This document shows, one piece after another, positions 1 to 64,000 of a stretch of DNA of 64,000 nt; the first letter of the stretch is position 1; every line of letters starts with the position of its first letter. The translations under genes were made by a program, and so were the position numbers. The stretch lies in NCBI GenBank assembly GCA_964561085.1, contig CAZLNP010000005.1:3151-67150 (forward strand), in the 5' to 3' direction. A model generated the notes under the pieces. It was not told the DNA's origin and did no database searches. It saw only the letters and a list, made by a program, of their open reading frames with translations. This stretch comes from an uncultured Candidatus Saccharibacteria bacterium. GTDB lineage: Bacteria > Patescibacteriota > Doudnabacteria > UBA920.

Positions 1-6917: not shown

Positions 6918-7886
6918 TTAAACAACTTCCCATTTCCCTCGACTATCTCGAGCTAAAGTGCCTAATAAAGTGAACCCCGCAGCTAATTTGTGTCCCCCAC
7001 CACCTAAGGATTGAGCAATGGCTTGTACATCTACACCTTTGTATTCCTCGCTACGTAGGCTCCCTTTGATGATGTCTTTATCTTGTTTTAGGAACATAGC
7101 AAACTTTGCTTCGGGCACTTTATTTAAAGTTTCTACAATTCCTTCAAAAGCAGAGAGTGGCGGGTTCCCTAAATCATTTAGCTCCTCTGCTGTAATAATA
7201 GAGTAGATCATTTGCTTGGTTTTATCGTAGTGAGCATTGCCTAATGCTTTGGACCAAGCTTTTAAACTCGCCAGATCTTTGCCTTCGTATGTGTGTTTAG
7301 TAACCGTAGAAACGCGGGCCCCTTTTGTCATTAACTCTGCCGCTGCCGCTAGCGTACTAGCTTGAGTGTTGCTGTGCATGAATATCCCTGTGTCTGTAAC
7401 AATTCCCGTTAACAAACAAAGCGCAATGTCATGAGTAATTTCCCAATCAGCAAACTTAAACAAATCGTAAGTTAATTCTGCAACTGAAGATTTTGTATAA
7501 TCAACAACATTTACATCGCCATACATTTTGTTATCTGGATGATGATCCAAATTAATAGTTGGAACATTTAGTTGTAAAATTTCTTCATGCTTTACTCTGT
7601 CTCGAACAGAGCATCCAGAAATTACTAAAGCGTCGAATTGCCAATTCTGTCCTTGCTCGTCTTTTGGTAAAGTTTCAGAAACCAGTTCTGCCATTGGCAA
7701 GTATTGAAGTTGTTGGGGCACTCCCCCTTGAACAACCACCGCAACTTTTTTTCCTGCCAGTTTTAAATGATGAGCCAAAGCCAAAGCCGAACCAAGGTCA
7801 TCGCCATCAGTTCGTTCATGAGTAGTCAATAAAATAGTCTGCGCTTGTTCGAGCAGTTGTTTGGCTTGTGGGAAAGACTCGTGCAT
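6918..7886 (-). CDS. nrnA: DHH-family phosphoesterase (NrnA-like oligoribonuclease/pAp phosphatase)
   Basis: DHH/DHHA1 motifs: HERTDGDDLGS, NLDHHPDN, and C-terminal GGGGHKLAAG. Confidence 0.75.
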   Translation of the reverse strand: MHESFPQAKQLLEQAQTILLTTHERTDGDDLGSALALAHHLKLAGKKVAVVVQGGVPQQLQYLPMAELVSETLPKDEQGQNWQFDALVISGCSVRDRVKHEEILQLNVPTINLDHHPDNKMYGDVNVVDYTKSSVAELTYDLFKFADWEITHDIALCLLTGIVTDTGIFMHSNTQASTLAAAAELMTKGARVSTVTKHTYEGKDLASLKAWSKALGNAHYDKTKQMIYSIITAEELNDLGNPPLSAFEGIVETLNKVPEAKFAMFLKQDKDIIKGSLRSEEYKGVDVQAIAQSLGGGGHKLAAGFTLLGTLARDSRGKWEVV

Positions 7887-8251
7887 TAGTTTTCCTCGCC
7901 CTCGTCTTCTTCGTGAATTTTGTTAATCAGCTCATCGATGTGCTGAACGTATCTAGGTGATGTATCTAAAAAGAATTGTAATCGTGGAGTCATCTTCATG
8001 CCCATTTGGCGATTTAATTCACCTTGAATATCGTAAATATTTTTTTGGATAGCTGCTAGGATTTTGTCATCATCACCACCTACAATTGAAACCCAAACTT
8101 TTGCCCAACGAGAATCGCCACTGGTTTCTACTCGAGAAACAGTCACTAAACCATTTTGTCCATCCAAAAATTCCGGCAGGTTGCTGCCGACCAGGCGTTG
8201 AATTAGTGAGTTCATTTTTTCTATTCGATTGGTGTTTTTAGGTTGTGCCAT
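7886..8251 (-). CDS. rbfA: ribosome-binding factor A
   Basis: 121 aa. The KH-like core (VTVSRVETSGDSRWAKVWVSIVG ... KNIYDIQGELNRQMGMKMTPRLQF) matches RbfA. Located downstream of infB. Confidence 0.8.
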   Translation of the reverse strand: MAQPKNTNRIEKMNSLIQRLVGSNLPEFLDGQNGLVTVSRVETSGDSRWAKVWVSIVGGDDDKILAAIQKNIYDIQGELNRQMGMKMTPRLQFFLDTSPRYVQHIDELINKIHEEDEGEEN

Positions 8252-8356
8252 AGCTGTGTACTATATCAAAGTATAGGTATTATAGCAAGGGTTGGTGATA
8301 TATAGATAAAAAGAAACCTGAACACATAACATGTTCAGGCTAATCCGCTGTGATCT

Positions 8357-8710
8357 TTAAAGATCACTAAATAATGATAGAATTGCATTTTCTAACTCTT
8401 CAATGCTAGAGAACGGCTTTAATAGAAATCTGTCAGCCGTGTGATTTTCCGGTGATTCCCCAGACATCAAGATAGTTTTAACATTTTTATTGTGATGCTG
8501 AACATTCTTGATTACTTCGGTTCCCCATCGGTCTGGGTTACCGTCCATGTGATTGTCACAAATAACCAAATCAAAATGATGGTTATTTGTAGCCTTAAGC
8601 GCGGCACTACCGTTGTCGCACACAGTAACTTCAAATCCAAAACTTTCAACGACAGAAGCAACTAGATTCAGAACCGCTGCTTCGTCGTCAGCCACTAAAG
8701 CAAACTTCAT
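8357..8710 (-). CDS. stand-alone response-regulator receiver domain protein
   Basis: CheY-like fold signature: ALVADDE acidic pocket, DLVICDNHM phospho-acceptor Asp region, ILMSGES. GGAGG RBS 9 nt upstream of the chosen ATG (MKFALV). Confidence 0.65.
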   Translation of the reverse strand: MKFALVADDEAAVLNLVASVVESFGFEVTVCDNGSAALKATNNHHFDLVICDNHMDGNPDRWGTEVIKNVQHHNKNVKTILMSGESPENHTADRFLLKPFSSIEELENAILSLFSDL

Positions 8711-8772
8711 TGTGTATTTTACCTCCGTCAAAATATGTTTGACTTTGTATACTAACATACATGTCTAAAATA

Positions 8773-8803
8773 AAAAAGACCAGCATTTTGCTGGCCTTGA
8801 TCA
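8773..8803 (-). terminator. Rho-independent terminator after infB
   Basis: Minus strand reads ggccagcaAAATgctggtc followed by a T-run. Confidence 0.55.
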
Positions 8804-8826
8804 TCTAAATATCTTTTCTTATTTAG

Positions 8827-10839
8827 CTAAAGCGTCTTCTGCTTAAGAGTTTCTTCAAAACTTTCGATCATATCGCCTTCTAGTACTTTGACATTGGTTT
8901 TAAGCTTCATGCCAAATTCGTTGCCACGCGCTACTTCTTTGGTATCGATCTTGCTTTGTTGTAAATCTACAATTTCACCACGGCCAACTTCTTTCCAGCC
9001 TTTGTACTCTTCTGTAGACTCTTCGCCTGACTCGTCATCAGATTCATCTTCTGTTGGCTCAGGATCTTCCGCTACAGCGACCTTACGCCAAATTGCAACT
9101 GGTTTATTCTTACGAATTTCACCGTCATCAACTTTACCACCAATAATCATTTGAGATTTTTCAGTACGGAAAATCGCTAAGATAGTTCCTGTGCCGAAAG
9201 TCGCCTTTTCCATTTCTGGAGTGAACATGGCAATTACTGCGCTAGTGATGTTTTCCAAAAGTTCGTAAATAACATCATAGCTTTCAATGGCAACTTTCTT
9301 TTGCTTCGCTAAGTTAATTGCCTTCGGATTAGTTTTGGTGTGGAAAGCAATTACAGTACCCTTGCTGCTGTCGGCAAGTAATACATCGCTTTCGTTGATC
9401 TCACCAATTCCTTCGCTCAAAATATTAATTTGAACCTCATCATTTTTAAGTTTAGAAAGAGATTGTTTAATAGCTTCCAAAGAACCAGCTACGTCTGCTT
9501 TCAAAATCAAATTCAAAGTTTTAGATTCGCTATCGCCTTGTAAGCTAGAACGGTTTGTCAGTTTACGGCTATGCTTCATCTTTTGCGCATTACTCGCAAT
9601 AGTACGAGCTTCGTCTAAACTTTCGTTTGTTTGCAAGATATCCCCTGCTTGAGGTAGATCGGAGAAACCAGAAATAAGCGCTGGGCGGCTTGGCGCAACG
9701 AATTTTAGTTTCTTACCGTGCTCATCTTCTAAAGATTTAACTTTACCGTACCCTGTACCTGCAACAATAATATCACCAACTTTTAGAGTTCCATTTTGCA
9801 CGATAACAGTTGCAACAGCACCTTTACCTTGCGCAACGTGAGATTCAATAACAGTACCTAAAACTTTTCCATTTGGGTTAGCTTTAAAATCTTCCACTTC
9901 GGCTTGAAGCAAAACCATTTCTAGAAGTTTATCTATACCAATGTTTTGTTTCGCAGAAATTTCAACAGCAATAACTTTTCCGCCCCAGTCTTCTAAAAGA
10001 ACGCCATGCTCTGCAAGCTCTTGCTTGGTTTTCATTACGTTGGCGTTTTCTTTATCAATTTTGTTGATCGCCACAATTAACGGTGTATTTGTAAATTTAG
10101 CACGATTGATAACTTCAATAGTTTGTGGACGAACACTGTCGTCTGCTGCCACAACTAAAATGATCATGTCGGTTACGTTTGCACCACGAGCACGCATTTC
10201 TACGAACGCTTCATGACCTGGAGTATCTAGGAAAGTGATAACTTTATCGTTGTGCTTGATTTGATACGCACCAATGTGCTGAGTGATTCCACCACTTTCA
10301 GTTTCAACAACACTTGCCTTGCGGATTGCATCAAGCAAAGTAGTTTTACCATGGTCAACGTGGCCCATTACAGCAACGATTGGTGGACGAGTCTCTAAGT
10401 TTTCTGATGACTCTTCATTTAGGCTTTCTTGTAAAAAGCCGATACCGAATTCTTTAGCTTCGCCTGTCTGTTCGGTAGCAACTTCAAATCCTAAATCTTG
10501 CGCAATAATAGTCGCAGTTTCAAAATCCACTTCTTCGTTAATAGTCGCCATTACTCCGTTAGTAATAAGCGCCTTGATAACATTTGTGACTGGCAGTTCA
10601 AGTAAGTCCGCAAAATCTCTCACTTTGATGAAAGCTGGCAAAGAAACCTTTTTCGCTTCTGGCTTAGGAGCGTTAGGGTCCAATTTTGGTTTTGGTTTCA
10701 AGGCTTCAACGATTTGCTTGGCTAAGTAGTTATCAATCTTGTTCGCGCGAGGAGATATACGAAAACCAGCTGCGTTTGCCTTTGTACGCAGGTCGTTGAT
10801 CGACATATTTAATTCGTGTGATAAAGATGATAAATTCAT
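8827..10839 (-). CDS. infB: translation initiation factor IF-2
   Basis: G-domain motifs GHVDHGKTTLLD, DTPGH, NKID. C-terminal beta-barrel domains. 670 aa. Confidence 0.95.
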   Translation of the reverse strand: MNLSSLSHELNMSINDLRTKANAAGFRISPRANKIDNYLAKQIVEALKPKPKLDPNAPKPEAKKVSLPAFIKVRDFADLLELPVTNVIKALITNGVMATINEEVDFETATIIAQDLGFEVATEQTGEAKEFGIGFLQESLNEESSENLETRPPIVAVMGHVDHGKTTLLDAIRKASVVETESGGITQHIGAYQIKHNDKVITFLDTPGHEAFVEMRARGANVTDMIILVVAADDSVRPQTIEVINRAKFTNTPLIVAINKIDKENANVMKTKQELAEHGVLLEDWGGKVIAVEISAKQNIGIDKLLEMVLLQAEVEDFKANPNGKVLGTVIESHVAQGKGAVATVIVQNGTLKVGDIIVAGTGYGKVKSLEDEHGKKLKFVAPSRPALISGFSDLPQAGDILQTNESLDEARTIASNAQKMKHSRKLTNRSSLQGDSESKTLNLILKADVAGSLEAIKQSLSKLKNDEVQINILSEGIGEINESDVLLADSSKGTVIAFHTKTNPKAINLAKQKKVAIESYDVIYELLENITSAVIAMFTPEMEKATFGTGTILAIFRTEKSQMIIGGKVDDGEIRKNKPVAIWRKVAVAEDPEPTEDESDDESGEESTEEYKGWKEVGRGEIVDLQQSKIDTKEVARGNEFGMKLKTNVKVLEGDMIESFEETLKQKTL

Positions 10840-10905
10840 TGGGTTTTTCCTAGGGTTTTGGACTTAACTGATTAACTATACTGCATTTCTTGAATAAAAT
10901 CAAGG

Positions 10906-11679
10906 TTATTCTTTAGTGTTCGCCCAGATTCCTTGGAACAACGCACGCATGTTTTGAGCCATCGCTTTGTCGTAAATTTCGATCATATAATGTGGTTTTT
11001 TGTTTGTGAATGACATTACTACATAATCGCCTAATACCCAGGTCGTCGCTGTAAAGTTCTCCGCCCCTGGCCATACGCGGATCATCCTTTGTTCTGGCCA
11101 TCTGCGTTCTGCTCGAACCTTTTCTTCAATATCAGATGGGGTAGTAATCAGCTTTAGCTTCATATCCTTAGTATTAGGCTGTTCCCAATGCCAATCTATG
11201 TATTTGTTATAGTGTTCTACAAATGATGGATCTTGGAACCCCCACCAGATTCCATCTGTTTTCATTATGCTTTCTGTCCAAATTGGCGTTTGTTGGTATA
11301 GGTACTCTTCAAAGTCATCCTCCGATTTAAACTGGATTTTTGGTGGAGAATATACTGTATCTTTAGATATAGAAAATAATTCAGGAATAAGCTGATCAAC
11401 TAAGTTTTTCCTGTGTTGCAGGTGCTGCTCTTCCCTAGCTATTAAGGTTTTAAGATCTTGAGGTGGTAACGGTACAAATGAGCTTGGTGTGGTTGTAGAA
11501 TCTTCGTAAATAAAGCCTTTATCTATTAGGTCACGGTTTACGCTGTATATAGTCGTTCTATTTATATTGGTTATTCGTGAAAGCTCTGTTGCTGTTGCCT
11601 TTCCTCTCTGAACTAAACTTGTATACACAGCTATTTCTTTATCCCCTAAGCCAAATTTAAGCAGTAAATCAGTTATCAT
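10906..11679 (-). CDS. TrmB-family transcriptional regulator
   Basis: N-terminal HTH (GLGDKEIAVYTSLVQRGKATATELSRITNINRTTIYSVNRDLIDKGFI). Paralogous to the HTH of 18370..19166. Confidence 0.7.
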   Translation of the reverse strand: MITDLLLKFGLGDKEIAVYTSLVQRGKATATELSRITNINRTTIYSVNRDLIDKGFIYEDSTTTPSSFVPLPPQDLKTLIAREEQHLQHRKNLVDQLIPELFSISKDTVYSPPKIQFKSEDDFEEYLYQQTPIWTESIMKTDGIWWGFQDPSFVEHYNKYIDWHWEQPNTKDMKLKLITTPSDIEEKVRAERRWPEQRMIRVWPGAENFTATTWVLGDYVVMSFTNKKPHYMIEIYDKAMAQNMRALFQGIWANTKE

Positions 11680-11696
11680 GCTAATATGATATCAAT

Positions 11697-11717
11697 TTGT
11701 TGATAAATTGTCAACAA
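11697..11717. promoter_or_regulatory. inverted repeat TTGTTGA-N7-TCAACAA (candidate TrmB operator)
   Basis: Located 18 bp upstream of the TrmB-like gene start, in the divergent intergenic region. Confidence 0.4.
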
Positions 11718-11737
11718 TAATATTTTGCTTAAATAAG

Positions 11738-11751
11738 ATGCCAATTGGCAT
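11738..11751. promoter_or_regulatory. perfect 14-bp palindrome ATGCCAATTGGCAT
   Basis: Perfect palindrome in the same divergent region, ~30 bp upstream of the consensus promoter. Confidence 0.4.
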
Positions 11752-11778
11752 TTGTACTGAGTCTTTGTCGGAAAAGTA

Positions 11779-11807
11779 TTGACAAAATAGGTAAAATGGG
11801 ATATAAT
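11779..11807 (+). promoter_or_regulatory. near-consensus sigma70 promoter (TTGACA-17-TATAAT) with ~100-nt leader
   Basis: Exact TTGACA and TATAAT hexamers with a 17-bp spacer. Followed by a ~100-nt 5' leader ending in a GGAGGA RBS before the ATG at 11909. Confidence 0.7.
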
Positions 11808-11908
11808 GTTTCCGTTACGATGAATCGTGACTTACAGGTAGCCACCTGACTCTTAAGAGTAAGTTTTACTTAAAGCAGGCAACAGAACTCTGTAACCGTG
11901 GAGGAAGC

Positions 11909-12484
11909 ATGAAAAACGCAATGATTTTAGTAGTGATGGTTCTTGGTCAGACCCTTTTGACTTTTGGTCAGGAAGGAACAACTCCTAGGAATCAGCTCCA
12001 CGGTGAAGTGGAGTTCGAAATAGAGGTTCGCAACGGCAATGTTCGACCACAGGTTAAGACCTACTTAACTTATGGTGGTAAGAACAGATTTGGCGTATAC
12101 TGCTGGATCCAAAATAGTAAGTCTTATAATCAAGCTTACTGTGGTCCAAAGGTTGCTATGAAGCCCTGGCTAGAAGTTGGTGTCGCAGTTGGTGTCCAAA
12201 CTGGACCAAAGAGATTTCAAGCAGGTGCCTTTGTCTGGGCAGGTAAGCCAATCAAAGGCAAGATGGTTTCCAACCTCTTTGTTATCGAGAAAGGCGGAAC
12301 GTGGTATCGCAATGTAACATCTGTTCAGATCAATAAGCTTGTTAAAGTCTCATTGGTCAAACAGCGTTATCAAGGCATAGGCGGCCGTTTGGATTTTACA
12401 CTAGGTCGAGGATTCTCAACCAGCGTAGAGTCACTCTATGACAAAACCTCCGTCACTAAGGTCGGTATGAAGTATAGCTTCTAA
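11909..12484 (+). CDS. secreted hypothetical protein (signal peptide; C-terminal ...YSF)
   Basis: N-terminal signal peptide MKNAMILVVMVLGQTLLTFGQ. Beta-rich composition. Ends in an aromatic residue. Confidence 0.6.
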   Translation: MKNAMILVVMVLGQTLLTFGQEGTTPRNQLHGEVEFEIEVRNGNVRPQVKTYLTYGGKNRFGVYCWIQNSKSYNQAYCGPKVAMKPWLEVGVAVGVQTGPKRFQAGAFVWAGKPIKGKMVSNLFVIEKGGTWYRNVTSVQINKLVKVSLVKQRYQGIGGRLDFTLGRGFSTSVESLYDKTSVTKVGMKYSF

Positions 12485-12637
12485 CCTACCAAGCTAAGCA
12501 ACTAGCTACCCCCCCTCAAGTTAAGATAGATTGTTGCTAATCTATCTCCCCTTCTACAAATGTGTATTTGTACTGATGAGTCCTAAAGGACGAAAAGGAA
12601 TTAGTAACATAAAAGCCCCCTACTTGCGGGCTTTTAT

Positions 12638-12955
12638 TTAAACCAGCTTTAGATGCCTCTCTATTTTAGACACACGTTTATTTAAAGCTTTTATTTCAAA
12701 GTTAGGAGCCATCTGGTCAAGCCGAATATCTAGCCTGTTAACTTCACTCCCCAGCTTATTTTCTAATGAATCAAGTCTTCTATTTGCCTCTTCAAAACCT
12801 CTTGTTGTCATTGTGGCTAGCTTTTCAATCTCTTTCTCAATTTTATCTTCAGTTCTTATAAATCCATCAGTGGTAACTTTAACAAGCTTTTCTACAGCAG
12901 TGTTCAATTTATCAAATTTCGTTGATAGGTTTGTAAGTGTAATTTCTTTAGACAT
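12638..12955 (-). CDS. coiled-coil hypothetical protein
   Basis: 105 aa with Leu/Lys/Glu heptad-like composition. Terminator-like hairpin at 12611..12640. Confidence 0.45.
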   Translation of the reverse strand: MSKEITLTNLSTKFDKLNTAVEKLVKVTTDGFIRTEDKIEKEIEKLATMTTRGFEEANRRLDSLENKLGSEVNRLDIRLDQMAPNFEIKALNKRVSKIERHLKLV

Positions 12956-13153
12956 AATTTTCTCTTTTAGTTATTTTACCATATTGTAAAATAATTAACT
13001 TCAAGAAAAATTAAATTTTTCTCAATGAAAGCAAGAAAGTATTTTAAATAAAACGAAAGAAATATAAAACGGCTTTTGATGGCGGCATTGAGTTGGTTCT
13101 AGTTTGAGTCAGAGGATGAATAAAAATAAGCGGATGTAGAAAGAAGTTTAACT

Positions 13154-13738
13154 TCAATCTGCATCCGCCTTTTTGTGCAACTTCCACACGAACCGGGTTG
13201 TTACTCCATCTCGTGTTTCTGTATAGCCCTCTGGTTTGTATTGAAAATCCCAAAGCCTTACCTCGAAGCGATGGTCTTCGCTACTGGTTTTTACACCAGG
13301 ATAGCTAATTGATTCGCGAAGAGGTTCTCTAGTTTTACCTTTGAATTTAAGGTTCAAAATTCCCGGTGGGATGTTGAGCTCTTCATGTAAAGCCCTAGAG
13401 ATAGCGTTTATATCAGCGACTTCATTACCAACTAAAGTTTCCGATACAGATGCTTGCCCTTTTCTGGTTCGTGGGCGATTTCCTTTCAGGGTTTGCTTCT
13501 CTTCTACAAGAACATATACATCACCATTTGCAGGATTTTTATAGTAGATGTCTAGCAGAATTGTCCGGATGTAACGAATAACTTTATTGTAGGAATCAAA
13601 CTTCACTATTGATTCACGATTGTCGATTTCTACAATGAAATCCTCAAATGATTTGCATTCACCAGCACCCCATTTTATTAGGGGTACGCCGGCATTCAGT
13701 AGGTTTATTAATAGTTCCACTGCTTTGTCTCTTTGCAT
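13154..13738 (-). CDS. hypothetical protein
   Basis: 194-aa ORF with good coding appearance. No motif recognised. Confidence 0.5.
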   Translation of the reverse strand: MQRDKAVELLINLLNAGVPLIKWGAGECKSFEDFIVEIDNRESIVKFDSYNKVIRYIRTILLDIYYKNPANGDVYVLVEEKQTLKGNRPRTRKGQASVSETLVGNEVADINAISRALHEELNIPPGILNLKFKGKTREPLRESISYPGVKTSSEDHRFEVRLWDFQYKPEGYTETRDGVTTRFVWKLHKKADAD

Positions 13739-13821
13739 ACTCCCTCCTAAAACATATCGACTTTACTTTCCTGACTGGTAAAAGTATCAAAAAAATAACC
13801 TGACGTCAATGAGTCAGGTTA

Positions 13822-14748
13822 TTAAAACGTGCGACCTTTTCCCACTATCATCCTTAGCTGTCGTGGGAAAATTTGTACTGTGGTAGGGACTTTAGCAAAT
13901 GTTCGCCCAGCAATCGTTAGTGGGAATCCACGAGGTTCTAGAAATTCAACCTGCTTACATTTAATTACAGAGGTTCCTGGAATATTCTCTAGAGCACCGG
14001 CGGCAATGTCTGGTTTGTATTTTAAAACGTCAATCTTGTTCATCTTCTCTAAAATCATCAAGTCTAGTAATCCATCAGTTGGATTAGCGATTGTTGAGTT
14101 CGAACTTGATGTAGCGCGTGAGTTTGTCACCGTTCCACCTAAACAAGTAATGTCCATGGTGTAAGAGTTATCAACGCGAATTTTTAAATTGTATTCTACT
14201 GCACTCATGCTGCGTAGACTGCTAAGCCATCCAGTGGTTTTTGCTTTGTTGGATGCCATGCCAAATTCAGCTTGGCTAATAAAATAGTTATCGCCCAGCA
14301 TTGCGAGGTCTATTTTTTCGATGCGACGCGCCGCAACTGTTTTCACAGCAGTTAGTAGACTATCAATTCCCAAGATCTGACTTAGATTAGAATCCTCTGT
14401 CATGGGAATGAATCCTAGTGCAAAGTCACGACCTTTTAAATATGCAAGCATAAAATTAAATGTATCATCAGTTCCACAAGCGATTAAAGTTTTCACTCCG
14501 CGTTCACTTGCGGTTTCTACTAGTTCGGCTATTCCTCTAATTGATGTGACGCGTGCCATTTCCCCAGATACCTTGAACTCAGCCAGCAATCCTTGCAGGG
14601 TTACTTGAGCGCGTTCGAATTGCGCATCCGGAATGTTTTTTCCATCGAGGATGTAGAAGTACATAAAATTTAAATTAGCGGGTCCTGTCGGTAGCAAGTC
14701 CTTTTTTACTCGCGGCACAGCCGTCTCGTAAAAAAGCCTTCCTACCAA
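13822..14748 (-). CDS. diacylglycerol/lipid kinase catalytic-domain protein (YegS/BmrU-like)
   Basis: DAGK_cat-like motif LIACGTDDTFNFML, and the conserved G-rich region near the C-terminus. Confidence 0.6.
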   Translation of the reverse strand: MVGRLFYETAVPRVKKDLLPTGPANLNFMYFYILDGKNIPDAQFERAQVTLQGLLAEFKVSGEMARVTSIRGIAELVETASERGVKTLIACGTDDTFNFMLAYLKGRDFALGFIPMTEDSNLSQILGIDSLLTAVKTVAARRIEKIDLAMLGDNYFISQAEFGMASNKAKTTGWLSSLRSMSAVEYNLKIRVDNSYTMDITCLGGTVTNSRATSSSNSTIANPTDGLLDLMILEKMNKIDVLKYKPDIAAGALENIPGTSVIKCKQVEFLEPRGFPLTIAGRTFAKVPTTVQIFPRQLRMIVGKGRTF

Positions 14749-14768
14749 CTCCCGCTACTTTATTTTAC

Positions 14769-15188
14769 TTATTCATCCTCTGGCTCTGGAGCAGATTTGC
14801 TACCGTTGCCACCATTCAAAGGTTTCAAGCTACCAGTTTGTTTGTCTATTACTGCACCTTTCATGCTACATTTCCCTGTGAACTGAGCCCCTTCTTCTAC
14901 GCGCAATATTCCACAAGTTATATCCCCTACAATGCGAGCAGTTGGTTGCAAGATTAAACTTTCAGCAACTTTAACATTACCGTGAATTTCTCCAGCGATA
15001 ATAGCATTACCTGCTAACACATCGGCAGCAATTTTTGCATGTTCGCCAATGTGAACACTTTGAGTTGTTTGTACTTTACCTGCAACTGCACCTTCAATGC
15101 GAATGTTGCCTTCTGAATTTAAATCCCCTTGAATTTTTACTGATGGGCCTACAACTGTCTCTGCTGCGGCGTTATGATCTTGTGCCAT
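14769..15188 (-). CDS. bactofilin (polymer-forming cytoskeletal protein)
   Basis: Repetitive beta-helix pattern (IEGAVAGKV, IGEHAKIAADV, IAGEIHGNVKV, IVGDITCGILRVEEGAQFTG) typical of DUF583/bactofilin. Confidence 0.75.
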   Translation of the reverse strand: MAQDHNAAAETVVGPSVKIQGDLNSEGNIRIEGAVAGKVQTTQSVHIGEHAKIAADVLAGNAIIAGEIHGNVKVAESLILQPTARIVGDITCGILRVEEGAQFTGKCSMKGAVIDKQTGSLKPLNGGNGSKSAPEPEDE

Positions 15189-15208
15189 GGTTTATAAAAA
15201 TTAATTAT

Positions 15209-15697
15209 TTAGTTAACTTGATGAGTCACTGCTTGAATTAAAGCTTCACGCTCTTCTTCGCTCAATGTTTGTTCACTCGTTCCATTAGTAATTATTTTTG
15301 CATAGATACGGCTATTAGCCCTACCATGTAAACTTGTAATTATAATTCCGGATTGATGAGCGTTGAGTAATGCTGCGGAAAAACTTAAGTTACCGCCATC
15401 ATCACCATTACCATTATAGCGAATGATCCCTACGTGCTGTGTAGCAGTGTTCAGCTGTTTTGAAATTGCCTCCAAGCTAAGAGCAGTTTTGTCGTTAGCT
15501 TCATCTATAAGCTTTAGTCTTTGCGCGATCTTCTCTACAATATCTTCCAAATTATTTGGAATATCGTCGGGATCATTTCCAGAAAAAATCTTTCTCCACT
15601 TCCTGGTTTGCCCAGAAGCTATTACCGCGTAAATACCAAAAACTAAGGCAATTACGGCTACTCCGAGACTCATATATGTTAAAACTGTTGGACTCAT
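15209..15697 (-). CDS. DUF4446-like membrane-anchored protein
   Basis: N-terminal TM helix. Motifs IIRYNGNGD..GGNLSFSAALL and SLHGRANSRIYAKII, as commonly found next to bactofilin genes. Confidence 0.55.
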   Translation of the reverse strand: MSPTVLTYMSLGVAVIALVFGIYAVIASGQTRKWRKIFSGNDPDDIPNNLEDIVEKIAQRLKLIDEANDKTALSLEAISKQLNTATQHVGIIRYNGNGDDGGNLSFSAALLNAHQSGIIITSLHGRANSRIYAKIITNGTSEQTLSEEEREALIQAVTHQVN

Positions 15698-15799
15698 AGT
15701 AGAGCTATTGTAGCACTGGTTTGCCCTTGTTTACAAACACGGCAATTGGTATACTTTTGAGGTCAAATATTTCTTAAATTTCCAATTAATTCAACTTTT

Positions 15800-16075
15800 A
15801 TGTCTAAAAAGAATCGATACAAATTCCGGGATCGCCCAGCAGTTAGTACTTCTCATGAAGAACATGTTAGTGCTTCAGCTGCTCCAGTAAGCGCAGGACG
15901 CGCTTCTGCTAGCGCTACAGCTATGAATCAGCACGTTGCTGAATACAAAATCATTAGCAAAGATCTAATTCGCTTAGTAGTATTAAATGGGTTGATGCTT
16001 GCAGCTGTACTAGTTGTTTACTTCACTAACAAGAACAATGGTTATTTAGAAAGAATGTTCCAAAACTTGTTCTAA
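15800..16075 (+). CDS. small hypothetical protein with C-terminal TM helix
   Basis: 91-aa ORF with hydrophobic C-terminal segment LIRLVVLNGLMLAAVLVVYF. Confidence 0.4.
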   Translation: MSKKNRYKFRDRPAVSTSHEEHVSASAAPVSAGRASASATAMNQHVAEYKIISKDLIRLVVLNGLMLAAVLVVYFTNKNNGYLERMFQNLF

Positions 16076-16190
16076 TTATCGAGGCTCGTTAAGTAAAAGT
16101 ATAAATTTTATATAAAAATAAGGCGATGGCTCAGTCAGAAAAAATCTGATAGAGGCATCGCCTTTTTAATTGCTTATGCAAAGTTTGTAT

Positions 16191-18164
16191 TTACCTATCC
16201 ATGGGCATTTTGCTGTTCCATTCATAGGCTCGTTTCTTGTTTTCCTCATCCCCGTCTTCGGTTGGGAGGAGGGGTTGAGTCGGACATCCATATTTGTTGT
16301 TCTGCTTCAACCATTCGATCACATCAAGAAACTGCTTGTTAGCAAATTCTCGTTGGACTGGATCAGGATTAGTTATCTCTGACCCTATCATCCCGTAATC
16401 GATGTGAAGAAACAGATCAACGTTCTCTAGGTATGGTTCGATATAGAAACGTTCATTCTCCATGGTGTGCTTGGTGTTCAGCTTCGGCGACCTCATTTTC
16501 ATGAAGTATGGCCTTAATAAAACGCCTTGCTTGGTCAGGCTCTTGCACGCTGCCACTGCTTTTAGTGTGGCTGCGGTAGATTCTTCAGGACCTCCAAAGA
16601 TCATAAACGCTTCGGCTATCATTCCCGCATCTTGAATGCCGATGATGGCGTTTTGGATTTCGTTTCGCCGGTTATGGCTCTTACGAAGCATCTTCCAAGT
16701 CTTCTCATCATCGCCATCAACTCCCATGCCGATGCACTGCACGCCGAGTTTCTTCCATCTTGTAAGAATCTCTGAGTCGGCATTCAGTGCCATACTGACA
16801 AATTTGGAAGTAGCTAAAAACCTAAAGGGCACAAAAACTCCAGCCTTGCTAAATTCTTCGTGGATTATCCCCAAGGTTTTTTCCATGGTTTCCCAGTTTT
16901 GCAGACCGTCCAGGGTTGAGAGATAAATCTCATAATCTGGATTGGGACCAGCATAGGTAGCGATCATTTTGCCAAGCGTTGCCATTTCCTTGCGAAACGT
17001 AATTGGATTACGGAAAGCCTCTGCTCTATTTTTGTGCGCTCCGCAAAAGCTGCAATTGAATATGCAGCCGTCCGAAGTGAAAATGCAAAACTCTTTTTCG
17101 AAGTAAGCGCGCTTCATGTATTCCGGCAACGCTTCGATGGCCTCCCCCATCGATAGGTCGTATATGCTGTGCATTGAGCGAGTTAATCCGAGCTCGATAG
17201 ATAAATCGATCTCTTCACGAATGGCAATTACATTCTCTAATCGGTTTGCTAGAAAAAGTTTATTCCAATCCTCGCTCGTAATGTTTTCCATGATCGGGCC
17301 GCCGAAAAGTATTCGCTCATTGTAGCCCAGACTTCTTAATTCCTTAGCAAGCTTGAAGGCTTGAGGAATGTAAGGAGATCCAAGCACGCCTATGCCGATT
17401 AGATCAGCAGTGACGATGCTTTCTTGCGAAAGACCTTTATCGATGTTCAGATCAACGATTTCAACTTCGTAACCAACTGATCTTAGCCTGGTCGCTGTAG
17501 CGAGCAATCCGTTTACCAAGTAAACATGATTTCCAAACGCCGATCGGGGTTGCAGTAATAGAACTTTTTTACTTGTTTTCATTTTTTTCTCCAACTTTTT
17601 TCTGCGCCAATAGGCGTTCCCGATGAAACCCAAAGAGATTAATTGCAGCACCATCAAGAAAAAATATCCTTGTTGATACATCAATAATCCAGCGAATATA
17701 TGCATCAAGAGAAACCAAAGATAACCCGACGCATATTGTTTAGCGAGTAAGTAGTTACCAATTAAAAATCCGGCAGCTACTCCTATCTCAAGAATTTGAC
17801 TGACGGCAGTGATGCCACCAAAGTCATACAAGCTATAACCAAGTCCTAGTGGAATTAGTATTAAAGCTAGACAATCTAACCACTTCTCTAACCGCATTGA
17901 CCTTTTGGTGCCATCTTTTATTGCTAACAAGAGCCCTAACAGCATTGATGGTCCACCGGCGGCTTCAAGGCACCCAGCGATCCAATTTCGATTTAAGTAG
18001 AAAATGATCAGCCACGCTGGTAATCCAATTAAGTAAGACACCCAAGACATGATTCGCCACTTTCGCTTCTTTTCGTTAGAAAGGTCCTTCTCGGAGAACC
18101 AAAGAAAAACTTTATTGAGGAGATAGAATATACCTCCAATTAGCTGCATTATGTTATCAAGCAT
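16191..18164 (-). CDS. membrane-anchored radical SAM protein with B12-binding-like domain
   Basis: About 190 aa of N-terminal TM helices. Rossmann-like segment KVLLLQPRSAFGNHVYLVNGLLATATRLRSVGYEVEIVD. CxxxCxxC cluster motif CIFNCSFCGA. Confidence 0.65.
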   Translation of the reverse strand: MLDNIMQLIGGIFYLLNKVFLWFSEKDLSNEKKRKWRIMSWVSYLIGLPAWLIIFYLNRNWIAGCLEAAGGPSMLLGLLLAIKDGTKRSMRLEKWLDCLALILIPLGLGYSLYDFGGITAVSQILEIGVAAGFLIGNYLLAKQYASGYLWFLLMHIFAGLLMYQQGYFFLMVLQLISLGFIGNAYWRRKKLEKKMKTSKKVLLLQPRSAFGNHVYLVNGLLATATRLRSVGYEVEIVDLNIDKGLSQESIVTADLIGIGVLGSPYIPQAFKLAKELRSLGYNERILFGGPIMENITSEDWNKLFLANRLENVIAIREEIDLSIELGLTRSMHSIYDLSMGEAIEALPEYMKRAYFEKEFCIFTSDGCIFNCSFCGAHKNRAEAFRNPITFRKEMATLGKMIATYAGPNPDYEIYLSTLDGLQNWETMEKTLGIIHEEFSKAGVFVPFRFLATSKFVSMALNADSEILTRWKKLGVQCIGMGVDGDDEKTWKMLRKSHNRRNEIQNAIIGIQDAGMIAEAFMIFGGPEESTAATLKAVAACKSLTKQGVLLRPYFMKMRSPKLNTKHTMENERFYIEPYLENVDLFLHIDYGMIGSEITNPDPVQREFANKQFLDVIEWLKQNNKYGCPTQPLLPTEDGDEENKKRAYEWNSKMPMDR

Positions 18165-18369
18165 ATTGAACCTCCACAGTATTTTCCCTTTCGGGGTTAT
18201 CTACTAAAAGCAGTATGATAACCGCAAATAATACCACATTATACACCTATTGTCAATTTATTTCGTCAGAAAATTCTCAAAATATGTTTTAAATAAGCGT
18301 AGAAATTTATAATAATATATTTTGTGGATTTATTTTGACACAAAGCTTTGTTGAGTTTATACTTGATTT

Positions 18370-19166
18370 ATGGATCCAAATATTCAGTTTTTTAAGGATA
18401 ACTTGCTCGCACTAGGCTTAGCTTCGAGAGAAGCTCAAGTTTATTTAGCTTTGTTAGACATAGGGCATGGCACCGTGACTGAGATTACTAGGCGCGCTGG
18501 CATTAATAGAACCACAGGTTATGATATTTTGGATACCCTTGTGAGCAAGGGTTTTGTAGTATTTCTGGAAAAGAACCAAAGCAGGAATACGCAGCCGAAT
18601 CCCCTGAGAAAATTCTGGCATACTTGGAAGAAGAGCAGGTTGCTTCTGCAAAAAAGTTGGAAGCCGCTAAGCAATTCATTCCACAGCTAAAAACTCTTCA
18701 TAACACTCAAAGTCGTCCGAAAGTCCGGTACTATGAAGGGATTGAAGGATTGCGTGAAGTTTATGAGGATACCTTAACTAGCAAGGAAGATTTGCGTAGT
18801 TTGGCGCTAGTAGACGAGGCAGAAAGCACTTTGGAAGGTTATTTCCCTAAGTATTACCAACGCCGCGCTGCGAAAAACATCAATATTAGAGCCATATTTC
18901 CTGACTCCCCCGGTGCCCGTCACTTAAAGACTAAGGATGGCATTGAAAAACGAACTAGTTTAATTGTTCCTGGTAATGAATATGATTTGAAGCCTGAAAT
19001 TAACGTGTATGATAACAAGGTAATGATTGCTTCCTGGCATGAAAAGTTAGGAATAATTATAGAATCTCAAGAAATAGCTAATGCTATGAAAATGTTGTTT
19101 GAATTGGCCTGGAAAGAAGCTGAACTTGAAGACATAACCTCTGATAAAGATTTACTTAAGAAATAA
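18370..19166 (+). pseudogene. TrmB-family transcriptional regulator, frameshifted at a T-run (~18552..18556)
   Basis: Frame 1 encodes the HTH (...TGYDILDTLVSKGF). Frame 2 continues with the canonical ...SISGKEPKQEYAAESPEKILAYLEEEQ... and a C-terminal domain. The two frames join across ggTTTTg. Confidence 0.6.
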
Positions 19167-19173
19167 TAAAGAA

Positions 19174-19644
19174 ATGCTGAAGATTAAAATTGTATGTTTG
19201 GGCAAACTTAAAGAAAAAGCCTATGTTGAGCTAGAGAAAGAGTACTTGAAGCGGATATCCCCTTTTGCGAAGGTGAAAGTTGTGGAACTTAGTGAAGTGC
19301 CGTACAAATCTGAAGAAATGGCAGCAAAAGCAAAAGAAAAAGAAGCTGAACTAATAGTGAAACAGCTTCCAGACAATGGTATTGTAATTTTACTTGAAGA
19401 AAAAGGCCAAGAGAGAGATTCAGTAGCCTTCTCAGACTTTTTGGAACGGATAGGGGGGCTTGGTCAGGAAATCGTATTTGTGATTGGAAGCGGCATAGGA
19501 CTAAGTGAGTCTCTGAAAGAATATTCAAATCACAACATATCGCTAAGTAAATTAACTTTTCCGCATAATATGGCCAGAATCCTGCTAGAAGAGCAGATTT
19601 ACAGAGCCTGTACTATTAGCCTTGGGAAGAGTTATCATAAGTAG
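19174..19644 (+). CDS. rlmH: 23S rRNA (pseudouridine1915-N3)-methyltransferase RlmH
   Basis: SPOUT/YbeA family. Motifs KIKIVCLGKLKEK, ILLEEKG, FVIGSGIGLSE. Confidence 0.8.
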   Translation: MLKIKIVCLGKLKEKAYVELEKEYLKRISPFAKVKVVELSEVPYKSEEMAAKAKEKEAELIVKQLPDNGIVILLEEKGQERDSVAFSDFLERIGGLGQEIVFVIGSGIGLSESLKEYSNHNISLSKLTFPHNMARILLEEQIYRACTISLGKSYHK

Positions 19645-20992
19645 CTTCATTGTTACTGATAGCCTCTTTAAGGCAAAGACCCACTATTATCCATAGTAAT
19701 AGCTGAGTAGGCCAGATTGTGTAGAAATAATGGTCAAAGAGGAAAAGAACCAAGAAAGCTACCCCAATTGATAAGAGAATAAGCTGCCAATCCTCTATTT
19801 TACGCTTAATTAAAGCAAAAATTGGCAATATGATAAGAGTTAGCAAAGGAATGGCTCCAATTCCCCACTCTGCCCATGAAATTAAGTAATAATTATGGAT
19901 TGGCTGAATTTCCCAAGGTTCAAGATCCAAACCGCTGTAATGTTTCATGTGCAACACACTAATTCCGAACCCCAAGCCAAAAACTGGCTTATCTGCGACT
20001 ATTTTCTTGCCTAAATCATTGTAAAACAAACGTTCTTTTACTGCTGAATCAGAAATTGTTGTCCTGGTGGATAAATATGGGGACAAAATCAATATACTAC
20101 CTGCTATAATTAGTGAAACAGGGATAAACAACTTAGCAATATCAGAAAACCGCTTATTTATAAGCAGTACTGAAAGTACCGCAAACATCCCAATTCCCAA
20201 CGCTAGTATTCCACCACGTGAGAAAGTTAGGAATAAACCAAATATATTTAATAAAAGAAGTACATAGACCCAAATTCCACGTGATGTTTGGGGCTTTTTA
20301 ATAAGTAAATATAAGTTAAGTATAGTTGCGCAGACCAGGAAGGCACTGAGAAGGTTTGAGTGAGGGAAAGTTCCATAGGATCTGATTAGTTTTGTTCCAT
20401 GAGAAACAATCTTGGCAACTCCAAGAGTTTCTGGGCTCAAATGGGATTCTCCAAGCAAATATAGCCCGATGGACTTTTGATAGTAAAATTGGAAGATAGC
20501 TATCAGGCTTTGAATACCCCCAAGAATTGAGAATATCCAAGCTAGTTTTTCACGTGAAACAGATATTCTGGTCACAGCCAAAGCCAGACCGATCAGTAGA
20601 ATAACTCTAAGAGAAAAATAAGCTTGAAGCGAAAGGGTCTCTTTGCTCTGGATTAATAATTCTAGAGCTAGCCACCCTACAATAACAACAGCGAGTCCTA
20701 GCCATATCTTGAGGGGACGAGATATGGCATTAGTAGTAGAGGACTGATTAACACGACGAGTGGAGATATAGTTCCACATGAAACACCAAGAGGCGATGAA
20801 GAGTAGGGCAACTAGAACAATATCGCTAATATATAGAGAAAGTGATGTGAAGTCAGAATAGGCACCCGTCTTAAAGTTCCATGTGGAACTGAAAACATAA
20901 CGGATAGAGAAGGGGATTAGCGCAATTAAAAAATAGAATAGGGGATTCATCAATTTTGTTGCACGTGTAACATCTTGTGAGAGAGATTGCAT
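19616..20992 (-). CDS. O-antigen ligase/polymerase-family (Wzy_C-like) polytopic membrane protein
   Basis: About 11 predicted TM helices. FSRGGILALGIG motif typical of the Wzy_C domain. Confidence 0.6.
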   Translation of the reverse strand: MQSLSQDVTRATKLMNPLFYFLIALIPFSIRYVFSSTWNFKTGAYSDFTSLSLYISDIVLVALLFIASWCFMWNYISTRRVNQSSTTNAISRPLKIWLGLAVVIVGWLALELLIQSKETLSLQAYFSLRVILLIGLALAVTRISVSREKLAWIFSILGGIQSLIAIFQFYYQKSIGLYLLGESHLSPETLGVAKIVSHGTKLIRSYGTFPHSNLLSAFLVCATILNLYLLIKKPQTSRGIWVYVLLLLNIFGLFLTFSRGGILALGIGMFAVLSVLLINKRFSDIAKLFIPVSLIIAGSILILSPYLSTRTTISDSAVKERLFYNDLGKKIVADKPVFGLGFGISVLHMKHYSGLDLEPWEIQPIHNYYLISWAEWGIGAIPLLTLIILPIFALIKRKIEDWQLILLSIGVAFLVLFLFDHYFYTIWPTQLLLWIIVGLCLKEAISNNEATYDNSSQG

Positions 20993-21029
20993 ATGCTATA
21001 ATTGTAGCATCACTATTAAATTTTCGGTT

Positions 21030-21104
21030 CCTTCCCGTAGCTCAATGGATAGAGCCCCGCACTCCTAACGCGGTAATGTAGGTTCGACTCCTGCCGGGAA
21101 GACC
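21030..21104 (+). tRNA. tRNA-Arg(CCT)
   Basis: Acceptor CTTCCCG/CGGGAAG, D arm GCTC-AATGGATA-GAGC, anticodon loop CTCCTAA (A31·C39 mismatch at the stem end), T arm GTAGG-TTCGACT-CCTGC, encoded CCA. Confidence 0.75.
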
Positions 21105-21120
21105 ATTGTAAAAGATAAAA

Positions 21121-21414
21121 ATGTTAGATCAAATTAAAGATAAAAAACTAGAAGAGTTGAACACTAATCTAGCTGGGATTAATAGCAAGTTAGGAAACTT
21201 ATGGTTTTCTTTTGCAAAAGGGTTGCTAACAGGATTAGGTTCAGTACTTGGTGCGGGCCTTGCGATTATACTGATTGGGTGGTTCTTAAATGTAATTGGT
21301 GTCATTCCTGCGTTGAGTAATACCGCAACGCAATGGCGTGAAGCATTTCAAGCAACTCAACAGTCTACGGGGATAATTCCTACTGGAACAGAATCAGAAA
21401 CCCCAGCTCAATAG
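21121..21414 (+). CDS. small membrane protein, hypothetical
   Basis: 97 aa with one long hydrophobic segment. Followed by a terminator. Confidence 0.5.
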   Translation: MLDQIKDKKLEELNTNLAGINSKLGNLWFSFAKGLLTGLGSVLGAGLAIILIGWFLNVIGVIPALSNTATQWREAFQATQQSTGIIPTGTESETPAQ

Positions 21415-21424
21415 TTTACGAAAT

Positions 21425-21455
21425 TTAAAACACCCTTCGGGGTGTTTTTGTATTA
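21425..21455 (+). terminator. Rho-independent terminator
   Basis: aaaacacccTTCGgggtgtttttg. Confidence 0.7.
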
Positions 21456-21465
21456 TAATTAGGAA

Positions 21466-21891
21466 ATGGAAATGATTATTGAAACTAAGTTAGACTTTGA
21501 TCAGACTGTTGGAACGGAAGATCGGTTTGCAATTCGTAAGGTGATTGATTCTTTTGCATTCGCTGCAAACGGTGGTGATATTGAAAAGTTAAACAATCTA
21601 ATATCCGACTCTACTGTGATTGAGGGTTTCTCGGATTTGCCTTATGTAAAGGAAGAGTTTTTGAGCGTGGTTTCACGCTGGCAGAGTAGTGGCAAGCACA
21701 TAATGCGATTTCCAAAATTGAAACTTACATACGGACACTATTTGTATCACTTAACAGGAACTTACGAAGAGTTTGTTGATGGAATTCTTTCAACTGAAGG
21801 AACCATTGAGCTTGCTTTAATAAAGAACGATAGGGGATTCGAGTTTGTGAAAATTGTGTTCTTCCCCCGCATGCGTTTAGCGGAAGACTAG
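21466..21891 (+). CDS. hypothetical protein
   Basis: 141-aa ORF. No motif recognised. Confidence 0.5.
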   Translation: MEMIIETKLDFDQTVGTEDRFAIRKVIDSFAFAANGGDIEKLNNLISDSTVIEGFSDLPYVKEEFLSVVSRWQSSGKHIMRFPKLKLTYGHYLYHLTGTYEEFVDGILSTEGTIELALIKNDRGFEFVKIVFFPRMRLAED

Positions 21892-21973
21892 TTTGCTATT
21901 ATGCAACACTCGTGAAATGTTTTGGCAACACTCGTGCAACGTAATGCGTTTTGTGATAACATTCACTATCAAT

Positions 21974-22063
<90 letters not shown>

Positions 22064-22085
22064 ATGACTAAATCAATTTTAATAT

Positions 22086-22271
22086 ATGCCAATTGATCAA
22101 AACTTGAATCTCCTTCTGAAAGAAGTTTGGAGAATAGATAATAAAGTGATGAAGAAAGAAGAATTAACTGAACAAGAAAAATCTTTTTACAATGAACACC
22201 TCTCTATAATAAAAGACTATTATGTAGAGAATTATATTTATTGGAAAGATAAGAATCGTTTAGGAGAATAA
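22086..22271 (+). CDS. small hypothetical protein
   Basis: 61-aa ORF followed by the terminator at 22278..22308. Low support. Confidence 0.3.
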   Translation: MPIDQNLNLLLKEVWRIDNKVMKKEELTEQEKSFYNEHLSIIKDYYVENYIYWKDKNRLGE

Positions 22272-22277
22272 TTTTAA

Positions 22278-22308
22278 AAAGACGGACAAATGTCCGTCTT
22301 TTTATATT
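22278..22308. terminator. bidirectional Rho-independent terminator
   Basis: aaaaagacggacaAATGtccgtcttttta. Confidence 0.7.
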
Positions 22309-22386
22309 ACATAACTTTATTTTTTCTTCAGGAAAACTTTATCAAAACTTTAGAATTTCTTTATAAAAGTTTGAGTTTTTCTTGAA

Positions 22387-23436
22387 CTAGGTTTTAAGAT
22401 AGCTTTTGTACAATGAAATCTGACCCAAGGCGCGAGCCTTGTTGTGGGCCTTGCGGGTGTTGTACCGAGTTTCGTCCCAGCCGAAGTAGGAGTCGTCTAA
22501 ATAATCATTTAAGAAACGGGTAGCAAGGCCTAACATTACTAGTTTGCATGCTTGGGGGATTAGCGCTATTTCTCTCTCAGAGAGGAGTCCTTTTGAAGTG
22601 GCCAAGTATCCGCGCATTAGAGCCTCGTAAATTCCCGAGTTGAAAGAGTTGTTAGGATCATCTTCTAAGCCACCGCACCAGGAACGAACTGCATCCGCTA
22701 CTTCATATAGAGGGCTAAGAACTTGAAGGGTATCATAATCTATCATGCCAATTCCGTTGCCGTTTTCATCAAAAAGAAAATTGCTGGTTTTTGGGTCTGC
22801 ATGGATGATGCTAGCTGGTAAATCATCTGGAAGGAATAGCTTAGGGATTTCAGTGTGAAGCAGAAGTGCTGCTTCACGGATTTGTTCGTCTGCGTCTGCT
22901 GCGAACCGTTCTTGATATTGGTTTAGTATATCGAACCAGAGTTTGTAGTTATGAGACTTCCGCCCACTGTCTAAAGCCTTGGGATATTTTGCTAAAGCCG
23001 TATCTACTTCCCCAAGAACTTTTCCAGCTTCCTCTGCCATCGTGTTTCCTGTGCAAGTCTCATATGTGAAACCTTCAACTCCTTGCATTAATCGCCAGCG
23101 CCAAGTGTTTTCTTCTGGGCCAACCATGTCGCCTTGTTCGCCATCATCTTCAACCCAAAGACTTCCATCTTTAGTTCGCAACATTGTTTGAGTTTGTAAT
23201 CCTTGCTCACGTAGAAAGTGTGTCACGTGAAAATAATTACTCATCGATCCATTCATAGATACAGCCGGGTGCACCAACTGTAAAACGTACAACAAATTTT
23301 CAGCATTATTATTGTCAAGCGTTCTAATGAGGAATGTTTTATTCAACAGCCCACTGTTGGCGCGCTTAATGCTTTCGCTAGAAATACTAGCTAATTCGGG
23401 AATGTCCCAGTTGTGTAACACTTGTTCTGGTTTCAT
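22387..23436 (-). CDS. phosphotransferase-family kinase (APH/choline-kinase/homoserine-kinase II-like)
   Basis: Catalytic-loop-like IIHADPKTSNFLF and metal-binding-like GMIDYDT. Confidence 0.6.
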   Translation of the reverse strand: MKPEQVLHNWDIPELASISSESIKRANSGLLNKTFLIRTLDNNNAENLLYVLQLVHPAVSMNGSMSNYFHVTHFLREQGLQTQTMLRTKDGSLWVEDDGEQGDMVGPEENTWRWRLMQGVEGFTYETCTGNTMAEEAGKVLGEVDTALAKYPKALDSGRKSHNYKLWFDILNQYQERFAADADEQIREAALLLHTEIPKLFLPDDLPASIIHADPKTSNFLFDENGNGIGMIDYDTLQVLSPLYEVADAVRSWCGGLEDDPNNSFNSGIYEALMRGYLATSKGLLSEREIALIPQACKLVMLGLATRFLNDYLDDSYFGWDETRYNTRKAHNKARALGQISLYKSYLKT

Positions 23437-23490
23437 ACGAGTGGTTTTACTGACAAATTAATAGTATCATACAAGTACTAACCTAAACAT

Positions 23491-24636
23491 ATGGAAAATA
23501 ACACAAACAAGAAAGGCAAGATTCTGATTCTCTACACCTCAATTGGATTGGGGCATAAATATATTGCGCTAAACATCGCTTATCATTTAGAGAAAGCAGG
23601 TTTTGAGATTAAACTTGCAGATGTACTAAAAGTACAAAGTGGAATAATGGTAGATGCAGGGGAATGGTTTCACAGTTTAATTAATCGCCGGTTCCCTTTT
23701 ATTTGGCGCTGGCTATATTTTAGTAAAGCATTTGCAAAGGTGACCATGCCCTTTCGTGTTCCACTAGCGGGTAAGAACAGCGAGAACATTCAAAGTGCTG
23801 TGAGAGAATTTCAACCGGACATGGTGATATCAACTCAAACAAGTGCGTCCGCTCCAATGGCTTACATGAAACAACATAAATTGTTCAACGGTAAGTTTGT
23901 CATTGCTTTTAGCGACTATCACTTTCATCCATATTGGTTTTACGACCAAGCAGATTTTTATTTGGTAAACATCAAAGAACAAAAAGATGCACTTGAGAAG
24001 TTGGGAGTGCCTGCAGAGAAGATTGTTGTTTGCGGAATTACGTTGAAACCATCAGAAGATGTTAACGTAGAGTCAGTGAAACAAAAACTTGGTCTCACAG
24101 GGAAAGATGTTGTGCTAATGTCTAGTGGTTCGTTAGGAATTGGTTTCCCAGAAAGTCTGTTGTTGGACTACGCAAAGGAGTTAACCAAGATACAACCGAA
24201 CGCACAGTTAGTAGTAGTGTGTGGCAAGAATGAAACAATGAAGAAACATTTAGAAGATGAAGCAGTCAAACTGAAACTGAACATGACAGTGCTTGGCTTT
24301 TACGAACCTATGTCAGAACTGTATGCCATCACAAATGTGTTTCTCACAAAACCAGGAGGGTTAACAGTAGCAGAGGCGTTGCGAGATAGGGTGACTATGT
24401 TGACCACTCACTTTTTACCAGGGCAGGAAGAGCTGAATTACGAGTATCTGACAACAAGAAAACTGATGCAACCAATACCATCACCTATGACTCCACATAA
24501 TTTGGTGTCTAGAACAGTAGAGTTAATGAAACAAAAAATAGAAGTAGAAAACCCAAATTCCATAGAAATAACACAGAAAAATAACGAGGGATCAGCGTTA
24601 ATAAAAAGTATCGAAAATTTGTTTCATAATGTTTGA
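23491..24636 (+). CDS. glycosyltransferase family 28 (MGDG-synthase/UgtP-like diacylglycerol glycosyltransferase)
   Basis: N-terminal KILILYTSIGLGHKYIALNIAYHLEK motif characteristic of MGDG_synth. C-terminal GT-B domain. Confidence 0.65.
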   Translation: MENNTNKKGKILILYTSIGLGHKYIALNIAYHLEKAGFEIKLADVLKVQSGIMVDAGEWFHSLINRRFPFIWRWLYFSKAFAKVTMPFRVPLAGKNSENIQSAVREFQPDMVISTQTSASAPMAYMKQHKLFNGKFVIAFSDYHFHPYWFYDQADFYLVNIKEQKDALEKLGVPAEKIVVCGITLKPSEDVNVESVKQKLGLTGKDVVLMSSGSLGIGFPESLLLDYAKELTKIQPNAQLVVVCGKNETMKKHLEDEAVKLKLNMTVLGFYEPMSELYAITNVFLTKPGGLTVAEALRDRVTMLTTHFLPGQEELNYEYLTTRKLMQPIPSPMTPHNLVSRTVELMKQKIEVENPNSIEITQKNNEGSALIKSIENLFHNV

Positions 24637-24689
24637 CGAGCTCAAATCCATGCGTTAGTATAAGACAAAGAGTATTTAACTGATATATT

Positions 24690-25379
24690 ATGCCACGCAA
24701 AGAAAAATCATTTTTTGGGAAAATCATGGGCGGCGATGTTACTGATGTCGACCAAGTAGAAGAGGAAGAAACTGTTGAAGAAACCACTATTCTAGACGAC
24801 GACGATTTAGAAGATCTTGAAGCTGACGATGATATTGACGATCTAGAGGAAGAAGACGACGAAGTTCATTATGTTGAAGAACCAGCTGTTGCTCAAGCTC
24901 CTGCTCAAGAATACGAAGACGAATCAGATGATAGCGAAGATGAAGGCGAGCTTGAAGTTCCTGTCCAAGGTGGATATGAAGAAGCTGAACCTGTTGCTGT
25001 CGGTGGTGCTGCGGTAAGTCAAAAAGATGAAGAGTGGATGAATGACTACGAAGGTGCTCTGAACATCGACATGTATCAGACCAAAGATAACGTGATCATC
25101 AAATCTACAATTGCAGGTGTTCGTCCAGACGACATCGACATCACAGTTGCGAACGACATGGTGACAATCAAAGGCTCTCGTACACGTGAAGAAAAAATTA
25201 CTCAAGACGATTACTTCTACCAAGAATGTTATTGGGGAAGTTTCTCAAGAAGCGTAATTGTTCCAGTAGACATCGATAGTGAAAACATTGAAGCTGATTT
25301 GAAAGATGGAATCCTAACTGTAATTGTTCCAAAAGCTGCAAAGGCTAAGACAAAGAAAGTTAAAGTTAAAGGATTATAA
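24690..25379 (+). CDS. small heat-shock protein (Hsp20/alpha-crystallin) with long acidic N-terminal extension
   Basis: C-terminal ACD (ALNIDMYQTKDNVIIKSTIAGV...DMVTIKGSR...ADLKDGILTVIVPK). About 100 aa of D/E-rich low-complexity N-terminus. Terminator at 25388..25420. Confidence 0.8.
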   Translation: MPRKEKSFFGKIMGGDVTDVDQVEEEETVEETTILDDDDLEDLEADDDIDDLEEEDDEVHYVEEPAVAQAPAQEYEDESDDSEDEGELEVPVQGGYEEAEPVAVGGAAVSQKDEEWMNDYEGALNIDMYQTKDNVIIKSTIAGVRPDDIDITVANDMVTIKGSRTREEKITQDDYFYQECYWGSFSRSVIVPVDIDSENIEADLKDGILTVIVPKAAKAKTKKVKVKGL

Positions 25380-25459
25380 GCTATTAAAGCAAAGAAAAGC
25401 TCCGCTCTTGCGGAGCTTTTTAAATACTGATATACTCTTTCGTTAAAGGAGGAAAAAAG

Positions 25460-25897
25460 TTGAAAGTTATATCTGATGAATATTTTGAAGCGCATTTATC
25501 AAATGATTTTTATAACCCAATTTACAATACCGAAGATCACCGACTCTTAGAAGCCAAATCCATCGCAGGGCACATCCTAAAAGATCCGAACTATTGGATG
25601 GTGTATCAAAGCTCTGTTTTTGCTTTAAATACGGAAAAAATTTATTTGCTCTGGGCGCATGGAGTAGGTAAAAAAGATTCGTCGGAATATTGGTATCAGG
25701 ATGAAGACAACTTATTTAAGGTTCAGGAGTGGGTGAATGACAAAGATGGTTTAGGAGCAGTTTTAATTATTTTTACTTGTAATGTAATTGGAGCTACTCT
25801 CTTTTCCAGAAAGTCCCCGATTTTCTATCCCACTTCTGAACTTAGCTATAACGATATAATCGAAGGAAAGAATATTCAAATGTCCATTCCTAGATAG
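25460..25897 (+). CDS. hypothetical protein
   Basis: 145-aa ORF. Terminator-like hairpin at ~25912..25945. Confidence 0.45.
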   Translation: MKVISDEYFEAHLSNDFYNPIYNTEDHRLLEAKSIAGHILKDPNYWMVYQSSVFALNTEKIYLLWAHGVGKKDSSEYWYQDEDNLFKVQEWVNDKDGLGAVLIIFTCNVIGATLFSRKSPIFYPTSELSYNDIIEGKNIQMSIPR

Positions 25898-26014
25898 ATT
25901 TCTTACTAGCTTTAGGTCGCCAATTGTAGGCGGCCTTTTTTATGGTTTCATAATGACTAAAATGCTATAATTTATAGTGAAATACCTTACACTTAAAATC
26001 TGAAATTCAAACAA

Positions 26015-28228
26015 ATGGGCAGACCCAAAAAAATAAAAGATGAGCCTTCAATCCTCAAATCTATCCCAAAACCACATTTAGACCTAGCATCAGATACTAA
26101 GCGCGGAATTGCCGTGGTAGTTTTTGCTATTTTGGCAGGCGTGACTGGGCTTTCCGTAGTTGGTGCGGCTGGTGGTCTTGGCCAATTCATTTTTAAAATC
26201 TTCCAGCTAATTGCTGGTGTACTAGGCTACCTTATGCCAGTGCTATTTTTACTGGTCGCTTACCTTCTGTTCAAGAGTACTCCCGATGAAGAAAACAAAC
26301 ATCCCTATTTCCGAACTTACTTAGGAATATTTTTAGCTGTTGGTGCAATAGCTGGATTAATTCACTCTGTGTATATAACTCCCGAGATGGGAGCTGTGAC
26401 AATTGCTAACGCCGGAAAAGCGGGTGGCTGGTTGGGAGCACTTTTTGCCGGACCTATTATTGGCGCGTTTGGATTTTGGGCTGGTGGATTACTGATGGTC
26501 GGAATTTTAATAATTGGCGTAGGAGTCACTTTAAACATTTCTCCAACAATGTTCTTCAAGAAAAAATTGAAAGAAGAAGGTGCACCAGGAGCTTTGGATA
26601 AAGTCAAAATTAATTCTCTAGATTCATCTGACGAAACTGAAGACGAAGAAGATGCTGAACTTGATGAAGCCGATGAAGAGGATGAAACGCCACGACCAAA
26701 ACTAAATACATCTATTAATTTAACTCCGTCTGGTCCAAGCAAAGAAGACGAAGAGATCTCGAAGATGGAATCTATTATTATAGAGGATCGTCGCGATTGG
26801 AAACTTCCTCCGTTTGATTTACTAGATGACAACAAAACAGAAGTTGATTCTGGTGACATTGAAAGCAATGTTCAGATTATTCAAAAGACTTTAGCAGACT
26901 TTGGTATAGATGTAGAAATGGGAGAAGTGAATGTTGGTCCGACTGTAACTCAGTACACACTTCGTCCATCAACTGGTGTTAAGCTTTCACAAATTGCAGG
27001 TTTGCAAAACGATTTAGCTTTGGCACTTTCTGCGCAATCAATTCGTATGGAGCTTCCAATTCCCGGTAAAGCGTTAGTTGGTATTGAAGTGCCAAATAAA
27101 ACTACAGCCATGGTTCGCCTTCGTGAAGTTATGCAAACATCTGACTTCGTTAATCACAAGAGCAAGCTTGCTGTCTCTCTTGGTCGCGATGTAGCTGGCC
27201 GACCAATGGTAACTGATTTAGCTAAGATGCCACACATGCTAATTGCTGGCGCTACTGGCACAGGTAAATCTGTGGGAATCAATAGTTTGTTCGTCTCTCT
27301 ACTATATAGAAACACTCCGCAAGATATTAAGTTCATCGTTGTAGACCCGAAGCGCGTTGAATTAAGTATGTATAACGGTATCCCTCATCTTCTTACTCCC
27401 GCAATCACTGAACCAGATAAAGCTGTTAACGCGTTAAAGTGGGCTGTGGCGGAAATGGAACGACGTTATAAATTGCTTGCAGAAGCTGGAAATAGGAATA
27501 TTGCTGACTACAATGCAGCGACTGAATTAAAACTTCCTTACATTGTAATCATTGTTGATGAATTAGCTGACCTGATGGCAGTTGCTCAGAATGAAGTTGA
27601 AGCTGCTATTGTTCGCTTGGCGCAAATGGCTCGCGCTGTTGGAATTCACTTAGTACTTGCTACTCAGAGCCCTCGTGTAGATGTTATTACCGGTTTGATT
27701 AAGGCTAACATTACATCCCGTGTTGCTTTTGCAGTTGCATCTCAAGTTGACTCTCGAACTATCTTAGATATGAGTGGTGCAGAAAAACTTTTGGGAAATG
27801 GTGACATGTTGTTTACTTCTGCAGAGTTCAATAAGCCACGTCGTGTACAGGGCGCATACATTGGCGAACAAGAAGTGCGCAAGGTTGTAGACTTCTTTAA
27901 GAATCAAGCAGGTGCTGTAATCTACAATGAAGATGTAATTGAAAAACCAAAACGCGGTCTCGGCTTAAATGGTCAAGGTGGTGACGACGGAAATGACGAA
28001 GACGATATGTACGATGCAGCCAAAGAAGAAGTGACCCGTGCTGGAAAAGCTTCAGCTTCACTTTTGCAACGTCGCCTTCGTGTTGGTTACGCTCGCGCTG
28101 CTCGCTTATTAGACTTACTAGAAGAACGAAATGTTATTGGGCCAGGTGATGGCGCTAAGCCTCGTGAGGTTTATGCAATCTCTGATGAAGAACGCGCGGA
28201 GTATGGGAGTGAAGAAGAAGAAAGATAA
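26015..28228 (+). CDS. ftsK: DNA translocase FtsK/SpoIIIE
   Basis: N-terminal TM helices, acidic linker, motor domain with Walker A IAGATGTGKSV, and C-terminal gamma wHTH. Confidence 0.9.
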   Translation: MGRPKKIKDEPSILKSIPKPHLDLASDTKRGIAVVVFAILAGVTGLSVVGAAGGLGQFIFKIFQLIAGVLGYLMPVLFLLVAYLLFKSTPDEENKHPYFRTYLGIFLAVGAIAGLIHSVYITPEMGAVTIANAGKAGGWLGALFAGPIIGAFGFWAGGLLMVGILIIGVGVTLNISPTMFFKKKLKEEGAPGALDKVKINSLDSSDETEDEEDAELDEADEEDETPRPKLNTSINLTPSGPSKEDEEISKMESIIIEDRRDWKLPPFDLLDDNKTEVDSGDIESNVQIIQKTLADFGIDVEMGEVNVGPTVTQYTLRPSTGVKLSQIAGLQNDLALALSAQSIRMELPIPGKALVGIEVPNKTTAMVRLREVMQTSDFVNHKSKLAVSLGRDVAGRPMVTDLAKMPHMLIAGATGTGKSVGINSLFVSLLYRNTPQDIKFIVVDPKRVELSMYNGIPHLLTPAITEPDKAVNALKWAVAEMERRYKLLAEAGNRNIADYNAATELKLPYIVIIVDELADLMAVAQNEVEAAIVRLAQMARAVGIHLVLATQSPRVDVITGLIKANITSRVAFAVASQVDSRTILDMSGAEKLLGNGDMLFTSAEFNKPRRVQGAYIGEQEVRKVVDFFKNQAGAVIYNEDVIEKPKRGLGLNGQGGDDGNDEDDMYDAAKEEVTRAGKASASLLQRRLRVGYARAARLLDLLEERNVIGPGDGAKPREVYAISDEERAEYGSEEEER

Positions 28229-28332
28229 ACTCAAAAATAAAAAGCACCGAGAGGTGCTTTTTTGTTCTCCCAAATTATCCCTCTCGCCGTTGTGGAAACT
28301 GAAAGGTATTAGCCAAGCAGGCTGTAAGCTGA

Positions 28333-29409
28333 GTGCAGTCCAAATGGTCAAAAGCTGCCTGCGTGCAAATGACCTTTCAGTTTTTCCAGGCAATGATGTG
28401 TGGTATGATAAATGATATGCCAATTGAATTTGAAACAAAAAAACTACCGATGGAGACTCTGGGAGAGTACCTTTTAGAGGTACGCGGCCAATTTGGCTTC
28501 ACCTTAGAGGAAGTTTCCCAAAAGACTGGGATTTATGAGAAATTTATACATTATATAGAGACAGGGAAATATCACCTTTTGCCACCTGGAGTTTATGTAC
28601 TAGGATTTTTGAAGAAATTGGCCCAGGTATACAATATTTCTTGTGAAGATTTGCTAGACCAGTATAGAAAAGAACGAGGTATAGTAGAGCACCAAGCTTC
28701 AGAAAAATTAGCAGGCCAAAAGAGTTGGAAGGAATGGTTTAAGAAAATTACTATTACTCCTAAGTTATTAACAGTTTCTGGAAGCGCTTTGGTTGGGGCA
28801 ATAGCTTTCTTCTATATAGTATTCCAAGTGTTCGCTATCAATAAAACACCTAACCTCGTAATCACTGAGCCAAAGAATGATGCTGTCATCACAGGCACAT
28901 CAATTAATGTAGTAGGAAAGACTGAGCCAGGAATTACTGTGAGTATTAATGGGCAAAATGTATTCGTTGATCCAGACGGAAAATTCCATACTACTATAGG
29001 AGTAGCGCCAGGGCAAAAAGAACTAAAAATTGATGCGTCTAATAAGTTTGGGAAAAAGAATGAACAGATGTTGGCGCTACGAGTTGAAGAACCTAATGTT
29101 GCTGGAGCAGAAACTACGATTCCATCAGAATTACAATTAGAATTAAAATTTAGCAAAGCTACAAAAATAGAAGTAGAACAAGATGGTACAAAACTGCCAA
29201 GTGAGATAGTTCCCGCTGGCGGTGTTAAGCAAATCACCGCACAAGATAATGTAACTTTAACCACCTATGATGCTGGGAATACTAAAGTAATATTAAACGG
29301 TTCTGAGATTGGATCTTTAGGAAAGTCTGGCGAAAAAATTACTGTACCGTTTTCAAAAGATGCAGCGGACTTGATGACTACTAATGACAGTGAAGTCGAA
29401 AAACTTTAA
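28333..29409 (+). CDS. RodZ-like protein (XRE-type HTH + TM helix + extracellular beta-rich domain)
   Basis: HTH LGEYLLEVRGQFGFTLEEVSQKTGI. Single TM helix. Extracytoplasmic Ig-like repeats. The true start may be the ATG at 28417 (MPIEFETKK). Confidence 0.6.
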   Translation: MQSKWSKAACVQMTFQFFQAMMCGMINDMPIEFETKKLPMETLGEYLLEVRGQFGFTLEEVSQKTGIYEKFIHYIETGKYHLLPPGVYVLGFLKKLAQVYNISCEDLLDQYRKERGIVEHQASEKLAGQKSWKEWFKKITITPKLLTVSGSALVGAIAFFYIVFQVFAINKTPNLVITEPKNDAVITGTSINVVGKTEPGITVSINGQNVFVDPDGKFHTTIGVAPGQKELKIDASNKFGKKNEQMLALRVEEPNVAGAETTIPSELQLELKFSKATKIEVEQDGTKLPSEIVPAGGVKQITAQDNVTLTTYDAGNTKVILNGSEIGSLGKSGEKITVPFSKDAADLMTTNDSEVEKL

Positions 29410-29484
29410 GAATACTTTAGAATAGTTTTACTTTAACTTTATATACAGACTGATATCCTACAAAGGTAATTAAGAAAGAAACAT

Positions 29485-30573
29485 ATGGCAAAAGAAAAAA
29501 AAGCTCCGAAAACAATTGCAGCAGCTTCCACTACTAATAAAGGTAGAGCGGGGGCAATCGATAACGCGATAGATCAGATTCGCGACAAGTTTGGTGATGG
29601 CAGTATTATGAAAATCTCTGATCAACATAAAATGAATGTCGAAGCTACACCCACTGGTTCTATCAGCTTGGACATGGCGCTAGGAGTAGGCGGTATTCCC
29701 AAAGGGCGTATCATTGAAATTTATGGACCTGAGAGTTCTGGTAAGACTACTTTAACTTTGCACATGATTGCAGAAGCGCAAAAGCGTGGTGGCGTAGCTG
29801 CTTTCATCGATGCTGAACACGCCCTAGATCCTGATTACGCTAAACGTATCGGAGTTAATTTAGAAGATTTGCTTATTTCGCAGCCAGACAGTGGTGAGCA
29901 AGCGTTGGATATCACTGAAACTTTAGTTCGTAGCAATGCTTTAGATCTAATTGTAGTGGACTCTGTTGCTGCATTGACCCCACGTGCTGAAATCGAAGGA
30001 GAAATGGGCGCATCTCATATGGGTCTGCAAGCTCGTTTGATGTCACAGGCTTTGCGTAAATTAACAGCTATTATTTCAAAATCTAATACTACTGTTATTT
30101 TCATCAACCAGATTCGTATGAAGATTGGTGTGATGTTCGGTAACCCAGAAACAACTACTGGTGGAAATGCTTTGAAGTTCTACGCTTCGATTCGTATCGA
30201 AATTCGTCGTAGCGCTCAAATTAAGGATGGCGATAAGATTATTGGTAATCGTACAAAAGCTAAGGTGGTAAAGAATAAGGTAGCTCCACCGTTTAAGGTG
30301 GCTGAATTTGATATTATGTATAACGAAGGAATTTCTGCAGCTGGAGATATTCTAGATACTGGTTTGCTTATGGAAGTAATTTCTAAGTCAGGAAACTCGT
30401 ATTCTTACAAAGACGTAAAGCTTGGAGTAGGGCGTGAGACTGCCAAAACCTTCCTGAAAGAAAATAAAGAGATATTTACTCAAATAGATAAAGATCTTCG
30501 TGAGAAACTAGATTCCGGTGGTGGCTTGCCAACCAAAGAGCTTCCTGGAGAAGAGGCAGAAGACGAGGAGTAG
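29485..30573 (+). CDS. recA: recombinase RecA
   Basis: Walker [10 protein letters not shown]. The L1/L2 loop region matches RecA throughout. Confidence 0.95.
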
Positions 30574-30594
30574 TTAATAGCAGTTATATAGTGA

Positions 30595-30620
30595 AAGCAC
30601 CTGACCTCGGGTGCTTTTTG
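30595..30620 (+). terminator. Rho-independent terminator after recA
   Basis: aaagcaccTGACCTCGggtgctttttg. Confidence 0.65.
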
Positions 30621-30635
30621 CTTTATACTATATAT

Positions 30636-32882
30636 ATGTCAAAAGAACACATAGATTTATCAGATCAGCTTTATTGTAGTGTAGACTTGGAGTTCACTGG
30701 GTTTGACCCGGCTCGCGACCAAATCTTAGAGATTGGATTCGCGTTCTTTCGTATGACCGAAAAGGGCGCAGAAATTACAGAGCAATGGTCCCAAGTGTTT
30801 AAATCATCAATAGAAGTACACCCAAAGATTTTAGGCTTAACTGGTATCACTCAAGAAGAGCTCGATGCAGCCCCCGATTTTAATGATCACAGAGAATTTT
30901 TGCAGGAGAAACTTGGTAATGCAATAATCGTTGGGCATAACCCTGTGATGGATGTAAAATTTTTGGAAGCTTATGGTTTGAAGCTATCTGGAAAGATAAT
31001 AGATACACTAGAGTTAGTGCAATTCATTTTACCCACACATCATAGTTATAACTTAGAGAACCTGGTCCACTACTTTGGCGTTAAGCATCACAATGCTCAT
31101 CGAGCTTTAGGCGATGCTATTTCTACGATTACAGTCTTGGAAAATTTATTACGAACATATAACCAGTTTTCTAAGAAGCTAAAACAAGAGTTAACATCTG
31201 TAGTATCCCGTGGAGACTTTCTATGGCAAAAGTTATTTGAACAAGAGTTAGAACAAAAAGAAGTTGAACAAAACGATTCGCTAAAGCATGCAACTACTTC
31301 GGACTCTTTGCAACAACTGAAACTTAGTGAAGACTTAATTTCAATTGATGAGTCTCCAGATAATCATGAAGTGCGTGTTGCTCTTGGCTTAAAGTCTGAT
31401 GCAGTACCTTCAGTGTTAGCTGTAGAAACATCGGCAACTGTAATGAAGCTATGGAAAGATGGTTTAGTCCATGGTGTGTTTCGTACAGAAGACACATTCT
31501 CAAAACCAGCTTTTGAAAAATTTCTAAAGGGTGCAACAACTAGTGAAGAATTAAGATTCTGTTTGAAAATAATTGTTTGGCTCCACACTAACTGGCAAAC
31601 AGAAGTTGTTTTCGATTTGAACATATCTTTCTTTGGCGGACAATTTAGAACTTTCATTACAGGCGGACTTCCAAAGGTTGGTAACGAACCAGTCTTATGT
31701 GTAGACTACGCTACATTGCAGACTTTAACTTCGACAAAGATTTTTAAAAACTTTAAAGACCGCCAATTAGTTGTAGTCGATATTCAAAATTTTGAAAAGT
31801 TTATGAGCACTGGATTTGGCACACGCTTAAGTTGGAGCTCTGTCCTTTACTCTTTGAAGATGATTTACAATCCTGAAACAGATTTTGGAAACCAGGATGC
31901 CAAAGAGAAAGTAATGTCTGCGCTCGTAAGTACAGACCTATTCTTTGGTTTGGTCTACATGCTAATGCATCAGACTTTTCCTAGTAAACCCTACGCGACC
32001 TTAGAAGAGTTGGAAAGCAATCATAGCCATATCTTTGGTCGACTCCAAAGGGCGGCAGAAAGTCTAAAAGAGAAGCTACAACAAGTTCATGTTATTTCAG
32101 AGGCTGTGGATCTGAGTAGAACTATTAATTTTCTTGAAAGCTTTTTCTCGCTTACAGAAGGTCGAGTTAAGTGGGTAACTATTGATGAGCGCAACCTTTC
32201 ATTTAATGATCTGCCCATTGATATCTCTGACAGCGTCCAAGGTATTCTTAGTGGGTTCAGTAATGTTAGGTTTACTGAAACAATATCTCAGCTGAACTTA
32301 CTTTCTTACCTGGTCGACCGTCTCGGTTTGCATACTGAGACATCCGAGTTTGCTAAGTTATCTAGCAGTATGGTTCCAAGTAATCTAAACTTTGCTTCTT
32401 TCGACGTAGCTCTAAGTGAGTCGCAATTGTTTGAAGAAACTACAGTATCTCCTCTCCCACTAATCATTATTTTCCCTGATCCAGTATCTATAAAAAACTT
32501 TTACAATGCGCACTACTCTAAGATTAAAGAGAAAGCTGCATTATTTGCTCAAGGATACTCTGGAGGCGGTAACAAAATGTTTAGAAACTTTAGTATTAAA
32601 GAAAATAGCATTCTATTAGTCACTGCAGACTTTATGGCAAAGCAGAATTATAAAATTTCTGCGAGAACAGTAGTGTTTACGAGCGCACCAGGAGTTGAAA
32701 AGGATCATCCATACACTTCCGCTATCCTTAAACACTGGCAAAGCAAGCATGAAGATTTAATTTCTGCGTTCCAGTTGTCTAAAATTATTTTTGCAATAAA
32801 AAAATTGCAATTAAGTCACTCTGTCAGTGTTAAAATGTATAATTTTTCCAAAAATAATATTTTTGTGGATAAGAGTCGTTGA
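30636..32882 (+). CDS. DEDDh 3'-5' exonuclease-domain protein (DnaQ-like N-terminus) with large uncharacterised C-terminal region
   Basis: Exo motifs DLEFTG (ExoI), VGHNPVMDVKFL (ExoII), HNAHRALGDAIST (ExoIII, DEDDh). About 560 aa of downstream sequence has no Walker motifs. Confidence 0.65.
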   Translation: MSKEHIDLSDQLYCSVDLEFTGFDPARDQILEIGFAFFRMTEKGAEITEQWSQVFKSSIEVHPKILGLTGITQEELDAAPDFNDHREFLQEKLGNAIIVGHNPVMDVKFLEAYGLKLSGKIIDTLELVQFILPTHHSYNLENLVHYFGVKHHNAHRALGDAISTITVLENLLRTYNQFSKKLKQELTSVVSRGDFLWQKLFEQELEQKEVEQNDSLKHATTSDSLQQLKLSEDLISIDESPDNHEVRVALGLKSDAVPSVLAVETSATVMKLWKDGLVHGVFRTEDTFSKPAFEKFLKGATTSEELRFCLKIIVWLHTNWQTEVVFDLNISFFGGQFRTFITGGLPKVGNEPVLCVDYATLQTLTSTKIFKNFKDRQLVVVDIQNFEKFMSTGFGTRLSWSSVLYSLKMIYNPETDFGNQDAKEKVMSALVSTDLFFGLVYMLMHQTFPSKPYATLEELESNHSHIFGRLQRAAESLKEKLQQVHVISEAVDLSRTINFLESFFSLTEGRVKWVTIDERNLSFNDLPIDISDSVQGILSGFSNVRFTETISQLNLLSYLVDRLGLHTETSEFAKLSSSMVPSNLNFASFDVALSESQLFEETTVSPLPLIIIFPDPVSIKNFYNAHYSKIKEKAALFAQGYSGGGNKMFRNFSIKENSILLVTADFMAKQNYKISARTVVFTSAPGVEKDHPYTSAILKHWQSKHEDLISAFQLSKIIFAIKKLQLSHSVSVKMYNFSKNNIFVDKSR

Positions 32883-33532
32883 CAAAATGAAAAATTTGTG
32901 ATAACATATGTATGTAAGTTAATTAGCTCTTTGAAAACGAAATACTAACATCGCTTCAAACAAGTAAAACTTGTTTGCGGCAAACCGAAGTTAGCCAAAA
33001 TAGTTAACTGAGGTGCAAACTGAACCGAGGGGATCTGCGCTTGAGCTTCTAGAGAACTCAATTGAGCGTAGCTTTCCTTCTTACTTCTCGTCATAGCCAA
33101 TTCTAATCTTGGCTGACTGAAAAACAAAAATAAAAATGTAGGTTCTTAGCTTCCTTAAAAAGCTACAAAAATTTTTCTAAAACAAAAATCAAAAAACAAA
33201 AAGAACAAAAAAGTTTAGGTCTTCGGACCACAAGAGGAGTTAGGAGTGCAGTTTGCAATTGATTAGAATGTAGACAATTTCTTTCAACATCGTGGTTGAA
33301 GGATCGCTTAAGATGATGAAATGTTATCTAGTGTCTAAGGTCTAGGATCTCATAGGATGAGGTCCTGCAGCTTAGACGCTGAATAGCTCAAGTCTTGAGT
33401 TAGCGTCACAACTGGCCTGTTCATTTATATAATAAGGGGCCCTAGTTGGGGCGCTTTTTGATTTCTAGACATTTTCATACAAGAGAACTATTATAATAGT
33501 AGAGACAAGAAATATTTTTAAACAAACATATT

Positions 33533-33838
33533 ATGTTATCACAAGAATTTATAGAAGAAATGCGAGCTAAACTTTTAGCAGAAAAAGAATTACTTACTAA
33601 AGACTCAAATGGCTTAGCAGAGCATACTGAACTTGGAAGAGAGTTAGATGAGAATGCTCAAGAAGTTGAGCTGGATGATGTGAACGCTGACATGCGAAGT
33701 CGCATGAAGAGTGATTTAGAAAAGATTGAGAAAGCATTAGCTAAAATAGAAGCAAGTACATACGGTACTGACGATGAAGGCAACGAGATTTCTGAAGAGC
33801 GCTTGCGAGTTATCCCTTGGGCAGATCAAGCAATTTAA
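33533..33838 (+). CDS. DksA/TraR-like protein lacking the C4 zinc-finger cysteines
   Basis: Coiled-coil N-terminus and C-terminal YGTDDEGNEISEERLRVIPWA. DksA has CxxC...CxxC here; no Cys are present in this protein. Confidence 0.5.
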   Translation: MLSQEFIEEMRAKLLAEKELLTKDSNGLAEHTELGRELDENAQEVELDDVNADMRSRMKSDLEKIEKALAKIEASTYGTDDEGNEISEERLRVIPWADQAI

Positions 33839-33845
33839 TATTTAT

Positions 33846-34277
33846 ATGAACCGTCAAAAATTTTGGCTAAGCGCGGTTATCTTATTTATTGGAATCGATC
33901 AACTTACAAAGTTGGCAGCAAGCCATTTGGGTTGGTCGATTTTTTTAAACGATAAGTTCGCCTTTAGCCTACCAGTTCCAATATTTTTAATGTACGCAAT
34001 TTACGTTGTAGTACTTTTAGGAATGTCATTTTACGTTTACAAGACTTGGAACCGTTTTGAAAATATTCAAAAACTCGCTTGGGCGTTTGTATATGCTGGA
34101 GGTCTATCGAACATTGGTGAGAGAATTGTTCTTGGTCACGTCAGAGATTTTATTCCTATCTCATCTGGCATGCTAAACGTCGCTGATATTTTTATAATTG
34201 TAGGTTTAGTCTTGTTACTAGTTAGTAATCGCTATTCGAAAACAAATGAAGAAAGTGTAGCAGAGAAAACTTTATAA
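33846..34277 (+). CDS. lspA: lipoprotein signal peptidase II
   Basis: Four TM segments. Conserved NIGERIVLGHVRDFI and NVADIFIIVG (catalytic Asp region). Confidence 0.75.
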   Translation: MNRQKFWLSAVILFIGIDQLTKLAASHLGWSIFLNDKFAFSLPVPIFLMYAIYVVVLLGMSFYVYKTWNRFENIQKLAWAFVYAGGLSNIGERIVLGHVRDFIPISSGMLNVADIFIIVGLVLLLVSNRYSKTNEESVAEKTL

Positions 34278-34320
34278 AATCTTTACGCTAACTTTATCTT
34301 GCACTTGATATTCTGTATTT

Positions 34321-35865
34321 ATGTCAGTACAGAAAATCATGACCGCTACGGCAATAGGAATTAATGCATCACTAGTTTCTGTGGAAGCAGATGTTAGTAA
34401 TGGTTTGCCAGCAACAATTATAGTAGGACTTCCCGATACTGCGGTTTTGGAAAGTAGAGAACGAGTTCGTTCGGCAATAAAGCACTCTGGTTTTCAGTAT
34501 CCTCAAACTCGAGTGTCTTTGAACTTGGCCCCAGGTAGTTTGCCAAAAGTTGGCACTCACTTTGATTTACCTATTGCAGTAGCAATTATGTTGGCTAACG
34601 GTTTAAAGGTAAGTGCTGAATTCAAAAACTGCGACAGCGTCTTATTCGCAGGCGAGTTGTCTTTGGATGGCTCAATAAAATCGGTGCCAGGAATATTAGC
34701 AATGGTTCAGGCTTCTAGGGATGCTGGGTTCAAAATGGCGTTTGTCCCCAGGCCAAATGCTGCCATGGCAGGATTGGTCGAGGGCATAACTATATATCCG
34801 GCAGATACCTTAGAACAGCTCATTAGGCATATGATAGGCGAAGAAAGTATCGACTGTTCTTCTGTGGGATTGGGTGAGCTAGGCAACGCCTTAACAAAAG
34901 ATATCTATATAGACTTTTCAGATATTGCCGGCCAACACTACGCCAAGCGTGCCTTAGAAATAGCAGCTGCGGGTGGCCACAATATACTACTTACTGGTCC
35001 ACCAGGAAGTGGGAAGACAATGCTTGCAAAAGCATTGCCAGGAATTATGCCATCGCTAGATCAGAATGAAATTTTAGAGCTTACTAAAATATATAACAGC
35101 TCTGGATTGATGCATTCGGGAGTGATGAACCACCGTCCAGTGCGAAGCCCTCATCATACTGCTTCGTCAGCTTCGTTAATCGGAGGTGGCGCTGTACCAA
35201 GACCAGGTGAAGTAACGTTAGCGCATTACGGTGTTTTGTTTTTGGATGAATTTCCTGAATTCTCTAGAACAGTCTTGGAAGTTTTGAGACAGCCTTTGGA
35301 AGATAGTAAGATTACTATTACCCGCTCGCGTTATTCTTACACTTTTCCATCAAGGTTTATTTTAGTTGCTGCACAGAATCCTTGCCCATGTGGAAACTAT
35401 GAACAAGAAAATTTAGAATGTACTTGCCATCCTTCATCTGTGGGGCGTTATCGCAAGAAAATATCAGGTCCGCTTTTGGACAGAATTGATTTGCACATTA
35501 ATGTCCCTAGATTAGAGTACAAAGATTTAATGTCTAACCCTTCGGACGATCTTGAAAAAGAGACCAGCGGAAAAGTTCAAAGTCGAGTCGAAAGAGCTCG
35601 CCTTGTTCAAGCTGAGCGATTTAAAAAATCTAAAACAAATCATGAGATGGATCCTGATGAATTAAAAACGTTTTGTGAAATAGATAAAGAGAGTAATTCA
35701 TTGCTAGAATTGGCTGCGAACAAGTATCATCTATCGGGTCGAAGCATTCACAGGATTTTGAAAGTCGCACGCACTATTGCCGACTTAGCGGGTAGTAAGG
35801 ATATAGATCTCCAACATTTAACAGAAAGTCTGCAATATAGATTGCGAGAGGACCCAACTGCGTAG
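34321..35865 (+). CDS. comM: YifB/ComM-family Mg-chelatase-like AAA+ ATPase
   Basis: Lon-protease-like N-terminal domain. AAA+ Walker A LLTGPPGSGKTML and Walker B VLFLDEFPEF. C-terminal Mg_chelatase_C. Confidence 0.85.
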   Translation: MSVQKIMTATAIGINASLVSVEADVSNGLPATIIVGLPDTAVLESRERVRSAIKHSGFQYPQTRVSLNLAPGSLPKVGTHFDLPIAVAIMLANGLKVSAEFKNCDSVLFAGELSLDGSIKSVPGILAMVQASRDAGFKMAFVPRPNAAMAGLVEGITIYPADTLEQLIRHMIGEESIDCSSVGLGELGNALTKDIYIDFSDIAGQHYAKRALEIAAAGGHNILLTGPPGSGKTMLAKALPGIMPSLDQNEILELTKIYNSSGLMHSGVMNHRPVRSPHHTASSASLIGGGAVPRPGEVTLAHYGVLFLDEFPEFSRTVLEVLRQPLEDSKITITRSRYSYTFPSRFILVAAQNPCPCGNYEQENLECTCHPSSVGRYRKKISGPLLDRIDLHINVPRLEYKDLMSNPSDDLEKETSGKVQSRVERARLVQAERFKKSKTNHEMDPDELKTFCEIDKESNSLLELAANKYHLSGRSIHRILKVARTIADLAGSKDIDLQHLTESLQYRLREDPTA

Positions 35866-35877
35866 TATAATGCAGTC

Positions 35878-36777
35878 ATGCAGAAAAAAATCAGAAAAGC
35901 GGTTATTCCTGTTGCTGGCTTCGGAACAAGGTTCCTGCCTGCTACAAAAGCCCAGCCAAAGGAAATGTTGCCTTTGGTAGATAAGCCAATTATCCAATAT
36001 GTAGTTGAAGATGCCGTTTCCGCTGGAATTGAGGATATCATCCTTGTTACTGGATGGCACAAACGCAATATTGAAGACCATTTTGATTACCCTTTTGAAT
36101 TAGAAAAAAGACTGGAAGAAGCTGGGAAAATCCAGCAATTAGAAGAAATTCGCGCAATTGCTAACTTGGCGAACTTCTATTATGTTCGTCAAAAAGGCCC
36201 TATGGGTAATGGAACCCCTATTTGGAATGCTCGTCATATTATTGGCGATGAGCCATTTTTGGTTCTATGGGGCGATGAATTTGTTGATGCAGCCCCAAAA
36301 ACTCGTTCTCAGCAGTTAGTAGAAGCGTATGAAAAACACGGTGGAAGCGCCATTCTAGGAGCAATCCGCACTACTAGAGATGAAGACTACAAGAGATATG
36401 GCTATGCCATGGGCGAAGAAGTAAGTCCTGGAGTCATCGGGATTGATAAATTCATTGAAAAACCCGGCGTTGGAGTGATTGACTCTCCTTATGCGGTTGT
36501 CGGAGGCTACGTGTTTAGCCCGGATATTTTCCCTGCAATGGAGCAAGCCATGAAGAATCTTGAAGAGAAGAATACTCCTGATGAACTCTATTGGGCTGAC
36601 GGCATGAATATTATGCTAGAACAAGGTAAAAAAACTTTTGCAGTAGAGATCAAAGATGGAAGATATTATGATTGTGGAAACAAACTTGAGTATCTAAAAG
36701 CGGTAGTGGAATTCGGTTTAAAACATACTGAAATTAAAGATGAGTTCTCTGAGTTCCTGAAGAAAATTTCAAGATAA
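35878..36777 (+). CDS. galU: UTP--glucose-1-phosphate uridylyltransferase
   Basis: AVIPVAGFGTRFLPATKAQPKEMLPLVDKP signature and VEKP motif. Confidence 0.85.
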   Translation: MQKKIRKAVIPVAGFGTRFLPATKAQPKEMLPLVDKPIIQYVVEDAVSAGIEDIILVTGWHKRNIEDHFDYPFELEKRLEEAGKIQQLEEIRAIANLANFYYVRQKGPMGNGTPIWNARHIIGDEPFLVLWGDEFVDAAPKTRSQQLVEAYEKHGGSAILGAIRTTRDEDYKRYGYAMGEEVSPGVIGIDKFIEKPGVGVIDSPYAVVGGYVFSPDIFPAMEQAMKNLEEKNTPDELYWADGMNIMLEQGKKTFAVEIKDGRYYDCGNKLEYLKAVVEFGLKHTEIKDEFSEFLKKISR

Positions 36778-36832
36778 ATTCAAATCTAAAATTTAGCCCT
36801 AAAATAAACAAAAAAGTAAATCATTCCTCAAA

Positions 36833-38152
36833 ATGGTACAAATAAAAATGAAAAATTATTTTAAAAAGATTAGTAAATTTTCAGTGATCATAGCGGTCGC
36901 TGCTTTGTCATTGATATCAGCAGGGTGTGGTGGTGGTGAACAAACAGCAGATCCAGTAACTATTAAAATTTGGAAGCCATTTGTTGACTCAGATAAAATG
37001 CAGTCAATTATGTCGGCGTATCAAGCTAAGCATACGAACGTAACTTTTGAATATACAAAGAAAAATATAGAAAACTACGAAGCTGATTTGTTGAATGCAC
37101 TCGCTGCAGGAAACGGTCCCGATATTTACTCTATCAATAACACTTGGGTGCCAAGATATATGGATAAGATTACTCCAGCACCAGACAAAGTTTTTACAGT
37201 GAAAGACTATAAAGAAGCTTTCGTAGATTCGATGGTAACAGATCTGATTAAAGACAACAAAATTTACGGTACAGCTATGTGGGTGGATTCTTTAGGGTTA
37301 TATTACAACAAAGATTTAATGGGAACAGCAGGAATTGCGGTACCTCCGAAGACTTGGGATCAGCTTGCTGAACAATCTAGAAGAATTACTCGCCAAGATG
37401 CTAATGGCTATTTTAGCCGCAGTGGTGTTGCGATAGGTACAAACTCCAATGTTAATCGTGGTGTGGATGTTATTTATTTATTAATGCTCCAAGCCGGAAC
37501 AATTCCTTGGACTGCAGATGGAAGCTCTCCTCAATTTGCTGGCAGCGTTAACAAGGGTGGCAACCAAGTAAATCCAGGTGAAGAAGCAGTTAGTTTTTAC
37601 ACCTCATTCTCTGATCCTTCAGGAGGAAACTATACATGGAACGAAGCCAGTGATTACTCAACTGATGCATTTGCAAATGGAAGAGCCGCATTCCTATATG
37701 GATACTCATACGCTCGTGAGCAAATAGATGCTAAAGCGCCAAATTTAAATTACGATGTTGCGCCAGTCCCTCAAAATAATCTTGATAACCCAACTGTTAA
37801 CTACTCTAATTACTTCGCAGAAGTAGTTAGCAAACAAAGTAAGCAGTCAGCTTGGGCATGGGATTTCTTGAAATTTGCTACTAGCAAAGATTCTCTGGAT
37901 AAATACTATAAGACAGACAAGCAGCCATCATCACGCCGTGATTTGATTGAGTTGCAAACAAGCGATGTTGAAATTGGGGTATTTGCTCATGCAAACTTAA
38001 CTGGAAAAACTTTTTATAAAGCAGATGAAGCAAAGTTTGATGCAATCATCGGTGACATGATTGATAATATTGTTTTGCGTGGCCAGCCAGTTGAACAAGC
38101 TTTGACTCGAGCGCAGTCGCAAGCTAGTACTCTATCTTTGATAAGAAAATAA
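36833..38152 (+). CDS. ABC-transporter extracellular solute-binding lipoprotein (family 1, carbohydrate-type)
   Basis: Lipobox LISAGCGGG. SBP_bac_1-like length and composition. No permease or ATPase gene follows. Confidence 0.7.
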   Translation: MVQIKMKNYFKKISKFSVIIAVAALSLISAGCGGGEQTADPVTIKIWKPFVDSDKMQSIMSAYQAKHTNVTFEYTKKNIENYEADLLNALAAGNGPDIYSINNTWVPRYMDKITPAPDKVFTVKDYKEAFVDSMVTDLIKDNKIYGTAMWVDSLGLYYNKDLMGTAGIAVPPKTWDQLAEQSRRITRQDANGYFSRSGVAIGTNSNVNRGVDVIYLLMLQAGTIPWTADGSSPQFAGSVNKGGNQVNPGEEAVSFYTSFSDPSGGNYTWNEASDYSTDAFANGRAAFLYGYSYAREQIDAKAPNLNYDVAPVPQNNLDNPTVNYSNYFAEVVSKQSKQSAWAWDFLKFATSKDSLDKYYKTDKQPSSRRDLIELQTSDVEIGVFAHANLTGKTFYKADEAKFDAIIGDMIDNIVLRGQPVEQALTRAQSQASTLSLIRK

Positions 38153-38157
38153 ATCGA

Positions 38158-38934
38158 ATGACAAAAATATTGCATCAAATAAAAAATGTTGTAGTCACTA
38201 GCTTAAGCAAAGCAATTATTGTTGTATCTTTGTTTGCAACTTTGGGAATGGTTTATGCTCAGCTTGAACCTGTAGTTGTTGTGCAGGCGCAATCTGCAGA
38301 AGCTACAAAGATTGCGGAACAGACAGCTCAGTCGGTTTATCAAACTGCTCTAAAACAAGGTCAATCTAAACAGGAAGCTCAAGTTGTCTCAGATACAACG
38401 CGGGACAGCTTGTTAATTGTATATAAGACTACTTATGATTCTGCTAAAGCACTTAAAAAGACAGACGCTCAGGCTGAAAAAGAAGCAATAGAGGAAGAAA
38501 ATAAAGCTGCTCAGAAAATTATTGCGGCTTCTCAGCAGGCTATAGGTGGCACCAAAAAAACCAATACAACAACAACTCAGAATGGCGACGCGGGTGGTTT
38601 TGTACCTTGTGGGAACGAAGCAACTAATCCATGTCAGATTGGTCATCTATTTTCAGCCTTCGTAGTTATTATTAACTACCTCATTGCGATGGCAGGATTC
38701 ATCGCTGTAATTGCAATCGTTTATGCTGGGTTTATGATGGTTTACTCCCAAGGTCAAGAACAACTTAAAGCAGCCAAAGGTAGAATATCTGGTGCTGTTA
38801 TAGGACTAGTATTGGTGGCGGCCGCTTTCATTATTATTAACGCTATTTTTGCGGGTAGTCTGAGCATAGGTGTTAAAAGCGGTGGAAATATTTTATCAAG
38901 TCCACTTGATTACATTCAGAATGGCGGGAAGTAA
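38158..38934 (+). CDS. paralog 1 of tandem family: signal peptide + variable domain + C-terminal two-helix hairpin (TrbC/VirB2-pilin-like)
   Basis: C-terminus: FVVIINYLIAMAGFIAVIAIVYAGFMMVYSQGQEQLKAAKGRISGAVIGLVLVAAAFIIINAIF. Confidence 0.7.
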   Translation: MTKILHQIKNVVVTSLSKAIIVVSLFATLGMVYAQLEPVVVVQAQSAEATKIAEQTAQSVYQTALKQGQSKQEAQVVSDTTRDSLLIVYKTTYDSAKALKKTDAQAEKEAIEEENKAAQKIIAASQQAIGGTKKTNTTTTQNGDAGGFVPCGNEATNPCQIGHLFSAFVVIINYLIAMAGFIAVIAIVYAGFMMVYSQGQEQLKAAKGRISGAVIGLVLVAAAFIIINAIFAGSLSIGVKSGGNILSSPLDYIQNGGK

Positions 38935-38946
38935 TATATTAATACT

Positions 38947-39324
38947 ATGCAAACACTTTTAGCGCAAAAAATCGCTCAGAATAATAAAAACGTTAATGCT
39001 AAACCAGCTGCAAATACGAATGCGATCAATACCAACAAGAGTACACCTAAAGCGTCTACTGAGGTCGAAATAGCTAAAATAACCAACCCATTCCCTGTAT
39101 CAACATTACCAGGTGTGTTTAATCAGATTATCTATATTATTTTGGCACTAATAGTAATGGCCGCAGTTGTGGTAATTATAATCTCAGGTTTTCGCATGCT
39201 AACCGGAGGTAATAACCCAGATCAGTTAAAGAAGGCTAAGAAGGGAATAGTCTGGGCCATTATTGGTTTGGTCGTAGCCTTTATGTCTTTCGCAATTGTT
39301 ACAATTATTCAGAGAATTCTCTAA
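38947..39324 (+). CDS. paralog 2 (minimal: N-terminal tail + C-terminal two-helix hairpin)
   Basis: IYIILALIVMAAVVVIIISGFRMLTGGNNPDQLKKAKKGIVWAIIGLVVAFMSFAIVTIIQRIL. Confidence 0.7.
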   Translation: MQTLLAQKIAQNNKNVNAKPAANTNAINTNKSTPKASTEVEIAKITNPFPVSTLPGVFNQIIYIILALIVMAAVVVIIISGFRMLTGGNNPDQLKKAKKGIVWAIIGLVVAFMSFAIVTIIQRIL

Positions 39325-39328
39325 AACG

Positions 39329-40264
39329 ATGAATTTTAATTTAAAGTTAAAACTATATAATTTCTCAGTTGCTACGGCTTTGTTTATCTTTGTTTCGTCA
39401 GTATTTGGCGCAACACTTTTCTTTCAGCCTTTAATTACAAATGCTGCAACGGAAATTCCTGACGAGTTTAAAAAATGTATTCCTATCGTTAATAGTTTTT
39501 CTACAACTCCTGCAAAAGTCACTAAGAGAGATCAAAGTGTAAAGATGACGGTGACAGTTAGGACTCTGGGATGTATTATCGGAAACGTAAATGGAAAATC
39601 TCCAATGTGGAATGTTTTTGCTGAGGTGAAAGATGAGACAGGTAAAAGCGATGGAGGATTCGTTTTTCCATCGACCACCACATACATGAGCGGTGCAGAT
39701 TTCAAACAAGTAAATAAAAACGCTCAACACCCCGACTTTAATAAATATGATGCAACTTATACACGAACAGTTACTAATTTATTCGAAAATCTAAATGGCA
39801 ATACTCTTACCATTAGTCCGAACCTGCGTTGGGATGATTTTACACAGGTGGTAAACACTGGACTAGCAAAAAAAGTTACCGCCGGTGGAGCCGCTGTTAG
39901 TAATACGAATGCTAACGCTAACGCTAATACAAACACTGGAAACCCGAATGAGAACATTAATACAGACGTTAGTAGTAAATTTGATAAAGGGCTTGATGAA
40001 AAGATTGGTGACTTTTGGAATCCTCTTGAGAGAGACACCCTCCCAGAGTTGTTAGCAACTATTTTGAGAATTCTTTTTGCTCTAATTGGTATGGTAGCTG
40101 TGATTATTATCATCATTTCAGGATTCAGAATGGTGTTAGCAAGTGGCAATGAAACCGAGTTAACAAAAGCAAAGGCTGCAATCACTTGGGCGATAGTAGG
40201 GTTGATAGTTTCGCTAATGGCATTTAGTATCGTTGCAATTATCCAAAGATTAATCCAAGGATAA
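39329..40264 (+). CDS. paralog 3 (large Asn/Thr-rich ectodomain + C-terminal hairpin)
   Basis: Signal peptide, NTNANANANTNTGNPNENINT low-complexity tract, and hairpin ...IIISGFRMVLASGNETELTKAKAAITWAIVGLIVSLMAFSIVAIIQRLIQG. Start moved to the ATG after the upstream stop. Confidence 0.7.
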   Translation: MNFNLKLKLYNFSVATALFIFVSSVFGATLFFQPLITNAATEIPDEFKKCIPIVNSFSTTPAKVTKRDQSVKMTVTVRTLGCIIGNVNGKSPMWNVFAEVKDETGKSDGGFVFPSTTTYMSGADFKQVNKNAQHPDFNKYDATYTRTVTNLFENLNGNTLTISPNLRWDDFTQVVNTGLAKKVTAGGAAVSNTNANANANTNTGNPNENINTDVSSKFDKGLDEKIGDFWNPLERDTLPELLATILRILFALIGMVAVIIIIISGFRMVLASGNETELTKAKAAITWAIVGLIVSLMAFSIVAIIQRLIQG

Positions 40265-40285
40265 GTAAAATAAATTTTAAAGTAA

Positions 40286-40702
40286 ATGAAAAGTATAAAA
40301 AAAATATTTGCAGTATTAGGCGTCATAGTTTTCGCGTTTGGCGGTCTGTTAGTGTCTAGTGGAGTTAATGTTGCTACCGCGGCAGGTGACCCTTGTGCGG
40401 ATCTAGCAAAGCAAATCTCTGGAAGTGGTTTTGATGTAAAAAGCCAACTGCCGGTCTACTGTACTACTGAGTCTATCTACAACAAAATCTTATTTGGTGC
40501 CTTGTATGCGGTAGGAATTGTGGCAGTTATTATGATTATCTATGGTGGCTACATGTATATGACCGCTCAATCTAACGAGGATCAGAGGAAAAAGGGTCGC
40601 GATATTCTTACTTGGGCTGTGCTAGGTTTAGTAGTTGTTGTGCTCGCAGTGTTGCTCGTAAACGTAGTTGTGAACTTGGTTGTTGAAAACCGGTTTGTGT
40701 AA
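40286..40702 (+). CDS. paralog 4
   Basis: Signal peptide; ...AVIMIIYGGYMYMTAQSNEDQRKKGRDILTWAVLGLVVVVLAVLLV. Confidence 0.7.
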   Translation: MKSIKKIFAVLGVIVFAFGGLLVSSGVNVATAAGDPCADLAKQISGSGFDVKSQLPVYCTTESIYNKILFGALYAVGIVAVIMIIYGGYMYMTAQSNEDQRKKGRDILTWAVLGLVVVVLAVLLVNVVVNLVVENRFV

Positions 40703-40811
40703 TTCCCTAGATATAGTAGAATATAAGTACGTTACTCTTATATAAGAACCTGTTCGAGATTCGCTTTAGGTTCGCCGGCGGATCTTTACCAGCTTCATCC
40801 TCATCCGAAAG

Positions 40812-41240
40812 GTGGTGAAAAAATTGAAACAAACGTTGCAAAAACTTAATTGGTTAAACATTGCTCAACTTGTGTTCGTTCTATTGGTTGCTTTAGCTCC
40901 AGTATACGTTCCTCAAGTAGCAAAAGCTGGCTTGGTAGATACTTTTGTAAACAACTGTCCTGTTGATACTGGAGTTCGTTGTTCAGAAGGCAGCATTGCT
41001 GCTATCTTCCGTCTTATTATCAACTGGGCTCTAGCGATTGCGTTTATCGCAGCTGTTATCATGTTGATTTACGGTGGTTTCCTTTACATCACGTCAGCAG
41101 GAAACACAGATAATGCTACTAAAGGTAAGACAGCCATTACCAATGCTCTAGTCGGTGTCGTAATCATCGTACTTTCTTACATTATTGTTCAAATCGTGTA
41201 CAGATTCGTATCTGGTGGAAGCGGCTCTACTGGTATATAA
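40812..41240 (+). CDS. paralog 5
   Basis: Signal peptide; ...RLIINWALAIAFIAAVIMLIYGGFLYITSAGNTDNATKGKTAITNALVGVVIIVLSYIIVQIVY. Confidence 0.7.
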   Translation: MVKKLKQTLQKLNWLNIAQLVFVLLVALAPVYVPQVAKAGLVDTFVNNCPVDTGVRCSEGSIAAIFRLIINWALAIAFIAAVIMLIYGGFLYITSAGNTDNATKGKTAITNALVGVVIIVLSYIIVQIVYRFVSGGSGSTGI

Positions 41241-41336
41241 CAATTCTCCCGCATTTAATTTTAAAATGCGGGATAGCTCTGGGAACAAAATTAGACTTCC
41301 CAAAATTTTGTCTCCGGAGTTATTTAATAAAAAAAT

Positions 41337-41738
41337 ATGAAACAAAAAATTTCTTTATTCTTTCTTGGTGGATTAGTCTCAGTGATGGCACTTTTCGCCT
41401 TTGTCCCTAGCGCTACACCTGCTTACGCTCAGAATTCAGATTGTACCACTGATTGTGTACAGAGTGGCTTAACTGACATCCAGGATGCGTTTCCCAATAA
41501 AACCCAAAAGACTCTACCTGAGCTGGTTAAATTAGTAATTAACTGGGCGCTGTACTTGTCTGCTATCATCGCGGTAATCTTTATAATCATTGGTGGATTT
41601 ATGTACATTACTTCTGCTGGTGACCCTGGCAAGGCAAGCAAAGGACGCACTACTTTAGTAAACGCTTTAATTGGTTTAACTATAATTGTCCTTTCCTACT
41701 TGATCGTTCAAATTCTTTACGACTTCCTAACCTCTTAA
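41337..41738 (+). CDS. paralog 6
   Basis: Signal peptide; ...KLVINWALYLSAIIAVIFIIIGGFMYITSAGDPGKASKGRTTLVNALIGLTIIVLSYLIVQILY. Close to paralog 5. Confidence 0.7.
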   Translation: MKQKISLFFLGGLVSVMALFAFVPSATPAYAQNSDCTTDCVQSGLTDIQDAFPNKTQKTLPELVKLVINWALYLSAIIAVIFIIIGGFMYITSAGDPGKASKGRTTLVNALIGLTIIVLSYLIVQILYDFLTS

Positions 41739-41757
41739 GTTTAGGAATTAAAACAAA

Positions 41758-42573
41758 GTGAATATTTCTTTAAACCAAAATTTTTTACCAAAGATACTTC
41801 TCGCCATGCTTGTATTATTTAGCATGGCGCTCTTTGTTGTTCCAGTGAATGAGGTTGATGCTCAAGTAGTTAATACATACGCTTGCTTTAATCCAACTAC
41901 TAATACATTAACAGCTGCATCTGCAACGACAACTTGTCCTGCAGGATCCAATAGAGTCTTTGCTGATTCTAGGATGAATGGGTTCTGTCTTGCGAAGGAA
42001 AATGGAGTTAATACAGCTAAGGCCCCGTGGCCAGATTCAGCAGGCACAGGACCAAGTTTAGATTTCCTTGGTAAATCTTGTTTAGAAAAAGATGGTAGTG
42101 CAACCCGCGGAACCTTCACTCCTTTCCCAAAAGGCTCAACGACGCCAGTAACACCCACTAATACTAATACGGGAAATAATACTAACACTACTAAAAATAC
42201 AAACGGCACTACTGGCGGAGGAGTGGGTGGAGGAACCCAAAACCCTACCAGTAAAGGTGATTGTGAAGATAAATTCCACAAGGTAGGACCATTATGTGTG
42301 CCTAATAATCCTTTCAATAACAGTTCAATCGCTGGGGGTAACGCAACCGCGACTAGTTTGGCGCTAAGAATTATTCGCATTATGCTTTACTTTGCTGCAA
42401 TAGTCGCAGTGATCATGGCAATTATTGGCGGGTACCAGGTAATGACGGCTGGTGGAAACCCTACTCAGGCAGCTAGCGGACGCAAGACTCTAACAAACGC
42501 AGTGATTGGTTTAGCCATAATTCTATTAGCTTTTGTCATAGTTCAAGTCTTGGTAAACTTCATTACTAAATAG
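41758..42573 (+). CDS. paralog 7 (Thr/Asn/Gly-rich ectodomain + hairpin)
   Basis: Signal peptide; TPTNTNTGNNTNTTKNTNGTTGGGVGGG tract; hairpin ...IMLYFAAIVAVIMAIIGGYQVMTAGGNPTQAASGRKTLTNAVIGLAIILLAFVIVQVLVNF. Confidence 0.7.
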   Translation: MNISLNQNFLPKILLAMLVLFSMALFVVPVNEVDAQVVNTYACFNPTTNTLTAASATTTCPAGSNRVFADSRMNGFCLAKENGVNTAKAPWPDSAGTGPSLDFLGKSCLEKDGSATRGTFTPFPKGSTTPVTPTNTNTGNNTNTTKNTNGTTGGGVGGGTQNPTSKGDCEDKFHKVGPLCVPNNPFNNSSIAGGNATATSLALRIIRIMLYFAAIVAVIMAIIGGYQVMTAGGNPTQAASGRKTLTNAVIGLAIILLAFVIVQVLVNFITK

Positions 42574-42691
42574 TGCAAAATTATACTATTTTCAGCACTT
42601 CACATTCTCTAAAATATGTCGTATAATAAGGAACCAGAGCAATCTGGTTCTTTTTTAGAAGACTAGCTATTATTAGCTAGATATCACTCTT

Positions 42692-42778
42692 GCCGGAGTG
42701 GCGAAATTGGCAGACGCACCAGCCTTAGGAGCTGGCGGGGGCAACCCTGTGGAGGTTCAAGTCCTCTCTCCGGCACCA
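42692..42778 (+). tRNA. tRNA-Leu(TAG)
   Basis: GCCGGAG acceptor. Anticodon stem CCAGC/GCTGG with loop CTTAGGA. Long variable arm. T arm GGAGG-TTCAAGT-CCTCT. Encoded CCA. Confidence 0.85.
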
Positions 42779-42826
42779 GCGTCCTATTTTTTTCAAAATT
42801 GGGCGCATCATTAATATATATTTTCC

Positions 42827-44749
42827 ATGGGCAAGATTGTAAAAAATATTATTTTAGTCCTAATCGGATTTTTAATTATCTCAGTAATCGTTGCTTCATT
42901 TACTACTAGCAAAGAAGTAAAATCTGTCCCTCTATCAGAAGTTTCTAGTTTAATAAAAGATGATAAAGTAGAAAGCATCGAAGTTAACTCAGATTCGATT
43001 CAAACTAAACTTAAAGATAGCGACAGTAAACTAAAGTCTACTATCGGTGCTCGCACAGATATTCCGAAATACTTTATAGACTCTGGCGTACCTGAAGAAA
43101 AAATCAGCAACATCAAAATTGAATTTAATACTCCTGGCACAGCTAGCCAAGTAGCTGGTGCAATTTTGCCATTCCTGATTCCCTTCGTCTTAATCGCGTT
43201 GTTCATATATTTCTTAATGCGCCAAGTTCAAGGTTCTAACAATCGCGCATTAACTTTTGGACAAAGTTCTGTAAAGCTAAATGATGAACAAAAAAATAAA
43301 GTTCGCTTTGATGATGTAGCTGGTGCAAAGGAAGCGAAAGAAGAACTTTCTGAAATTGTTCAGTTCTTACGTTTCCCTCAAAAGTTTTTAGCGCTTGGTG
43401 CAAAGATCCCTAAAGGTGTTTTACTTCTAGGTAGCCCGGGTGTTGGTAAGACCATGCTTGCTCGTGCAGTTGCAGGAGAAGCGAATGTACCTTTCTTCCA
43501 CATCTCTGGATCTGAATTCGTAGAAATGTTTGTGGGTGTTGGTGCAAGTCGTGTTCGTGATTTGTTCAAGAAAGCAAAACGTAATGCGCCTTGTATTGTT
43601 TTTATCGATGAAATTGATGCCGTTGGTCGTCAGCGTGGTGCTGGTGTCGGTGGCGGTCACGATGAACGTGAACAAACCTTAAACCAAATCTTAGTAGAGA
43701 TGGACGGTTTCGAAACAGATACTAATGTAATTGTTGTTGCGGCTACAAACCGCCCTGATGTTCTAGATCCAGCTTTGCTTCGTCCTGGCCGTTTTGACAG
43801 ACAAGTAATTCTAGACCTTCCAGATATTAACGATCGAGAAGCGATCCTGAAAATTCACAGTAAGAATAAACCTTTTGCTGAAGGCGTTGACCTAAGAAAG
43901 ATTGCAGAGCGCACCCCAGGTTTCTCCGGTGCAGATTTGGCTAACTTGGTTAACGAAGGTGCAATTTTGGCAGCCCGTACAGATAAAAAACAAATTGATG
44001 GTGGCGACTTAAAAGAAGCTATTGAAAAGATCATTGTGGGTCCTTCACGAAAGAGTCACCTAATGAGTGCTGATGAAAAGAAGGTTACTGCCTATCATGA
44101 AGGTGGACATGCCTTGGTTGGCTCTGTATTGCCTGAATCCGACCCAGTTCACAAAGTGACTATTCTATCTCGAGGACGCGCATTAGGTTACACCATGAAG
44201 CTTCCAACAGAAGATAAGCACATGAGCACCAAGGGCGCTTTCCTAGATGAAATTGCTGCACTAATTGGTGGCTACGCTGCTGAGAAATTAATCTTCGGTC
44301 GCTTAACTACTGGTGCTAGCAATGATTTGAAGGTTGCTACAAATATGGCGCGCAAGTTAATTACACAGTACGGAATGAGTGAAGCGTTTGGCCCAGTTGT
44401 TTTAGGCGAACAGCATGAAAACGTATTCCTTGGTCGCGATATGGGTGAACAGAAGAATTACAGTGAAGATACAGCTCAGAAAATTGATGCAGAGGTCCGT
44501 CGCATTATGACTGAAGGTGAAGCTCGTGCTACTCAAATTTTGACTCAGCACAGAACCTATCTAGATACTATTGCTGATCGTTTGCTAAAAGAAGAAACTT
44601 TGGAACAAGAAGAGTTTACAGAAATTGTAAAAGATCTTATTCCTGCAAATAAGAAGAGGCTTCCAGAATTTGATAAAGTTGCTCCAGATAATTCTGCTGA
44701 TGGAATGAACATTCCTCAAGAGCCAATTACTCCTCCTGCCCAAGCCTAG
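42827..44749 (+). CDS. ftsH: ATP-dependent zinc metalloprotease FtsH
   Basis: Two TM helices. AAA+ motif [17 protein letters not shown]. Zinc motif HEGGHAL. C-terminal proline-rich tail. Confidence 0.95.
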
Positions 44750-44767
44750 CTGAAAATTAAAACTAAA

Positions 44768-45655
44768 GTGATGAGTTACAAAGAGGTTTTATCTCAAGCC
44801 TACGCACTAACTATCCGCAATCCACTGCTATGGATATTCGGAATAGTTATGCTCGGGGGATTTAACCTCTTTTTGATTAACTTTTTTTCGTTAATCCCTG
44901 GTGGACAATGGAAAGTTTGGCCAACTCACTTTGAGAATATGTTTGATTCCTCAATCTTAAGCTGGCTGACTTTTTTAGTAGCAGTTGTGATAATATTTAC
45001 AGCTTTAAATTTTGTTAAGATAGTTTTTATTGTAATAGTTCACGGGCTAATTCATGCAAAATTACAAAATGAGTGTATGTTATGTACAAAGTTGTCTACC
45101 GATGAAGAATCTCAAAAACCACTACCGTATTTACTCTGGCTAGTAAATGTTGTAATTGCTAGCGCCTTCACTATTCTTCTAACATTGGGCATAACTTTAG
45201 CTGCTAACTCAGTACTAAGGTCTCAGGGGTATGATAGTCCTGGTGCAATAGTCGTTAACCTTTTGTTTATTGCAGTTTTAACTTGTGCTATTGGGACTTG
45301 GAATATTTTCACAAACTATTTTATAATTTGGCACGGACTCAAATTTTCTGCAGCATCGGCGGCGGCAATTGACTTAATAGTTAAGCGTGCCAGGATTATC
45401 ATGGAGTTTGTTATATTACTCTCGTTAGTTTATTCATTGTCCGTAGCGGTTGGCAATATTCTCATTCAAACTTGGCATTCCGAATTGTTGATGGGCACGA
45501 TGCCGGCAATAAGACTCATCTTTTTGATTGTTCCTATTATCTGGTTCGCGATTAACAACGCTTTTTTTAATGTCGCTTTTCTTATATTTTTTGATAGAAT
45601 AGTTAAAGCTATTCCTAGTGAAAAATCACAGCCATCTATTTATCCCGCTGCGTAG
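44768..45655 (+). CDS. polytopic membrane protein, hypothetical
   Basis: 295 aa with ~7 hydrophobic helices. No motif recognised. Confidence 0.5.
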   Translation: MMSYKEVLSQAYALTIRNPLLWIFGIVMLGGFNLFLINFFSLIPGGQWKVWPTHFENMFDSSILSWLTFLVAVVIIFTALNFVKIVFIVIVHGLIHAKLQNECMLCTKLSTDEESQKPLPYLLWLVNVVIASAFTILLTLGITLAANSVLRSQGYDSPGAIVVNLLFIAVLTCAIGTWNIFTNYFIIWHGLKFSAASAAAIDLIVKRARIIMEFVILLSLVYSLSVAVGNILIQTWHSELLMGTMPAIRLIFLIVPIIWFAINNAFFNVAFLIFFDRIVKAIPSEKSQPSIYPAA

Positions 45656-45715
45656 TATTATGGACAATTAAGCAGAAATGAATTAAACTAGGATTGTTTT
45701 GAAAACAAATTTTTT

Positions 45716-45791
45716 GGGCGGTTAGCTCAGTTGGTAGAGCGTCTCATTGACGTTGAGAAGGTCACAGGTTCGACTCCTGTACCGCCCACCA
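45716..45791 (+). tRNA. tRNA-Val(GAC)
   Basis: GGGCGGT acceptor. D arm GCTC-AGTTGGTA-GAGC. Anticodon stem TCTCA/TGAGA with loop TTGACGT. T arm ACAGG-TTCGACT-CCTGT. Encoded CCA. Confidence 0.85.
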
Positions 45792-45900
45792 TTTACACCT
45801 TCGGGTAAATTAATTGCAAGGGTTGGGAACGTTGCATCAAGTGGTAAAACCCATTCGACTTGATTCGAGGTTCGTGATTCTTGCTATAAGCGAGAGAAAT

Positions 45901-46596
45901 ATGTCAGCAATAAAAAAAGATGATGTCACTAAATTAATAGGACAAGCACCGAAGAATTTAGATTTGTACATTTCAGCATTTACGCATCGTTCTTATTTGA
46001 ACGAAAACCGGGATTTCCATTTGCCTCACAATGAGCGCTTGGAATTTTTGGGTGATGCTGTATTGGAATTAATCTCCACTGAGTTTTTGTACAAAACTTA
46101 TGATCATCCGGAAGGTGAGCTTACTAACTTCCGAAGCGCGTTGGTTAACTACAAAATGTTGTCAGAAATTGCTGCCCGTTTGGGCTTTGAGCAATTTTTA
46201 TTAATGTCGCGTGGGGAAGCAAAAGATACTGGTCGTGCTCGCCAAGTAATTTTAGCTAACTGTATTGAAGCATTCATTGGGGCTGTGTATTTAGATTTGG
46301 GTTATGATGTGACCGCCGAATTCATCAAGAAAGAAGTTTTAGTTGAGTTGAAGCAAATCATCACCGATGGCTCTTACATGGATCCAAAGTCTAAATTGCA
46401 AGAGTTGGTGCAAGAGAAGCATGGTATTACTCCAACCTACGGAGTAGTTTCAGAAAGTGGACCTGACCACGATAAAATTTTTGTTGTTGCTAGTTATATG
46501 GCACAGAAAGAAATTGGTAGAGGTGAAGGACCGAGCAAGCAAGAAGGGGAAATTGCGGCAGCGGCAAATGCTTTAGAGAATATGGGAGTTAAATAA
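45901..46596 (+). CDS. rnc: ribonuclease III
   Basis: Signature ERLEFLGDAVLEL. Catalytic acidic residues. C-terminal dsRBD. Start placed at MSAIKKDD. Confidence 0.85.
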   Translation: MSAIKKDDVTKLIGQAPKNLDLYISAFTHRSYLNENRDFHLPHNERLEFLGDAVLELISTEFLYKTYDHPEGELTNFRSALVNYKMLSEIAARLGFEQFLLMSRGEAKDTGRARQVILANCIEAFIGAVYLDLGYDVTAEFIKKEVLVELKQIITDGSYMDPKSKLQELVQEKHGITPTYGVVSESGPDHDKIFVVASYMAQKEIGRGEGPSKQEGEIAAAANALENMGVK

Positions 46597-46814
46597 AATG
46601 ACAAATAAAATTGAGAGTGGGGGCTTTAACCCAGAATCAAATCAAGAAGAATTAGAAATTGACTAGTGGGGATAACTCGCGTTGACCGCCTAAGTAGCGA
46701 ATGTTATATTTGAGACACGAGATAATCTCCGAGTAACCAAACAAAGACAAAGATATCAGAAACGACTTCCTCATAAAGGGGAGGTCGTTTTTGTATGTTA
46801 TAATTATTAAAGTT

Positions 46815-49442
46815 ATGTATCTTAAACGACTTGAAACACAAGGGTTTAAATCATTCGCCAAGAAAACAGTTTTGGAGTTTGAAACCGGAATAACCGCCAT
46901 CGTGGGCCCAAACGGCAGTGGAAAATCTAACACTGCTGATTCTTTGCGTTGGGTTTTAGGAGAACAAAGTTCTAAGTTAATGCGCGGTAAAAAAAGCGAA
47001 GACGTAATCTTCGCCGGCTCAGACAAGAAAGCGCGTTCCGGCTTTGCGGAAGTAATCGCTACTTTCGACAACCGTGACCACAAAATTCCAATCGACTCTG
47101 CAGAGGTAAGCATCGGTCGTCGTATTTCACGTAGTGGTGAAAGTGAATATCTAATTAACGGCACTAAAGTTCGTTTGTTAGATATTGTTGACTTAGTTTT
47201 GAAATCAAATATCGGAACCTCCCGCTACACAGTTATTGGCCAGGGTACTATTGATCAAATGATTTTAGCTGGCCCACAAGAAATTAAAAATTTAATTGAT
47301 GAAGCTTCTGGTGTAAAAACATATTACATCAAACGGGACAGAACGCTTCGTCGCTTAGAACAGACTGCACAGAATTTGATGCGCGCTGAAGATTTGCTTC
47401 GCGAACTAGAGCCTCGTGTAAAATCACTTCGTCGCCAAGCAAAAAGAATGGAAGCCCGTGAAGTTATCGAGGTTGATTTAAAAGCTTTCCAAAAAGAATA
47501 TTTAGGATCGCAGTGGTGGACTTTGAAAGACTCGATTGATGGATTGCAAAAACAGTTAGGTGATTTACACTTACAACGTTCCCAGGTAGAGAACGTGATG
47601 GCTGCCCACTTGCAAAAAATAGAGCAGCACGAAAAAGAGAATGAACAAGCCTTGGGTGATTACAAACACGTTCAAGAAAAATTGCAGAAGCTTCAAGCGG
47701 AAAAGAATAGTTTGCTTGAACAAGTCAGTTTGATTCGTGGCAAAATGGCTAGTCAAAAAACAGGTGCTGGAGACAGTAATACTCTTCAAATTGATAGTCA
47801 TACCTTAGAGCAAAAAATTATTGAAATTGAAACTCAGCTAGCAGCTAGCGAAGCACAGCACAAGCAAGCAATTGAGCAGGCTACAAACCAAGAACAGGCT
47901 CTATCTGTTGTGAATGCACAATTAACAGAGTTGTATACTGCTTTGAGCAATCCGGCTGGAAGTGATTGGGCAGCCATAGAAGAACAGCTAACCACTCTAG
48001 ATAACACCTTTGCTCAGTTCGCTCGTATACTGGAAGATACAGATGATATTGGTCAAATTCGCAATGCTACTGCTGGTGTAATGCACGCATGGAAAGAGTT
48101 CAAAACTATTGCTGGTGAAGCAGCAAAGCACCCTGACTATAACAATAAACTTCAAGCGCAACTTCAAGAGCTAACCGCTCAAAAAGATAAGCTTGCTGCA
48201 GATCAAAATGTTTTGACTATGACCGCTTCTAAGGCCGCTATGACAAAAGATTTTTTGGCTGGGCAATTGGCCTCCCTTCAAAACGAAAAGTTGCATATTG
48301 ATTTGGAATTAAAGAAGGTATCAAGCGGGGGTAATCAGGATGATTATATTAAAGAGTTAGTTGCTGAGGAAAACAAGGTTCAAGAAAAAGTTGCAGCACT
48401 TACAGAACAAATTTCCACAATGGAATCTCAGATGCAAAGTTTTTATGATGCAGAGTCGAATTGGAAATCTGCAATCTCTGAGGAAGATAAGCGTTTCCGT
48501 TCACAACAAACTGAACTTGATCGTATTCGTGATAACGAAGCAAAAGTCCAAGTTGAAAAAGCTAAGTATGAAACTCAGTCTGACGCAATCGTTTCCGACA
48601 TTGTTGCTCAGCTAGGCAGTGAAATTTTAGATAAAATTCAAGCTCATCCAATTAAGAAAGAAACAGAAGGATTAACAGAAAAGATTAACAAGTTACAACA
48701 TCAGCTAAGTTTGATTGGTGGAGTAGATGAGTTAACACTTCAGGAATATCATGAGACCGAAAATCGTTATTCTACTTTAGAAAACCAAGTTTTGGATTTA
48801 AAGAAGAGCATGAACGATTTGCGTGAAGTAATGGATGAACTAGACGAACATATTAAAACTAAATTTAACGAATCTTTCCACAAAGTTAACACACAGTTTG
48901 AGCAGTACTTTAGAATGTTGTTTAATGGTGGCCGTGCGTACTTATCACTTGTAAAATCTAGTGAAGACAAAACTGAAGCCGAGACTGAATTAGAAGCTGA
49001 AGATGCTAAAGAAGCAGCTGAAGAAAAAGATGGTATGCGCCCAGAAGAGAAAATCATTGCAAAGTACGAAAAGGGTAGCTTGGCAGTGGCTGGTGTAGAA
49101 ATTCGTGCCACACCACCAAATAAAAAACTCTCAGCAATTCAATCACTTTCCGGTGGAGAACGCTCGCTAACTTCAATCGCGCTTCTATGTAGTTTGTTAA
49201 CATGCTTCCCATCACCATTCGTTGTGCTAGATGAGGTTGATGCTGCACTTGATGAAGCCAATACTATCCGTTTTGGACAAATCTTGGGCAAGCTGTCTCA
49301 TCAAACCCAGTTCATCACCATTACCCATAATCGCGAGACTATGTCGCAGGCGAATATTATTTACGGTGTGACTATGGGCGATGATGGCATCTCTCAACTA
49401 CTTTCCATCAAGATGGATCAGGCGAAAACTTACGCGAAATAG
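46815..49442 (+). CDS. smc: SMC-like chromosome-segregation ATPase (short form, no recognisable hinge)
   Basis: N-terminal Walker A GPNGSGKSN after MYLKRLETQGFKSF. Long coiled-coil. C-terminal signature LSGGERSLTSIAL and Walker B VVLDEVDAALD. 876 aa. Confidence 0.75.
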   Translation: MYLKRLETQGFKSFAKKTVLEFETGITAIVGPNGSGKSNTADSLRWVLGEQSSKLMRGKKSEDVIFAGSDKKARSGFAEVIATFDNRDHKIPIDSAEVSIGRRISRSGESEYLINGTKVRLLDIVDLVLKSNIGTSRYTVIGQGTIDQMILAGPQEIKNLIDEASGVKTYYIKRDRTLRRLEQTAQNLMRAEDLLRELEPRVKSLRRQAKRMEAREVIEVDLKAFQKEYLGSQWWTLKDSIDGLQKQLGDLHLQRSQVENVMAAHLQKIEQHEKENEQALGDYKHVQEKLQKLQAEKNSLLEQVSLIRGKMASQKTGAGDSNTLQIDSHTLEQKIIEIETQLAASEAQHKQAIEQATNQEQALSVVNAQLTELYTALSNPAGSDWAAIEEQLTTLDNTFAQFARILEDTDDIGQIRNATAGVMHAWKEFKTIAGEAAKHPDYNNKLQAQLQELTAQKDKLAADQNVLTMTASKAAMTKDFLAGQLASLQNEKLHIDLELKKVSSGGNQDDYIKELVAEENKVQEKVAALTEQISTMESQMQSFYDAESNWKSAISEEDKRFRSQQTELDRIRDNEAKVQVEKAKYETQSDAIVSDIVAQLGSEILDKIQAHPIKKETEGLTEKINKLQHQLSLIGGVDELTLQEYHETENRYSTLENQVLDLKKSMNDLREVMDELDEHIKTKFNESFHKVNTQFEQYFRMLFNGGRAYLSLVKSSEDKTEAETELEAEDAKEAAEEKDGMRPEEKIIAKYEKGSLAVAGVEIRATPPNKKLSAIQSLSGGERSLTSIALLCSLLTCFPSPFVVLDEVDAALDEANTIRFGQILGKLSHQTQFITITHNRETMSQANIIYGVTMGDDGISQLLSIKMDQAKTYAK

Positions 49443-49573
49443 GCGCAAAGCCTTCAAATTAACAACCTTGACTAAAAGGGCTTCTGGTGGTAAACTATGG
49501 AAGTCCTTTTTATCTTTGAGACCGTCAAACTCAATAGATAAAACAATTTTATAGATCAATTTAAGTTATTTAA

Positions 49574-50059
49574 ATGTTAACTATCCGCCTACAACGCGCT
49601 GGTAAAAAGAATAAACCGGAATACCGAGTTATTCTTGCAGATAAAACTGCAGCTGCGCAAAAGAAATTTACCGAGATCCTCGGTTCTTATAATCCACACA
49701 CTAAAGCTTTGAACATTCGTAGCCAAGAACGTCTGGATTACTGGATGAAAGAACAACACGTACCACTTTCTGCTACAGTGCAAAACCTTTTTGTCACTAA
49801 AGAAATTATCAAAGGTACTAAGACTAAAGCTTTTACAATTCCTAAGAAGGAAGTAGTAGCTGAAGAAGTTAAAGAAGATGTTGCTACAGATGCACCAGTT
49901 GCTGAAGCTCCTGCCGAAACTTCAACAGAAGTTGTTGCAGAAGCAGAGACTCCAGTTACACCTGAAGCTCCAGCAGAAGCTCCTGCTCCTGAAGTTGCAC
50001 CAGTAGAAACTCCTGTTGAAGTAGTTGCTGAAGAGGCTAAAGAAGAAGAAAAAGCTTAA
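49574..50059 (+). CDS. rpsP: 30S ribosomal protein S16 with Ala/Pro/Glu-rich C-terminal extension
   Basis: MLTIRLQRAGKKNKPEYRVILADKTAAAQKKFTEILGSYNPHT matches S16. About 75-aa low-complexity tail. Terminator at 50062..50095. Confidence 0.85.
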   Translation: MLTIRLQRAGKKNKPEYRVILADKTAAAQKKFTEILGSYNPHTKALNIRSQERLDYWMKEQHVPLSATVQNLFVTKEIIKGTKTKAFTIPKKEVVAEEVKEDVATDAPVAEAPAETSTEVVAEAETPVTPEAPAEAPAPEVAPVETPVEVVAEEAKEEEKA

Positions 50060-50236
50060 CCAAACATAATCCCGCCTTTACGGTGGGATTTTTTGTGTCC
50101 AAATAGACCCCTTGACATAATCGTAAGATTGTACTATGATACTACGAAATTTTAGCGTATAATAAGGTTACAATTTCATTATGGCTATGATTCACTGGCC
50201 ATGGTTGTACATTCCGAATTACATTAGGGGGTAATT

Positions 50237-51634
50237 ATGAAGAACAGATTAGTATGTTTTGTCGTTCTTGCGATTGTGGTTTTAATGCCGCATTCGCTAA
50301 ACGCTCAGACTCGCCAACTCTCATTGAGAGGAATAGTGAGAGAGCTTGTTGTGGAAATGGATGCTGGGCGTTCGGAAAGTAAGTATTTTCTAGAAGTTGA
50401 TGGAGACTCTTATCCGTTAACAACGAAATTAGATCTAAGTTCGCTTGCGAACTATAAGGTCGAAGTTCTTGGGAAACTTACCAACAACACCGTTCGCGTT
50501 TCTAGTGCCTTGCCTTTGGAAGAGATTCCGGAAGTTAGACAAAAGATCTTTCCCAATGGTATGCACTCCTTTGATGTCGAATCAAAGGAAGATCACAGGC
50601 TTGCGGTGTTCACGCCTGCTCCAACAGAAGGTATTAGGAATATAGGTTTCTTTGGTTTTAAGTTTTCTGATGATCTTAGTGAACCGCTTAGTCCTGAGCA
50701 AATTTACAACCTTACGTTGGCCTCTGATGTTCAAGGTCCAACGCTCAAGGGGCTTATTGATAAGGCTGCTGGGTCAAAATTCTCGATTACTGGATTAGTG
50801 CATCCTGAATGGATTACTATTCCTCATACTCGAGCTTTCTGCGCAGCTGGTGCAAATATGTTTAATGCTTGCACTAATTCAGCGAAGAGTCTCTTGCAAG
50901 ATCGAGGTGTAATCCTTTCCTCTTATAAAACATTAGCCTTTTTCCATCCACCCATTCCTGGTAGCACTGTTGGCCCTATGGCCACCCAAGGAGTAAAGGG
51001 CGATTCAAGTGTTCAGGGAACAATATGGGTGCCATTAACACCTTCGGCCATCAGCAGGCTTCCACAGATCTTAGCTCATGAGTTAGGTCACAATCTTGGT
51101 TTTGGCCACTCTGGTGCAATGGGCGGTGATGGACAAGTTTACACCGTCGCAGATAGAGGTTGCTATATGGGTGGTTCGATGGCGATGCTAAATATTTATT
51201 ATAGGATAATGGCTGGCTGGGTTACAGGTAAAATAGTAACCATCAGCGGTCCAGGAACTTATGATGTGTATTTGCACCCAGCAGATAAAGTAGTAAAAGG
51301 GAATAAAGGTGTGGTTATCCAAACCCGTGATTCTAATGGAGTGCAACATGCTGACCTCACTTTTATCGAGGCGAGGAGGTTATTGCTACCATATGAGGAT
51401 TTCCTCCAAAACATGTCCTATGCCACTGGGGCAATTATCAGGAAAGGGTTGCAAGATATGACCTTGGCGCAAAGTGTGCCAACGGTGCTACCAACATCAA
51501 CCAATCCCAATCCTGACTTTAACCCATTACAATTGGGAGATGTTTATACTGACTCAACTAAGGGACTGACTGTTCAGCATTTTCCATCTTCGATTTCCAG
51601 AGGGATGTGGCTTCGGATTACTCTTAACCAGTGA
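50237..51634 (+). CDS. secreted zinc metalloprotease (metzincin-like HExxHxxGxxH)
   Basis: Signal peptide MKNRLVCFVVLAIVVLMPHSLNA. HELGHNLGFGHS zinc-binding motif. Confidence 0.65.
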   Translation: MKNRLVCFVVLAIVVLMPHSLNAQTRQLSLRGIVRELVVEMDAGRSESKYFLEVDGDSYPLTTKLDLSSLANYKVEVLGKLTNNTVRVSSALPLEEIPEVRQKIFPNGMHSFDVESKEDHRLAVFTPAPTEGIRNIGFFGFKFSDDLSEPLSPEQIYNLTLASDVQGPTLKGLIDKAAGSKFSITGLVHPEWITIPHTRAFCAAGANMFNACTNSAKSLLQDRGVILSSYKTLAFFHPPIPGSTVGPMATQGVKGDSSVQGTIWVPLTPSAISRLPQILAHELGHNLGFGHSGAMGGDGQVYTVADRGCYMGGSMAMLNIYYRIMAGWVTGKIVTISGPGTYDVYLHPADKVVKGNKGVVIQTRDSNGVQHADLTFIEARRLLLPYEDFLQNMSYATGAIIRKGLQDMTLAQSVPTVLPTSTNPNPDFNPLQLGDVYTDSTKGLTVQHFPSSISRGMWLRITLNQ

Positions 51635-51770
51635 TTCGGAGTAGTACCCCCTACTGTGAATATTTTGGCCGCGCTTCAATGTAAGTGCGGTCTTTTTTTT
51701 TGACTTTAGTTAAAATTTATGCTATACTAATCGTAGATTACTTAGTGCAAGAAATAAAAAAAATACAAAA

Positions 51771-52247
51771 ATGAATAAGAAGATAGAACTCATCGCAATT
51801 ATTGTTGGTCTTGGGGCTGTTGTAGCCGCAGGTTTTTATTTTTATAACCAACAGAATTTAGATAAAGTTGCAGAGATTGAGAACGTACCCTTCTCAGTAG
51901 ATAAAAAAGAACTTAATACAACACAGGTTCCAAGTGGATTTCCTGCAGATTTCCCAGTAGAACCGGGGTCTCGCATAGTAAAGAACTATGAAGCTACTAC
52001 TAGCGACGGAAGACTTCAGTCTACTAGGTCTCTCACAACAAATAAAACCTTAGAACAAGCCGCACAAAGCTACGCTGATTATTTCATCGATCTTGGTTGG
52101 ACTGAAGTTGAGTCTCAAAATCCAGATTCTAATACTTCTAATTCGTTATTGCGAAGAAAAGATAATATATTGCTGATAGTTGCTAGGAACAATCCTGCTA
52201 CTAAAGAAAAAACAGTGGAAGTTACTCTCACTGAAGCAGCTAAATAA
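51771..52247 (+). CDS. membrane-anchored hypothetical protein (paralog of 55689..56177)
   Basis: N-terminal TM helix. Shares ...P.GFP...P.EP......NY.A...DGR.Q.TR...T.KTL......Y..Y....GW..ES......KTV...LTE with the downstream paralog. Confidence 0.55.
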   Translation: MNKKIELIAIIVGLGAVVAAGFYFYNQQNLDKVAEIENVPFSVDKKELNTTQVPSGFPADFPVEPGSRIVKNYEATTSDGRLQSTRSLTTNKTLEQAAQSYADYFIDLGWTEVESQNPDSNTSNSLLRRKDNILLIVARNNPATKEKTVEVTLTEAAK

Positions 52248-52264
52248 AACAAAAATTAATAATT

Positions 52265-55200
52265 ATGAAAATCAAAAATTTTTACATTTCATTTATAGCA
52301 GCTGCAATTACATTAAGTTCTTTTGTTCCTGTTTTACCAGCTGAAGTACTTCCCCGAGTTTTAGAAACAAAAGTAGTTAGAGCAGCAGAAGATCAACCAA
52401 ACTGGTTCCAAGTAAGCGTTAAAGATCATAATTGTAGCGACCAAACAGGCTCTTCTTCTTTAGTAGGTCCTAATGGATCAGCTGCGGCTACAGATTCAAA
52501 CGCAAAGGACCCTGATTGTGGTAATATTAGTTTTAATACTTCTAGTGTCTCAGGTGTTGGTTTAACTGAGACTATATATAACAATGACTTCCGTATTGGC
52601 ACTAGACTAGCAGAAAGCGAAAGTGGTTGTAGTCGTGATGCTGGTGATATCCGTTGGACACCATGGGCGTCTGAAGGCGGAGGAGCCGGTTGGGGTGCAA
52701 CAGCAAACTCAAACGTTAACGATCCAGACTGTTTATGGATTCATTATGAAACTCGTCCTTTGCCAGCTGGAATCTTAATTCAAGATGTTCGCGCCGGAAT
52801 TTCTACAGGACACGGTGGTTTTGCATTTACCCCTTGGGCTCGCCAAGGTGGCGGATCTTCATCTTATTCTGGTGGTGGTAACATAAGCCCAGCTAGATTA
52901 TTTTTGGATGTGAGATTAGTAGATGTATATGATGCAGAGTATGTTTCTGATACTGTTCCAGCTTCAATGAACCGTGGGCAGAGTGGAGACTATGAGATTG
53001 TAATGAAGAACAAAGCAACCACTTGGCAAACAGATTTCCCTTCATATGCACAAACAGATGAATGCTCTTCTCAACAGCCAGAAGATGTTCAAGAGGGAGA
53101 AACTTGTACTGCTGTTGTTCAAGGTCATTCTACAAAAATCAAGCTAAAAAGCTTAAATGATATTACTGGCATAACCACAACCCCGGAGCCAGAATTAGAA
53201 TATCGTCGTGAAATAGTTCGTGAATATGTAGCTGCGGATGTGTGTATTAACTTCGATGGTTCTTTTGCAGGCCCAAGCGGTGGCGGTGTAGAAGGTGGTG
53301 GCGACGAAGGAATTAAGGGTGGTTTTTTGACACCTTTAATTAAAACAGCACAAGCGTTGCGTCTGCCAGATGATATTGAACCAGGCGACACAGGTCCTTA
53401 TTGTAATGAATGGGGATATATGTTTGCGCTAGTTAACCAAACTCCTACAAATATGAACATCGTAAATGAAGACGATGGATCATTCCCAATCTCGGTGCAG
53501 ATTGGTGCTACAGCCACTAATGGTACTCATACTTTGCAGTACCAGATGGTAAATTTAGATACAAATGAACTCTTCGGTGAAATTGCTAACATTGATATCT
53601 CTATTGGTGCTGGGTTAAACTGCGGCTTAGATGTCACTGTTCCTGTGGGAACCGAAGCGCAATATGCTATCGCGGCAACTGGAACCCCTTCTGCTCCAAT
53701 TTCTGTCACTATGTCTAGCGCGCCAACCGGTCCAACAATGATTAATAACCCGCCAGTTCAGAACAATCCATTAGTCCTGAACTCGGGAAATAGTTTCGCA
53801 GGCACAGCTTATGTCGCTACAACAGGATTAACCGCTGGTTCATACATCCTAACTTTTACAGGCGATAACGGAAGCAGTTGTCAGTCAAATTTGCTGCTAA
53901 CAGCAATACAACCAACCGTAAGCCTATTCTTTAATGGTTCCGGTACTCCTGTTGTGTTAGGTGTTGGTATAACTTCTGGAACTCTCAGTTGGACGACAGA
54001 AAATGCTGCTAGTTGTACCGCATCGACTAACCCAGGTACTAATTCCATTACTCCACAATGGGACAATTCAACTGTTATTAGTTTGCCTGATGGCTCTCTG
54101 GCAGTATCAAACATTCAACCTGGTATTTTATATACCTTTGCTATTACATGCACTAGTAGTACTGGCGATTCTACATATGGCTCAGTCCAAGTTTCAACAA
54201 CCGCAGTTGTCCCACCAGTTCCTACAGCTAATATTCAATGTCAGGGATCGGTACGTGGTATAACAGAAGGTCCTTGTGGAATTGGTTACGGTGAGTCAGG
54301 AACAATTTTCTGGTCATCAACAGATGCTACCGCATGTTCCATTGATAATGGTATAGGTAGTGGCCTTGATCCAAATAATTCTACTATTGGAGTTTCAACA
54401 GGAAACTTGTATTCAACTACTACTTTCACAATTACATGTAGCGGACCTGGCGGAACAAGCGCACCTGACTCCGTTGTATTTGATGTTCCAACTGTTCAGC
54501 CATCATTCACGCTAACATGTACCCCTGCATCAATTAGTCTTCCACAAGGAAGCACTGGTAGTTTTGATCTAGAAACAACAGGGCTTTATGGTTTCGCAGA
54601 TAGAGTTGATTTCTCAAACACTGATATATCTCCAAGACCGGATACTGCACCAGGAATTACTTTTGACAACAATGGACAAGTTCCAGATGCGGTAACAACT
54701 GCATTAGTCGATACTTCAGGTGCAACCCCTGGAATTTTCACTTTAACATTTGAAGGCACTGGTGGTGGCAATACAGAAAGCTGTAGCGTAGAATTAGAAA
54801 TTACTTCTATTAATCCACCTACAGTAGACATTGCTGTCACTGCATCAAATGCTAATTGTGGAACTATCGACATATCATGGAAAAACCCTGGAGGTTCTCC
54901 GGACCCAGGCTCCTTCCGTGTTTACCACAGACTTACTACTAAAGAACCATGGGTTCAAATAGGTGAAAAAGATACTACTTATGATCCTAGTGGTTCATAT
55001 GTGGTGACTCACTCCGAGAGCCCACCATTAAGCTTAGATTCTTCTAATTACTATGCAGTCACAGCTCTATTTAGCGGAATAGAATCTGATTATGTACTTG
55101 CAGACCCTACTTCTATCATTCCTCAAGCCTGTTCGCCAAACACAAGCCGTTCAGATAAAGACGTACTTTCTGTAGCTGGTCAAATTAATAAAACCTTTAA

Positions 55201-55660
55201 CGCAGTAGCGTGTAGTGGTGTATCAGAAATTGCTTCTCTACCAAATAATGCTGTGTTTGCACCTGGAGATAGGGTTACTTTCCAAATTAACGTTTGTAAT
55301 TCAGGAGCAGGAACACTTACTGGTGTTTCAGTCTTCGATACCCTGAAGAACCTTTCAGGTGTTACAGATATCAGTTCGCCACAGGGATGTATAAATGGTC
55401 AAAATTACGATGAAAAGAGCGGTACTATTAGCTTTGACCTAGCTGATATTGGCCCTGGGGATGTTTCAACTCAGTCTTGTAGCATAGTATTCACAGCTAC
55501 AGTGACTGCACCAGAGGCTGCTACAGGAGCTCTATACAGATTCCAAAATATTGCTAACATCACAACCAACGAATTGGCTCAGTATCAAGTTCTAACACCA
55601 CCATATTTGTTTAGCTTAACTGGCGGTGTGCCAGACCGTACTGAAACAGCTCCTAATTAA
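52265..55660 (+). CDS. large secreted Thr/Ser/Gly-rich surface protein (1131 aa), probable adhesin-like
   Basis: Signal peptide. Repeated beta-rich segments and Cys pairs. FN3/Ig-like stretch ...NCGTIDISWKNPGGSPDPGSFRVYHR.... Confidence 0.6.
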   Translation: MKIKNFYISFIAAAITLSSFVPVLPAEVLPRVLETKVVRAAEDQPNWFQVSVKDHNCSDQTGSSSLVGPNGSAAATDSNAKDPDCGNISFNTSSVSGVGLTETIYNNDFRIGTRLAESESGCSRDAGDIRWTPWASEGGGAGWGATANSNVNDPDCLWIHYETRPLPAGILIQDVRAGISTGHGGFAFTPWARQGGGSSSYSGGGNISPARLFLDVRLVDVYDAEYVSDTVPASMNRGQSGDYEIVMKNKATTWQTDFPSYAQTDECSSQQPEDVQEGETCTAVVQGHSTKIKLKSLNDITGITTTPEPELEYRREIVREYVAADVCINFDGSFAGPSGGGVEGGGDEGIKGGFLTPLIKTAQALRLPDDIEPGDTGPYCNEWGYMFALVNQTPTNMNIVNEDDGSFPISVQIGATATNGTHTLQYQMVNLDTNELFGEIANIDISIGAGLNCGLDVTVPVGTEAQYAIAATGTPSAPISVTMSSAPTGPTMINNPPVQNNPLVLNSGNSFAGTAYVATTGLTAGSYILTFTGDNGSSCQSNLLLTAIQPTVSLFFNGSGTPVVLGVGITSGTLSWTTENAASCTASTNPGTNSITPQWDNSTVISLPDGSLAVSNIQPGILYTFAITCTSSTGDSTYGSVQVSTTAVVPPVPTANIQCQGSVRGITEGPCGIGYGESGTIFWSSTDATACSIDNGIGSGLDPNNSTIGVSTGNLYSTTTFTITCSGPGGTSAPDSVVFDVPTVQPSFTLTCTPASISLPQGSTGSFDLETTGLYGFADRVDFSNTDISPRPDTAPGITFDNNGQVPDAVTTALVDTSGATPGIFTLTFEGTGGGNTESCSVELEITSINPPTVDIAVTASNANCGTIDISWKNPGGSPDPGSFRVYHRLTTKEPWVQIGEKDTTYDPSGSYVVTHSESPPLSLDSSNYYAVTALFSGIESDYVLADPTSIIPQACSPNTSRSDKDVLSVAGQINKTFNAVACSGVSEIASLPNNAVFAPGDRVTFQINVCNSGAGTLTGVSVFDTLKNLSGVTDISSPQGCINGQNYDEKSGTISFDLADIGPGDVSTQSCSIVFTATVTAPEAATGALYRFQNIANITTNELAQYQVLTPPYLFSLTGGVPDRTETAPN

Positions 55661-55688
55661 GAGTTAGTAAAAATAATATACAAACAAA

Positions 55689-56177
55689 ATGAATTACGAA
55701 GACTCTGTTAAAAAAATTCTAGTAGTTATAATCATGATTGTGGCATTTGCCATAGGAACTACTTTGGTTGTAAGTCTGTTTATGAATGATTCAGGCGCAC
55801 CATCAACTCAGCAGGCAGACGATAATAGCATTGTTGAAAAAAGTGATGTATCCGACAGTCGGTTACCAGATAAGTTCCCCACAAATCTACCTACAGAACC
55901 GAATGCAGTAGTGACTCAAAATTATAATGCTGTTGCGGATGATGGTAGATTCCAAGCAACAAGAACTTACGAGACTACAAAGACTTTGTCGGAGAACTTA
56001 ACTATTTATAGACAGTACTTAAATAGCAATGGCTGGGATATCGAGTCTACTGTTGACCAACCGACTTACAAAAAAATTAGTGGTAAAAAAGGAATTCAAA
56101 AGCTTCAAGTTTCTATTAGTGAAAATGAAACTACTAAAGTTAAAACCGTTTCTATTTCCTTGACCGAGCTTCCTTAA
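55689..56177 (+). CDS. membrane-anchored hypothetical protein (paralog of 51771..52247)
   Basis: See 51771..52247. N-terminal TM helix ILVVIIMIVAFAIGTTLVVSLF. Confidence 0.55.
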   Translation: MNYEDSVKKILVVIIMIVAFAIGTTLVVSLFMNDSGAPSTQQADDNSIVEKSDVSDSRLPDKFPTNLPTEPNAVVTQNYNAVADDGRFQATRTYETTKTLSENLTIYRQYLNSNGWDIESTVDQPTYKKISGKKGIQKLQVSISENETTKVKTVSISLTELP

Positions 56178-56262
56178 TTTGATATGATGCGAGTGCAATA
56201 GAGGCTCAGTTAGAAAAGGTCGAAGCCAACACTTCTATAGCAGAAAATCTAACAGAACGAAC

Positions 56263-56628
56263 ATGGAGAATGATCAAGAATTTGTTGAATACATCATCAA
56301 AGCGTTAGTAGATAACCCGGCAGATGTTCGCACAGATCGCACAGTTGATGAAATGGGTGTATTAATTACACTACACATCAATCCTGCAGACATGGGTCAA
56401 GTTATTGGCCGTATGGGTCAAACAGCAAAAGCTGTTCGCACCCTTCTACGCGTAGTTGGTGCTAAACACAAGGCTCGTGTTAACTTGAAGATTGATGAAC
56501 CAGAAGGTTCTCACCGTGGCCCTCGTCGTGAATACGGCGATCGCAACAACACTCCTGCAAGCGATAACTCTCAGGAAGTACATCCTGCAGAAGCTACCGC
56601 TCCAGACATGGACGACTTCAAGCTTTAA
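56263..56628 (+). CDS. KH-domain RNA-binding protein (YlqC-like) with C-terminal basic/acidic tail
   Basis: KH core VIGRMGQTAKAVRTLL. Canonical position between rpsP and trmD. Terminator at 56640..56673. Confidence 0.75.
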   Translation: MENDQEFVEYIIKALVDNPADVRTDRTVDEMGVLITLHINPADMGQVIGRMGQTAKAVRTLLRVVGAKHKARVNLKIDEPEGSHRGPRREYGDRNNTPASDNSQEVHPAEATAPDMDDFKL

Positions 56629-56686
56629 TCTAAAGATAAAAACCAAACCCGCGCTTTATTGCGGGTTTTGTTTTATAATTAACAGT

Positions 56687-56995
56687 ATGAGTGAAAGGTC
56701 TACAAAATTCCGAAAATGGATATTAAGCTTGTACTGGTTGTACTTTTTTTATCATTTAATTCGCGATATACTGCAAATCTATCATGTTGATTCTTTCTTG
56801 ACTACAATAGCATCGCGCAGTAATCATCAATGGTGCAGAGGTGATATCAACTACTGTAGTTATATAACTTTTCCAGTTGAACTTTTTGCCTTAATTGCGA
56901 TTCCTTTAATTTGGAATAGGCCTAGAGTAGGGACTGTCGAAGTCTTAGTTTATATAACTTTTCCTTTGTTAGTATTAATGTGGGTGTTGCCATAA
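56687..56995 (+). CDS. small membrane protein, hypothetical (occupies the position where rimM usually lies)
   Basis: 102 aa with 2–3 hydrophobic helices. No PRC-barrel/RimM features. Confidence 0.4.
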   Translation: MSERSTKFRKWILSLYWLYFFYHLIRDILQIYHVDSFLTTIASRSNHQWCRGDINYCSYITFPVELFALIAIPLIWNRPRVGTVEVLVYITFPLLVLMWVLP

Positions 56996-56998
56996 AAT

Positions 56999-57712
56999 AT
57001 GAAAAAGAGAATATCCGTTTCAATAATCACTTTATTTCCTGAGTTCATCGACCAGTACGCTGGGTTCGGTATCATTGCTCGGGCAATTAAGAATAAACTT
57101 TTAAAAATAAGTGCAGTGAACCTGCGCCGTTTTGCTATTGATAAACGAGGGACTGTAGATGACAGACCTTACGGCGGTGGACTTGGAATGGTGCTTCGCC
57201 CTGATGTTGTGATTAAAGCAATCAACAAGCTTCGTGGCCGTCCTTCTACTAAAAAAACGCGAGTAGTTCTTATGACACCGCAAGGAAAACCTTTTACTCA
57301 AGCAATCGCTCGAAAGCTTTCCACCTATGATCATATTGTTTTTGTTTCTGGTCGCTACGAAGGCTTCGATGAACGAGTTCGTAAATTTGTAGATGAAGAA
57401 ATTTCCATTGGTGATTATGTTTTAATGGGCGGCGAAATTCCGGCGTTGGTAATAACAGAAGCAGTACTCCGCTTGGTACCTGGAGTTTTGGGTAAAGATG
57501 ATTCCGCAGATAAAGAAAGTTTTACAGAATCGATGCTAGAGTTCCCACAATACACTAAGCCCGAAGTTTTGGAAGTAAAAGTAAATGGCAAAGTTAAGAA
57601 AATGCCCGTGCCAAAAGTTTTGCTGAGTGGGCATCATTTAAATATTGAAAAGTGGCGCGCGGAAGAGGCTATTAGTCGTACGCAAAAGCGTCGTCCAGAT
57701 TTACTGAAATAA
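56999..57712 (+). CDS. trmD: tRNA (guanine37-N1)-methyltransferase
   Basis: SPOUT knot motifs: ISVSIITLFPEF, GRYEGFDERV, DYVLMGGEIPALV. Confidence 0.9.
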   Translation: MKKRISVSIITLFPEFIDQYAGFGIIARAIKNKLLKISAVNLRRFAIDKRGTVDDRPYGGGLGMVLRPDVVIKAINKLRGRPSTKKTRVVLMTPQGKPFTQAIARKLSTYDHIVFVSGRYEGFDERVRKFVDEEISIGDYVLMGGEIPALVITEAVLRLVPGVLGKDDSADKESFTESMLEFPQYTKPEVLEVKVNGKVKKMPVPKVLLSGHHLNIEKWRAEEAISRTQKRRPDLLK

Positions 57713-58654
57713 ATGCCACAACATAAATTTACAGTTGAAGATTTAAAAACACGTTTAGATAAATTTCTCGCAGAGAATTTGTCGGATTTGTCGCGTGGAA
57801 AAATTCAGAAAGACATAGAAGCTGGCGCGGTGAAGGTGAATGGCTTGGTAAAAGATTCGACAAAGTTCCCAGTGCGCAAAGATGACGTTGTGGAATACGA
57901 ACCAATTAAAGCCGATGAACACGGGCCTGTTAATATACCTATCCACACTTTATACAACAACCACGGGTTATTAATTTTAGATAAGCCAGCAGGACTTGCA
58001 GTACATCCAGGCGCAGGTTTCAAAGGGGATTCCTTAGCACAGGCGCTGTTGTATCATTTTAAAGATATTCACCTTGTAGGCGAAGAGGGTCGGAGCGGTA
58101 TAGTTCATAGACTAGATAAAGACACTAGTGGGGTGATGATGGTTGCCCTAACCCCAGAGATGTATGACCACTTAAAAGATGCTTTCCTAGAACGCAAGGT
58201 GCGAAAAGAATATTTTGCCTTAGTTAAGGGTAGAATTGATGAAAAGCACGGTAAAATTGACCTCCCTTTGGGTAAAAGTCAGAAAGATTTCCGTAAATAT
58301 ACTACAAATACAGCAGATATGGTCCGCGAAAAGCCATCTTTGACTGAGTACTGGGTAGAGCAGTATTATACTGCCGAAACTAAGGACGGGGTTGACTTTT
58401 ATACCCAAATTAAGGTAAAATTGCATACAGGTAGGACGCATCAGATTCGCGTCCATTTTTCCGCCCTCGGCTTTCCATTAGTAGGAGATGAACTCTACGG
58501 TGGCAAGAAAGTAATGAAGCTTGGTCTGCAAAGGCAATTCCTTCATTCTAAAAAGATTGAAGTGCAATTACCTGACCAACAATGGATTGAAGCAGAAGCA
58601 GAAATCCCTAAAGACTTGAAAGAAATTTTATCTAATTTAAAGAAATCTAACTAG
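57713..58654 (+). CDS. rluD: RluA-family pseudouridine synthase (RluD-like, S4 domain + catalytic HRLDKDTSG)
   Basis: S4-like N-terminus. Catalytic Asp motif [15 protein letters not shown]. Confidence 0.8.
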
Positions 58655-58655
58655 T

Positions 58656-59075
58656 ATGCCAACTATAAAAAATTTAAGAGCAGAACAGTTGAAAGAATGG
58701 CCAAACTTTGAAGTTGGTAATACTGTTAAAGTACACAACCGCATTAAAGAAGGTGGTAAAGAACGTATTCAGATTTTTGAAGGCGTTGTTATCGCTCGTA
58801 AGGGTGGTAAAGGTACAAACGCAACTTTCATGGTTCGCAAGATTGCTTCCGGTGTTGGCGTTGAACGTATTTACCCTCTACACTCTCCAAACATTGCTAA
58901 GATCGAAGTATCTAAAGATGATACAGTTCGCCAAGCAAAGATTTATTACATTCGTGAAAAGCGTGATAATACTCCTCGCACACGTCGCAAGATTGTCATC
59001 ACTAAAAAGATGAAAGAAGCTGCAGCAAAGAAAGAAGCTGCTAAGAAAACAGCTAAGACTGAAGAAGTAGCTTAA
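58656..59075 (+). CDS. rplS: 50S ribosomal protein L19 with Lys/Ala-rich tail
   Basis: [32 protein letters not shown] matches L19. Terminator at 59084..59112. Confidence 0.9.
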
Positions 59076-59240
59076 TACGAATTCCCAAACACCTCGAAAG
59101 GGGTGTTTTTGTTTGTGTCAAAGTAGAATTGACATCTCTAAATATTGGGAGCATTATATAAGCAACATCTGATTTTCGGGATGGACGTTAGAGTGGCGGA
59201 ATTTATATAATTGGGAAACCAACATAGTAGGAGGATAACT

Positions 59241-60038
59241 GTGAGCAAAGACTTATATGATTTAGCAAGGCGCATTTATGGCGCTACAAATGTATTGTTC
59301 GTTTATGCAGGAGATCGTTTCGAGATTTCTGCTGGCGACTCGGGGATCAAATTGATGCCGTTAAAGGCAGATATTTGCTCAAAAGAATTTTTTCGACAGT
59401 TAAAAGCACAGAAAGATGGAGTTTCAACGCTTTGTGTGCTGCGCGAAGATTTGTGCACCTGTTTTATGCAGGATGTTGAGAAAATATGGAACTTAGGAAT
59501 TAGGAATATATTTTGTTATGATAATGTATTCCAAATGTATTGTGATGTATTCCAAATGTTTGACTTCTCGAGTTTTACTATCGAGAAAAAGAAAATTCGA
59601 TATCAAGAAGGTCGATCAATTACTTTTGCCCCTTCCAGAAATTCTCCAAATGTTCGTGTCGGTGCAATTAACGATATTACCGCAAAAGTGCGGGAACATT
59701 TAGACGATTTCCACGGCATGCCTGCGTGGCTGGTCGCTCAGAAAATGCTCGATCTGCATCCCGGAATTAACATTGAGTTCCATGTATGGGCTCAAGCAAT
59801 AAGACAAGTAAGAGGGCAGGAGACTATGGCTAAATTTCCCCTGCTTCACGAACTCGTGAGTTGGATTATCCAGGAAAGCTCTCGTGAAGGGCTTGTCTTG
59901 GATTTCAGCGAAGAGAAGTCTTATGAAGATTTGCTCTCCATGTGCTTAATACACATTAAATTAAGTAAGACTTATTTGAATGTAAAGAACCTGAAAAAGG
60001 TTGTTGGGCATATTCAAAAGGAATCCGTTTTAGTTTAG
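59241..60038 (+). CDS. hypothetical protein
   Basis: GTG start 7 nt after an AGGAGG RBS. Contains an in-frame 16-nt tandem duplication (VFQMY/VFQMF). Confidence 0.5.
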   Translation: MSKDLYDLARRIYGATNVLFVYAGDRFEISAGDSGIKLMPLKADICSKEFFRQLKAQKDGVSTLCVLREDLCTCFMQDVEKIWNLGIRNIFCYDNVFQMYCDVFQMFDFSSFTIEKKKIRYQEGRSITFAPSRNSPNVRVGAINDITAKVREHLDDFHGMPAWLVAQKMLDLHPGINIEFHVWAQAIRQVRGQETMAKFPLLHELVSWIIQESSREGLVLDFSEEKSYEDLLSMCLIHIKLSKTYLNVKNLKKVVGHIQKESVLV

Positions 60039-60056
60039 TCTTCTGTTTCAAACAGA

Positions 60057-60105
60057 AAAGCCGGTTGTGCAAACACGTTTTGCATCAACCGGCTCTTTTT
60101 TATGA
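60057..60105. terminator. bidirectional Rho-independent terminator (long hairpin)
   Basis: aaaagccggttg...caaccggctctttttt between convergent genes. Confidence 0.7.
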
Positions 60106-60114
60106 GAAATTACT

Positions 60115-60726
60115 CTATGAAACGGAATTACTATCCCATTTATCCATAAATAATTTGGAAGCTGTTGCCTCAACGTCGTTCCAATTTAAATTTTTGAAGA
60201 ATGTTTCAATATAGTCTGCTCTGGCGACGCCGTAGTCTATCATGTAGGCGTGTTCGTAAACATCCAGCGCTACAAGAGGGGTAGCATGCCAAATTGGAAA
60301 GGCGTCGTGAGCATCTCCTAAGTAGTTGAAGATGCTACCATTCTGCCAGTCAAATGCAAACCATACCCAGCCACGAGCAGCTATTCCAGTAGCTTTCATG
60401 TCGGCCACCCAGTTCTCGTAAGAACCAAAAGTCTTTTCTATTTCTCCAGCAATCCAACCGGTCGGTTTAGCCCCATTACCGGAAAGATTTTGGAAATAAA
60501 GTTCATGGCTCTTTATACCGTTAACTGCAAAAGAGTAACCCATTTTTAGTGATCGCAATTCAGACTGAGTTGCGTTAGCTGTGCTCAAGTCAACGGTCTT
60601 AAGTTTTTCTTGAATCTCGTTAGCTTTTTTAACATAGCCTTCGTAGAGTTTGTAGTGCTCGCCCATTAAACGTTCAGACATTCCGTCTATCCCGTTAATA
60701 GATTCGAATTGTTTTGCTTCAAACAT
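60115..60726 (-). CDS. sod: Fe/Mn-family superoxide dismutase
   Basis: C-terminal DVYEHAYMIDYG..RADYIETFFKNLNWNDV and N-domain FQNLSGNGAKPTG. Only one His in the usual first-ligand HH.KHH region. Confidence 0.75.
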   Translation of the reverse strand: MFEAKQFESINGIDGMSERLMGEHYKLYEGYVKKANEIQEKLKTVDLSTANATQSELRSLKMGYSFAVNGIKSHELYFQNLSGNGAKPTGWIAGEIEKTFGSYENWVADMKATGIAARGWVWFAFDWQNGSIFNYLGDAHDAFPIWHATPLVALDVYEHAYMIDYGVARADYIETFFKNLNWNDVEATASKLFMDKWDSNSVS

Positions 60727-60736
60727 GAGTTTGTTT

Positions 60737-61333
60737 TTAATTCTTACCTAAAGTTTTGTCGCCTTTTTTCCAGTTAGCTGGGCAACGTTCGCCAGTTTGC
60801 AATGCTTCAACCACACGAAGTGTTTCCGCTGTGTTGCGACCTACGCCGCCATCTGAAACAAGGGCATAACGTAGCACGCCTTCTGGATCGATAATGAAAG
60901 TTCCACGTTGGGAAGCGCCATCATCATCAAGAACGTTGTAAATATCGGAAAGCTCTTGAGTTGTGTCGGCAATAATAGGGTACTTGATGTCCTTCAGGCG
61001 ATCATCAGTTTCGTACCAAGCTTTGTGAGAATGTTCGCTATCTGTGCTTGCCGCAATTACTTCACAGTTCAAAGCTTTAAACGCTTCGTAGTGTTCGCCG
61101 AATTCTTGAATTTCAGTTGGACAGATGAAAGTGAAATCTCTTGGATAGAAAAACAGTACTAGCCACTTTCCAGCGTAATCACTTAGAGAAGCTTTTTTAA
61201 ATTCACCAACATGATAAGTCGTCATGTCGTCGAAGACTGGTGCGGGTTGGCCAACTTGTGGGCCAAAGCCATAGCTCCCATCGTAGCCAAAGTTTTCGTC
61301 TAATCCGCAGGAGTCACAGTTGCAATCGTGCAT
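60737..61333 (-). CDS. 2-Cys peroxiredoxin (AhpC/Tsa family) with Cys-rich N-terminal extension
   Basis: GQPAPVF...WLVLFFYPRDFTFICPTEI peroxidatic Cys motif. N-terminal MHDCNCDSCGLDENFGYDG. Confidence 0.85.
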   Translation of the reverse strand: MHDCNCDSCGLDENFGYDGSYGFGPQVGQPAPVFDDMTTYHVGEFKKASLSDYAGKWLVLFFYPRDFTFICPTEIQEFGEHYEAFKALNCEVIAASTDSEHSHKAWYETDDRLKDIKYPIIADTTQELSDIYNVLDDDGASQRGTFIIDPEGVLRYALVSDGGVGRNTAETLRVVEALQTGERCPANWKKGDKTLGKN

Positions 61334-61491
61334 AAAAATCCTTTCAAAGGTTAATAGTTTATATATTCAGTTTACGCTTTGGAGCGCTATTAATCAAATA
61401 AAAAGCCGCCCTTTTTGGGCGACTTTTATACAAGTAGCTTGGCTCGACACCATTACTTAAATATTACCATTGTTGGTAATAAAGTCAATCC

Positions 61492-61561
61492 TGGTGGACC
61501 TGTGGGGAATCGAACCCCGAACATTCTGGTGTCGACCCAAATATTGCTACCTGCCAGGCCC
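61492..61561 (-). ncRNA. atypical 70-nt tRNA-like gene (canonical acceptor/T arm, reduced D arm, loop GUCGACA)
   Basis: Acceptor GGGCCTG/CAGGTCC with G3·U70. T arm GGGG-TTCGATT-CCCC. Discriminator A plus CCA. Only 35 nt between the acceptor and T arm. Terminator hairpin at 61394..61420 on the same strand. Confidence 0.45.
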
Positions 61562-61869
61562 ACTATATTTACTATAGTTATGTACCGATAAAGTCCATGT
61601 AAATTTTCCCTGAAGTTTTGCTGAATTTAATTTGTTTGACCAACTTCTTAGAAAGTGGTACAGTAAAGCCATAAAATCAATTTTAAATTTCCGTTACAGG
61701 TTAAGGCAAATTCACTGAATTTCACGAAAATGCGACTAATTTCAACTTTTTCTACGTTAGAAACCACAACCAGCTCAAACACTCTCGCACTCGAATAATC
61801 ACGAGCTAGTTTTTCGCATACAATCAAATTCACTAATCAGCCTTACTCCAGTGCGGATGTAAGGTATTT

Positions 61870-63414
61870 ATGTTATTTATATATTTAATCATTGGAGCTG
61901 TGGTAGGTCTTGTGGCTGGCTACTTCATCCGCCAAAACTTGGCGTCCAAAAAGGTATCTGGTGCGGAGAGTCGCGCTGAGAAAATCTTGGAAGATGCTAA
62001 GAACAAAGAAAAAGAAATTCTACTTGAGGCGAAGGCTAACGCTATTGAAATTACAGATAGCGCAAAAAAAGCTGAGGCTGATTTCCGCGCTCAAATCGTA
62101 CGCTTTGAAGAACGCATCGATAGAAAAGAAAAAGATTTAGACCAAAAAGCTAATCACTTAGATCAAAAGAGCAACGATTTAGACAAACGCGCAGAAACTT
62201 TGCGTGCGACTGAAGAAGAAATCAAAGAGTTAAAGACTCAGCAATTAGCTAAGTTAGAAAAGATTGCAGGTTTAACCCGCGAAGAAGCCGCAAAAGTTTT
62301 GATGGAAAATGCAGAAAAGGGTATTTCTGAAGAAATGCTTAAATTGCATCGTAAACTTTTGAATGAAGCTCATGAAACTGCTGAGCGTGAAGCTCGTAAG
62401 ATTGTAGCTCAAGCAATCGAACGTATTGCAACCGAAGTGACTGCAGAAACTACTACTACAACAGTAATGATTCCTTCAGAAGAAATGAAGGGTCGTATTA
62501 TTGGTAAAGAAGGTCGCAACATCCGTGCCTTTGAACAACTCATGGGTGTTGAAATCTTAATTGATGACTCACCAGACACAGTTGTGATCTCCGGTTTCAA
62601 CTCTATCCGCCGCCACATTGCTAAACTTACTTTAGACAAACTGCTGGTTGATGGGCGTATTCATCCTGCTCGTATTGAAGAAGCTTATGAAAAGAGCAAA
62701 GGTGAAATTAATGAACAGATTAAGAAAGCTGGAGAAGATACTGTTTACGAATTGGGCATTACTAATTTCCCACCTAAACTTGTTCACTTGGTAGGCCGTT
62801 TGCTTTACCGTACTTCCTACGGCCAAAACATCTTGAAGCACTCTACTGAGATGGCTAAGGTCGCGGCTTTAATTGCCGAAGACTTAGGTGCAGACGTATC
62901 TATAGTTAAGCAAGGTGCTTTGCTCCATGACATTGGAAAGGCTTTGGACCAAGATATGGAAGGAACTCACGTTGAAATTGGTGCTCGTATTGCAACAAAG
63001 TTTGGTTTAGATCCTCGTGTTATTGAAGCGATTGAGTCTCATCACCATGATACAGACGTTTCTGAACATGCTAATGCTCACGCACCGCTTTCTATTGAAG
63101 CGATGATCGTAGACGCAGCTGACGGAATTTCTGGATCTCGTCCAGGTGCTCGCAAAGACAGCTTCGAAAATTATGTGAAGCGTTTGGGTGACTTGGAAGA
63201 TATTGCCAACTCATTCGAAGGAGTAGAAAAGACTTACGCCATTCAAGGTGGTCGTGAACTTCGTGTGTTCGTAACCCCAAATGCATTAGATGATTACGCT
63301 TGTCAGAAGTTGGCTCGCGAAATTGCTAACCGTTTGGAAACTGAACTGAAGTTCCCAGGTGAAATCCGCGTGCACGTAATCCGTGACTTTAGAGTAATTG
63401 AGTATGCTCGATAA
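61870..63414 (+). CDS. rny: ribonuclease Y
   Basis: N-terminal TM helix, coiled-coil, KH domain (IGKEGRNIRAFEQLMGV), HD domain (HSTEMAKVAALIAEDLG...HDIGK). Confidence 0.9.
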   Translation: MLFIYLIIGAVVGLVAGYFIRQNLASKKVSGAESRAEKILEDAKNKEKEILLEAKANAIEITDSAKKAEADFRAQIVRFEERIDRKEKDLDQKANHLDQKSNDLDKRAETLRATEEEIKELKTQQLAKLEKIAGLTREEAAKVLMENAEKGISEEMLKLHRKLLNEAHETAEREARKIVAQAIERIATEVTAETTTTTVMIPSEEMKGRIIGKEGRNIRAFEQLMGVEILIDDSPDTVVISGFNSIRRHIAKLTLDKLLVDGRIHPARIEEAYEKSKGEINEQIKKAGEDTVYELGITNFPPKLVHLVGRLLYRTSYGQNILKHSTEMAKVAALIAEDLGADVSIVKQGALLHDIGKALDQDMEGTHVEIGARIATKFGLDPRVIEAIESHHHDTDVSEHANAHAPLSIEAMIVDAADGISGSRPGARKDSFENYVKRLGDLEDIANSFEGVEKTYAIQGGRELRVFVTPNALDDYACQKLAREIANRLETELKFPGEIRVHVIRDFRVIEYAR

Positions 63415-63457
63415 AGAGACGCGCTTCTCTAAATAATTGCGCTTAGAAATAATTGTT

Positions 63458-64000
63458 AATGTCTAAAATTTTAATCATCGGAGACATAATGGGAAGACCT
63501 GGGCGACACGCGTTAGCTCAGGTTTTGCCTATGTGGAAAGAAGAATACAACTACGATGTCTCCATTGCCAACGTTGAGAACTTGGCGCACGGTCGCGGCA
63601 TCACTCCAAACACAATTGCAGAGCTAGAAGCTTTAGGCTTTGATGCTTACACTTCCGGGAACCACGTATTCGAAACTGGCCCCCATGCACAAGAATGTTT
63701 CGACAAATACGATAAAATCATTCGCCCTCAAAACTATACTGCAGACGTGCCCGGTTTGGGTTACTACCGATTTGCAAAAAACGGCCAGCAGTACTTGGTA
63801 ATCAATATTGCAGGAAGACTGTTTATGGACCCAATGAACAAATACAGTGCGTCTAATCCATTTTTCGCTATGGATCAATTAATTCAAGATCAATCTCAAA
63901 AAGATGATATAATTATTGTAGACATGCACGCAGAAGCAACGGGTGAGAAAGTGGCGATGGGGTGGCATCTCGATGGTCGCGCGACAATTATGTATGGAAC
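63458..64000 (+). CDS. ymdB: YmdB-like metallophosphoesterase (2',3'-cyclic-nucleotide phosphodiesterase family), C-terminally truncated by window end
   Basis: ILIIGDIMGRPGR, NVENLAHGRGIT, GNHVFE and DMHAEATGEK motifs. Usual neighbour of rny. Confidence 0.8.

Follow-up and report, generated by a model that had tools for sequence, protein, structure and literature searches.

Saccharibacteria are ultrasmall bacteria living on other bacteria, and one of their genomes presents, at positions 38158-42573 of the 64-kb stretch of DNA analyzed here (the window), seven consecutive plus-strand open reading frames that share a C-terminal two-helix module. What apparatus do these genes serve, and how variable are their divergent N-terminal parts? 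On balance, we favor the reading that the locus is a Saccharibacteria (TM7, Patescibacteria) array of seven VirB2-like T4SS_pilin genes, which would provide a membrane subunit pool for a T4S-like apparatus, with distinct subunits and host recognition through g3. The array type has already been described in Saccharibacteria, and we do not claim a new system.

The common module (about 75 aa) is, in all seven products, a hairpin of two hydrophobic helices whose loop is short and basic (Table 1). Its helices reach Kyte-Doolittle peaks of 2.3-3.5, and a G-G-(F/Y)...(S/G)-G-N turn plus a loop rich in K/R connects them; AlphaFold2 models of g3 and g4 predict helical hairpins, with the g4 helices at residues 62-93 and 98-136. 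Pairwise identity between the seven modules is 24-51%, the invariant columns being A, V, G, A and G, and the N-terminal parts (43-238 aa) are mutually unrelated (4-28% identity in global alignment). Searching the window with an HMM built from these modules recovers the seven copies and nothing else. The array greatly exceeds what chance would produce: the copies score 94-122 bits with this HMM and 22-48 bits with PF18895, an independent Pfam model. No copy lacks a start codon of its own, and in six of the seven products (all but g2) the N-terminus includes a hydrophobic stretch resembling a signal peptide, with an A-x-A-type site. A preliminary description of this DNA had reported a shared terminal module, signal peptides in most members and unrelated N-terminal regions, all of which these results bear out.

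Table 1. Features of the array and its immediate neighbors, in window coordinates
Feature	Position	Strand	Evidence and remarks
Orphan solute-binding lipoprotein (SBP_bac_1/SBP_bac_8), 439 aa	36833..38152	+	Pfam; ...SAGC lipobox-like signal; conserved upstream neighbor
g1, 258-aa pilin-like protein	38158..38934	+	PF18895 22.4 bits (< 26.6); 94 bits against the window's module HMM
g1 Q/A/K/E-rich insertion	38293-38543	+	Absent from orthologues (166-193 aa)
g1 hairpin module	about 38614-38850	+	
g2, 125-aa pilin	38947..39324	+	PF18895 47.6 bits; PF04956 TrbC 25.1 bits, E 2e-5 (< 27.9)
g2 module	about 39076-39321	+	
g3, 311-aa modular pilin	39329..40264	+	PF18895 40.5 bits
g3 replaceable ectodomain cassette (signal peptide + beta-sandwich)	39330..39913	+	L088/L089 comparison; right-hand breakpoint in AAT/ACN-rich linker
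g3 Ig-like beta-sandwich ectodomain	residues 45-190, nt 39461-39898	+	AlphaFold2 pLDDT 80-94
g3 disordered Asn/Thr-rich linker	residues 191-233	+	AlphaFold2 pLDDT below 50
g3 hairpin	residues 238-310, nt 40040-40258	+	
g4, 138-aa short pilin	40286..40702	+	PF18895 47.3 bits; NF045849 43.8 bits (cut-off 40)
g4 module	about 40445-40684	+	
g5, 134-142-aa short pilin	40812..41240	+	PF18895 38.5 bits; start may be TTG 40836
g5 module	about 40977-41213	+	
g6, 133-aa short pilin	41337..41738	+	PF18895 40.0 bits; PF04956 22.1 bits
g6 module	about 41481-41732	+	
g7, 255-271-aa pilin	41758..42573	+	PF18895 35.0 bits; gene callers start at ATG 41806
g7 module	about 42319-42570	+	
tRNA-Leu(TAG)	42692..42778	+	ARAGORN, Rfam; downstream array boundary
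FtsH protease	42827..44749	+	Pfam, synteny; conserved downstream neighbor

Outside the module, the members are individually distinctive. Besides its signal segment, g1 has a conserved FVPCGNEATNPC loop and a conserved 25-aa C-terminal tail; a 5-bp gap separates its start from the SBP_bac_1 stop, and the two genes are probably co-transcribed. The N-terminal tail of g2 is rich in Asn/Thr/Lys, and among its orthologues a signal peptide is present in L003 and absent from L005, L088 and L089. The start of g3 is ATG 39329, 4 bp past the g2 stop, and a signal peptide precedes the beta-sandwich; the mechanical ORF start at TTG 39296 overlaps g2 and is an over-call. Signal peptides are accompanied by a conserved two-Cys loop in g4 (C-x21-C in the orthologue alignment) and by a C-x3-C loop in g6, and g7 has a conserved Cys-rich ectodomain followed by a Thr/Asn/Gly-rich linker, about 45 of 67 g7 homologues aligning collinearly with 93-100% of the query, at identities of 37-48%.

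All seven genes match PF18895 (T4SS_pilin, 'Type IV secretion system pilin'), with g2-g7 (35-47.6 bits) above the curated cut-off of 26.6 bits and g1 (22.4 bits) just below it. The best NCBIfam match for all seven is NF045849 (Mbov_0395 pilin-like conjugal transfer family), which is covered over its whole 80-position model, i.e. the hairpin module; g4 lies above its cut-off and g2 and g6 just below. Membership in a curated T4SS pilin family and the g4 match support the T4SS-pilin-like reading made from the sequence at the outset. Direct similarity to bona fide TrbC/VirB2 is weak: the PF04956 matches (g2, E 2e-5; g6, E 1.8e-4) fall below the 27.9-bit cut-off, hhalign against Agrobacterium VirB2 is not significant and a fold search was non-specific. 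More distant homologues bear both PF18895 and PF04956, and a module profile search returned 83,742 cluster representatives at E <= 1e-3.

The genomic setting agrees with the earlier remark that no VirB4, VirB6 or VirD4 gene lies nearby. There was no T4SS Pfam match among the scanned window ORFs of at least 110 aa, T4SS-locus proteins of other Saccharibacteria gave no tblastn match to the 64-kb window, and neither the 38 kb upstream nor the 21 kb downstream of the array showed a detectable T4SS gene, nor did the syntenic loci of relatives show any T4SS component; the functional link to a T4SS therefore rests on other lineages. The nearest loci belong to Candidatus Saccharibacteria/Saccharimonadales MAGs, and the SBP-array-FtsH order recurs in L003-L006 and L009-L012. 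Of 78 Saccharibacteria loci, nearly all with 5-9 module genes, about 55 have the array next to conserved genes of the T4SS locus, among them one for a PrgI/VirB3-family protein.

Patescibacteria are reported to carry VirB2-like pilin arrays of 2-11 tandem genes (441 arrays, mean identity 25%, maximum 54%; Quinonero-Coronel et al. 2025, PMC12102498). Candidatus Southlakia epibionticum ML1 has a six-gene pilin array inside the T4SS cluster SEML1_0006-0019 (Wang et al. 2023, PMC10633639), which is essential for epibiotic growth (PMC10633639, PMC12857230), and the array was first noted in Nanosynbacter lyticus TM7x as a 'secreted protein array' (McLean et al. 2020, PMC7427843). The window array resembles the published ones in phylum and class (Saccharibacteria), PF18895, tandem arrangement, signal peptides and low paralogue identity. 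It differs in lying neither in nor near a T4SS cluster, occupying instead a position between the orphan SBP lipoprotein and FtsH that is conserved clade-wide. This position appears to be additional to published knowledge, as do strict one-to-one orthology with purifying selection on four members, and strain-level g3 ectodomain replacement; the available text of PMC12102498, PMC10633639 and PMC7427843 mentions neither positional orthology nor such replacement for published arrays.

In all syntenic relatives, g1-g7 match positions 1-7 with orthologue identity well above paralogue identity, and every position has a one-to-one orthologue even between species with only 39-92% orthologue identity. 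The four genes that differ from strain L001 (g2, g3, g6 and g7) show pN/pS of 0.04-0.15 (0.08 for g6, 0.13 for g7) and are under purifying selection. Strict positional orthology and purifying selection argue against simple antigenic-variation cassettes and against the pseudogenes that the preliminary description had considered. Its term 'hypervariable ectodomains' holds between paralogues; between orthologues it applies clearly to g3 only and partly to g1 and g2, and fails for g4, g5, g6 and g7, which are collinear with their orthologues. In g3, sequence identity of L088 and L089 to the window is 89-92% on either side of 39315/39330-39913/39934, but across that interval they are unrelated to it. 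Among 36 proteins the N-domains form at least 9 unrelated clusters, and the C-terminal parts are nearly all at least 60% identical. Foldseek matches the sandwich to Ig-V-like, Gram-positive pilus/adhesin and Wzt carbohydrate-binding domains. The g3 linker contains repeat family D1; a search for long or inverted repeats able to drive intra-array conversion revealed no more than short repeats of 18-31 nt in linkers. Strains show recombination mosaicism, and array variation is concentrated in g3, with a source outside the array. Of the seven members, g3 alone has a truly swappable ectodomain.

We propose that the hairpin inserts each product in the cytoplasmic membrane, with the basic loop cytoplasmic and both ends outside, six products additionally having a predicted cleavable signal peptide. 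The seven proteins would then form a membrane subunit pool for the type IV secretion-like apparatus that Patescibacteria need for growth on a host bacterium, supplying its pilus- or channel-like extracellular portion; they would polymerize into a pilus and depend on a T4SS whose genes lie in another part of the genome. The genes would encode distinct, non-redundant subunits, the short, highly conserved members building the body: g5 above all, then g4, g6 and g2. Orthologues of g5, the most conserved member and a candidate major subunit, share 87-97% identity over the module and 64-84% over the N-terminal part. The N-terminal ectodomains of g1, g3 and g7 would project from the surface, and the Ig-like ectodomain of g3, apparently exchanged between strains through recombination whose breakpoints fall at the start of the gene and within the Asn/Thr-rich linker, would most likely set the host surface recognized. 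Several points count against this reading: the missing T4SS components in the window and syntenic loci, a g2 without signal peptide, a g1 below the Pfam cut-off, the expected difficulty of packing 150-230 aa ectodomains on every subunit in a VirB2-type helical filament, and a 2025 review that goes no further than a 'potential to elaborate conjugative pili' in Patescibacteria (PMC12857230).

The uncoupling of the array from all T4SS-locus genes in this clade, and its fixed place 5 bp from the orphan SBP gene, would also suit autonomous surface display, the hairpin being an anchor for seven adhesins or receptors in a wall-poor monoderm membrane, possibly together with the SBP lipoprotein, with neither polymerization nor need of a T4SS. 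Three members have sizeable ectodomains, one of them an Ig-like sandwich such as adhesins often carry, and the same review still treats pili in Patescibacteria as no more than possible (PMC12857230). We nonetheless consider display rather unlikely: the four short members, with only 20-35 exposed residues after signal cleavage, offer too few for an adhesin and yet are the most conserved; the module family lies beside T4SS genes in most of the Saccharibacteria loci analyzed and in 1135 of 1948 Patescibacteria assemblies (PMC12102498); and strong hairpin conservation (up to 97% in g5) suggests protein-protein packing rather than mere anchoring. High paralogue divergence and mosaicism between strains could instead point to one expressed pilin gene with silent or alternative copies swapped in to evade host or phage recognition, an idea raised in published discussion and proposed for Bartonella and Anaplasma VirB2 paralogues (PMC12102498). 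That account is very improbable given the start codon on every copy and signal peptide on six, the one-to-one orthologues, the low pN/pS, the restriction to short repeats and the outside origin of g3 variation.

We give little credence to Sec-secreted effector or toxin subunits exported by a T4SS, as in the pertussis toxin ptx/ptl locus, which was the original 2020 hypothesis for the TM7x array (PMC7427843). Signal peptides on six of seven products would fit, but each product bears two strongly hydrophobic C-terminal helices predicted to retain it in the membrane, the Pfam and NCBIfam assignments are pilin families, Pfam, NCBIfam and PHROGs revealed no toxin or enzyme domain in the seven products, and the later literature reinterprets the array as pilins (PMC10633639, PMC12102498). 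Small proteins with two transmembrane helices might finally be holin-like or other membrane proteins of a prophage or mobile element, a rival that the preliminary description had named. This origin is effectively refuted by PHROGs, where no holin or other rival family was matched and only three unknown-function families appeared (E 0.002-0.004), by housekeeping flanks (RecA, ComM, GalU, FtsH, RNase III, SMC) that lack phage and integrase genes, and by synteny of the array across species.

Tandem amplification and divergence also characterize the VirB2 paralogues of Bartonella and Anaplasma phagocytophilum, for which PMC12102498 relates a proposed broader host-surface interaction; unlike those arrays, inside the virB locus of diderm pathogens of eukaryotic cells, the window copies are ancient, keep conserved positions and evolve under purifying selection, and their variation is N-terminal domain exchange in one member. 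With TrbC/VirB2 pilins (PF04956; Agrobacterium VirB2 T-pilin, RP4 TrbC, F TraA) the products share, beyond the profile matches given above, a leader peptide, two hydrophobic helices and a short basic loop. They differ from those of diderm T4SSs in their monoderm host, in comprising seven paralogues rather than one gene, and in extra Cys-loop regions or whole 150-230 aa ectodomains N-terminal of helix 1, which are not known from VirB2, TrbC or TraA. The Mbov_0395/MMCAP2_0565 family (Mycoplasma ICEs, NF045849) has the same hairpin module, in wall-less monoderms with an MPF-FATA type T4SS, but six of the seven window proteins fall below its equivalog cut-off, and the Mycoplasma proteins, judged by family name alone, are single small ICE genes, as against chromosomal arrays with ectodomains here. 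Modular type IV (T4P) pilins with grafted domains and Gram-positive sortase-pilus adhesins combine a conserved polymerization or anchor module with a variable Ig- or lectin-like domain on a filament. Their anchor modules and assembly machines are unrelated to those of the window proteins, with no sequence relationship found, and the likeness is one of analogy only, in which the g3 sandwich is weakly similar by Foldseek to the GBS pilus backbone (4uzg) and the adhesin Sgo0707 (4igb).

Seven consecutive open reading frames on the forward strand, here called g1 to g7, make up a compact tandem array, the first of them starting 5 bp past the stop codon of a gene for a 439-aa solute-binding protein (SBP_bac_1, hereafter SBP) with a lipoprotein-like signal. 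If g3 starts at the ATG 4 bp past the g2 stop, which is its most likely start codon (the upstream TTG, at 39296, being over-called), the successive intergenic gaps measure 12, 4, 21, 109, 96 and 19 bp. Hydropathy places at the C-terminus of each product a module of two strongly hydrophobic helices with a turn and a K/R-rich loop between them; in six of the seven, all but g2, hydropathy also shows a hydrophobic stretch at the N-terminus with an A-x-A-type site after it. AlphaFold2 predicts helical hairpins in g4 and g3. The modules are easily aligned (24-51% pairwise identity), whereas the parts that precede them, 43-238 aa in length, share 4-28% global identity and are not alignable among paralogues. 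A hidden Markov model (HMM) built from the seven modules recovered exactly these seven copies across the 64-kb window, with no further ones, so that ORFs, module alignment and HMM together bear out the preliminary description of a seven-gene array with a shared C-terminal hairpin. A scan for promoter and terminator consensus sequences, which returned sites no more often than in shuffled sequence, was not used.

Coordinates of the features discussed, as positions in the window
Feature	Position	Strand	Remarks
HTH_23 protein, 231 aa	5548-6243	-	just downstream of tRNA-Phe(GAA)
tRNA-Phe(GAA) gene, group I intron in anticodon loop	6309-6597	-	aragorn with introns allowed
Rfam RF00028 match (group I intron)	6351-6575		66.4 bits
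SBP lipoprotein gene	36833-38152		directly 5' of g1
Pilin-like genes g1-g7	38158-42573	+
Insertion in g1	38293-38543		~95 aa, probably helical
g2	38947-39324	+
Region compared with second strain (L001)	38960-42727
g3 start codon (ATG)	39329	+	most likely start
Segment replaced in L088 and L089	39315/39330 to 39913/39934		g3 start codon to Asn/Thr-rich linker
Polytopic membrane protein, 295 aa	44768-45655		no Pfam match
Predicted secreted/surface proteins, 465 aa and 158 aa	within 50237-55660		no family assignment
1131-aa protein	within 50237-55660		C-terminal DUF11 repeat

The products belong to a curated family of type IV secretion system (T4SS) pilins. Against PF18895 (T4SS_pilin, gathering cut-off 26.6 bits), g2 to g7 score 47.6, 40.5, 47.3, 38.5, 40.0 and 35.0 bits, respectively. 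The remaining protein, g1, falls under the cut-off (22.4 bits, E 1.3e-4); it scores 94 bits with the window's own module HMM, and its positional orthologues also show weak PF18895 matches. The architecture typical of PF18895, a signal segment and a C-terminal pair of hydrophobic helices with a short basic loop, is predicted throughout, g2 being without the signal segment. For TrbC/VirB2 itself (PF04956, cut-off 27.9 bits) the best scores all remain below threshold (g2, 25.1 bits, E 2.1e-5; g6, 22.1 bits, E 1.8e-4; g4, 15.9 bits, E 0.015), and g1, g3, g5 and g7 gave no match. Precomputed annotation assigns PF18895 and PF04956 together to distant homologues of g4 and g7. Every one of the seven has as its best NCBIfam model NF045849 (Mbov_0395 family pilin-like conjugal transfer protein), a family of Mycoplasma integrative and conjugative elements (ICEs), whose equivalog cut-off of 40 bits is exceeded by g4 (43.8) and not reached by g6 (38.4), g2 (37.1), g3 (28.4), g1 (23.6), g7 (22.9) or g5 (22.3).

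The classification as pilin-like put forward in the preliminary description is therefore correct on the grounds of PF18895, NF045849 and topology; the TrbC search proposed there (PF04956) gave only matches under its cut-off, and it is PF18895 whose cut-off g2-g7 exceed. Profile comparison with Agrobacterium VirB2, for which the sequence used agrees at 100% identity with annotated virB2 genes, was not significant with either a seven-sequence module profile (hhalign probability 0.3%) or a 476-sequence profile set against a five-sequence VirB2 alignment (probability 0.9%, E 0.064), and a module-profile search of PDB sequences found no pilin. Because similarity to an experimentally established pilin could not be shown, the putative label 'T4SS pilin-like' draws on membership in curated families (Pfam, NCBIfam), on topology and on genomic association in other lineages, rather than on a demonstrated link to VirB2. 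The mycoplasmas behind NF045849, the closest curated NCBIfam family, are monoderm, and their ICEs use the MPF-FATA type of T4SS; the match is thus relevant to the published view that VirB2 homologues are missing from Gram-positive-type T4SSs, as well as to the origin of Patescibacteria pilins. The family at large is very large: of 1.84 billion cluster representatives, 83,742 match the seven-module profile at E <= 1e-3. In its top matches (P0084-P0233) one predicted protein carries 3-17 pilin modules, as does P0087, with 17 module stretches in 1775 aa; these could be true polyproteins, or entire arrays that gene callers have joined into one because of stop-codon read-through or an incorrect genetic code.

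Tandem pilin arrays have been described before (McLean et al. 2020, PMC7427843; Wang et al. 2023, PMC10633639), and the locus is of this published kind, not a new system. Quinonero-Coronel et al. 2025 (PMC12102498) report, from searches with PF18895 and PF04956, 441 arrays in 383 Patescibacteria assemblies, especially in Microgenomatia and Saccharimonadia, with 2-11 pilin genes in tandem or with one gene between them and a low paralogue identity (mean 25%, maximum 54%). Seven tandem genes, gaps of 4-109 bp, the level of module identity and relatives among the Saccharibacteria all liken our array to those. It differs from the usual case in having no T4SS genes nearby; in that survey, 1135 of 1948 assemblies have a pilin gene close to virB4, making such placement usual but not obligatory. 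What the locus adds is modest, namely the relocation of the array and a swappable ectodomain on one pilin; our literature search, the coverage of which was incomplete, returned no account of ectodomain exchange in such pilins or of a location between SBP and FtsH genes.

The surroundings are those of an ordinary chromosome, with genes for IF-2, FtsK, a RodZ-like protein, RecA, a DEDDh exonuclease, LspA, ComM, GalU and SBP before the array and for tRNA-Leu, FtsH, RNase III, SMC, S16, TrmD and RNase Y after it. The absence of nearby VirB4, VirB6 and VirD4 genes noted in the preliminary description holds: no T4SS Pfam family was detected in the scanned ORFs of 110 aa or longer, and array-flanking proteins from ~55 other Saccharibacteria loci gave no tblastn match, either in the window or at its syntenic counterparts in relatives. 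The flanking set in those ~55 loci is conserved and of T4SS type, comprising a PrgI/VirB3-family protein, further proteins of about 1000 and 825 aa, and a pair of 316 aa each. The clade thus retains the array, but at least 21-38 kb from any T4SS gene.

The nearest relatives in a collection of species-representative genomes are metagenome-assembled genomes titled Candidatus Saccharibacteria or Saccharimonadales. Loci L003-L006 and L009-L012 keep the order RecA-Exo-LspA-ComM-GalU-SBP-[seven pilins]-FtsH-TM protein-RNase III-SMC, although their g4 orthologues are only 49-62% identical; L035 has a five-gene version, and other Saccharibacteria loci mostly hold 5-9 module genes. Within the clade, the best matches of g1 to g7 fall at positions 1 to 7, respectively, and orthologue identities lie far above paralogue identities. 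The most conserved subunit between species is g5 (module 87-97%, N-terminal part 64-84%), homologues of g7 are mostly full-length and collinear at 37-48% identity, and orthologues of g4 keep a two-Cys loop. Hypervariability of the ectodomains, as originally proposed, applies to paralogues, which are unrelated in this part; between species, conservation is lost in the N-terminal regions of g1, g2 and g3. Each of the seven subunits is of ancient origin and conserved in its own right, so that they are probably non-redundant. The signal peptide missing from g2 is also missing from its close orthologues in L005, L088 and L089, and is present in the more distant L003 orthologue (8666-9109). Strains differ in g1 by a Gln/Ala/Lys/Glu-rich insertion, which separates the signal peptide from the conserved FVPCGNEATNPC core and has no counterpart in the L089, L005 and L003 orthologues. 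A read-through fusion of g1 and g2, which lie in the same frame four codons apart with an intervening TAA, was dropped, as their orthologues are in different frames.

Exchange of a whole domain is seen in g3. The last ~107 residues of its homologues are ~60-99% identical, and their N-terminal domains, 66-321 aa long and in some cases containing FN3 domains, are unrelated; 36 g3-type proteins fall into at least nine unrelated N-domain clusters, and three different N-domains occur on C-terminal parts at least 92% identical. In L088 and L089, unrelated sequence replaces the stretch between the g3 start and its Asn/Thr-rich linker, with flanks 89-92% identical to window DNA on both sides. In the window's own g3, the part so replaced is confidently predicted as a beta-sandwich (residues 45-190, AlphaFold2 pLDDT 80-94), followed by a disordered linker and the hairpin, and a Foldseek search with the sandwich gave weak matches to Ig-V-like, Gram-positive pilus/adhesin and carbohydrate-binding domains. 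The g3 ectodomain is a recombining cassette that probably decides which host surface is bound.

A second strain (L001) offers a closer comparison. Its array is 94.6% identical to that of the window in a mosaic pattern, with 100% identity over a continuous run that opens with the g3 module and closes with the g5-g6 spacer, and synonymous divergence of 0.09-0.37 in g2, g3, g6 and g7 (about 0.36 in g6 and g7). Such a mosaic suggests that the array has recombined recently, a chimeric contig being another possible cause. In the four divergent genes pN/pS is 0.04-0.15 per gene (0.00-0.09 in the differing modules of g2, g6 and g7; 0.06-0.17 in N-terminal parts), and these genes are therefore under purifying selection. 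Together with one-to-one orthology, these values speak against the pseudogenes envisaged in the preliminary description as an objection, and equally against silent cassettes; both were rejected.

The best supported interpretation is that the array encodes seven VirB2-like pilins of a Saccharibacteria T4SS-like apparatus. In this set, conserved short subunits, with g5 as the likely major one, would be joined by three subunits carrying ectodomains (g1, g3 and g7, predicted to be minor), that of g3 being exchangeable by recombination. The sequence data show the array and its family, the topology, orthology and purifying selection, the replacement of the cassette and the lack of T4SS genes nearby; that the subunits polymerise, need a T4SS, divide their roles in this way and recognise a host is inferred. 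Whether monoderm T4SSs form a pilus is treated as an open question in a 2025 review (PMC12857230), which presents pilus formation in Patescibacteria as a possibility. The main rival explanation takes the hairpin to be only a membrane anchor, with surface display independent of any T4SS; family membership and the T4SS-type flanks of other loci argue for pilins, and relocation beside an orphan SBP lends the anchor somewhat more weight in this clade than elsewhere. Antigenic variation is a poorly supported reading: variation is concentrated in g3 and comes from outside the array, and intra-array gene conversion was rejected, as only linker-type repeats of 18-31 nt are present. The same grade applies to a secreted toxin, in spite of the predicted signal segments, and to holins, which a hydrophobic hairpin might recall; PHROGs yielded no holin match (such a match was one of the outcomes named in the preliminary description as speaking against it), the array is flanked by housekeeping genes in syntenic context, and a holin or phage origin was rejected.

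Attachment to a host bacterium is the way of life of Saccharibacteria and other Patescibacteria, and genetics has shown few functions to be essential for it, among them a T4SS-like machine and its pilin array. The locus shows that the array need not lie beside T4SS genes on the chromosome and that the domain of one subunit is swapped between near-identical strains, making the g3 domain an obvious candidate for host specificity. A bolder proposal, which we consider unlikely, is that the clade's array has moved out of a T4SS locus into an operon with the orphan SBP, where it may serve as an independent organelle for host contact; its specificity would change whenever a single Ig-like cassette, that of g3, is exchanged horizontally, as a modular 'receptor-binding pilin' on a VirB2-type scaffold. 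If true, the g3 cassette would be a concrete, testable host-range determinant for epibiotic ultrasmall bacteria.

No ABC permease or ATPase gene adjoins that of the SBP, which in all syntenic relatives keeps its place immediately 5' of the array; more distant versions occur in L030 and L035. The polytopic membrane protein directly 3' of FtsH is likewise found there in all syntenic relatives, at 32-56% identity, and the downstream cluster of predicted secreted or surface proteins, with the DUF11-containing one, possibly supplies further cell-surface or host-contact proteins. At the other end of the window, the tRNA-Phe(GAA) gene, split by a 214-nt intron, was missed by the default tRNA scan.

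Follow-up and report, generated by a model that had tools for sequence, protein, structure and literature searches.

A cassette between rpsP and khpA in a Saccharibacteria (Patescibacteria) MAG is regarded here, with moderate confidence, as a native, clade-specific and fast-diversifying surface locus. It would have been gained once at this site and later altered by duplications, losses, permutation and the exchange of alleles, and its units would each combine a small membrane protein (sm) with a giant protein acting as surface adhesin or rod. The analysis covered a stretch of 64,000 nucleotides (the window) and related loci. For the positions of all features see Table 1.

Table 1. Features of the rpsP–rplS region, in coordinates of the window.
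Feature	Position	Strand	Evidence
rpsP (ribosomal protein S16); upstream cassette boundary	49574..50059	+	Pfam Ribosomal_S16, 2.1e-11
Terminator-like hairpin 3' of rpsP	50068..50090	+	9-bp stem + T run
Promoter-like site 5' of protease gene, TTGACA-17-TATGAT	50112..50140	+	11/12 match, consensus match only
Exchange unit: 5'UTR, protease ORF and terminator	50164..51694	.	No nucleotide similarity to L006
Secreted metzincin-like zinc metalloprotease	50237..51634	+	Signal peptide; HELGHNLGFGHS at aa 281-292
Terminator-like hairpin 3' of protease gene	51667..51692	+	10-bp stem + T9
Promoter-like site 5' of smA-giant	51700..51728	+	10/12 match, extended -10 TG; consensus match only
smA, small N-terminally membrane-anchored PF27226 (AF_1845) protein; giant's leader gene	51771..52247	+	smB paralog
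Giant secreted surface protein, 1131 aa	52265..55660	+	Pfam DUF11, AF2, Foldseek
Giant's conserved C-terminal signature YRFQN...TPPYLFS..GGVPDRTETAPN	55535..55657	+	Sequence comparison
smB, second PF27226 paralog	55689..56177	+	BLASTP vs smA; AF2 model; positions in relatives
Promoter-like site for khpA, within smB 3' end	56160..56188	+	10/12 match + TG; consensus match only
khpA-type KH-domain gene; downstream cassette boundary	56263..56628	+	Pfam KH_KhpA-B, 2.5e-21
Terminator-like hairpin 3' of khpA	56645..56668	+	Hairpin search
Strain-specific ~300-nt indel with 102-aa ORF (56687-56995)	56681..57016	.	Comparison with L006, L086
trmD, rluD-like, rplS: conserved operon resumed	56999..59075	+	Pfam; identical order in L001-L019
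trmD	56999-57712	+	Pfam
RluD-like pseudouridine synthase gene	57713-58654	+	Pfam
rplS (L19)	58656-59075	+	Pfam

Organization of the locus

All open reading frames of the original prediction were recovered, coordinates included. The S16 protein carries a long, Ala/Pro/Glu-rich C-terminal extension, and its gene is kept in all related loci. The terminator predicted after rpsP corresponds to a hairpin with counterparts 3' of the S16 gene in L003 and L014, and the hairpin that follows the protease gene has counterparts in the same two loci. The promoter-like site of the protease gene is located within a block that is conserved relative to the closest relative, L006, and a similar site precedes the protease gene of L003. 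Sites with 10–11 out of 12 matches were also observed 5' of the KH gene in L003 and L014. The modular promoter/terminator layout of the cassette is kept in these two loci.

The canonical rpsP-(KH)-rimM-trmD-rplS operon was considered and rejected, as there is no rimM between rpsP/KH and trmD. An HMM of RimM was constructed from 12 canonical loci. It recovered its control at 3.5e-58, and no match in the window or the Patescibacteria loci had an E-value below 0.11; CPR bacteria almost entirely lack rimM (PMC12641178). The 102-aa membrane ORF that was thought to occupy the rimM slot is present, but has no homolog in related loci. At the site of the surrounding indel, L006 has 42 nt and the KH-TrmD gap in L086 amounts to 80 nt; no terminal repeats were found around the indel. 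The ORF is missing from both of these near-identical relatives, has no gene on record and gave no match in Pfam, NCBIfam or PADLOC. Judged from these comparisons it lies outside the cassette, is unsupported as a gene and is no substitute for rimM; the negative HMM search and the strain-specific indel contradict the proposed occupation of the slot.

The giant surface protein

The giant is Thr/Ser/Gly-rich, as had been predicted (T 11.3%, S 10.5%, G 10.5%), and contains 24 Cys. Its signal peptide is followed by an N-terminal region (aa 45–326), a disordered Gly-rich linker (aa 327–382), about 7–8 Ig-like sandwiches and a C-terminal DUF11 domain (PF01345, aa 991–1102) with a Pfam score of 30.3 bits vs a cutoff of 24.6 (E = 5.8e-7). 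DUF11 is assigned to homologs of the giant as well. The AF2 model is all-beta with a pLDDT of 72.7, and the Foldseek matches consist of multi-Ig rods only. The Ig/FN3 repeats suspected earlier were borne out by structure prediction in the form of Ig-like domains arranged in a row.

Conservation among the giants is highest at the C-terminus. A tail (…TPPYLF…VPDRxETAP) is common to 23 giant-class proteins across loci, including the unrelated locus L083, and the final 15 aa of the window's giant are predicted to be disordered (pLDDT <50 for aa 1117–1131). Differences between the giants of the window and L006 concentrate in the internal Ig domains (aa 500–700). The corresponding dN/dS value is 0.13; all cassette genes range from 0.11 to 0.18 (smA 0.18), which corresponds to purifying selection.

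With its signal peptide, Ig rod and above-threshold DUF11 the giant resembles Gram-positive DUF11/isopeptide-Ig adhesins and pilins (TIGR01451 B_ant_repeat; RrgB-like). An adhesin role is suggested by this domain type and by analogy. Unlike those proteins, the giant has no LPXTG motif with hydrophobic segment and basic tail and ends in a hydrophilic stretch (…TPPYLFSLTGGVPDRTETAPN, i.e. …VPDRTETAPN); a sortase-type C-terminal anchor is likewise absent in the 23 giant homologs. The isopeptide domain model scored 14.6 bits at a cutoff of 30 bits.

The giants could also be S-layer subunits, with sm as the membrane pedestal of the lattice and the variability serving evasion of phages or host defence. 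This is compatible with the Ig-like rod and a weak Foldseek match to the S-layer protein Sap of Bacillus anthracis, with strong-looking promoters of the locus beside highly expressed ribosomal genes, and with the conserved tail, which would suit a common anchoring device. The Foldseek similarity, however, is generic to Ig strings (TM-scores <0.3), a Pfam search revealed neither SLH nor other known S-layer anchoring domains, and several loci encode multiple non-identical giants, an uncommon arrangement where one subunit builds a lattice. We consider S-layer subunits rather improbable.

The small membrane proteins

BLASTP confirmed that the two ~160-aa proteins are paralogs (31% identity over 152 aa, E = 6e-19); both end in KTVxxxLTE. 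Since they are only 31% identical, the duplication is old. Their membership in Pfam family PF27226 ("AF_1845") was assigned via the annotation of homologs: precomputed annotation gives PF27226 to homologs 93–94% identical to smB and to most other matches, with the AF_1845 label marked weak in several records. The family is large (about 1,860 clusters) and uncharacterised. In the AF2 model of smB a TM helix (aa 3–34) is connected by a linker to a compact domain with pLDDT >90. The ectodomain is a compact α/β domain of ~110 aa, and the polar motif QNY..DGRFQATR is invariant in the sm proteins. The model predicts PF27226 sm to be type-II membrane proteins, anchored by the N-terminal TM helix with the ectodomain outside.

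A Foldseek search of the sm fold against the PDB yielded no significant match (best E about 0.03), so the fold lends no independent support to a docking function. Mog1/PsbP-like folds recur among the weak matches with high 'prob', none of them with E <0.029 and with TM-scores of 0.3–0.4. Like DcrB, LpqN, Mtc28, TiME and the Eag/DUF1795 chaperones, sm comprises a small, membrane-tethered, extracytoplasmic α/β domain; the sm domain differs in being smaller. A Mog1/PsbP-like relation may be taken as a lead only.

A smA-type gene lies directly 5' of the giant in 13 of 13 cases with a spacing of -4 to +21 nt, and in five cases a smB-type gene has a giant or another large ORF 1–29 nt behind it. Members of PF27226 also occur at unrelated loci, where an sm gene is again the first of an operon for large secreted proteins. 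Across the TrmD-anchored loci (~330 kb) and the window, homologs of sm and giant are confined to the cassette. Some observations count against sm-giant pairing: the ratio is not always 1:1 (one visible sm and four large genes in L010, one and three in L015), smB is without a downstream partner in the window and L006 and in most loci lies 100–170 nt away from the protease, and the proteins of a sm-headed operon in L082 are without the conserved tail. The original prediction of a chaperone or anchor pair for the giant is compatible with the tight sm-giant coupling; a physical interaction of the two is what we infer.

The protease

The zinc motif of the predicted secreted metzincin-type protease was confirmed. 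Its extended form, HExxHxxGxxH, is kept in nine of nine protease alleles, three of which contain a one-residue insertion before the third His. As in metzincins (serralysin, adamalysin, matrixin, M6-like), the window's protease has a signal peptide and a Ser past the third His, with a conserved Met/Leu ~25 residues further on; this aligned column, a candidate Met-turn beneath the zinc site, holds Met in 6/9, Leu in 2/9 and Val in 1/9 alleles. Unlike metzincins, the protease falls under every curated family threshold. Pfam and NCBIfam gave only sub-threshold matches to Reprolysin_4, M10, M66 and M6, the best Pfam match being Reprolysin_4 (20.2 bits vs a cutoff of 22), and TIGR03296 (M6) scored 18.6 vs 110.8. 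Matches to PDB sequences were weak (serralysin and acutolysin, E 0.25 or worse).

The alleles are mutually 20–39% identical, except for two closer pairs. Those of the window and L006 both have 465 aa and are 27–29% identical in genomes that are 93–94% identical. The limits of the exchange unit were taken from a blastn comparison of these two loci, in which the conserved blocks stop at 50163 and restart at 51695. Despite the swap, smA and smB are 97% identical between the window and L006.

Instead, the membrane-tethered sm proteins might inhibit the metzincin encoded with them or confer immunity to it, in the manner of the small periplasmic inhibitors found beside serralysin genes, with the giants as functionally independent neighbours. 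Both sm and protease are extracytoplasmic, and a smB-type gene lies directly upstream of the protease in the commonest architecture (L001, L003, L005, L011, L013 and L014). Seven loci, however, contain sm genes and no protease (L002, L004, L008, L009, L010, L015 and L016, three of them 5'-cut), L007 and L094 contain a protease without a preceding smB, and the strict coupling is that of smA and giant. The protease swap with unchanged smA and smB argues against a co-evolving inhibitor pair. We judge this function of sm to be quite unlikely.

Variability of the cassette

At least nine architectures were found among 17 loci. The content varies from one to three small proteins and from one to four large Ig-like surface proteins, with or without the protease. 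The commonest order in the relatives is S16-smB-protease-smA-giant-KH, and the smB ortholog is the first gene 3' of S16 in most of them. The window and L006 alone have small proteins on either side of the giant, an order with which the fragment L086 agrees. This bracketing order is a derived permutation of the order smB-protease-smA-giant.

The VARTIG loci of Thermococcales (Makarova et al. 2021), the function of which is unknown, likewise combine a large multi-Ig protein with variable accessory genes, hypervariability and recombinational exchange (PMC8416519). The likeness is one of overall layout. A conflict or recognition system of the VARTIG or polymorphic-toxin type, in which the giant delivers or presents a variable determinant and the small proteins are immunity or recognition partners, would account for this broadly comparable layout. 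VARTIG, however, has a hypervariable C-terminal Ig domain and variable genes downstream (PMC8416519), whereas in the cassette the C-terminus is conserved rather than a hypervariable toxin or recognition tip, the window/L006 differences are internal and the small genes lie upstream of the large gene. Toxin or defence domains were sought with Pfam, NCBIfam and PADLOC and none was detected. Such a system seems very improbable.

Origin of the cassette

The cassette is present at the S16–KH site in 16 of 16 clade relatives, the TrmD proteins of which are 66–95% identical to that of the window. In the sister clade (L017–L019), and likewise in L022 and L033 as outgroups from the Patescibacteria, S16 adjoins KH directly. 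A neighbour-joining tree of KH, TrmD and RluD (no support values) shows the loci with a cassette as monophyletic. Presence throughout the clade and absence from sister clade and outgroups fit one old gain. The comparison thus supports the original prediction in that the block is accessory and lineage-specific, and speaks against a recent insertion.

Composition did not deviate: the GC and GC3 values of the cassette stay inside the range spanned by the genes on either side. Neither integrase nor transposase genes were found between S16 and KH among the ORFs or by Pfam, and no att-like or flanking direct repeats around the cassette. No tRNA adjoins it; the nearest, at 45716-45791, lies beyond rpsP and two long ORFs, one of which is SMC. 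A mobile genomic island was rejected on these grounds. The data fit an old, native, lineage-specific cassette that was probably gained once between rpsP and khpA. That a mobile or foreign island entered here recently by horizontal transfer, with the paralogs as its duplicated ends or footprints, is extremely improbable: the S16–KH adjacency outside the clade and the terminators and promoters that set the block apart from the flanking genes would agree with it, but the site is shared down to 66% TrmD identity in a monophyletic clade, composition is flank-like without integrase, tRNA or repeats, and the anciently duplicated paralogs, whose family also occurs at unrelated loci, bracket the giant in the window and L006 alone, both lying upstream of large genes elsewhere.

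A flexible ('metagenomic') cell-wall-associated island with variable surface proteins has been described for Haloquadratum walsbyi (PMC4535781). The island resembles the cassette in its fixed chromosomal site, its native composition and the replacement of secreted or surface genes between otherwise near-identical genomes. The cassette differs from the island by its position within the rpsP-trmD-rplS operon of a CPR bacterium and by being built from a repeated PF27226 anchor and a tailed Ig-like giant, with or without a metzincin.

Proposed function

We propose that the cassette consists of separately promoted and terminated units. In the basic unit, sm, a type-II membrane protein, would be translationally coupled to the secreted, disulfide-rich, Ig-like giant with its conserved, disordered tail. 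About half of the loci also encode a secreted protease of metzincin type, with a second sm paralog ahead of it. Sec would export the giant, which would then serve at the surface as an adhesin or surface-layer rod in contact with host or other cells. Translated together with the giant and held in the membrane by its N-terminal helix, sm would act extracellularly as a docking or assembly partner dedicated to the giant, most plausibly by engaging the giant's conserved C-terminal domain and tail. The protease would be an optional, interchangeable accessory acting on external targets. The data establish anatomy, family membership, synteny, gene coupling, purifying selection and variability; display at the surface, a part in adhesion and physical contact of sm with the giant are inferred.

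A more speculative idea, which we put forward as doubtful, is that PF27226 anchors and the hydrophilic tail of the giants (…PPYLF…VP[DN]RxE[TI]xP) form an unrecognised, Saccharibacteria-wide attachment system for large Ig-like surface proteins, a non-covalent counterpart of sortase/LPXTG or SLH. The rpsP-khpA site would then be a recombination hotspot where cassettes running from promoter to terminator are swapped and, with them, determinants of host range or phage evasion.

Epibiotic growth of cultured Saccharibacteria depends on several adhesin-type proteins of the envelope (PMC10633639). The locus is most likely a variable adhesin or surface-layer locus, and the cassette probably has a role in contact with other cells.

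Overall organization of the locus

All open reading frames of the original prediction were found at their proposed positions (see table). The interval between the S16 and KH genes (rpsP and khpA) contains a cassette of four genes in the order protease (465 aa), smA (158 aa), giant (1131 aa, rich in Thr, Ser and Gly) and smB (162 aa). The protease, of metzincin type, comprises a signal peptide and the sequence HELGHNLGFGHS at residues 281–292. The two small membrane-anchored proteins (sm), smA and smB, are true paralogs, as had been suggested (31% identity, E = 6e-19). Terminator-like hairpins are located 3' of the S16, protease, KH and L19 genes, the first of them corresponding to the terminator proposed after rpsP, and promoter-like sites upstream of the protease, smA and KH genes. 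This layout of units with their own promoter and terminator is also kept in two related loci (L003 and L014).

Features of the window and of loci from related genomes or contigs (positions refer to the locus named)
Locus	Feature	Position	Remarks
Window	S16	49574–50059	Pfam
Window	First break relative to L006	50164–51694	L006: 3385–4982
Window	Protease	50237–51634	
Window	smA	51771–52247	
Window	Giant	52265–55660	
Window	Giant, N-terminal region	52385–53245	aa ~45–326
Window	smB	55689–56177	
Window	KhpA-type KH protein	56263–56628	Pfam
Window	Second break relative to L006	56681–57016	336 nt; 42 nt in L006
Window	102-aa ORF (m102)	56687–56995	
Window	TrmD	56999–57712	Pfam
Window	RluD-type pseudouridine synthase	57713–58654	Pfam; S4 + PseudoU_synth_2
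Window	L19	58656–59075	Pfam
Window	275-aa ORF	59211–60038	
L001	Additional ORF	10728–11354	
L009	Additional ORF	9528–9971	
L010	Additional ORF	10722–11339	
L004	Second-class secreted protein	3268–4431	
L008	Second-class secreted protein	4918–6087	
L010	Second-class secreted protein	6000–7223	
L015	Second-class secreted proteins	3438–4508, 8386–9444	
L082	Second-class secreted protein	3724–4803	
L082	sm-headed operon		sm-359-418 aa, then type IV pilus genes
L083	sm-headed operon		HisRS-sm-198-246-1034 aa-ComEC
L092	sm-headed operon		sm-669 aa
L095	sm-headed operon		sm, then gene >531 aa

The flanking genes show some features of their own. S16 has a low-complexity C-terminal extension of ~70 residues rich in Ala, Pro, Glu and Val, and the KH protein one of ~40 residues; both differ in length among relatives. 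All Saccharibacteria loci examined (L001–L019) have the RluD-type synthase between trmD and rplS, and no RluD match was observed at this position in the non-CPR loci of the scan. The 275-aa ORF downstream of rplS is 96% identical in the nearest relative, L006, and has no NCBIfam match.

Origin of the cassette

A scan anchored on TrmD, with one genome per species, yielded ~19 related Saccharibacteria/Patescibacteria MAG loci, onto which the proteins of the window were mapped. All of the loci L001–L016, with TrmD sequences 66–95% identical to that of the window, have at the S16–KH site a cassette drawn from the same families of genes. S16 adjoins KH directly in L017–L019 (TrmD 58–61%) and in the other Patescibacteria L022 and L033. 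A neighbor-joining tree of KH, TrmD and RluD, calculated without support values, groups the cassette loci in one clade with the cassette-free L017–L019 as its sister; the outgroups are cassette-free as well. An sm gene directly after S16 was also found in more distant contigs (L084, L088 and L091). A contig with 100% identity is present in SRR12762285, one of the source samples.

The block had been read as a ~6 kb accessory insertion in the ribosomal operon. Compared with the canonical operon it is indeed accessory, and it is specific to the lineage; because of the synteny among relatives, the single clade, GC and GC3 values inside the span of those of the housekeeping genes on either side and the absence of an integrase, an adjacent tRNA or flanking repeats at the cassette, however, it is old, native and fixed in position, and not a recent foreign insert. 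A mobile-element origin was rejected, as neither flanking repeats (at the cassette and at the m102 segment) nor a compositional anomaly was present.

The hydrophobic m102 had been assigned to the place of rimM. A RimM profile derived from 12 canonical loci, which recovered an independent control at 3.5e-58, matched nothing in the window and nothing in the Patescibacteria loci. As the lack of rimM is already known for CPR bacteria, the locus leaves the view of the ribosomal operon unchanged. The segment with m102, between the khpA terminator and trmD, is replaced by 42 nt in L006, is also absent from the 96–98% identical L086 and has no terminal repeats; for m102 there was no homolog in the loci, no called-gene record and no family match. 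We regard the segment as a strain-specific indel of unproven coding status; it does not take the place of rimM.

Variability of gene content and exchange of the protease

From S16 to KH, the set of genes varies across nearly all loci. Most frequent is the order S16-smB-protease-smA-giant-KH (L001, L003, L005, L011, L013 and L014). L007 contains no smB, in L015 and L016 giants follow smB and there is no protease, and L002, L004, L009 and L010 contain between two and four genes of the giant family and as many as three sm genes. The order protease-smA-giant-smB occurs only in the window and in L006. It corresponds to the common order circularly permuted, a change that could have arisen by tandem duplication and subsequent deletion. 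Further lineage-specific ORFs of 147–208 aa, none annotated, are located in the trmD–rluD or the khpA–trmD interval in three of the loci (L001, L009 and L010).

The window and L006 share 93–94% nucleotide identity over three collinear blocks separated by two sharp breaks. The first break extends from just past the promoter of the protease gene through its terminator. There is no DNA similarity within this segment, and the products of 465 residues each are only 27–29% identical, whereas both flanks show ~94% nucleotide identity. We interpret this as an allelic cassette replacement of the protease. Each of the two alleles is slightly nearer to those of distant lineages than to the other, the allele of the window to L011 and L014 (34–35%) and that of L006 to L013 (36%). 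Most pairs of alleles are 20–39% identical, with two nearer pairs at 50% and 88%, and the HExxH…G…H site is retained in all nine alleles. Only two relatives of the window allele, neither annotated, were detectable among 5.8 billion proteins. Among the loci of the 16 relatives, seven show no protease (three of the seven are cut at the 5' end, and L012 reveals too little), and the enzyme is therefore not needed for maturation of the giant in general.

Low dN/dS values between the window and L006 (smA 0.18, giant 0.13, smB 0.11; flanks 0–0.15) indicate that the cassette genes are functional and under purifying selection. Gene-wide positive selection was rejected, with dN/dS below 0.2 for each cassette gene in this comparison. 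The differences between the two giants are concentrated at residues 500–700. Along positions 46791–59075 dS is very uneven (trmD 0.86; smc and giant 0.28; khpA, smA, smB and rplS 0.04–0.10), which suggests a mosaic recombination history.

The small membrane-anchored proteins

A profile search assigned 1,860 clusters at 50% identity to the sm family, nearly all 150–180 aa long. In Pfam it is entered as PF27226 ("AF_1845"), without known function. An AF2 model of smB comprises an N-terminal transmembrane helix (residues 3–34), a disordered linker and a compact β-β-β-α-β-β-β-β ectodomain with pLDDT above 90. Because there is neither a cytoplasmic domain nor a lipobox, the protein must act extracellularly. 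Its invariant residues make up the polar motif FP…P.E……QNY…..DGRFQATR. A Foldseek search against the PDB resulted in no significant match (best E = 0.029); weak matches recur in the Mog1/PsbP/DcrB/LpqN/Eag fold class, a structural kinship we take as a lead only.

In all 13 cases, a giant gene follows the smA-type gene at a spacing of -4 to +21 nt, suggesting translational coupling. The smB-type gene is usually the first after S16, with either the protease at 100–170 nt or a giant or other large ORF at 1–29 nt as its neighbor. Elsewhere, neither the TrmD-anchored loci nor the 64-kb window contained further sm or giant homologs. At unrelated loci (L082, L083, L092 and L095), sm genes likewise head operons of large secreted proteins. 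The paralogs had been considered as footprints of an insertion; given the smA–giant spacing and these operons, they are not such footprints but leader genes of surface-protein modules. The metagenome scan for the family yielded only seven loci, most of them short, distant members being mostly on short contigs, and a few cases thus bear on whether sm–giant coupling may be general beyond the clade.

The giant protein

Pfam identified only a C-terminal DUF11 domain in the giant. Structure prediction, for which Ig/FN3 repeats had been expected, gave an all-β AF2 model (pLDDT 72.7) with a signal peptide, an N-terminal region (residues 45–326) without family match, a Gly-rich disordered linker (residues 327–382) and ~7–8 Ig-like sandwiches. 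Foldseek returned only generic Ig-like strings, namely hydin, the GhpA grappling hook, α2-macroglobulin MG domains, DSCAM and the Sap S-layer protein. The giant contains 24 cysteines in an approximate pairing by domain, which is consistent with an extracellular protein. A self-BLAST detected no internal repeats at E ≤ 1.

All 23 giant-class proteins, including that of the unrelated L083, carry the C-terminal signature YRFQN…TPPYLFS..GGVP[DN]RxE[TI]xP, which ends 0–4 residues from the stop codon. The final 15 residues are predicted to be disordered; an LPXTG motif and a hydrophobic anchor are absent. The N-terminal region contains many residues invariant among full-length homologs and an internally repeated motif (…WTPWASEGGG… and …FTPWARQGGG…); it could be a ligand-binding head. 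A second class of secreted proteins of 350–420 aa occurs in sm-headed operons and has its own conserved C-terminus (…LTVGNT…P..QLS.PQ.RLPK..TV.G.). Searches of Pfam, NCBIfam, PADLOC and PDB sequences gave nothing above threshold for sm, the N-terminal and middle parts of the giant, m102 and the variable ORFs of the relatives.

Proposed function

The locus consists of units with separate predicted promoters and terminators that encode extracytoplasmic proteins, with sm and giant tightly coupled. Two conserved elements, the polar patch of sm and the tail of the giant, persist in otherwise fast-evolving proteins. Based on these features we propose that the giant would be exported by the Sec pathway and act as an adhesin or surface-layer rod. 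The sm protein would be a membrane-tethered docking or assembly partner of the giant, in line with the chaperone or anchor pair of the original prediction, and may recognize its conserved C-terminal domain and tail. The protease would be an optional, exchangeable accessory with external substrates. That PF27226 and the tail together constitute a new surface-protein anchoring system, we consider rather unlikely.

Giants serving as subunits of a surface layer are a possible variant of this scheme. A role of sm as a protease inhibitor is unlikely and fits the data poorly, as does a conflict module of the VARTIG or polymorphic-toxin type. Epibiotic growth of cultured Saccharibacteria requires several envelope adhesin-type proteins (PMC10633639), so by analogy a host-contact role of the locus is plausible.

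Among known systems, the locus comes nearest to flexible islands with variable genes for cell-surface proteins and to the VARTIG Ig-protein module of Thermococcales (PMC8416519). In contrast to these, the present locus lies within the rpsP-trmD-rplS operon in a CPR clade, the module repeated in it combines a PF27226 anchor with a giant, the C-terminal tail of the giant is conserved instead of hypervariable, and exchange proceeds by promoter-to-terminator units. The literature gave us no earlier account of the cassette or of PF27226/AF_1845, and none of DUF11 in Patescibacteria.

CPR bacteria, Saccharibacteria among them, spend their lives attached to a bacterial host. To our knowledge, little is known beyond type IV pili about the surface molecules that determine their attachment and host range. 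The locus supplies a defined, recurrent module, a small anchor-like protein plus an Ig-like giant whose tail is conserved, and this module diversifies at one fixed chromosomal address. The metzincin-type protease provides a natural case of single-gene allelic replacement between near-identical genomes, the large uncharacterized family PF27226 gains a genomic context, and the locus yields testable candidates for adhesion and anchoring.
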